Shown one piece after another: positions 1-45,805 of a stretch of DNA of 45,805 nucleotides. The notes under the pieces were generated by a model that was not told the DNA's origin, searched no databases, and saw only the letters and a program-made list of their open reading frames with translations. The stretch lies in NCBI GenBank assembly GCA_002269645.1, contig NIVC01004443.1:1-45805 (forward strand). Reading direction: 5' to 3'. Each line of letters begins with the position of its first letter. Position 1 is the first letter of the stretch. The DNA is from Macrostomum lignano (lineage: Eukaryota). A program made the translations under genes and the position numbers.

Positions 1-67
1 CAAAAAGTTAAACTTTATTGGTGAATCAAATTTCAAAGTGGAATTTCCAAGCAGAGTCATGACTTAC

Positions 68-1602
68 TTCTCAGGTGCTGCAGACAAGCTCCTTGGTTGG
101 TTCAAACTGGGACAGCTCTTCCTTCCAGCTGATGCCCCGGTGGACCTCGGCTGCCGCTACTCAGCAGCACCTCTGACGCAGCTTCCAGACGGCCGAACTT
201 GATGCAAAGACAGAGCTCGCAGAGTCCTCTCGGCTTTTGCTGCGCAGTCAGGCAGGCGCGCAATGACATCATCTAAGACAGATCTACAGTCGGAGCTTGT
301 GTCGTCTTCGTCTAGCATAACAAGTGCTTCTTTCACGTTGTCATAAATACTGAGATACTGAATTTCCAAAGCAAATTTTTCAATAGAAGCTTCAATTAGT
401 GGCTTGGGTTTCTTTTCCAGCGTTGGTACAGTAGAAATGGATGAAAACTGAAATTTTCAGAATCAGGAATGCTGGCAAGAACCATCGTTGAACTCTGCCA
501 GTATGTACGGCAGTTGTGAATCAACTCAATTAGGCATTGAGGCAATTTTCATCGCTGTGTCCCGACTTTTGTCCTTGCAAGTACAAGGCAGCATCACTCA
601 GAAAGAAAGTGCCTCATGATTTGTCCATCGAATGTCTTCGAATTGCAACTCTGCTCAACGTAGTTTAGCATCATCTGCAAGGCATGTCGAGTGAGAACTG
701 AATAGATTCTCCGGTCTCACACTGATCAGCCGGTGTCGCTTCAAGCATTCGGAACAGGAGAGTTTTGGCGTGATATGTTTTCAAGCCCGGCACACAGTTG
801 CTTATAACTCGTTTAAACAGATATTTGATAATAACGAACAGCTGACCTTGCAGTGTCGTGAGATTTTGCATCAGCTTCCTCTCTAAAAAGGCTGTGCTCA
901 CGCGGAACTGCGAGCCAGCAGATCCTGGAGATGCGGCACGTACCAAATGACAGGGCGATGAGGTGATCTCTTGCCGGAGCAAGTCCAGCACCCTCTGTGA
1001 TATGTTGGAGTCATTTTGAGACTGCAACACTGCCATTGGTGGATGCAGCACAGACTGAGGGCGGTCTCCAGGTGAATCGCTGGCCCCAAAGATTTGTTGC
1101 CAGGTTCGACATGTTTTGTAGAACAATTTGACGCTAAAAATGAGATAAAACCGTCAACTTTGGGCTTTAACAGAGATTAAAGTTATAAAGCAACAGTATA
1201 GACTAGAAGGTTTACTTAAGAACGTTGCAATTCCACTTACCAAAATCATCGCAGGTAATTTCACGCGTTGCAGTATTCAACAGTTTTTTTAACGCTAGCT
1301 GGATCAGGATGCCTGCAGCGGCAATAGTTCTTCAAGTGAAACAGTTGGTTTGTGTCAATCATCAAATAGTCGATGTCGGAGTCTGGATCGATGTCGCCAT
1401 TTAACGAGGCCATGCAGCTGCCCCAGCCTTCAGCAAAGCTGCCATAACAAATATTTTATTCTCTTTATCACACCGACTGCGCGCAGAGACCAGCTGCTGC
1501 AGAACCTCGGCAGCCGCAGTCTGCAGTGCCGCCCTGGGCCTGGTGAAGCCAGCACGGAGCATTGACTGGTGCACCAGCAGACTCTGCTCACTTGCTGTTG
1601 AC
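68..1602 (-). pseudogene. Mab-21/cGAS-like receptor (cGLR) nucleotidyltransferase domain, exons 2-3 of the ankyrin gene; about 8 frameshifts (pseudogene or assembly errors)
   Basis: Manual translation across frames gives YGSFAEGWGSCMASLNGDIDPDSDIDYLM (1360-1446; GS..EG...SDxD motif), FRVSTAFLERKLMQ...FVIIKYLFK...GLKTYHAKTLLFRMLE (ORF 671-1126; Mab-21 C-lobe motifs), then PENL, IMRHFF and FHPFL. Intron 1134-1240 (GTAAGT...TTTTTAG, phase 1) is frame-consistent. A further GTAAGT donor at 67 suggests the gene continues left of the window. Confidence 0.8.
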
Positions 1603-2053
1603 CTGATCAAGGATGGAAAGTTTATCGTCAGTTATTTTATTTTTACTGGAGGGAAGTTGCAGCCGTGAGAAGGTACCTATTCGCTGACCCCTGAGCACCC
1701 CATTTTGCCTCTCCGGTGTCGAGAATGCGGAGCATTTCATCTGTGAATGCCCCTAGAATTTACTCAGGACGAGCTGACACCTAGCTACTTCGGCCCAAAC
1801 TTGAGAATCTCTGCCAGCTCATCCGCAACCAAAGGGCTACCGGGCGAGCAACTATTCACCTCCTGGACTCTCTGGAGGGAGATTGCGCTATGGATATTGG
1901 CACCACCGGATCTCCCTGCGAGACACCGCAGCACCAGCTGCCCGTGGTCGCCAGGGGTTAGTGTAATGGAATGCTAGGAACCCCCTGCGAAATCCTCCGC
2001 ATTCTGGTGCAAGCATCTCAACGAAATATACTACTGGACCCACTCGGACTTAC

Positions 2054-3838
2054 GCCGGAAAATAATTATCAACCGAGAGTTTCATGGTCGAACGGTAACT
2101 TGTCAACCTATCTAGAACCTTCCTGTGGCCATTGAGTGCGGAAATCAACATCGGCGTTATTCCGTCGTGAGCCTTCAACTCGGGGACGGCTCCGGCAGCC
2201 AGTAGCAGATCCACCGTGTTTGTGTGGCCCTCTCGCGAAGCAGCGAGCAGCGCCGAGCAGCCGGTTGAGTCTGTGAGATTCACGTCGATCTGAGGAACGC
2301 TCAACAAAATTTTTACCGAAGCCGCGTGACCAGCTTGTGACGCCAGGTGCAGAGCTGTGCACCCGCTGCTTAGCCGAAGGTTCACGTCGGCCAGGGCGAC
2401 TTTAGCGAGCAGTTGGACAATTCGATGGTGGCCCAACTGACTGGCGATGTGAATCGGTGCCGCGCCTTCCGGATGCGACGTGGCATCCGCATCCGCGTTC
2501 ACTTCAACCAGAGCACGCGCAATCTTCCAGTGGTTCTCCTGCGCCGCTGTGTACAGAGCTGTTGTGCCCAGCTCGCCAATTTGATTAACGTCAACTTGAG
2601 CTTTAATGAGGCTGAGTACTATTGGCAGCTGGTTGCAATGTACGGCTACGTGAAGCGCTGGCTGAATTACGGAAATACCACAGTCCAAATTTGGATTTGC
2701 TCCGAGTTTTAGCAAACTGTCCACTATAGACCGATCGCCCAGGAAGAATGCACCATAGAGCGGTGTGCAGAGGTGTGCCGTTTCTGGTTGGACAGCTGCC
2801 TTCGCCTTGATGAGTTCCTGCACACACCAACTTGCGTCCATTTTGTACCGCAGCGTACAAAGGAGTGCTGCCGTTCAGCATGGCCTGATCGATGTCCGCC
2901 ATGGCTTGGACCAGTGCCTTCACTATCTCAACATGGCCCTCCTGCGATGCGATGTACATTGGCGTAGCACCGCTGAACTCGGCAAGATTGACGTCAGGAA
3001 CTCCGAGCTCCAACAAGCAGCGAACAATCTGACGGTGGCCGAATTGCGTCGCGATGAGCAACGGAGTTGCACCATCAACTTGCTGAATATTGACGTCTGC
3101 GGCTGCCCGACTGAGCACCTCGACAACCTCCGCGTGGCCTTCCTGTGCAGCTGCGTAGATGGCAGTCCTGCCTCGCTCCTGTTGCAGGTCGAGGGTTGTT
3201 TGAGCTTTGAGCAGCGCAGCCACCACTTGCCGATGACCATTCTGAGCAGCGATGTACATTGGCGAGCAGCCGTCAGTTTTCTGCGCGTCAACATCGGCCA
3301 TAGCTGAGACCAGCTGGGTGACAATTTCCCTGTGTCCGTTCTGAGCGGCCATGTAGAGCGGCGTGGACCGGACGTCTGTTCTGGACTGATTCACGTTGGC
3401 CTGAGCCTCGATGAGCAGCTGTACAACAGCGCGGTGCCCGTTCTGAGCAGCGACCCAGAGCGGCGTGCAGCCGAGTTTCTGAGGCAGATCGACGTTTGCA
3501 CCCTGCAGAATCAAGCTGCTGACCAACCTGTCGTGACCATAGGCAGAGGCCACAAAAAGTGGAGATTCTCCGTGACTCGATTGACGATTGACGTTCACTT
3601 CTGGCTGCTTTGAGGACCGGGTGAGCAGCTGAGCGGCCTGGTAGTTGCCGGTGATGCAGGCCAGATGTAGCGGCGACAGGCAGCTGCCGTTAAAATTGAA
3701 CATCTGATCAGGAGACTGACCACCGGTCAGATGCGCCCTCAGCTTGTCGGGGTCCGCCTGAAGCACCGACTGCAAGAAGTCCTCATTGGGAGTGTCGGCT
3801 ACTCGCGTTAAGTGCGAAATTTGCGTCCACTGACTCAT
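2054..3838 (-). CDS. Ankyrin-repeat exon (about 16 repeats) with one +1 frameshift near 2826; exon 1 of a putative ANK-cGLR fusion gene
   Basis: ORFs 2603-3838 and 2050-2841 join at GRKLV/VQELIK by removing one base. Serial G-x-T/S-P-L-x-x-A-A-x-x-G-H motifs. The apparent TAA at 2050-2052 lies inside a GTAAGT donor (2053-2048). Confidence 0.9.
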
Positions 3839-5690
3839 GCTTAAAGTCCTGGACTGAATCAGCAGCCTATATAATTGGTCTTTTCTGAAAAGAAAGGTCG
3901 CTTCTTCGAGTGACCAACAGTTAAAAAACTAGATTTTAAAGCTCTGATTCCATTCAGAAATTCAACCGCAATTTCTGTGAAAAATTTAAAAGAAATTTAA
4001 ATTCAAATTTGCGAGCTAAGATCCTTTCAATCCAATCCTTTAAAAATGTTTAAAATAGGTTTTCGACTTAAGCAATTCTTTATTATGTCTTATTGCTAAA
4101 AATATAGGTGAAACAGCGAAATTTATGTACATTAATTAACACCATAATATTATTAAAATAAGTTTAATTGAATGAGTTTCTGACTCGAAAAGTGGCTAAA
4201 GACAACATATAATAAAGAAATAAATATTTAATTAAATAATAGTAATTAATTTAATTAAAAAGTAGTTGATATTATTAAATAAATATAACTAGATGTAGAC
4301 TTATTTTGTTTCAGTAGTAAAATTCTTTTTGTTATGTTGTCTAACGTTTGAAAGCTGCAGTAAAGAATCGGTTTACGTGAGTATCAGAAAATATAATCTT
4401 CGCAATTCATGGACCACTATAGCAGATATTCGAATAAGTAAAATATCCTTCCACTTTTTATTTTATTTAACGGCTCATCATGAAAGCTAAATAACTAAAA
4501 AATTGTTCATAACGGAATTAAAACAAGAGAGTAGCTGCTGTTAAAGCAAAAATTTATTTTAGTTCCTTGTCAGTGGTAATATTCACTTTTGCAGTCATGC
4601 TTTGCGCACTTATTTCGCTGAAAAAGTTCGAGTTAAATATACACTATTACTTGATAAAAAGATTCTTTCGTAACAAAAAGAAATTATTGTGATTGCTTAT
4701 GTTAGCTTTTTCACAGAAATGTTTTGTACAACCCTTAAATTTCGTTTTGCAATGCTTTAAATCTTCTTTTTTGTTATACTACTGTTAATTATAACACCAA
4801 AATAAGCCGCAAATATGCTGTAGAACCCAATAAACAATATTATTTGAACTTTTAGAAGAAGTAAGCTGAGCTAGTTTCAAGAAACCTCTTCTTGTATTAT
4901 ATTGCAAGTCTGATGAAAATACGAGCGGAAATTAAAGCACATCCGAATGTAATTCACTTTAAGGTGCTAATACATGTTGGATATGTTAGACGAATAACGT
5001 GTAAAAGAGACGAAAAATTAAAAGTCGAGTTCGTTAAAACTATTTTTCTAAATATGCTACTGTACTAAACGTACGTAGATACGAGAAAAATGTACATGCA
5101 TTCTTAGTGTACATGCACATGTATACCCATGCAGCAATCTGATATGGCCACAATGTCGGCCAACGCGGTTTTCGACGTCTATCGACGAGTGAGTGGCAAA
5201 TGAGTACTTTTACAGTACAGCGATGGTTCAGTAGACGACCTTACATGTATGACGTTACGTACGTTATCTAATGTAAATGTAATGTAATGTACGTATTTGT
5301 CAGCGACGTTGATAATACTTGTCTACAGACGTCGGACTGCGGTACCAGCATGGTACATATGTATATATGCATGCAATATATAAGATGCGAAAGTATAATT
5401 CGCATTTCCCCCAATGAAAGAAAAGTTTGATTTTGGGTGGAGCCGCTATATAGCTAAAGGATCTTGCATGGGGAGACGAGATTTCTTGACGAGAGTTTAT
5501 TTTGTGATCGAGCTTCGGCCCGATATCGTGGTGAGGACTGCGCACGGGTTTGAGAAGAGAGAAAACTGTTTCTGAAGCACTTGGGGGGAGCTCATGGAGG
5601 GTCGAGAATTGGGACGGCAGTGAGCGTGCCGGCGAAATTGCTTTCACTTTGAAGAGTTGCCGCGTGCGTGCAGGCCGGCCTCGAGTTTGT

Positions 5691-5856
<166 letters not shown>

Positions 5857-6592
5857 CACAGAGCTGGGAAAAGGGGTCCAGATCGACCTCGTCGCGCTCT
5901 CTATCCTAAGCAAAGCTCTCGGCCGCGGGCTTGGGAGAAAAACAGGGAGCTGGGTAAGAGAGGAGGGAGAGAGAGCCGAGAGTAAGGGGCGATTGAGGTG
6001 AGGATAGATTTTCTAAGCTCAAGGCCTGCCAGCTAAAAGTACTGCTTTCCCGCAGTTGATTGGCCTGGGGGCAGTGACGATCAGGTCGGGACGGGGATGG
6101 ATGCAGCGGACGAGAGGGAAGGCCGGAGACGTGGAGGTCTTGGCTGAGGGGCTGAGGGGGGATTTTGGACTTGGGGGAGGGATAAACGAGGGTAGACGGT
6201 GCAGGAGCGAGTCAGTTGGGCTTTGGGGGGAGGGACTGCTTTGCTAACAGGGGGACAGCTGAAGGAGAGAGAAATTTAAGGGACAGGGAGGTGGACGGAG
6301 AACCCCAACTGAACCTATAGGTTCGTGTCCGCCTCCCTCTCTCGGACATTTCCCCTCCTTTCCTCCTCCTTCTTCTTCTGCGCGCCCGGCCTCTGCCAAC
6401 CTATACATAAGCCCTTTTCTTAAGTTAACCAAGCCAAGAAAAGTTTTCTTTTCCTCAATTCTTTCTCCTGGCAACTTTGTAGGCCGACCGACTGGCGAGG
6501 TAAGGCTTAGCGCCTCTGTGATCACATTCACTTGTTCGCATCTTGAATTAATATTAAAGCAGCTGTTGATTCCGTCAGCTTTTTTAGACAAG

Positions 6593-8250
6593 ATGGCCAG
6601 CGCCACTCAGGCACCAGAAGTCATGATGAGCGTCAACGGCGGAGCCAGCAGCAGAGACGAACCGTCCATCACCCTGTCGCGATACTCTGAATACGGCCTG
6701 CTGATCTGCATTGGAATTGTCGGCATCATCGGCAACTTCGGCATTGCACTGGTCATTCTGTTCGTCCGCCGTCTGCGAAAGGCCGCAACGCCTTCATGTT
6801 CCACCACTGCCTGCTGGACCTGCTGAAGTCGCTCTACTGCCTGATCTTTGCCAACAGCCTGCTGCACGACCAGGAGCCGATGTTCTGCAACCTTCTTGGC
6901 GGCTCCTTCATCGTGTGCGTGACCAGCACGGCCTTCAACATCCTGGCCATGGTCATGAGCGAGGCTTACGTCTTTGCCGACCTTAGCGCTGGGGTGAAGG
7001 ACAGCGGCAACTACTGCTGCATCCTGTTCAGCATCAGCACCATCTGGTTCGCCAGCATCATTCTCAACTTGGGCGTCGCCTTCCTGCCTGGCAATCCGAG
7101 CTACATCCAGAAAGTCGGTCACTGCACTTTTAGCTACGGCGAGACCCGGAACTACGTGCTCCACGTGCTGTGGATCATCCTGGTGACGTTCGCCATGAGC
7201 CTGGCCATCATGTACTTGAAGAAGCTTCGCCAGGACATCAAATCCAACTCGACCAGCGGAGTTCTGCAATCGGATCTGCTGCGCATCATCCGCCAGTCCA
7301 TCGCCGGCCCGTCCGACCTCAGCCCGTCCGGCCACCCGCAGCTGCAGCATCAGATGATGGCCGATCAGTGCGTCGACGACGTGGCAGAGAGGGCCCTGTT
7401 GAAGAAAGTGGAGCGATTCGCCATGACCAAACTGTACACCCTGCTGCTCATGACGGCTCTGTTCGTGCTGTTCTGGTATCCGCTGTTCATCCTCACCCTG
7501 GTCGATCCGAACTTCCACGGACAGCCGGTGGCCTACAAGGCCCTGACAATCTTCGCCTGCTGCAACGCCGCCGTCAACCCGTTCGTGTTCATCTGCCTGA
7601 TCAGCAAGCGTGGCTGCTGTCGCACGGAGATGCCGCGCCTCCGGCTGGCCAAGGGCAACAGGGAGCTCTTTCAGGAGCCCGGCGGCATCGCTACCCTCAA
7701 CCGGTACGGCCGCGGCAGCCGCTCAAAGAAGAACATCCTGCAGGCAGAGATGCAGTCGCCGCCACCACCACCTCCGCCGCCGCCGCCTGTGCACCAGCCG
7801 GTGGCGACTCTGATGCAGAGCGGCTCGTTCGACGACTCCAGAGGCCGGGCCAGCTTCCGGCATCAGCACTCGTCCTCTTCGCTGCGACAGTCGCACCATC
7901 AGCAGCAGCAGCACCCGCAGCACTCGCTGATCTCTGACGCAGCCGATCATCCCGGCATCTACAACGAGTACTTCGCCATGCACCCGCTGCCGCCGCCGCC
8001 TCCGCACTCGGTGCCGCCGCCGCCGCCGCCCCCGGCCGCCTACCTGCACCGCATGGAGTCCTTCGAGCGGTCGCAGTCACCGCCGCCTCCGCCGATGCCA
8101 CCGCCGCCTCCGCCACCGGGGATGGCGGGAGCCACGTCGTCAACTGCAACCGCAAGTCCGCGGAGACACATGCAGCAGCAGCAGCAGCAGCAGCAGAGGT
8201 CGCAGAGGAACCTGTGGACACCGCCGTCTGGTGCGCAGTCCACATTGTAG
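6593..8250 (+). CDS. Orphan rhodopsin-family (class A) GPCR, possibly SREB/GPR85-like; one 1-bp deletion at about 6778-6780
   Basis: ATG at 6593 follows a TTTTTAG acceptor. TM1 ends in GIIGN. Restoring one A in the cgAAA run joins RLRKGRNAFMFHHCLLD to ORF 6796-8250. Seven hydrophobic segments, an ECL1/TM3 cysteine, FWYP in TM6, NAAVNPFVF in TM7, and a long Pro/Gln/His-rich tail. The subfamily call is from recalled resemblance only. Confidence 0.85.
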
Positions 8251-9951
8251 AATTGCAAGACTCAGCAGCAAGGCCCATGCAGTCATATAAATAGGATGAG
8301 CAGGCATATATTAAACAGGACAAAGAACAACAAATAGTTTCCAATTTAGGTTCGTAGCATGCTTATTAGTGTTGCCTAAACTGTCACAACATTTATGGAA
8401 ACAAGAAAGACATGAAAAAATAGTTTCTATCCCATATCCATAATATAGACAAAGTAGGTTGAGGCCCCAGCGAGTTGTTGGGCAGATATTTTATTTTAAC
8501 AATAAAATCGAAGTTATCAACATATTCACGCACTTTTTTTCTGCGTACATTGTTCATTAACTACTCTCGCTTACAGTCTCTGAAGCCTGTGTTTGTTGTA
8601 AGTTAGAAGCTCTTTAGTCAATAAAATGCACTTCATTTTGCACACTATATAATTATATACTTTGTTTTAATCAAAGGTCAAACAATCCGTATACTGTTTT
8701 AATTTTGAAATTTTAGCACGTTGATTTTAACAAATATTTCTCTTTCTCAGAAAGTAAGCGTAATATTTAAAAGTAACTTTGAAATTCTATTTCATATTTG
8801 AAACTAACAATAATGAATAGTTTGCTTATATACAAAAGTTTGTAAACGATTTTCAATGCACCGTTTTTACAATATTTTAGTGTGGAATTTAAGCACTATG
8901 TAATTATGAAACATGATGTGCTGTATATTCTCCAATAACGAAAAATTTATTTACTGCACATATTCGAATATTACATCAAAATTTCATACATTTTACATGT
9001 TATACATTGTAGGTATATCATTCACTTGGCAAAATAAATTATGATTATAGCTTCAGACGAATCAAAATGAATCACGCTGACAAATATTACTCACTGTATC
9101 TTTGTTATAAGTAGCTATCGTTTCGTTTTAATTTAATTAATTTCGTAATTTTGTTTTCGTTTTAATTAAATAGCCAATAAGGTAAAAGCTACGTTTCTAG
9201 CTAGTATAGTTTTTTGGTAGTCAAATCTAACTAAAATATTTTTTGTTGTGAACTGTAATAACTGTGAACCTGTTGCAAAACAGTTTAAAAGTACACCCAG
9301 TTCTTAACAGTGCATGTACATCGCAGAAGTACATGTTGCGTAAAAAGTGACATCCTTTTCAGCAAATAAACTTTACATTTCTCAAAGTTGCAGCACATTT
9401 TCCAAGAACCATTTTGATCATTATTGATTTTTTGTTATAAATTCGCATTTTTTATGGTCACAATTCGAATGAGCATTTGGACTGGGTGAGTCATGTATAT
9501 TTCTACTTTACATGCATGTACCTGACGTCTACATAATTTCCTAGCAAACTTCTCTGCAAACTTGCATGAAAATGTACAGTGTAAAATACAATATATGACT
9601 CGATTTTCGGCACTGCAACTTCAACACACACTGGAGACATTGGGAAGTGAGATTGAGAGGGAGGCCTCCTACTCGTAAAGAACTGAGACCGCCTCAGGCC
9701 CGACTTGTGAAGGAAAAACTCGGCAATTAACACTTACAGAAGCTGCTCCCCTGGGGCTTTGAGGACTCGCGGATCGCGATGAGGCTGCTGGCACGCACGC
9801 GCCCCAGCCGATCTTATAGATTTCTCGCGACGGGGATGCTGGCTCGACTTCTGCGGGAAGCTCGGACTGCTGGCTGTTTTAATTAAAATTCCGCGAGCGC
9901 TGCTTCTGCCAGTGCTCCGAACTTTTTTCCACGATTGAGCAACCCTGATTT

Positions 9952-10850
9952 CTCACCCCTAAATCTGCCCATATCTCACCCTTAAATCTGCCCATGTCTC
10001 ACCCTAAATCTGCTTATATCTCACCCCTAAATCTGTCCATATCTCAACCCCAAATCTGTCCATATCTCACCCTAAATCTGTCCATATCTCACCCCTAAAT
10101 CTGTCCATATCTCACCCCTAAATCTGTCCATATCTCACCCCTAAATATGTCCATATCTCACCCCTAAATCTGTCCATATCTCACCCCTAAATATGCCCAT
10201 ATCTCAGCCCTTAAATCGGTCCATATCTCACCCCTAAATATGCCCATATCTCAGCCCCTAAATCGGTCCATATCTCACCCTGAAATCTGTACATATCTCA
10301 CCCCCAAATCTGTCCATATCTCACCAAAGGTCTGCCAATATCTCACCCTAAATCTGTTCATTATCTCTCAGCTCTAAATCTGTCCATATTTCACCCCTAA
10401 ATATGTTCATATCTCACCCCCAAATCTGTCCATATCTCACCCCTAAATATGTTCATATCTCACCCCCAAATCTGTCCATATCTCACCCCTAAATATGTCC
10501 ATATCTCACCCCTAAATATGTCCATATCTTACCCCCAAATCTGTCCATATCTCACCCCTAAATATGTCCATATCTTACCCCCAAATCTGTCCATATCTCA
10601 CCCCTAAATCTGTCCATATCTCACCCCTAAATATGTCCATATCTCACCCCTAAATATGTCCATATCTTACCCCCAAATCTGTCCATATCTCACCCCTAAA
10701 TCTGTCCATATCTCACCCCTAAATATGTCCATATCTCACCCCTAAATATGTCCATATCTCACCCTAAATCTAACAATTTCTCACCCTAAATCTGCCCATA
10801 TCTCACCCCTAAATATGTCCATATCTCACCCCCTAAATATGTCCATATCT
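9952..10850. repeat. 23-bp minisatellite (ccatatctcacccctaaatctgt), about 39 copies
   Basis: Direct tandem periodicity with ctgt/atgt and cacc/tacc variants. Confidence 0.95.
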
Positions 10851-11079
10851 CAGAGCCCGTGTCTCAGATTCCGCCAGATAAAAACTTGAAGCACCGCACT
10901 GACAGTCGGTCGATAATGGTGTGACGATTCACAAGAATATTGATCTGCACAAGACAAAGCAGGCAGGCTTGTTTTGCTCAAGGTCCATGGCACCATGCAC
11001 TTTGCAGGATGCAGGAAGAAACCTGATATGAAGTATATTTAATATAAATATTCGATACTGTGTATACAATACACAAAAT

Positions 11080-11845
11080 GAATTGCTAATCTATCTCACG
11101 AATGAAGAACTAGAATGGATTGCTAATCTATCTCACGAATGAAGAACTAGAATGGATTACTAATCCATCTCACTAATGAAGGACTAGAATAGATTGCTAA
11201 TCTATCTCACTAATGAAGAACTAGAATGGATTGCTAATCTATCTCACGAATGAAGAACTAGAATGGATTACTAATCCATCTCACTAATGAAGGACTAGAA
11301 TAGATTGCTAATCTATCTCACTAATGAAGAACTAGAATGGATTGCTAATCTATCTCACTAATGAAGAACTAGAATGGATTGCTAATCTATCTCACTAATG
11401 AAGGACTAGAATGGATTGCTAATCTATCTCACCAGTGAAGAACTAGAATGGATTACTAATCTATCTCAATAATGAAGGGTATTAATGGATTGCTAATCGA
11501 TCTCACTAATGAAGGGTATTAATGGATAGCTAATCTATCTCACTAATGAAGGATTAGAATGGATTGCTAATCCATCTCACTAATGAGGGGTATTAATGGA
11601 TTGCTAATCTATCTCACTAATGAAGGATTAAAATGGATTGCTAATCCATCTCACTAACGAGGGGTATTAATGGATTGCTAATCTATCTCACTAATGAAGG
11701 ATTAGAATGGATTGCTAATCGATCTCACTAATGAAGGGTATTAATGGATTGCTAATCTATCTCACTAATGAAGGATTAGAATGGATTGCTAATCCATCTC
11801 ACTAATGAGGGGTATTAATGGATTGCTAATCTATGTCACCAATTA
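11080..11845. repeat. 37-bp minisatellite (ggattgctaatctatctcactaatgaagaactagaat), about 21 copies
   Basis: Head-to-tail units with no spacers. Confidence 0.95.
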
Positions 11846-12753
11846 AAGATTACAATAGACTGCTTGCGCAAAATAACTAAATCGTTGGCAAGATCATAAT
11901 TCATTGAAGAAGCAATTAACGTTCTGAAGCGAGAGTAGCGCAATCTTAATAGTAATAACTATAAGATTTATTAAATTAGTATTATAAAGTTTGCTACTGG
12001 CTGCTGCACAAGAGCAAGACCTCCCGCAGTGTCGGGGAGAAGCATCATGCAGCTATCATGCATATTTTTATTTATATAAAATATATTCGTAAATTAGCAA
12101 TAACACCGAACATTGCTACTCTTTTTTGGTATATTATCAACAATCGTACCAACCAGGGCAGTACATACCGGTACTTCAGTACAATTAATTAGTCAAAATA
12201 CTATTTTACTTTTTCAGCAATAAACACGCGCATATCCTACTTACAGCATCAGTAGTAGCAGTAGTTACATCTGACCTAGTGAACTTTAAAGATTATATAA
12301 ATATATGGCAATAATTCCAAAATTTAACTAATAATATTTTTATTAATAATTGTAGACATTGCAAAAAATTACACCAAAGCTACTACTATTACTATCATAT
12401 GATTTATAGGCATATTTTATATGGATAAAGCAATTAACAGTTTCAGTGGAAGCAGCAAAACAGGGCATGGGCAGACGCCAGGAAGGCAGGAACAGCCTAT
12501 AAGAAATTGTTGACATTTATTTACCAACACAGAAGTTTATAATTAATAATAATATTAATAATAACAATAAGTCATTTAAAGCATTTGTCAAGCAAAGTCA
12601 GCACAACGCCCCCGCCCCAGCGCATTGGACACGCCAAGGAGATTAATAAATATAAATAAATAAACAAATTCGGGTTGCGGGCTGCGTTCAAATGCGCAGC
12701 TGCTACATGTAGGAGAGGATTTTGAATGGACATTGAGTGCTGAGGGTAGCATT

Positions 12754-13878
12754 GGGAGGGGAGAGGAACAGGGGAGAGGGGAAGAGAGGAAGAAAGGGGA
12801 AGAGAGGAAGAGAGGTAAGAGAGGAAGAGAGGGAAGAGAGGAAGAGAGGTAAGAGAGGGGAAGAGGGGAAGAGAGGGAAAGAGACGGACGAGAGGGGAAG
12901 AGGGGAAGAGAGGGGAAGAGAGGGACGAGAGAGGAAGAGGGGAAGAGAGGGGAAGAGAGGGACGAGAGGGGAAGAGGGGAAGAGAGGGGATGAGGGGAAG
13001 AGAGGGGAAGAGGGGAAGAGAGGGACGAGAGGGGAAGAGGGGAAGAGAGGGGAAGAGAGGGGAAGAGAGGGGAAGAGGGGAAGAGAGGGGAAGAGAGGGA
13101 CGAGAGGGGAAGAGGGGAAGAGAGGGGAAGAGAGGGACGAGAGGGGAAGAGGGGAAGAGAGGGGAAGAGAGGGACGAGAGGGGAAGAGGGGAAGAGAGGG
13201 GAAGAGGGGAAGAGAAGGGAAGAGAGGGGAAGAGAGGGGAAGAGGGGAAGAGAGGGGAAGAGAGGGACGAGAGGGGAAGAGGGGAAGAGAGGGGAAGAGA
13301 GGGACGAGAGGGGAAGAGGGGAAGAGAGGGGAAGAGAGGGACGAGAGGGGAAGAGGGGAAGAGAGGGGAAGAGAGGGAAGAGACGTGAAAGGGGAAGAGA
13401 GGGGAAGAGGGGAAGATAGGGGAAGAGACGTGAAAGGGGAAGAGAGGGGAGAGGGAAGATAAGGGAAGATAGGGGAAGAGAGGGAAGATAGGGGAAGAGA
13501 GGGAAGAGAGGAAGAAAGGGGAAGAGAGGCGAAAGGGGAAGAGAGGGGAGAGGGAAGATAAGGGAAGATAGGGGAAGAGAGGGAAGATAGGGGAAGAGAG
13601 GGGAAGAGAGGGAAGATAGGGGAAGAGAGGGAAGAGAGGAAGAAAGGGGAAGAGAGGCGAAAGGGGAAGAGAGGGGAGAGGGAAGATAAGGGAAGATAGG
13701 GGAAGAGAGGGAAGATAGGGGAAGAGAGGGGAAGAGAGGAAGAAAGGGGAAGAGAGGTGAAAGGGGAAGAGAGGGGAGAGGGAAGATAAGGGAAGATAGG
13801 GGAAGAGAGGGGAAGAGAGGGGAAGAGAGGGGAAGGGAGGGAAGAAAGGGGAAGAGAGGGAAAGAGAGGGGAAGAGAG
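12754..13878. repeat. About 1.1-kb polypurine/polypyrimidine low-complexity tract (AGAGGGGA / AGGGGA / AGGGAAGAT units)
   Basis: The plus strand is almost only A and G. Confidence 0.95.
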
Positions 13879-14589
13879 ACGGATTAAAGACGATGATAGA
13901 CAGACAGGCAAACAGACAGCAAAGTAAAGAATTTTGCAGCTTTTGCACTAAAAAGGCAATTAAACTGGGAACACAGGTCATACTAGAATAATTAATAACA
14001 GGGGATAATCACAGAAACGCATGTTTTTCTTGTCTATCTAACGTTGCACGCAGCACAAAATCAAGTCAATCAGTTCTTACACAGTAAAAACTGACGACTC
14101 AAAATATTGACAAACGATTTAGCAGTTGCGCATAAATGACAAGCGAAATATTTCGAGTAAATAGACAGGCCTGAGTCCTGGACTCACGAAAACAGGACTC
14201 GAATATTATATTTCGAATATTATCTAGAACATTTTCGATATAAAATCCATATAATCCTTAGGTTGAAAAGTTTACTTGTAATGTGTGAAACTAATACCCC
14301 TATAATCCAGGCCACTATGGGATTAATGTCCTTAGTTTAGACGAACATTCGAGGAAAGCCACACACAACACATTATATTTATATAAGCTTGAATAGAAGT
14401 TATTATATTAATTAAAAAAATAGATTACACGGGCATAATAGGAAAGCAGAGCGACCTACTGTAGCTTGATAAATTGATCATAATTTGCCAGTCGGGAGTA
14501 ATATATAATAGTCATATGCATACAGTACTACTGACTGGCTGAACTTTGTTTTAACAAATTTACAGATTTCTGAGCGACAAAGAGGATCT

Positions 14590-15135
14590 GGACTTTGACC
14601 CCCGATGAACAACTGGGATAAGGGGGACTTTGACCCCCCGATGAACAACTGGGGTAAGGGGGACTTTGACCCCCCGATGAACAACTGGGATAAGGGGGAC
14701 TTTGACCCCCTGATGAAGAACTGGGGTAAGGGGGACTTTGACCCCCCGATGAACAACTGGGATAAGGGGATTTTGACCCCCCGATGAAGAACTGGGGTAA
14801 GGGGGACTTTGACCCCCCGATGAACAACTGGGATAATGGGGATTTTGACCCCCCATTGAAGGACTGGGTAAGGGGGATTTAGACCCCCCATTGAAGGACT
14901 GGGGCAAGGGGGACTTTGACCCCCCGATGAAGAACTGGGGTAAGGGGGCTTTGACCCCCCATTGAAGGACTGGGGCAAGGGGGACTTTGACCCCCCGATG
15001 AAGAACTGGGGTAAGGGGGGCTTTGATTCCCGATGAATTACTGGGGCAAGGGGGGCTTTGACCCCGGATGAAGGACTGAGGTAAGGGGACTTTGAACCCT
15101 CGATAGACAAGGGTAAGGGGGACTTTGACCCCTCC
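14590..15135. repeat. 37-bp minisatellite (gggggactttgaccccccgatgaacaactgggataag), about 15 copies, each with a G5/C5 hairpin
   Basis: Direct tandem periodicity. Confidence 0.95.
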
Positions 15136-15467
15136 TAAAGGATAAGGGCAATTAGATTTACACTACAATCAGTCAAATTACAATATAATGAGCAAGTAAA
15201 AACTGATTACAATATATTCCATATACAATTACACCATAAGAATATATATAAATAAGAGATAATTTTATATTTCACAATAGCAACAGGCGGCAATGAAGCA
15301 AATTAAGCAAAATAGACAAACAATAAATAAATAATATTTAGTAATAGTAGTAGTAGTAGCAATAATAAATAAATATAATAGGCTGAAATTCTACCAGTTA
15401 TCGATAATGCGTGCATCATCATCATCAGTAAAGCTGACACACGGCGCCGCTCTTGGATGCCGAAAGG

Positions 15468-17823
15468 TCAGCGACATTCCCAAACCTTCACAGTTTGATC
15501 AACGCAGCCGCTGACCAAATATGGCGATTTCTTGTGAAAGTCAATTGTAGTAACAAAATGCGAGTGCGCGTCTAACGTTTTCGTATTCCTTTTGTTCGCC
15601 AGGTCCCACACTCGGATGGTTTTGTCGTCCGAGCACGAGACAAGGTACTTGCCGCCTGGGTGGAACAGCACCGCCCGGACCCAGTTGTCGTGGCCAACCA
15701 GGGTGAACAGGCACAGCTGGGCGCTCGTGTCCCAGAACTTGATCACCCGGTCTCTGCGGGGCGAACCGGGTGTCAGAAGGTTGAAGTTCTGAGAAATTCT
15801 CCTTTGAACCTCAAATTGGCTCAAATTAAATTGGGAAATACCCCTGAGACAGACTCACTCCAAAGTACACTGAAAAATACCCCCTGAGACAGACTCACTC
15901 CAGTGCACACTGAGAAATACCCCTGAGACAGATTTACTCCAGAGCACACTGAGAAATACCCCTAAGACAGATTAACTCTAAAGTACACTGAAAAATACCC
16001 CCTGAGACAGACTCACTCCAGTGCACACTGAGAAATACCCCTGAGACAGATTTACTCCAGAGCACACTGAGAAATACCCCTAAGACAGATTAACTCTAAA
16101 GTACACTGAAAAATACCCCCTGAGACAGACTCCAGAGCACACTGAGAAATACCCCTGAGACAGACTCACTTTAAAGCACACTGAGAAATACCCCTGAGAC
16201 AGACTCACTTTAAAGCACACTGAGAAATACCCCTGAGACAGACTCACTCCAAAGCACACTGAGAAATACCTCTGAGACAGACTCTGCAAAGTACACTGAA
16301 AAATACCCCTGAGATAGACTCCAGAGCACACTGAGACAACCTGAACCTCAGCGAGAAATGCGGGCTACTCCACAATGCAGCCAGTGAGTTACCTGCCAGC
16401 GCTAACTAGGTAGGGCCCAGGCCTCTTGTTAGCATCACCGCCAGCAGCCTGACAGACGGCCTCCTTGGCATTGTCAGGCGCCCAGGCTACGGCCTCAACA
16501 ACATTCTCGTGTTCGCGCAGGTCCGCTTTGCACTCCTTGGTTGCTACAAGCCACACGCGGACTGAGTGATCGTTTGAGCACGAGGCGATTAAAGTGCCGT
16601 CTGGAGACACTCGAACCATCCGGACCCACTGCTGGTGTCCGGCTAGGGTCTTCACGCAGTAGCCGGTGGACACCTCCCACACCTGCAAGTGAAGCATTTG
16701 TTGGAATACACATTAAAATATATACTGTTACAGCTACTGAGCTCTGCAATATGAAAATCTGAAAATATGTAATGATCTGCGCAATGAAGAACTGAAACTG
16801 AAGGCCTGAAGCTACACATTCACTCAAACCTGAAGGCCTGAAGCTACACATTCACTCGAGCCTGAAGGCCTGAAGCTACACATTCACTCGAATCTGAAGA
16901 CCTGAAGCTACAGACTCACTCGAACGTCTCGAATCTGAAGGCCTGAAGCTACACATTCACTCGAACCTGAAGCTACACATTCACTCAAACCTGAAGGCCT
17001 GAAGCCATAGACTCACTCGAACCTGAAGGCCTGAAGCTACACATTCACTCGATCCTGAAGCTACACATTCACTCAAATCTGAAGGCCTGAAGCCATAGAC
17101 TCACTCGAACCTGAAGGCCTGAAGCTAGAAATTCACTCGAACCTGAAGGCCTAAAGCTACACATTCACTGAAACTCACCTTAATCAGCTGATCTCTCCCG
17201 GCAGACACCAGGAAATCCCCAGACGGTGTGAAATGCACCGAGGACACGTTGTGATCGTGACCAGACAGTGTCTTCAAGCACTCGTAAGTAGTGAAATCCC
17301 ACAATTTGACTTGCAGATCGTGAGAACAAGAGGCCAAAAGTTTGCCTGAAGCATCGAAAGCCAAGTCTTGCACAGAGTTAGTGTGGCCCTTCATCGTGCG
17401 CTCAAATTCGCCAGATTCATAATCCCACACCTTGATAGTGGCATCCTCACTGGCTGAGACCATCTGAGCATAGATCGGGTGGAATTTCACGCAGGTGACT
17501 GGGCCCCGGTGACCCGGGAACTCATACTTCGCCGGCGGCCTCGGGATCCACTCAGTAGGGGATCGTTTATCCCTCGATGGCGCACCAACGTTAATTTCGC
17601 TCTCAGCCTCCGATAATTTCTTTTCTAAATCGTGCACCTTCTTTTGCAAACGAATCACTGATGTCCATTTCTTTTGCAGCAGGTCCTCATACTTTTTGTC
17701 AATTTCGCCTTGCAGCTCGGATTCTTCTTTGAACTGTTCAAATGTTTTTGTATAGCCCTGCGATTTCAGGTAATCGGCTATGGCTTTGTTCAGTTCTTCT
17801 CTCTGTCGTTGAGACAAAACCAT
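15468..17823 (-). CDS. LIS1: LIS1 (lissencephaly-1 / PAFAH1B1 homolog), LisH + coiled coil + 7 WD40 dynein regulator, 406 aa; exons 17823-17179, 16682-16393, 15753-15468
   Basis: [19 protein letters not shown]...[13 protein letters not shown]...EWIPRPP...GHDNWVR...[10 protein letters not shown] matches known LIS1. The two GT-AG introns (phase 0 and phase 2) give a continuous 1221-nt ORF. Confidence 0.97.
15835..16336. repeat. 39-bp minisatellite in LIS1 intron 2 (gagaaatacccctgagacagactcactccagagcacact), about 13 copies
   Basis: Direct periodicity, including a duplicated 3-unit block. Confidence 0.93.
16798..17172. repeat. 32/24-bp minisatellite in LIS1 intron 1 (ctgaaggcctgaagctacacattcactcgaac), about 12 copies
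   Basis: Direct periodicity; runs up to the exon-1 donor site. Confidence 0.93.
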
Positions 17824-18539
17824 GGTGACTTGGAGATGAATTGTGAGGTGAGAGCTGGCATGCATAAAGTTGATGATAGTCAGTACATTGATCACACTGG
17901 AGCCTTTTTGTCATTGCATTATAAATGCCCAGTGCATATCTGTTTGTTCATGACATTCAAACACAGGATTCGACACTTACATAGGCTACTCCTAAAAAAT
18001 TAACCAAAACAAAAACTAAAATTTGTTCTAAAAATTTTCTCAGGATTTATTATATCTAGTTAATAGTTACAAACTCTAAGTTTTGAGATACAAAAATTTT
18101 TAAATAAAAGTTCATGTTTTAATTCAGTTCATAATCAGTATATCAGTATACTTTACTTATAGATCTATTGTTGATGCTGAAACAAACAGAACTTAATTTA
18201 ACTAGTAGTGTTTCATCATAATTAAGAAGTACAAAGGCAATAAAAAGTCCTGTCACTTTAACATTAACATTTATTTTTGCTATAAACAGCAAAAATAAAT
18301 GTTTATAATATTGTCATATGAGAAAATGACATTAATGTAAAAAATTCCAGGCTCTGTTGTAACATACAAGAAGTTTTAAGTGTCTATGGCCATTCTTTCT
18401 CCTCATTTGTCAATTTAGGACCATAGACATATAGGCATAGGTATTTATGGGCCTAGATTCACTGTAAAAGGAAAAATAATGTCAGGATAAATTTTAATTT
18501 GTTAGCATGGTCTTACCACACTTCAAAAAAGATCAATCA

Positions 18540-18986
18540 CTTAATCAATTATTCAAATTTGCCTGGAGAAGTTCTATTTGGTATGTCAATCAAAGAGCTA
18601 GCCTGGATTTCAGTGGAGTCAAACAGCCAGTATTTGGAGGAATTGAGCAAGGAATTGGCAGACAAGATTGAGTCAGAAGAGATTCTTGACATTCCAGCAC
18701 TGGTCACAAGAATCTAGAAAGTGTAGAATGAGACTCAAGGATTAGGAGAGATGCCAACTTTAGAACTATGTCCAAAGCCCTGTCCATTGACGCTAGTACA
18801 TCAACTGTGTGCATTAAGCATGTGGGCCCTACTGGTATAATGTCAATCAAGGAATCAGTACGTACCTGCACAGTTCATCAAGCTAAAGGTCAACCACATA
18901 CGCCTTTGCCCATTTCAACAATCAGTGTCAATTTTTCTGGCACATTTCAAAATTGTACATTTGATTTTAAAGGCCTGAACAACTAG
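18540..18986 (+). mobile_element. Possible degenerate Crypton/DUF3504-type tyrosine-recombinase relic
   Basis: Fragments in different frames: IWYVNQ, EEIL..TGHKNLESV, MSKALS and a terminal NFSGTFQNCTFDF, in the order expected for Crypton-type YR C-termini. No HSxR motif recovered. Confidence 0.3.
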
Positions 18987-20592
18987 CGGACCCAATGTTT
19001 TAATAATGAATAATTTGGCACATTAACGGCAACTCAACTGACTAACTGTTGACTAACTTGTCTTCTAAAACCACATTGTATGCGCATGTTTTGTTTTGTT
19101 GCTTTGTTTGTATTCAATCTATTGAAATAAAAATGTCATAGACAATTTGAGGCAAGAATTATCATATTGATACCTTGAAAATGCAGGCATATGCCCTAAA
19201 AATTATGACAATACTTAAATTTTCTACATAAGGCTTCTTTCAAATTGATCTTAGTTGTTACCATAGACAGAAAATGATATACAAACTGCCAAGAGGAGTT
19301 TCTTGACTATTATGATAGTGAATGTTATATAAGCTAAAGATCAAAGCTCAAAGCATGCAATGGAAGCATCCCAATAAGTCCAAAGCATCCCAAAAGCCAA
19401 AATGGTACCATTTGATAAAGAAGTAGATAGGGGCACTATCTAGGATCAGCAAAGGACATAACAGTCATGGGAGACCTATTCATTGCTACATTGACTACAT
19501 AGGCATCCTTGGTAAACCAGTTGTTACAAATACTAAGTTGAAGATTAGTATAATATAGGCATTTAAAAGCTCCCAAAGTACTGGGTTGAGCCACCAAGTG
19601 TGTCATTGCACTTTGAGATTGCCTTTAGAAGGCAGAAATTCTACCATAGGATAGAGTAATCCAAACTCAGAGCTTGAAGAACCCACCTTAGGACAGAATA
19701 CCCAGTGAGTAAGCTGTGACCCTCTGATCCTGGGAATGCCCAGGACTGAGTATAAAAAAACTTACATGTAGAGTATAGATGGGAATTAGACAGTGCCATA
19801 AGACTACTTAGGCCAAAAGTATAATACATGTAAATATTCTACCAGTAAATTAATACATGCACTACTAGTAGATATATTATATATGCTACCAGAAGTACAA
19901 CATCTATAAAAGTACAAGTATTATAAGAACTAATTAATATAACTTTGGAAACTTAACAGAGATTTTAATAAAGAGAAGTTTAGCCTTCTGACTAGTGATG
20001 GATCCAAATCTGAATCTAAAAAAGTCTCATTTTTTAGGAATCCAAGTGTTTTGGATTTGGAAATTTTATTTTTTGATTTTCCAAACATGCTTCCAAATAT
20101 GAAAAAAAAAAAATTATACAAACATAAAAGAAATACAACTTTTGAAAAAAGAAAGTAAATTAAAAAATGAAAATTATACTAAATTTAAAATCATATTGTA
20201 CATTTTTACAATTGCCTATTTTTGCAATAACATATTTTAAAAAAGTGTTATCAAATAAAAATTTACTTAACTTTGGGCCCTTTGAGGCATTTAACTTAAA
20301 GTTGAAAAAACATTTTTTAGGAGGTAATCATTATTTAAGTATTTAATAATTACTTTGTTTTTTTTCAAAATGCAAATGCAATGGACTTTTGAACATGCAG
20401 TGCACATGGTAAAGTTATCAAATAGCACAAATATAATGTCAGTTCTAGTATTAGACTAGCAATCTTCGCCCCCCGTTGGGGACATCTGGATAGAATCTCT
20501 GTTCTCTACAAGTAACAAAAAGACAGCCAAATAAAGCCTTCACAAAGACGACAGACAAACTGCTCAAATAAAGTGTAATGCAAAAAGAAATC

Positions 20593-20690
20593 ATCCCAAG
20601 ACAGCAAGCATCCCCCAGATAGCAAGCATCCCCCCAGATTGCAAGCATCCCCCCAGATAGCAAGCATCCCCAAATAGTAAGCATCCACCA
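20593..20690. repeat. About 19-bp tandem repeat (cagatagcaagcatccccc), about 5 copies
   Basis: Direct periodicity. Confidence 0.85.
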
Positions 20691-20779
20691 TACAATAAGT
20701 AGCTAGTGCTACAATTTCCTTAGCTCTATAGTGGCTCCTTTAAAATTGGCATGACACTTACTTTTACGTTTGAAATTGT

Positions 20780-21735
20780 GTATCTTTTATGGTGGCTCTT
20801 AAATGTTTGACATGGTGGCTCTTTTATGTTCTACATGGTGGCTCTTTTATGTTCTACATGGTGGCTCTTTATTGTTTGACATAGTGGCTCTTTTATTTTT
20901 GAGATGTTGGCTCTTTAATGTTCGACTTGGTGGCTCTTTAATTTTCGACATGGTGGCTCTTTAATGTTAGACATGGTGCCTCTTTAATGTTTGACATGGT
21001 GGCTCTTTAATGTTAGACATGGTGGCTCTTTAATGTTAGACATGGTGGCTCTTTAATGTTCGACATGGTGGCACTTTAATGTTTGAAATGGTGGCTCTTT
21101 AATGTTAGATATGGTGGCTTTTTAATGTTTGACATGGTGGCTCTTTAATGTTTGACATGAAGTCACATATATGTTGGACATGGTGGCTCTTTAATTTCGA
21201 CATGGTGGCTCTTTAATGTTAGACATGGTGGCTATTTAATGTTCGACATGGTGGCTCTTTAATGTTTGACATCGTGGCTCTTTAATGTTAGACATGGTGG
21301 CTCTTTAATGTTTGACATGAAGTCACATATATGTTGGACATGGTGGCTCTTTAATGTTTGACATGGTGTCTCTTTAATGGTCGACATGATGGCTCTTTAA
21401 TGTTTGACATGGTGGCTCTTTAATGTTAGACATGGTGGCTCTTTATTGTTAGACATGGTGGCACTTTAATGTTAAACATGGTGGCTCTTTAATGTTACAC
21501 ATGGTGGCTCTTTAATGTTAGACATGGTGGCTCTTTAATGTTCGACATGGTGACTCTTTAATGTTAGACATGGTGGCTCTTTAATGTTAGACATGGTGGC
21601 TCTTTAATAATAGACATGGTGGCTCTTTAATGGTCGACATGGTGGCTCTTTAATGGTCGACATGGTGGCTCTTTAATGTTCGACATGGTGGCTCTTTAAT
21701 GTTTGACATGGTGGCTCTTTAATGTTTGACATTGT
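20780..21735. repeat. 23-bp minisatellite (acatggtggctctttaatgttag), about 41 copies
   Basis: Direct periodicity; two identical aberrant units at about 21154 and 21314. Confidence 0.95.
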
Positions 21736-21792
21736 GCTTTTTTGTGTTTAGCATTTTGTGTTTTTAAGGTTTTTGAATAAAAAAATCTTTTT

Positions 21793-21857
21793 GCACTACT
21801 AAGATTCGAACCCAGGTTGCTGCATTAGCAGTCTAGTCTGTTCGCATCTATGCTATC
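21793..21857 (-). mobile_element. tRNA-like sequence (SINE head or tRNA pseudogene)
   Basis: Minus strand has an A-box-like TAGCATAGATG, a CT-GCT-AA anticodon-like loop and B box GGTTCGAATC. Stems pair poorly and the long Ser variable arm is absent. Confidence 0.5.
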
Positions 21858-22985
21858 TCTTGTCAATTGGAGTACATGAATTGTGGCCCTTATAATTAAA
21901 TTCTTTTAGCAAATTGGTTAGAGTAAAAAGTTATAACATAATCAATTTCTCAGTCAGCCAGTATCAGTCCCAAATAAGTTAGCAATATGGTTACGCAATT
22001 TCAATCAAGTCGGGTGTGCATTTGTTCGGCACTGTTTTCAACTGGTTGTGATGTAATCTTTATCACAATTGGAATTCAGTCAGTCAGTTTTTTCTCTAGC
22101 ATTCTTACAATGCATTTTAGGTCGAAAGAGCTGCTTGACCTTTGCAAAAAAGCATGTTTTTCGAATATTTAATCCCTTTAATATTGAGCAATTTCTTAGC
22201 CAAGATGCATGTACCGTCCCAGGAAAATTTCTGATCGAATGGTGCAAGTTTGAAGAAAATCGGTTGAGCCATTTTTTCTGAAATCTATCGCATACCTACC
22301 TACCTACCCACAGACAACTCATTTTTAGTATATAGGACTATTAGTAATTGGAATTAGAGATTTAGTATATTTAGATTAGTTAGATTAGATATATTAGAAT
22401 TAAGTTTAATTACAAGTTCAATTCAATTTAGATACTAGATAGATATAGTATTATAAGCCTAAGATAGATTGAATCTTGTTAGTATAAATTAATGTATACC
22501 ATTAATATGATTACTAACTAGATAACGAGGCATTTTTGTTACTGAAAGGTGTCATAGTTATACCCACTATTTACCTTTCATTTTTTTGATATTTGGAAAC
22601 ATTTAAATATTTGGATTCAGATTTGGAATTGTTTTGTACATTTGGATTTGGTTTCAGAAACTTACAAAAATCTACATTTGGTCTATCACTACCTCTGACA
22701 ACTTGGTGGCAGTTTGTAAGATTATATCAGGGTTAGAAGTAACCCTTGCATCAACTTTGGTGGCAACTTTAGGAAATTTATAAGGTAGGAATAATAAAAA
22801 GTAGCCTTACAACAAATTGTAATTCTATTTCAATCACAATTGTGTAAAGTAGGCAGATTTAGGGGGAGCCCTATTGCAGCCAAGGTCTAAACCGCGCCGG
22901 ATGCCCCCCTTTCCCGTGCCAGACATCTACCCATACCACGCCACGGCCAGTCCCCAGGATCAGTGATTTGGTTCAATTTTCTCAT

Positions 22986-23063
22986 GCCCCCGCGCCACGC
23001 CGCCGCGCGCCGCCGCCACACGCCACGCCACCGCGCGCCGCCGCCGCGCGCCGCGCCGCTGCC
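22986..23063. repeat. GC-rich low-complexity tract (cgccg/cgcca units)
   Basis: Read directly from the sequence. Confidence 0.8.
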
Positions 23064-25163
23064 AGGCCAATCTGCGCTGGACGCCGTCCGCCAAAATGCC
23101 CATGCACTACAATCAGGAGGGGGAGGGTAGCTGCCCCCCTAAAATAGCTTGATGAAACATATTGCACCCCCAAAAAACCTAAGTTTGCACTCTTTAAACT
23201 TGATTATTTGCTTCCTATACACATCCTTTGCCATGGAAAATTCTGGCACACACAAGGGGTCCTTGGCATACTTGGCGCACAATCATGGCACACACTGAGG
23301 TCCCTGGCACATACTGCGCATAATTGCGGCGCATAAGATCCCTGACATGCATGAAAATTGTAATGCAAATTAACAATTTTATGTAAAATAAAGGAGATTT
23401 GTATAGTCTAGAAAGTCAATGATAAACTTTTTGCTTCTTTAAAATTAACAGTAAATAAAGTTAGTATAAATTATTGCTAAGAACGTCAATTTTGCATTAC
23501 TCTATTTGTAGGTATAATTTAAGTTTGTTTAAAATGAAAACATTTTAAAAAGACTTTTCATATGAAGGCCTTTCTTAGAAAACTCTACTCGTGAAGAGTG
23601 GCCCACAGACGGCACGCAGACAGCGCATAAATGGCGCATAGATGGCGCATAGACAGCGCACAAATCGTCCTAAAAAAATTATTCTAGCGCACACTGTGCC
23701 ACCTTGACTATGGGCCCCTAGCTCAAAAATTGGCACCCCTCATACTAATGATGGCGCCTCAAACTAGGACTGCCCCCTCCTTAAAGTGAAATTGTTCTCT
23801 TTTATCCCAGGTCCAATTTTTGTTATTTTTTTGCCAAATTCAGCTTTTGCTTTTTTGGTGTCACTATGACAAGGAGCAGAATGATGTATCCAATTTATGA
23901 GCCTAATAAGTTGATAGGCAGGCTTTTAATTAAGCTAAGTTAGCTGTATAAGTAATAATATAGTTTTTAGTATGCTATCACGACACAAAAAAGCTATGAA
24001 CTTCATACCATACCATGTCTATAATATCATAAAATGAAACATAGGTGGCTAGGCCTAATCTATTTAACTAATGTTGATTCATTCTTAATGCTTTAGCATG
24101 CACCAACGTAGCTTGCTTTTAATAATTAAAAAAATATGAATGCATGAACAAACAAGTAAAGTTGTTTTTTTAGTTAAACTTATAAGGGTAAGTTTAATTC
24201 ATTTTAAGTTTAACATAGGCCCTATCCAGGTATTAACCAAATTTCGTTGAAAACATAAATAATTGACGACACAGCAACATAGTCAGTTACAAACTGTACG
24301 TGGGCATCTAGTTTTCGCCCTCTCCGAAACTTCATTTTTAGGGGATACCATACAGGTATCTCCAGCAGTCCAGCCTACGTCAGACCTAAAGTATCTTATG
24401 AAAATTGAAAATTAAGAGGGTGAAGGGGTAAATATATTCTTAGAAAAAAACGTAAAATTTAAAAACCGAAGTAAATTCTCAAGCAAGTGAAGTTTTTATG
24501 TTTATATTCAGAATATGCTACTTAATTAAGACTTTCTATGCTAGAAGCGATTTACTTATTGAAAACTTTTTTTGAATAATTTAAACAGGATTTGTTTCAC
24601 TGTTAACAAATGCCTTAAAAAAACAATGGGTTTTCTACCGCATAAGTCAATAGCGAAAAAGTGTCAATTGACAAGCGTCTTGAAATAATGTTGGTTTTAT
24701 AAACATGGTGCCCTAATCGTTCTCAAGAGAACTCATTTTTTACATACATTTACAGTATGGTTGAAACACAAAATTAAATCTTCGATCCAGCGGCCAGCTT
24801 GAGACCACCGATCAAAGTTTTAATATCTGTGTTTTAGACAGACTTGCTTTAAAAACGGTCTCTGCGTTCTTCCCAGGCTTCAATACTGATTAAATAGACA
24901 ATAAAAGACAATGAGGAAGCAAATACTTTTTCTGTTGGATTATTGTATCCAAATTTGTTCGGAAAAGTTCACTAGCACACTGACAGAGAAGAACAAGAAC
25001 TGAAGAGAGAAAAGTATAAAAAGCCTTGGAGGCTGAAAGTTGATTCGTTCTTTAAAAACTCTTTGTGCTGGTCCTGCTTTAAACCACAACTTTTTTTACC
25101 TCAACCACTTATCCTCGATACGTCACCTACAGTGGCTAGCTAAATTATAACTGTGAGTTGGTT

Positions 25164-25392
25164 GGCGCCGAATTGAATATATCTCTGTGCATGGCACCAA
25201 TTTGAGTACTTTTAGGGCACCAATTTGAGTATCTCTGTGGCGCCAATTTGAGTACTTTTAGGGCCCCTATTTGAGTATCGCTGGGGCGCAATTTAAGAAT
25301 CTAGGTGGCGCCACTTGAGTATCTCGTGGCGCCTAATTTGAGTATCTTACAAGCGCCAATTGAGTATCTTTCAAACGCCATTATGAGTTATC
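25164..25392. repeat. Degenerate about 23-bp tandem repeat (ggcgccaatttgagtatct...), about 10 copies
   Basis: Recurrent caatttgagta core at about 23-bp spacing. Confidence 0.8.
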
Positions 25393-25412
25393 TTCGAGGC
25401 AGGGCCGCACAC

Positions 25413-25622
25413 TAGTAGTATGTATAGTATGTAGTAGTAGTAGTAGTGGTATTAGCTAGTAGTAGTAGTAGTAGTAGTGGTATTAGCTAGTAGTAGTAGT
25501 AGTAGTATTAGCTAGTAGTAGTAGTAGTAGTAGCAGTAGTAGTATAGTATTAGCTAGTAGTAGTAGTAGTAGTAGTATAGTAGTAGTAGTAGTAGTAGTA
25601 GTAGTATAGTAGTAGTAGTAGT

Positions 25623-25658
<36 letters not shown>

Positions 25659-25970
25659 TAGTAGTAGTAGTAGTAGTAGTAGTGGTATTAGCTAGTAGTA
25701 GTAGTAGTAGTAGTATTAGCTAGTAGTAGTAGTAGTAGTAGCAGTAGTAGTAGTATTAGCTAGTAGTAGTAGTAGTAGTAGTATAGTAGTAGTAGTAGTA
25801 GTAGTAGTGGTATTAGCTAGTAGTAGTAGTAGTAGTAGTATTAGCTAGTAGTAGTAGTAGTAGTAGCAGTAGTAGTAGTATTAGCTAGTAGTAGTAGTAG
25901 TAGTAGTATAGTAGTAGTAGTAGTAGTAGTAGTGGTATTAGCTAGTAGTAGTAGTAGTAGTAGTATTAGC

Positions 25971-26059
<89 letters not shown>

Positions 26060-26061
26060 TA
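25413..26061. repeat. Interrupted (TAG)n microsatellite, about 650 bp
   Basis: Read directly; interruptions ggtattagc, attagc and tatag recur. Confidence 0.97.
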
Positions 26062-26484
26062 GCAGTGTTATATTCCATATACTAAAAATGATTTGTCTTG
26101 CACTGCTAATGCTCAAAAAGGGCCTCGATCAAAAGCTTTCCTAGAAAAGTCACATCTCCAATCATTGCGACAAAATCCTCGACTGTATAAACCGCTGAAA
26201 CAATTCCTTTGTGTTGTGTCAGCGCAAGTTTAAATAGAGCACCGCTACCGCTGCCGCAAATTTTGACATTTAAATTAGGAAATTTTAATTTTTCCCAAGG
26301 TGGAAATTCTGAGCTCGTGTATTTTCATTATCAGTTTCGACCGCTTCATCTGGTGGCTGTCCTCGCACTGAATATTTCAGTTTGCACAAATTTCAGGAAA
26401 TGTCAAAGTTGCTTCGAAGCCAATTGAGCGCTCGAATTCGCCGGTTGCAGCAGCGGCAGCTTCTCTGCAGTCATGCTGGTACTG

Positions 26485-27055
26485 CTACAGAAGCAGCATC
26501 TCGATCTCCTTCCATGTCAAATAACTCCCTCTGCATAAGCACCTTCGATGGCAGCAGATGAGTTTTTATTTGTACTCTCCGTTCGGGTGGGTGAGATGAC
26601 ACGCATCGAACCACCAGGCACCTTTATAACGGATTGCGCTGTTTTTAGTAGAATCGGTGTCGTGATGGGCGTCCTTCGTGCTGAATTGCATGCCGCTGCT
26701 GTAGGTGAGGCTGTCGCCGATGCCGGCGCTGCCGGAGAAGCCGGAGACGCTCAGTCGGTATTTGTCGGACTCGGGACCCACGGAGAAGCTGGAGTACTCG
26801 GCCCAGTGCTCAGAGTTGTTCCGCGCCTTCATCAGGATCCTCAGCTTCATAGGACCAGAAGCAGTGAGAGCGTGGAGAGAGTTCAGTCCTGGGAAGATGC
26901 GGGCGTCATGGCGCTGTTTGTCATTGAAATCCGAACTGGAAAAGCAAGCGCATGCAGTACCTCCGGGATGCACTCACCGATCCCGTAGTTTCCGTCAGGC
27001 CCCCCCCCCGAACTCGCTCTGGTACTGAGTCCAGTTGCAGTGAAAGAAATTTGTC
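26485..27055 (-). pseudogene. Fibrinogen-related domain (FReD) pseudogene fragment; two exons with an 89-nt intron (26889-26977)
   Basis: Upstream exon NFFHCNWTQYQSEFG..PDGNYGIG ends at G|GTGAGT. Downstream exon begins cccag|GA and reads GLNSLHALT...AEYSSFSVGPESDKYRLSVSGFSG...DSLTYSSGMQFSTKD...GAWWFDAC...NGEY. Premature TAA at 26566 and a TGG-to-TGA change in YAEGVI* (26517). Confidence 0.85.
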
Positions 27056-27214
27056 TCTCTCTACTTGGTTGTAGAGAGCTTGTCTGTCGGGTCCTCATAG
27101 AACAACGGTCGAGCCAATTCTGATTCGCTCGAGACTCTTCTTGGACTTGTTGTGATCCCTTGCCGGGTGTCCAGACAGCATGATAGAGAGAATGCCTCCA
27201 TCGTACATGGGAGA

Positions 27215-27398
27215 TGTAGTGTGCGTACGCACGGTATGTAAGCCCAACGTGTACGCCCGGGCGGTCTGATTGGCTGCAGAGCGGGGTGGGTGCCGCCACC
27301 CCAATTCTAGCTCTAAATATATAGATGTGTGCCCAGCGCGGCGAGAGTGTCAGAGTTTCGGCTACACAGCAAACACGGCTTCTGTCTCAGGTACTACA
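27215..27398 (+). repeat. 5' LTR (184 bp) of the Gypsy element
   Basis: Begins TGTAGT and ends ACTACA (perfect 6-bp inverted termini), has an internal TATATA, and is followed 1 nt later by a PBS. Confidence 0.8.
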
Positions 27399-27399
27399 A

Positions 27400-27411
27400 T
27401 GGCGTCGCAAG
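27400..27411 (+). promoter_or_regulatory. Primer-binding site (TGGCGTCGCAAG), probably tRNA-Ser type
   Basis: TGG complementary to the tRNA CCA end immediately after the LTR. The tRNA identity is inferred from the TGGCG start. Confidence 0.65.
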
Positions 27412-30400
27412 CGAACCCTTAAAATCATGACTCAGCAATTCTCACTCGCGCCACCCGGCTCGTTTACAATCGATAGAGATTGCAACTCCATTGCACAGCG
27501 CTGGACTGCATGGACTCGTCGCTTCGCCATTTGGATGGAAAGAATAACATTGTGTTCCTGCGTTTCAAGTTTCAGACCTGCAGACAGCAGCCTGGCGAGC
27601 CGATCGACCAGTGGTATCAGCGTCTGCACAAGGCGGTGGAGCCGTGCGAGTTCGGATCCCTCAGAGACTCACTGATCCGAGACAAAATCGTCGCCTACTG
27701 CGAGTCCGAGAGACTTAGGAGAGACTTCTTGCAGACCAACAGCATCTCCCTGGCAGATGTGCTCAAAAAGGCGAGGGCGAAAGAAACCGCGGAGCAGCAG
27801 GCCACCGCAATGGAGAGCGACAGACCAGGAGAACCACAGCAGCTCGCATCAGTCAGAAGAGACCGGCAGCCGCCAAGACCGCAGGCACCGACGCAGCGCG
27901 TATCCTGCGATCGCTGCGGCAGATCGGGGCACCCCACGTGCACCGCAGCGCAGGGCAAGAGCTGCAGAAAGTGCGGGAAGCCGGGCCACTTCGCGCGAGC
28001 TTGCAGGTCCAAGCAGGGCGCCCCGCAGAGCGGCGCCAACGCCGTGAGGTCGACCAGGGTGAGCTGTCGGCCCACACAGTAGCCGAGATCAACGGTTCCA
28101 GACTGTCGGTGTTAATCGACAGCGGCGCGGCTCGAAATGTGATCAAACGGGCCATGTTCGAGAGCCTGAGACAGCGACCGCACCTGCAGACCACCTCGGA
28201 CAGGCTGTTCGCGTACGGGTCGGACCGGCCGATGCAGCTGCTGGGCAAGGCGGCGATGACCGTCCACATTTTCGGCCGGCAGGCAGTCGCCACGTTCGAC
28301 GTCGTCGAAGGGAGAGGCATCACCATCATCGGCAGGCAGACGGCCACTTAGATGGACATCCTGCGTGTCGGACCACCACCTAATGCCGGCCAGCAGGTGC
28401 TGCAGGTCGCTGAAGTGGAGGCGGTGGTCGACGGCCTCCTTAGCGGCACGATATCCAGCGGAGTGCCTCAAAAACACGTCGAGGACATCGGCAGGGTGCT
28501 GGCATGCCAGCGTGTTCAGCGGCATCGGCTGCTTCACTGGACCGCCTGCCGACATCCACCTCACCGACAGCGCACGCCCGGTCTGCAATGGGCCTTCGAA
28601 GGTGCCGATCCATCTGGCAGACGTGGTGAACAAGGAACTGCAGCTACTGGAGCAGCTCGGGATCATTGAGCCCGTCGACGGTCCAGCGCCGTGGGTTGCG
28701 CGGATGGTCGTCGTGCTCAAGAAGGAGCCGAGCGAGGTGCGCATCACGCAGGACCTCCGCGATGTCAACCGCTTCGTCATCCGCGAGCGGCACCAGATTC
28801 TCGAGGAGTTGACCGGGGACATGGCCGGCAGCACTGTGTTCGATCTGAGCTGGACATCGCGAAGGCGTTCTACCAGGTGCCTGTGGCAGAGAAATGCCGC
28901 AACCTGCTGACATTGTCAACGCCTCGCGGACTTCGCCGTCTCACCCGGCTGTGCATGGGCCTGTCCACCTCCCAGGAGATCCTGCAGAATGTGATGAGTC
29001 GAGTGCTGGCAGGCCTGCCCAACGTAAAATGGATCCACAACGACGTGGTCGTGTTCGGCCGCACGATGGCGGAGCACAACAGCAGCCTCGAGGCATGTCT
29101 GGCCCGCCTGGCGCAGCACGGCATCACGCTGAACGCTCGGAAGTGCCGACTGGCGCGCAGCAGCATCGAGTTCATGGGAATGCGGCTCACGGCGGAAGGA
29201 GTCCAGGCCACCGAAAGCAAGGTCGCCGCCGTTCAAGACTTCAAGGAGGCGGGAAGATTGGACACCTTCGCTCATTCCTAGGGCTCGTGAACTACTCGTA
29301 CCTCGCCGTGTTCACGCCACAGCTAGCCAAGGTGGCGGAACCGCTGCGGCGTCTGACCAGGAAGGGTGTCAACTGGCAGTGGGGCGCCGACCAGGCCAGC
29401 GCCTTTGAGCAGCTGAAGCGCAGCATCGCGGAGCCGACAACGCTGGCTTTCTACGATAAGCAGCTGCGCATGCAGCTGATCGTGGACGCGGGGCCGACCG
29501 GATTGGGCGCCATCCTGGCGCAGGTGCAGCGCGACGGCAGCTCGAGGCCGGTTGCATACGCCAGCCGAACCCTATCCGACGTCGAGCGGCGATACTCGCA
29601 AACCGATAAGGAGGCACTGGTCGTCGAGGAGGCCTGAACTTTGAGTACTACCTGCATGGATCGCCCGAGTTCACAGTGGTCTCCGATCACAAGCCGCTGG
29701 CTGCCATGTTCGCGGCTGCCTCCACGAGTCGAGCGAATGGCGCTGAGGATCCAGCACCTAGTGTTCAAGGTCGAGTACCAGCCGGGAGCCTCCAATGCTG
29801 CAGACGTACTCTGCAGGCAGCCCGGAAGCTTTGGCGAGCATCAATGGAGGCCTACATCAACGAGGTGGCGCAGGCGGCTGTCCCGTTGGCGTTGACGTTC
29901 CAGGACATCCGCAAGAGCTCTGCCAGCGACCTAGTCATCCGGGCGGCGAAAGCGGCGACGCAAGGCGGCCGGTGGGATCGCTCCAATTCCGAGGTACGCT
30001 CGCTCCATGTGCTGCGGGAGGAGCTGTCTGCTCGGGGTCCTCCCTCGGCACCAGCGAATCGGCCGAAAACTAAATTTAGAAATTTAAAGTTTTAAATTTT
30101 ATGTCTATTTAAAAGTTTTGGATACAAATTTAAATTTTAAGTGTAAAATAAACTTTCATTTCGATTAATATTTATAGTCGGTTTTTTTATTTTACACTTT
30201 CGATTATCAATATTTGTCCAAAATCGTTAAAGTCAACTCCGTAAAGCCGCAGATTCCAATTATGGTTTTGCCTGTTAGGCAGATGTAACAAGTCCGTTAT
30301 ATTTACTTAGCGAAGGTGGCTAGCGTATAGTACTATAGGAGTAGTATATAGTATGCGCATTTCAGGTCTGGACGATTTACCAGTAGCTAAAAAGAAATGT

Positions 30401-31112
30401 CTATCTTATCATATAACTTGCGCTAATCCACGTCCAAGGCGCCTGTCACACGCCGCTTACAGAAGGAAAAAACTACAAATCGCATGTTTGAATATAAGTA
30501 GAATTTCTTAGAAACAGAATCCAAATTAAACACTTTAAATATACAAGGATCTATAAGAATCATGGAAACTCACAAAATAATAAGAGATACCAAGCCGTTA
30601 CACAACACTGATGTGAGGATTATAAAGCTATATAAGTTGTTCTGGCAGTGCGCACAGTATTAAAAAATTCTAGAATTAACTCAGTGATTAAAGTTTCCCT
30701 TGAAATTAATTAGATTCAACAACAGAAAAAAGTAGGTGATGTAGTCAAATACTCCTTCGACTTCCGCGGTTGTCGTCATACTGCCAGAGCGCATCCAAGT
30801 TGAACTCATGTAGCCATACATGTATAAATGTACAGAAAGAACAAGATAGCTGTATCAGAAGGCTATCTAAAAATAAGTATTTGCCAGTAAAAAAACATTT
30901 TTTTAAAAATACACATCATGCTTTGGATAGTACGTAGCTCGTAAATAGCAACACAACAAAGCAGAGTCCAAAGATCGGTTAAGCATTCGCTTTTGATGAT
31001 TGAAGAAAGGCCGAAAGCGGTTCGGAAAAATCGCAAGAAATTCAATAGTTCGACATGTTCGTTGCTTCTATATGCGTCCAAAAAACATCACATGAGCCAG
31101 CTATAAAGTTTA

Positions 31113-32141
31113 TCAAGGCTGCTGCTGAAGCAGCAGCCGCACCGCCTCTTCAGTCACAGCCGAGTTGGCCACGGCGACGGCACGGATGACGCCATTCAAT
31201 ATGAACTTGCCTGGATTCCGCCAGCCGATCTTGATGCAGGCGCCAGCATTGTTATATTTAAATTTGGAACCGTTGCCAGAGTTCAGGGGCTCAGTTAAAA
31301 AGGCGGATCCCAGCAGAAATCGGCGTTCACCTGACGGCTTATCGGTTGTCAAGCCAGCGGTGAAGAAGCGCTCAGGGTCGGCGGGCAGCACAGAGCAGGT
31401 TTGGACCCAGTTTTTGTCGCCAATATTGGAATACAGACATCGCGTCTTTCCTGCAACAAGGCTGTATTCACAAAAGTGGCTTGAGTATGAGCTCATGTCT
31501 TCTAATGATCCGCAGTTGTCCAGCTCGATGAAGCACTGTTTCTTGGGAGTTCTCTTCAGGTGCAGCAACCAGGTGTAGGACGCCGTGAAGTCCAGACCTG
31601 TGGGGTCGTCCACCCACAGCCGAGACGAGACTCCGTCCATGCGAGCGCCCTCACTCGTCCAGGTCACATTGAGCGACTTCATGGGGTTCCTCTGTCCCTC
31701 GGAGCCGCACACCAGGTTCTCCAGCGCCGGTCCCCTGTCTCCGACCCACACAGCGCTGAAGTGCTCGTTCGCAGCGATCGCGTCGTACTCCGAGTCCACC
31801 ACGGTCTCGCAGGTGCTCTCAGCGGCCACTCCCGCAGTCGGTGTCGTCCAGTTGATCAAGCTCAAGTTGAGCAGGCGGCACACCTCACCGAAGCGGAACA
31901 GCGCGCACGAGGCGTCTCGCTTGTTCCGCTGCACCACGCCGACGCTGCCGAGACGGAACGACCGACTCGACACGAAGCAGTCGAGCAGGGAGGCGGAGGC
32001 TCGCGACAGCTGCCACACAGACAGCGACAAGTTCAGGCAGTCATTGTTGGCTACTCTGTGCTGTGTAGTTTTGTCTCCGTTCACACAGTCAGAGACCGAG
32101 AGCAGGGCGCACAGAACAGCGAGATGTAGGAGGCTGGACAT
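31113..32141 (-). CDS. Single-exon secreted protein: signal peptide, Cys-containing PAN/apple-like region, C-terminal laminin-G/ConA (pentraxin-like) domain
   Basis: Start at 32141 (AAAATG context; an alternative ATG lies at 32153). MSSLLHLAVLCALLSVSDC is a signal-like sequence. LDFTASYTWLLHLK and IKIGWR...LNGVIRAVAVANSAVTEEAV match LamG_3-type patterns. Confidence 0.75.
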   Translation of the reverse strand: MSSLLHLAVLCALLSVSDCVNGDKTTQHRVANNDCLNLSLSVWQLSRASASLLDCFVSSRSFRLGSVGVVQRNKRDASCALFRFGEVCRLLNLSLINWTTPTAGVAAESTCETVVDSEYDAIAANEHFSAVWVGDRGPALENLVCGSEGQRNPMKSLNVTWTSEGARMDGVSSRLWVDDPTGLDFTASYTWLLHLKRTPKKQCFIELDNCGSLEDMSSYSSHFCEYSLVAGKTRCLYSNIGDKNWVQTCSVLPADPERFFTAGLTTDKPSGERRFLLGSAFLTEPLNSGNGSKFKYNNAGACIKIGWRNPGKFILNGVIRAVAVANSAVTEEAVRLLLQQQP

Positions 32142-34830
32142 TTTGCGGCGCATTGCAAGCTTCAGTGAGTCAGTAGGAGAGAATTCTGCCAGTATGGAGA
32201 GACTCGGCATCGGATTTTATGGCAGTTTTGAGCTTTTGGCTGATCAGTGAAGGCGTTTTAATTGCCCAAGACAGCGCATAGGCTGCATGCAGCAAGTATT
32301 ACTTGGCAAACGAAGTCATTGCCAATCAGCCATGCAGAAGAAGAGACGGAGGGACAGCACGAAGTCGCAATGCGCGCTAAATCCGAACGACTTTAAGCAG
32401 ATCCATTAACCGGAAGCGAGACTATCTATAGGAGTTGCGAAAAAGATAATTTAGACCAAGAGATTGTTTCATCACGTCCAAATATAGGTGATGCTTTATA
32501 GCGAGTATTTATTCGCAGCTTTTCAGCAAGTCTACTTGCTGAGCGAGTTAGTTCCCATTTCCTGACTGTATGCAAATAAACAAAAACCATTCGTATAACA
32601 AATGCAGTTACCGGTCCATTCGTTTCATTTTAAAATGGTATATTTTTATCGCTTTTAGGCCAAATTATGCGACTCAAAGCGCATTGAAACAGTTCAATAT
32701 GAAGGCAGCAAGATATTCGCCGAAAAGTTTGCTTTAATGAAAAATTCATTCAATCATTCAAAGATACAAACCTTGATTGGAAAATAAAGAATTAAGAAAA
32801 AAATTAAAAAAAAATGAAAAAAAATTAAGAAATGATTGGAGATTATCAAGGGTCCTTTATTTGACCACAATAAACAAAGCGCAATAAGTGTACACAGAGC
32901 TTTATGAAAATTTTCCAAAGTATAAACTTTTTAAAAAATCAGTAACACTGCTAAAGTTACTGCAATAGAAAGCAGGAATGTAATTGTTGTAGGGGTGTTA
33001 TTGATAGCTTAGTCCCGCCGCTTAGCTACCAAATTTGTTACAGGGGGGGGGGCGTCGGGGGTTTCTTGGGGGTTTGGGGAGAGGTATTCAAGTATTACTA
33101 CTAGAAGGCTTTAAAGTTACTCCTGGCGGCGTGAGTGTCCGAGCGGCAAGACACTATATTTCTACTCTGTCCGGGTATCTAGAGGGGGGGAAGGGGAATA
33201 AGGGCTTCGCGATGGATCAGAGTTGCCTGGGAAACTGGCGCGCTACAGGGGAATTTCAATGGCTAATGGGGAATGATTGCATGGAGGGTAGGATTCTTAA
33301 TAGGGAATTGAATAGCAGACGGGGCGCCTAATAGTTGGTGGGGATTAGATAGACAGAGGTCTGAGGGATAAGAAGGCGGGATGCCTGATAGGAAGGTTTG
33401 GGAATTGGCAAAGGCCTGCGCAGACAGCGATTCTGGATAGGGAATTGGCAAATCGCCAGGTTAGAATAGTAGTCTGGGGAAGATCAGTATGATTACTCAA
33501 TTGGGAAGAGACTGTACACTCAGTTAGGGAGGGGAAGGCGAAAAGGCTGTACGCTTATAGCGGAACAAAAAGGGCCTTCTCAGGGAAGAGGGGAGAGGCT
33601 GTACAATCAGAACTGAACAAGACCTCTTTGGGGAAGGGAAAAAGGCGAGGGCGCCTTCAAAGGAATGACACAGAGTCTGATCTATTTTTAGAACAACTGT
33701 TCATGCGGCCGAAAGGCAAAGGCCAAATAGAAGCTTAGGCGGCAACAGAATCCGATATATTTGCTCGTATATATACGCTATTTAATAAAAATGGCGGACA
33801 CTTTTTAACAAAACCTTGAAAATAGTAAACACTATGAGCATATTTGAGACAGTAAATGATATTTACGCTACTTTTTATGATCAAATAGATAGGAGTAATT
33901 TGCTAATAAAGGAATATATATTTTTCATAACGCATTTAACGAGTAATATACATAAGGTAAGCAATTATTACTATATCATGTGACGGGTTTGTTTTACCCG
34001 GTGTGCTAAAAATATTATTCAACAAAAACTTTGACGCCGATGCTAGAAATAGTAACTTGCATAATTTTTATTCGTTAGACTCTTATTTTTATGCCAATAT
34101 GCTAAGAAAAATAGGTTTTGTTATACTTTTGTTATAAATTCATTTTATATTTGTTGTGAATCGTTTATACCTTTTGCCAGTGTGGTGCGTGCTTGGCCTG
34201 CGCTCTCTGCAAAATAGCTGCTATTGGCCATTTAAATTATCGTCAAATAAACCGCCCTTGTTAAACAATAACTTTATAGCCCTCCTGTCGAGACGCTGCT
34301 TTAATCGTGTTACTAATGAAGTTTACTTTGATCGCCTTTAGGTTATCAAATTGAATTTACATTGAAATCTGACGAAAAGCATATTAGCATAGGATATAAC
34401 CGGTGATTGACAGCAGTGCACGTGTGGTTCGTCTGCAGTCGAGCTCGTCTACAAGCACGTCACAATCACTATATCATAATTAAAAGATTCAATAATAAGA
34501 AAATAATAGAATACTACGGTATAGTTTTAGGCTTTGAATTCCACACTTACTTTGCTAGAATATTTTAGTATATCATTCCAATTTTGAAGACACTTGCCAC
34601 ATTTTCAAACTGCTTTGCTTTAAAAGTTGACACGCTAGTTTCTGTTTTCGTAGCCACCTGAATTTAAGAACCAAGAAAATATTGCTGTAAGAGTACTTAC
34701 TATCTACTGTACTGCAATACTACTTAATGGTTAATGCAAAGACTGTCTTCAGAATATTTGTCGCATTGAGGGAAAACTGTTTTTTAAATTGATAGTTACT
34801 GACATACTGTCATAAATTACTTTACCGTCT

Positions 34831-37800
34831 TCAATTTTTCGTCGATTTTTTTTGCTGCTGCTGAGAAAGTTTCAGAAGCTGGTCCAGTTTGGATTCAATG
34901 CTTACAATTCGCTGCTCCTGCCGCTTCAGCTCTGTAAACACCGTCTGACCGCTGTTGGTCTCCTGCTTCTTTTTCGGGGTCAGATTCGGTCCCGCAGACA
35001 CATTTTCTTCAAATACCTTTGTCTCCTGGTGCAGCGAATCGTGCCTGTGATAGCTTACCTTTCCTAATTGGCCTTGAATATTCGCATCGTCCAGCATCTC
35101 CTGCAAATCCATTTTTAACTCCGACAGTTCCTTTCCCGTGTGCGCCTTCACCACGTCAAAGTCGTTTCTGTTCCACTGGGTGTCGCGCAGCAGGCGGGAC
35201 CGGCACCGGCGGAACTGTGTCGCCTGGAACTTCAGGAACCGATTGTACTCTTCGGGGTAGTCCTTCTTGTCTTTTAGCCACCAAAGGATGGTTTTCTGAA
35301 ATGCAAAAGAGAATTTTCGAAATAGTATAGACGTGATTAAAACTAGCACGTATACCCCCATGAATATTCATTGGAAAAACAGCTACATATGTAATATCGA
35401 ATTCTTGTGGTCTAAAATCAGCATTCAGTTTCATCCGATTTTATAATGAAGACTCCAATACAAATAAATGAGCTGCAACAGAGAGATTTCGAAAAGTCAC
35501 TTACCTCATCAGCACTTGCGATATTTTCATCTTCGACAGCATTTTTTGTGCAAAACTTTTTAGTGCATCGACTGACTATGAACAAAACAAATTTAAAAAT
35601 GTACTCCAGAAAACTCAATGGCGGCGGAAGTAGAGTCGACTGCCGGTACTCCTGCAACATCTGGACGAACCGCTTTCTCCAGACGCCGATCGCCACGCCA
35701 TAAATCTGTGTGACTCGCAAATTGAACAGTGCAATCAGCAAGTTCATCATCACAACATTCACCAGGCCCATGAATAAGAATATTATTAAATAGTTAAACC
35801 ATTCATAGCCTTGCTTAATGGCGACCTTTCCTAGCTTCGTGCTATCTGGAGAGTAGCTCAACTCGATCTGATCGAAGTTTCCGAACAGCAAGTTGAAAGG
35901 TATCGTGGCAGCTTGAACAAACGTTTCCCATCCGTTGCTTAGAGTAGCGATTTCTTCTGTCGGAGTCCAGGCGTCCGAAAACAGCAGACAGACAAAGAAT
36001 ACTCCAAAGCAGCTGAAAATCACGAACAAGACCACCAAGAAAGGCAGCAAATCGTAAACAATTAGATTCCAAAGCATGTTAATCATTGGCCCAACGGTCT
36101 CAAAGTAGCTCAGGAACGAGACGGATCGAAAGCAGAACAGTGAGTACGACACACACAGGACAACTTGACTGGAATAAGCATCTTGTAGATGAAAGCCCAT
36201 CCCATAATATAGCCATCTTGTAGAGAGGCCTGCCAGCAGAAACAGAATCGCCACAGCATCGAAAATATTGAGCCCATCAACAATGTATGCGGGAACAGAT
36301 CGTACGTGAGAACCGATCTTGCAGTTCTCTCTAGCTTTTCTTTGCCTCCAGATTTCACTCACTTCTTGCAAGCCAAAGGAAAAAAGATAGGCAAAAAGAA
36401 GAGCGTCAAACTGTGGTTTTAAGAAACTGTCCTCGAAATTTATAACGTACCAACCAAAGAATATGAGGAACAATACGAATGCGACAAAGTGGATCCAAAA
36501 CCTTGCCAGTGGAGAATCCGGTCTCGAAATTTTTGGCCTGCAGTTGCAAGCGCTGGGGCAGCAGTCGCACGGAAGACAGCAGTTTCCGGATGAACCTCGC
36601 TTTGAGCAGTTTGAAATGGGCTGCCTCCACTCCTCTTTGGTGACTGAATAGATGCAGTCCGTGGCAAACAGATCCGGGTTGTCAGCTATTTTCACCAGAT
36701 CAAGTATGCTTTTATACTTAATTTTCTCTGGATTCCCGTCTTTAAAGACTCGGTACGGAAACTTCGGTCCCAAACAGTCGCGATTTTCCTTCTTTGCTGC
36801 TGCTTTGCTATCTAAAGTAAAATGCTTCATTTCACCTTTAATGTACTTGAACAGCAGCTCGAACTCGATGCTGTCAGCGTTAACAAACAGCTCATTGAGT
36901 GCGTTCACTGCAATGTTCGTGATCTTGCTTTTTAGTTGAAGCAGCTGCTCATGCTTGCCCTTTGCCTTGGCTCTCATCTTGATGATCTCGGGGTCCAGCT
37001 GGATGAGCAAGCTGAGGCAGCACGGAATAAGCTCGAACTGTCGAGTCAGAATCAGATCAGGCAGGATCTCATCACGATGAAAGAATGTGGCCAAGTCTAG
37101 AAGCGCCAACTCAGAATTGGGATCCACATGAGTCAGGTGCTTGAACGTGTTCTGTCTGGAAAAAGCTCGCTGGATTTCTTCGTCTTCCGTTACTGTGTCA
37201 ATAAAATACTGCGTAAATTGTCTCTCAGTTTCTCTCGTGATGATGTTTAGGCTGAGTGCCGCACGAAACAGCTTTCTGGAGTCCATTTCTAGCGCTTTGA
37301 TCAGAACTATCTTGTCCGTTTTTTGCTGCTTTGTACTATAGTCATTGGTTATGGACACCAGAGTCATTCTCGCCGCTGACCTGTTGGGAAGTTTAAGCGC
37401 TCTTCTCGGCGGATCCAGAAGGCGCCATATGTCCGTCATTTTGATTTCTTTCTGAGAGGTAAATGTATCAGAGCTTGGAACGTTATTCTGGTTCTTTTTG
37501 TCTTCCTGGACAGCTTGAAGGAGATCGTATAAGTTTCCGCTTTCAAAGGCATAGTCAACGCATGTCTGCCCTGAATGCGATTCGCTCCAAAGGCTCAAGC
37601 CATTTTCAAGCAGGAAAATTATATTTTCCTGGTGTCCGTAAGCGCAGGCAAAGTGCAAGCAGGTCTCTCCGTGCTGCGAGTTTTCGCAAGATTGTAGCTT
37701 GACTTTTTCTTTAAGCAGGCTATTTGGAGGACTCTTCGATACAGTTTCTATACTTTCCAACATCAAATTCTTTAGCTTGTACTGACCTGAAAATGTGTGA

Positions 37801-39452
37801 ATTATGTGAGCGCCAGTCTTTGAATTTACCAAAAGTTTATCGAAGTGACTCCTGGCAGTTTCGTCCGAATGAACTTTATCCAGCAGCTTGCAGAGCACCA
37901 GAGCATCCAGCTTTGTTGCGTGCAGGCAGTTCAGACTGAGATTGTTGGTGGCTTCCACATCTACTCCCTTATTGACGAGCAGCTTGAATCGATTCAAAAG
38001 GTGCTGCTCGAAGCCATCATATGTTAATTTGCTCTGCATCAGCGAATGTAGCAAAGTGTTTCCTCCTATGTCGGTGCGGCAGAGCTCATCCGTTGTCATC
38101 TCTTCGATAATGTTCGTAATGTTTAGTCTCACTGGAGAAGTATTTTTTGCTGACTCTCCGCCCGAACCAGAATTGTCCATCACGTCGATCGCCAGGTGAA
38201 GCACCGATTGATTTTTGTTATTTAGTTTGCTTAAAGCTTCCTCCATATCAACTTCTTCACGAGAGAACATTGTCTCGAATAATTCACTTTTATCTGTTCT
38301 CTGTGCAGCAATGTGGAAGATTGTGTTGCCCTCTTTGTTGGCAGTCTGAAGGTTTTGGCCTTCTTTTATCTTAGTAAGCAGCACTCGAACAGTTTCAAAG
38401 CTGCAGTTTTCAACAGCGTAATGAAGAACTGTGGATTTGTGCTTGTTCTCATCCATGAGACAGTCGAGTTCAGTCGGTGAACTCTGACTCTGTTCAATGG
38501 CGGCTTCAACAGCTTTCAGAAGCACTGCATCTCTTTTTGGGCGTTGAGCGATCGCATGCAGACATGTGTTGCCCTGCTTGTCTTTCAATTTATACCAATT
38601 TGGCAGCGATTTTTTTAATAAGAGTTCAATAAGTTCGGTTGCTACTTTCTCGTTGTTGTGCCGAAGAGCCAAGTGTGGAACCGTTTCTCCCAGCTTGTTT
38701 GTAGGCTTTAACCAATGAATTTCGCTTTGTGATGAAGTCTTCATTCGTGACACAAACTTAATGGCATCGACTTTGTTTTTAGCAGCAAAATGACCCATGG
38801 TATTGCCATCAATATCTTCTCCGCCAAGAATGTCCTTTGAATTGCCTATTCCATGCACAATCTTCTCAATAACATCTTCTGTGCAATACTGAAGTACATG
38901 GTGCAACACTGTTGCATTTCTATTGTTTCTCCATTTCAAGCAAGCTTTAGAAGCTATTCTCGTCACTGCAAGCATCATTTGGCAGTCTTGAGAATTTTGA
39001 GCAGCCCAATGAGCGCAGGTGTCTCCGTTGGCGTCTTTCAACCTAAATAGGTTGACCTTTTTTACAGCTTTGAAGTTCTGTTCCCAAGACTTAGCTGAGT
39101 GATAGCGCGCTGACAGATGCAACGGAGTGATTTCGTCAACGTCAGGACTTGTGAGGCAGCCTGGTCCGAATCTCTCGATGAGTTCAGCGAGTGCAGCTTC
39201 TCCAAACTTGTTCATGGCTGCATAATGAGCGGCTGTTCTGCGATTGTCGTCACGTAGCAGCTGCAGAGTTGCACTTTCAGCAGTTAAAATTTTACTGACG
39301 TCACTGAATTGGCATTGATTTGCACGCAGATACAGTCTCTTGCTTGGATCTTTTTCAATTGCATCAAAGTCTATTCCCCAAACAGTCACGGTCCTTTTTA
39401 AAGTAGATACTTGTTTTGCGGCGCGCTGTAAACGTTTAAGTTTGTCCGCCAT
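34831..39452 (-). CDS. TRP-family cation channel, about 1470 aa: about 13-15 N-terminal ankyrin repeats plus a TRPM-like 6TM channel, TRP box and coiled coil; exons 39452-35505 and 35295-34831
   Basis: Open 3948-nt exon; phase-0 intron GAG|GTAAGT...TTTCAG|AAA. Ankyrin motifs (EITPLHLSA, GNTCLHAIA, GETCLHFAC). S1 SPLARFWIH, S4-S5 GPMINML, pore PFNLLFGN, S6 NVVMMNLLIALF, TRP domain VWRK...EY...LLPPPLSFL, C-terminal coiled coil. Confidence 0.92.
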
Positions 39453-39589
39453 GGAAGAGGCTTTAATGCTGCTGATTGACAGGTAAGGATCTGCAAATAA
39501 GTGTTAGAGAGTTTTTTAAAAACTGGTTAACAGCATTTATATTACAATAATTACGTTAAATTACTATTGCTCATAAATAACTTTTTTAT

Positions 39590-39870
39590 CTTAATAACAA
39601 TAACAATTGGTTACACAAGTCATTATTGGGCCAGATGTGCAACCGACAGCTCAGCCGCAGCTATTGCGCGGCGCATCTGAAGGCTGCGTACGGCTGTTCA
39701 GTCCAAAGGACTGGGGGGTCGCCACACACCCCTCAATTACCCCAGTTAATGCTGACACCCTTTTACAGCTGGATGAACTGGGAGGACGCAAATTGTTCCA
39801 GTGGGATCGGGGATCGAACCCCCGATTTCAAGTCGTGATTCCGACGCTCGAACTGCTAGGCTACAACCAC
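39590..39870 (-). mobile_element. tRNA-derived SINE (head 39801-39870, body and short ttattg-type tail)
   Basis: A-box TAGCCTAGCAG and B-box GGTTCGATCC; the head aligns by eye to the copy at 40563-40643. Confidence 0.65.
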
Positions 39871-40562
39871 TACCTAACTTTTTATCTTTGCTATTTTATT
39901 TAAAAAACTTGTGCCCGCAAACAAAAAGTCATCCAGTCTCCCAGCAGGTTTTCTGCTACAACTCAGCTGTTTATGACCTTTTAAAGTTCACACTCTTTAA
40001 CAGTAGGAATACCAAGCCACTAATTTTCCGCCTGTCGAGCTACCATGAGGGTGGGGTATTCCCCAGGGTAGTTTTCTTTGCTGCACTGGAACAAGGCAAC
40101 ACAGACACGAAATTTAAGAACACAGGCTAACTTTTTGTTGCACACCTTCTCCTCCATTTCGGTGCAGCAAAAATATCAAGGGGGGGGGGTTATTAAACAA
40201 CTGAGGTGTGACGCAAGCAATTTTTTTAAACTGCGGTTTTGTGTCTTTATATCTGATGTATTGAAGTTCTGAAAGTGAAACAAATACAACTTTTCAAAGC
40301 AATCTTACAAATGAAATCAAAGTACGTATTTAGACCCCAAGAGAACTGACGTCTAAGCGCTTGACCGTAGTTTATACGGGCTCGTACTCATTGGAACCGG
40401 TCTAACTTGATAGAGTCCTCCCTCTAGATTTTCTTAAGCCTCATCTCTCTCTTCCTCGTTTAAATTTCTACTTTTAAACAAATTCAATTGCGGTTCGGAG
40501 AAGTCCATGTCATGTACTAATGAGAACTCGCCGCTCGCATGGAGTGCTCACTTGTAACTGCT

Positions 40563-40643
40563 TTAGAGCGTCGTTAGAGTGTCGAACTCACGACTGACAG
40601 GCCGGGGGTTCGATTCTGGACCTACTAGAACAATTTGTGTACC
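40563..40643 (+). mobile_element. Second, truncated copy of the same SINE head (tRNA-Val(CAC)-like loop)
   Basis: Shares gtcg..tcacgact...gggggttcgat...ac.agaacaatttg with the 39801-39870 copy; CT-CAC-GA loop. Confidence 0.6.
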
Positions 40644-41399
40644 TAATGAACTATTGCCTTGTTGACTCTCTTTTGACGTATTAATAAACTTATGGAAATT
40701 ATTTACGCATTAAAAAGTTAATGGGGAAAGTTACATACGTTTCTTCGAGCCCGTACAATATTATAGCAAATATAAACAACTTTGTTTACTAACTTACTGA
40801 AACAATGTGAGTTTAAAAAATTCCTTTAGAGCTTCTGACGAGCAATTTTTTACTAGCAGCAGCGTTTACTGGTATAGCTTTATTTGCACCTGCTGTAGTT
40901 TTTATCTATTCACCAAAGCGAAACTTTGGTTGTAAATAGAATTTTGAAACTGCGGGTAGAGTTGAGTTGAACAGCTCGGGGTAGCTTATTGAGTCTTTTT
41001 AGCTCGCACAATACCCACTGCACTGACCCCATCACTGGCCTGGCGTCTAAAGCATTGTAACAAATTGGCTTTGACTCTATTTCTATATGAATGAGTTTTA
41101 CAAGAAAGTCTAAAAGATTCGAGAGACCCCAGCTCTAACTACTGTCCCTATTCAAGTTGTGTAACTCTTTCTGAAGTTTTTTTTATTGCAGGCGTAGCTA
41201 AAAGCAGCTCTGCTTTCTCATATTATTAGATAGATGAGACCCAGCAGAAAAATTCCATTGAGTTTCGAATTTTCCTGCGGAGAAAAAAAACAATAAAATG
41301 GCTGCTAATAAATAGCATCACTGGTTTTGGCCTGCAGTTTTGTAGTTGAAATATATGACCATTATAACAATAGGACAGCGAGCACAACAATGGGCAGGG

Positions 41400-43560
41400 G
41401 AGAGGAGGCAAATGAAGAGCAGTACGAGCCCAAGGCAAGCTGACATGGATCGACGGGCCGCTACCGCCTGTCGGTACCCGCTACCGCCGATCTGCGCCCA
41501 TCTCCCAGCAGTTTGATGCGGTCCACGCTCATCCCAGCATTGAAAACAAACGTCACTTCACAACGCGAGTGCGCAAAGAAGCTGGAAGCCTCCAGTCCGG
41601 TCTTGCAAAACAGGCGATGCAGGCGGTCGCGGATCCACCTCTGAGTCAGCGGCCGCCAAGATCGCGGCGCTGATGAAACTGAGAATATGGGGAGACTCTG
41701 AGACGCATCAGAAAGGCGATTCAGCTGCCAGTGATGTCGGAGCGCAGCCACAGGACACACTTCAAGAGCCGCTGCTGAGCTCGGGCAAATGACCGGGAGC
41801 TGGATGATGTGAACGCGCTCACCGAACTGCACTTTCTTTGAACGAGCTATATAGATGGTAACACCAGCACGGCTCAACTTGACGTCAGAGATCTTGAACT
41901 CGCTCGCCGAGTCACTAAATTTCTTTCGGGCGCACAGATTACCGAGGCGAAGCATGTCAGCCAGCCCGTGAGCACGAGAGCCCACAGGAGCCCGCAGAGC
42001 AGAATCTGCTGGTGAATGCGCATCAAATGCTCCGGTCGGAGCGGTTGCTTAGTGGCTGGGGTCCACGACTTGCTTCGATCCCGTCTAATTCAGTTTAGGA
42101 TGAGTGGCAAAATTAGAGCTGTACAACTTCGTCAAGACCGAGGCAGCGGCAATACCAGCTCAACGCTGGCAGATGAAGTTGAACACTGTTGAACGAAAGG
42201 TGAAAAGAGATGTCGGAGAGGCAGAGTACGAGAAGCTCCACCGTGGGCTGCTCAGGTCGTTCATTTAGCCCTTAACAGAAGCGACACCAGACTCGCCAGA
42301 CAGATGCGTAGGTCAGCCGCGTCGACTCCTTCAGAGACAAGTCGATCAGATGAGCCGCCTGCCCTCGAAGCCGCCGCACCGCAGGGTCAGGACCTGTAAA
42401 AGCAGAAAATGGGAGGCAGCAGAAACTAGCTTGTGGGAAGCAAATTCAGACGGGCATACTTGCACAGTGCCATAAAACCCATGCAAAAGTTAATGAGGCC
42501 AGTCCGAGAGTGAAGACGTGAAATAGAATCAGCATAAGTTTTGACACTAGCCCGGCACATGAAAGAACTTCAACACAACGTTGTTTGTGAAGCAGAAGGG
42601 ACCAACAGTCTGAAGCAAACGCAACAGCTTAGAGTCATTTAGAAGCAGCCTTGTTGAGAATGCAGACAGCTGGATCATTGTCAACGTAGCAAACAACCTT
42701 GCGCACTGGCTCAGCAGCGGCGAAGAGTGAGAAGTGGCAAGAGAGCTCATCAATCCGGCTGCTCCACGACGCCAGCGTTCCGTATCGAAACTCTATTAAA
42801 AGTCACTACCGTCAAATCGCATTTGATTTCAGTCTATCGATGAATATTATCCTCTGCTTTGTGGCAAAAGTCGACACCAAGCATGCCTATCGTTCCGTCC
42901 TGGCCGCTTTGTGGCAAAAGTCGATCAAGCATGCCTACCGCTACGTTGGAATTCACCCTTCCTGCTGCCCGCCGCCTGGTCTACAATGGAGATTCCAAGG
43001 AGCCGACCCGCCCTGCTACCTGGTTGACACCCGGCTGATGTTTGGGGCCGCTGCCTCCGTGTCCATCTTTCATAGAATTTTCCGGATTATGCAGCGGTCT
43101 GGCTTTAGCAATGTCGTTGGATAGTTGGACGACTTTGGTCTTGCCTTTGACAGTAGAGTCAAGTGTGAAGAGGCCTATGAGTTTTTAACTGGGCTTCTCC
43201 AGCGTCTTAGCTTCGGCATCAACTGGCAGAAGAGCAGCGTCCCAGCCCAGACCGTCACCTACCTCGGTGTAAAAATCGACACGAATAAGATCGATTTGAC
43301 TGTCAACCTTGTCCAGCGGATGAAGCTGAAGCCGCGGTTAACTAAGCGGGCGCTTCAAAAGCTGTGCGGCAAGATTCACTGGTGGTGCCAAGATGCTCCA
43401 CTCCTGGGTAGAAGTTTCTTGCGCAACCTTATTTCCAAGAGTCAACTAGCTCTCTAGCTCATCCTAGGCACGGCATCCGCATGGATTAGTCGCTGCGTGG
43501 CGAGCTGGAGTGGTGGTCTAATGGGACACCAATTAGTGGGAGACTAACTTGCTTGTAGCG
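41400..43560. mobile_element. Degenerate DIRS/Ngaro-type tyrosine-recombinase retrotransposon; RNase H and YR on the minus strand, RT on the plus strand
   Basis: Minus strand: RNase H (VCYVDNDPAVCILNK, HVPG..YADSISR; about 42510-42770), then TTTTACAG acceptor at 42394, then YR (SLKESTRLTYASVW, IRR, MLRLGNL, RSKKVQFG, CPVAAL, AHSR, IKLLGD; 42393-41461). Plus strand: RT (AKVDTKHAYR, RLMFGAAAS, *LDD, TYLGVKID, ELEWW; about 42820-43540). Confidence 0.9.
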
Positions 43561-43941
43561 ACGATCGTTTCCTACAAATACTAGCTCGTAATAAGCTTTT
43601 ATTCATTATGTGGTGTCTTGGAATGAATGAATTAATTACGGCAGATGCCCCAACGGCAGGCTTCATGCGTATGTCTGAAAATTCTAGGCTATATAAGATT
43701 CACCTGGGAAGCGGGATGGCAAAATCCCTGCAATTAATTAGCAAGTCAGAATTTCATGTAACGATCGAGGACCGCGCATTTTCCCAATGCCACCTGCGGC
43801 ATTTTATATCATTCTGATTTTCCCGCAGGATTCCGCCGATTTTATATAAATATTAGGCAAAAGCAACGCCAAGAGATTTAGCGAGACAAATTCCAGAAAA
43901 GCTGAGAGTATACTCTAAGAGATCGGATTCAAATCAAAGCA

Positions 43942-44952
43942 ATGAACGAATCTGATGTTTTAGAAGAGCTGCGCTCCGACAGCATCCAGTTGTACGAATG
44001 GAACCTACCGGCCAGCTATTCCCAGTTTTTTACGGCTGCTGGCTGCGCCTTGTGCAACATTCTGATCGCGCTAAACTGTTTCGCGTCGAAAACTTTGCGA
44101 CGCCGCTTCTACTACATTGTCATGGCGAATTTGGCCATTGCGGATGCATGGATTGGCGCAGCCTACATGTACGTCACTGGCCGACGTCTCAACGATTATT
44201 ACGTTGGCCAGGGCAACCTGAGAACTGAACTGCAATGCCTCACCGACATCGTGCCAATGACATTCGGTCTGGTAGCCTCGACGGTGTTCACTCTGGCGTT
44301 GTGTTGCGACAGGTGCGCTGTTCTGCTCCGGCCCCAGAAGTACATCGGGTACTCGCATCGCTGCGGAGCCCTGGTGATCCTGGCCGGTTGGTTGTACACC
44401 TGTGCCGACTCCGTGATAGCTCTGTCGCTGTCTATCGACCAGCTGGACAATGTGACGCCGATGTGCACCAATTCTGGTGTCTATGGCAACGCCTACAGCA
44501 TTTGGCTGCTGGTATCGACCATCACCTACAGCTGCTTGGCCTTGGGGCTCAGTTTGGCCTGTCTGTTCCGCGTGCTGCACCTGGTCAAGATCAATGCGGA
44601 TATTGGCGGTCGAACTGGCGAGCTTCTCGAGAGCGCCGGCACCATCGCCATTATTGCCGGACTGCTGGTCCTGACCCAGGTAGCGTCTCGCATTGGGTAC
44701 CTCTATCTTGCCCAGCTGCCTAAGCATTACCGTTCGCGCTTCGGCAACTTCATGCGCCTGCCTCAGATGCTCAGCTCCACTGTGAACCTGTTTGTGTACC
44801 TGGGCAGGTCCAGCATGTTTCGCCGGGAGTTCGTGGCCCTACTGCGGTGTATGCCTACACGCAGAGGAGAATTGGGCCAACCTGATGTGGTTGGCAGCGG
44901 GCAACGCGTAGCTCCCATCGATCCAGAGAGGAATGATATGACGTTGAATTAA
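43942..44952 (+). CDS. Intronless class A 7TM GPCR, 336 aa (divergent, Srsx/chemoreceptor-like orphan)
   Basis: Seven hydrophobic segments; TM2 NLAIAD, DRC at the DRY position, TM7 STVNLFVY, helix-8 FRREF; open ORF. Confidence 0.9.
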   Translation: MNESDVLEELRSDSIQLYEWNLPASYSQFFTAAGCALCNILIALNCFASKTLRRRFYYIVMANLAIADAWIGAAYMYVTGRRLNDYYVGQGNLRTELQCLTDIVPMTFGLVASTVFTLALCCDRCAVLLRPQKYIGYSHRCGALVILAGWLYTCADSVIALSLSIDQLDNVTPMCTNSGVYGNAYSIWLLVSTITYSCLALGLSLACLFRVLHLVKINADIGGRTGELLESAGTIAIIAGLLVLTQVASRIGYLYLAQLPKHYRSRFGNFMRLPQMLSSTVNLFVYLGRSSMFRREFVALLRCMPTRRGELGQPDVVGSGQRVAPIDPERNDMTLN

Positions 44953-45236
44953 TTTAAACAAACCTTTTGAATAGCAAAAGTTCACCAAAACGTGAATATT
45001 TTCTTCTCTTCATTTTAAAATCGGACTAAATGCTGTATGGCTTCTAAGGGTATTTTGTTATCAAGTGTTATAGAAGATGCAAAATAAATGGAAACTTGCA
45101 GTACTTGAGGAATATCATTTCATTGACTGATTGAAAATGAAATCGTCAGCGCAAATTGTCAGCGATTATACGATCGGTGCTATTCAATTCTATCTATTTT
45201 TTCAGTTAGTGATGGCAACTGTAAAACTTCGACGGA

Positions 45237-45318
45237 GCTAGAATGAGTGTCGATAGGGCTGTAATGAGTGTCGATGGGGCTGGAATGAGTGTCGATGGAG
45301 CTGGAATGAGTGTCGATG
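45237..45318. repeat. 21-bp tandem repeat (gctggaatgagtgtcgatggg), 4 copies
   Basis: Direct periodicity. Confidence 0.85.
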
Positions 45319-45805
45319 CACGCGTTTTTCAAGGCAGTAATTTACAACATATGTGGTCACACCACAAAGTAGAGTGGCTGCAGCAGCTGTTTTAGTAATG
45401 CAGTTTTAGCGCTACCAAAAGATGAAGATTATTGATTAAGTTGAGCGGCTGTTCAATTTAGTTCAATCGACTGGGGGCGATCGGTCTATTTAATAAAAAT
45501 AAAGTACAGTTAGTCTGGGGCTGAAACCGAAAGTTGGAGTTTGAGCCATAGACAACCTAGCTAGTGAGCACTCAAAAGAAAGTACTTTTATTAAATGCAG
45601 GGACAGTGGGGGACAAGCGAACACAGTCCATACGGTCAAGGGTCGCTTTCAAGCCCTAAATGTCACAACTTCGCAAGACACAAACTTTCATAAGCTCCAA
45701 ATTTCATAAGACCTGAAATATAGGTCTTATGAAAGGTTCTGGTTTCGACGTTGTGAAAATTAGGGTTTGTGAAACGACCTCGTCAAGCTGTAACAAGTCA
45801 GTTGT

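Follow-up and report, generated by a model that had tools for sequence, protein, structure and literature searches.

Does a long ankyrin reading frame that appears to stop on the minus strand of a Macrostomum lignano contig belong with the Mab-21-like pieces that follow it, and what kind of protein would such a gene encode? The stretch of DNA analysed (45,805 nt of contig NIVC01004443.1; hereafter the window) carries on its minus strand one copy of an M. lignano gene that fuses ankyrin repeats to a cGAS/Mab-21-fold module. Coding and non-coding DNA taken together, the window is 98.0% identical to Mlig008770 g3 and 98.2% identical to g2. The three-exon ANK-cGAS/Mab-21 gene Mlig008770 is probably represented here by a third copy, 98% identical to the other two and either a homeolog or an allele, whose 20 indels would most likely reflect errors in the long-read consensus close to what may be the end of a contig.

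Gene structure across the ankyrin boundary

A majority-rule consensus built from the window, g2 and g3 copies yields an intact ORF of 1126 amino acids in three exons (Table 1). The consensus protein starts with 16 ankyrin repeats, continues with a cGAS-fold core and ends in a family-specific C-terminal extension of ~190 amino acids. The final 35 codons and the stop of the gene fall outside the window, past base 1. The gene thus runs off the window start rather than ending at position 68, as a first-pass annotation (68-3838) had it.

Table 1. Features of the Mlig008770 copy, in window coordinates.
Feature	Positions	Strand	Details
Exon 1	2054..3838	-	ATG at 3838, short N-terminal region, 16 ankyrin repeats; window frame broken at ~2824, consensus in frame throughout
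Private 1-nt insertion (T) in GGTGTGTG	2824	-	Shifts the ankyrin frame; absent from g2 and g3 (three-way alignment)
Intron 1	1603..2053	-	GTAAGT...AG, 451 nt; boundary of ankyrin array and nucleotidyltransferase module
Exon 2	1241..1602	-	Linker and long N-terminal helix; GS (1443-1438) and SDID (1380-1369) motifs
Private indels in exon 2	1444 (deletion of G), 1265 (insertion of C)	-	Three-way alignment
Intron 2	1134..1240	-	GTAAGT...TTTTTAG, 107 nt; junction ...CDDF/ASNC... in homeolog proteins
Exon 3, incomplete	1..1133	-	Core strand GPAIHLETAL (His codon 1074-1072), Mab-21 C-lobe (~845-525), C-terminal extension (~525-1); 17 private indels

The apparent stop of the ankyrin frame (TAA, 2052-2050) lies inside a splice donor (GTAAGT, 2053-2048) that directly follows the last base of exon 1, C2054. 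The acceptor (...ccttgatcAG) occupies 1604-1603, and exon 2 begins with G2 of the split codon (1602); the codon GC+G encodes Ala and is followed by STASEQSLLVHQSMLRAGF. A donor hiding a stop, its acceptor and their phase had all been proposed by the first-pass annotation and were found in place on the minus strand, as were the GS, SDID and Mab-21-type C-lobe motifs claimed downstream, the last including FRVSTAFLERKL and LKTYHAKTLLF. The protein junction …NYFPA/STASEQ… also occurs in the RNA-seq-based GenBank models of g2 and g3. PAA85095.1 and PAA92866.1 (RNA-seq-derived, from 98%-identical homeologous loci), as well as the independent UniProt model A0A1I8FUG1, read ...DNYFPASTASEQSLL... over the proposed 2054/1602 junction. 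Because the homeolog proteins and A0A1I8FUG1 read through the same junction, intron 1 is not a chance arrangement. The intron differs in g2 by indels of 1, 4 and 18 nt, as expected of non-coding DNA, and the paralog Mlig021960 (45% identical) has the same exon layout, with introns at both matching boundaries.

Two other readings of the sequence were rejected. The GC-rich intron 1 was considered as decayed coding sequence; it is, however, absent from the spliced transcript models of the homeologs, and the two longer g2 indels lie there. A frame switch read as …HPGILIQLALKK… was dismissed since the homeologs continue the frame as …HPDPASVKKTVEYCNGEITCDDF.

Tandem 33-residue ANK repeats are recognised by Pfam in the window gene, with Ank_2 matching the two ankyrin pieces at E 6e-66 and 2.5e-53. 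The count of 16 repeats agrees with the approximate number in the first-pass annotation, and profile, AlphaFold2 and Foldseek results all agree with their fusion to a cGAS/Mab-21-fold module. The order of ankyrins followed by a nucleotidyltransferase module recurs in at least eight paralogs. A single gene, in which an array of ~16 ankyrin repeats is joined to the nucleotidyltransferase module via a predicted intron, is thereby supported. It is very improbable that the locus instead represents two genes, an ankyrin-only gene stopping at TAA 2050 and an unrelated Mab-21 remnant after it. The assembled ankyrin frame does run into that stop, with no long ORF downstream, yet three independent homeolog or paralog models connect both parts at precisely intron 1 and the order recurs among the paralogs.

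A point absent from the first-pass annotation is that the ankyrin ORF is itself frameshifted at ~2824, where the homeolog proteins read NGRKLVVQELIKAKAAV. The gene had been called hidden, but it is not really so, since the homeologs are already annotated. In the window it escapes notice owing to the many 1-nt indels of this copy and its truncation at the window edge. The deposited GenBank models of Mlig008770 are N-terminally truncated (833 and 960 amino acids), and the consensus supplies the correct 1126-residue model. Close reading of raw sequence can thus recover a split, multi-exon fusion gene.

Private indels in the window copy

The window copy carries 20 private coding indels versus 8 private substitutions. 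One frame correction is needed in the ankyrin ORF and 19 more are needed downstream, the majority being +/-1 changes in short homopolymers. Nineteen of the 20 indels fall in bases 1-1450, at a density that climbs toward base 1; the private-indel rate is ~13 per kb in this segment versus ~1 per kb in 1451-8900. Private substitutions are evenly spread, unlike the indels (Mann-Whitney p = 1.2e-4). Elsewhere in the window genes are intact, for instance an ORF of 1344 amino acids. The assembly Mlig_3_7 was built from PacBio data with Canu and then polished with short reads; duplicated non-repetitive blocks with identities of 95% or more make up 180 Mb of it, and amid these short-read polishing would be expected to work poorly. 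Because of the indel-to-substitution ratio and the clustering at the window edge, we read the indels as assembly error. Judging from the copy comparison, they are most likely long-read consensus error near what may be a contig end and not biological decay. All three copies hold at least one private frameshift, though, so real decay might have affected some or all of them.

The same indels could be explained by a genuine decaying pseudogene, if a redundant copy (perhaps g3 too) lost function after the recent genome duplication of M. lignano and the frameshifts are real mutations. The duplicated genome offers such redundancy, frame-breaking indels are also found in g3 (five, at the equivalents of window positions 3767, 3318, 3064, 2920 and 2818) and g2 (one, at 3641) besides the 20 in the window copy, and a conserved Asp147 is replaced by His. 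The private substitutions (26 non-synonymous to 16 synonymous, a ratio uninformative at such counts) do not indicate strong constraint. We nevertheless consider pseudogenisation unlikely. An excess of indels over substitutions as large as that of the window copy is far off natural mutation spectra, and the restriction of all but one indel to the 1.45 kb beside the window edge is not shared by the substitutions. Furthermore, the copies have no frameshift in common, their consensus is intact, and the homeologs are transcribed and have been given RNA-seq-based GenBank gene models. Consensus error is therefore the preferred reading, and apparent pseudogenes near contig ends in Mlig_3_7 call for caution.

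Fold and family of the nucleotidyltransferase module

An AlphaFold2 model of the homeolog module reached a pLDDT of 86.3 and a pTM of 0.89. Among the 50 Foldseek matches listed against the PDB, all are cGAS, MB21D2, Cv-cGLR1 or MAB21L1, each with a probability of 1.00, E-values of 6e-7 to 5e-5 and TM-scores (by target length) mostly of ~0.5-0.6. The module of Mlig008770 is accordingly predicted to adopt the bilobal cGAS/Mab-21 fold. A family profile compared with PDB sequences retrieved cGAS (E 2e-7), cGLR1 (8gjy; E 5e-7) and MAB21L1 (E 7e-3); a profile of the N-lobe alone retrieved no PDB sequence.

The HMMER check proposed in the first-pass annotation was borne out for the ankyrins and in part for the Mab-21 module. 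Pfam Mab-21_C (PF20266) scores 24.7 bits on the three-copy consensus module, only just above the gathering cut-off of 24.1; the g3 model reaches 23.3 bits and two paralogs reach 26.8 and 26.2 bits. An initial, rough translation of the window with corrected frames scored a sub-threshold 15.4 bits, and the separate frame pieces of the Mab-21 part had no Pfam match. The Mab-21 nucleotidyltransferase domain PF03281 matched neither Mlig008770 nor any of nine relatives, and relaxing the E limit to 10 for two modules did not change this. A word-indexed homolog search with the rough translation (E <= 1e-3) returned no match, phmmer against the PDB returned none either, and exact-protein look-ups of four window ORFs returned no record. 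A full HMMER scan yielded 114 matches, the top one 89% identical over 312 amino acids, and each top match that was looked up is from M. lignano. Sequence similarity thus suggests that Mlig008770 sits within a large M. lignano expansion of relatives of cGAS-like receptors (cGLRs), many carrying ankyrin-array fusions.

Structurally, Mlig008770 shares the bilobal Mab-21 nucleotidyltransferase fold with vertebrate cGAS, Cv-cGLR1 and human MB21D2 (PDB 4k97, 8gjw, 7lt1), as well as GS, [DE]x[DE] and C-lobe motifs of the WRLSFS/SYHxKT type. Identity to these proteins is only 11-16%, and Mlig008770 carries, in addition, the ankyrin array and a long extension at the C-terminus. In its rearranged N-lobe a single strand takes the place of the cGAS hairpin, and the third acidic residue of these proteins, if the equivalence is correctly assigned, is not conserved in it. 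MAB21L1 (PDB 5eog/5eom), also among the 50 Foldseek matches listed, has the same fold and no demonstrated nucleotide-signal synthesis according to Li et al. 2023, and so offers a precedent for family members that may not be enzymes. Unlike Mlig008770, it is a single-domain developmental protein without ankyrin fusion and outside any lineage expansion. The C-terminal extension of Mlig008770 is helical with a small sheet and was modelled at a pLDDT of 81. It had no significant sequence match in the PDB and no match in a fold search, where the best hits (E about 1) were weak TPR/Fis1-like helices.

Catalytic residues and relation to known cGLRs

The GS and DxD motifs are present in the window (1443-1438 and 1377-1369), and the corresponding G64/S65 and D86/D88 (D86-I-D88) vary little or not at all within the family. 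By sequence, the window gene thus has the GS motif and the [DE]h[DE] metal-binding dyad of the cGLR/Mab-21 family; an extended hhalign alignment places them, at low confidence, onto cGAS G212/S213 and E225/D227. The third catalytic residue is less clear from profile alignment, since hhalign covered the C-lobe alone and a forced extension was ambiguous. D147 is the only near-invariant acid on its core strand (at least 90% of the family). Its strand position and hDhhxA pattern suggest that D147 may be the equivalent of cGAS D319, the third catalytic acid. The low-confidence hhalign extension alternatively matches the family 'PAxD' to the 'PAVT' of cGAS, one strand earlier. Because all three copies (window, g2 and g3) have His where the family has its near-invariant Asp147, enzymatic activity of Mlig008770 is doubtful, and we find it slightly more likely to be a sensor or regulatory paralog that lacks catalysis than to be an active synthase.

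By analogy with cGLRs, the ankyrin solenoid could control the Mab-21 module, either by recognising a protein or ligand or through autoinhibition. GS, DxD and a third Asp are retained in most paralogs, which could produce a nucleotide signal. Taken in full, the first-pass annotation would imply an active ANK-cGLR immune sensor in which ankyrins bind a ligand and a cyclic dinucleotide is made for a STING-type receptor. The predicted cGAS-like fold and the intact GS and DxD motifs are consistent with this, Li et al. 2023 treat family members as cGLRs and see in ANK-cGLR fusions probable modules for interaction with ligands or proteins, and Glu149, two residues past His147 on the same strand, might replace the metal ligand. 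The His in three of three copies argues against activity. In the screen of 140 enzymes by Li et al. 2023, five relatives from M. lignano bear no active-enzyme label in Table S3, and the species table of that study, which has no M. lignano row, gives 0 cGLR and 0 STING for those cestodes that were examined. An active sensor is possible on these grounds, if doubtful.

The first-pass annotation had left it open whether such an architecture was known from this lineage. ANK-cGLR fusions, M. lignano accessions among them, are listed by Li et al. 2023; apart from their supplementary tables, literature searches for Macrostomum with cGAS or STING returned no relevant paper. Table S3 lists the M. lignano cGLR candidates PAA86972.1, PAA45980.1, PAA57558.1, PAA93208.1 and PAA68676.1 (#89-93), and Table S2 the Ank_2-bearing proteins PAA67649.1 and PAA58690.1. 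These candidates are different paralogs, about 30-45% identical to Mlig008770. They share with it an N-terminal ankyrin fusion and the motifs GFxxxRA..Q, VGS[FY]xEGWG, SDIDh, LRVSTxFLE, LKxYHAKT and FHPF, whereas Asp147 is kept in most of them and is His in Mlig008770. In the coral Stylophora pistillata, cGLRs fused to ANK and death domains (Li et al. 2023, Fig. 4C) likewise combine a cGLR core with ankyrins, proposed there as a ligand or protein interaction module. The coral belongs to another phylum and has several STING receptors, and the flatworm-type extension of ~190 amino acids is not in evidence in its fusions as presented there. As both the fusions and the M. lignano cGLR expansion were catalogued in these tables, Mlig008770 biologically adds little.

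A rather unlikely scenario would give the locus wider significance. The flatworm clade could be a distinct cGLR offshoot, defined by the ankyrin array, the rearranged N-lobe and the conserved C-terminal extension, with Mlig008770 naturally catalytically dead through the Asp147 to His change; such proteins would signal as scaffolds or by a non-STING route. If true, this would represent a distinct clade in a phylum reported to be otherwise devoid of cGLRs. The Asp-to-His change in Mlig008770, the uncharacterised yet conserved C-terminal extension, and what such proteins signal to in a flatworm may be of interest to innate-immunity researchers.

Structure of the fusion gene

On the minus strand, a copy of Mlig008770 joins an ankyrin array to a cGAS/Mab-21-type module. 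An ankyrin-repeat reading frame starts with an ATG at 3838, changes frame once near 2824 and reaches a TAA at 2052-2050. This TAA sits within a GTAAGT splice donor (2053-2048), with C2054 as the last exon base, and a pyrimidine-rich tract closes with the acceptor AG at 1604-1603. The split codon GC|G (Ala) is completed by G1602, and reading continues as STASEQSLLVHQSMLRAGF. The first-pass annotation had proposed this junction from sequence alone, and its coordinates and phase (2054/1602, GC|G) agree exactly with the sequence. Past the junction, coding-like sequence is distributed across all three frames and contains the motifs YGSFAEGWG…SDIDYLM, GPAIHLE, FRVSTAFLERKL and LKTYHAKTLLF. Pfam recovered Ank_2 on two ankyrin pieces (E 6e-66 and 2.5e-53), with 16 repeats counted, and no match on the separate downstream frame pieces.

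A word-indexed homolog search with a rough frame-corrected translation retrieved no relatives at E <= 1e-3; an exhaustive HMMER scan with the same translation retrieved 114, the best being 89% and 75% identical. Cluster look-ups placed all close matches in the flatworm Macrostomum lignano, among them PAA92866.1 (Mlig008770g3, 833 aa), PAA85095.1 (Mlig008770g2, 960 aa) and UniProt A0A1I8FUG1. Beyond flatworms, weak relatives were seen in a tubeworm, a sea anemone and a mussel. Mlig008770 is deposited merely as a hypothetical protein. PAA92866.1, PAA85095.1 and A0A1I8FUG1 all carry …DNYFPA|STASEQSLL… across the predicted junction. GenBank models of the homeologs come from a genome-guided RNA-seq transcriptome (PMC5730564), and because these models read across the junction, its transcript support is effectively provided on the homeologs.

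Three-way alignment and majority rule over the window, g2 and g3 copies yielded an intact 1126-aa reading frame in three exons, with the final 35 codons and the stop falling outside the window. The proposal of a single fusion gene was correct. The g2 copy has indels of 1, 4 and 18 nt in intron 1, as expected of non-coding DNA. The paralog Mlig021960 (45% identical) has an identical layout of ankyrin exon, N-lobe exon and remainder.

Features of the window and of the Mlig008770 copy (exons from the three-copy consensus)
Feature	Position	Strand	Remarks
Exon 1	3838-2054	-	
Exon 2	1602-1241	-	
Exon 3	1133 to past window start	-	
Private coding indels, 2824 to 542	2824, 1444, 1265, 1045, 719, 697, 608, 570, 542	-	
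Private coding indels, 517 to 37	517, 481, 429, 243, 227, 208, 157, 151, 82, 69 (4 nt), 37	-	
Single-exon ORF, 1344 aa	35418-39452	-	intact; ankyrin repeats, then C-terminal region with several hydrophobic stretches
LIS1/PAFAH1B1-like gene exons	15468-15824 and 17125-17895	-	LisH_PAC1, WD40 repeats
Two GPCR genes	6796-8250 and 43942-44952	+	one each 7tm_1 and Srsx
Degenerate retroelement gag-pol	~27300-30100	+	zf-CCHC, RVT_1; broken across several overlapping frames
Long (GA)n microsatellite and two CT-rich tandem-repeat blocks	5690-5860; 12500-14000; 14400-15100		
ORF 365 aa	31113-32210	-	
ORF 174 aa	41461-41985	-	
ORFs 141 and 110 aa	42699-43457	+	

Origin and state of the window copy

The window is 98.0% identical to the g3 locus (L001) and 98.2% identical to the g2 locus (L002), both in GCA_002269645.1, over 6-9 kb including introns and intergenic DNA. 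Such identity through non-coding sequence identifies the window copy, on alignment evidence, as a third homeolog or allele of Mlig008770. M. lignano is a recent polyploid, and in the Mlig_3_7 assembly duplicated non-repetitive blocks with identities of 95% or more add up to 180 Mb (PMC5730564).

Compared with g2 and g3, the window copy has 20 private coding indels and eight private substitutions. Most indels are of +/-1 in short homopolymers, and their density climbs toward base 1 (~13 per kb in 1-1450 versus ~1 per kb in 1451-8900). Elsewhere in the window, genes such as the 1344-aa ORF are intact. Together with the even spread of substitutions, these patterns favour consensus error over decay. 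PacBio reads were assembled by Canu, followed by Pilon polishing (PMC5730564), and the pattern fits a poor consensus at a long-read contig end, or a stretch unresolved by short-read polishing among near-identical copies. Genuine decay of at least one copy is unlikely but still a live rival, since g3 and g2 likewise carry five and one private frameshifts (1-nt indels at window-equivalent 3767, 3641, 3318, 3064, 2920 and 2818) and private substitutions are non-synonymous in 26 cases versus synonymous in 16. Against decay, 19 of the 20 indels crowd into bases 1-1450, whereas the substitutions are scattered along the gene (Mann-Whitney p = 1.2e-4). Owing to their frameshifts, the deposited g3 and g2 proteins begin at internal methionines and are cut short of the 1126-aa consensus. 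The gene looks hidden in the window, as first described, but solely through the truncation and many indels of this copy.

Neighbouring features

The hydrophobic stretches of the 1344-aa ORF are possibly transmembrane and the protein may be a TRP-like channel, judging from its sequence; Pfam found nothing beyond ankyrin repeats. One GPCR, a rhodopsin-family receptor with a long poly-Pro/poly-Gln tail, also adjoins Mlig008770 in the g2 locus; the second belongs to the Srsx chemoreceptor type. The retroelement region is GC-rich (~63%), and the tandem repeats yield long spurious Ser/Pro/Leu-rich ORFs. Pfam, run on the 365-, 174- and 141-aa ORFs, matched none of them; the loci at 41461-41985 and 42699-43457 may be transposon-derived.

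Fold, catalytic residues and relation to known cGLRs

In the three-copy consensus, Pfam Mab-21_C scored barely above its cut-off (24.7 versus 24.1 bits) and PF03281 was not matched. A profile built from alignment A1, which comprises 25 family modules, was run against PDB sequences and matched cGAS (E 2e-7), cGLR1 (8gjy, 5e-7) and MAB21L1 (7e-3). AlphaFold2 modelled the 537-aa module confidently (pLDDT 86.3, pTM 0.89), and all 50 Foldseek matches listed from the PDB were cGAS, MB21D2, Cv-cGLR1 or MAB21L1, each at probability 1.00. The downstream module is thus predicted to have a cGAS/Mab-21 fold. A family-conserved C-terminal extension of ~190 residues (…FHPF…, …DSAWKF…, …NFDAL…; ~350-537 in family modules, ~525-1 and beyond in the window) is predicted as a helical bundle with a small sheet and had no PDB match by sequence or by fold.

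cGAS-like receptors (cGLRs) were defined across animals by Li et al. 2023 (PMC9980059); 87% are single-domain, and some carry TPR or ankyrin repeats (Fig. 1C). The coral Stylophora pistillata carries cGLRs fused to ankyrin repeats and to death domains. Table S2 of that study includes Ank_2-bearing PAA accessions from M. lignano, and five M. lignano constructs (Table S3, #89-93) share the Mlig008770 family signature, none with an entry in the column naming active enzymes. Both the ANK-cGLR architecture and the expansion in M. lignano are thus already on record. Two M. lignano UniProt models (P0002, P0004) have two nucleotidyltransferase modules with ankyrin repeats in between; such models could be genuine tandem-cGLR proteins or merged neighbouring genes.

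Across the family, G64/S65 and D86-x-D88 are invariant or nearly so, and the window has them too. Extended hhalign paired them, at low confidence, with cGAS G212/S213 and E225/D227. On the following core strand (model residues 145-154), the sole near-invariant acid is D147, in PAVDxVxA, which we infer to be the third metal ligand; profile alignments gave no residue-level equivalence to cGAS D319. This position is His in the window, g2 and g3 (GPAIHLETAL; window codon 1074-1072). Enzymatic activity of the Mlig008770 paralog appears doubtful, and the suggestion of a functional receptor making cyclic dinucleotides, unproven, is somewhat weakened for this paralog.
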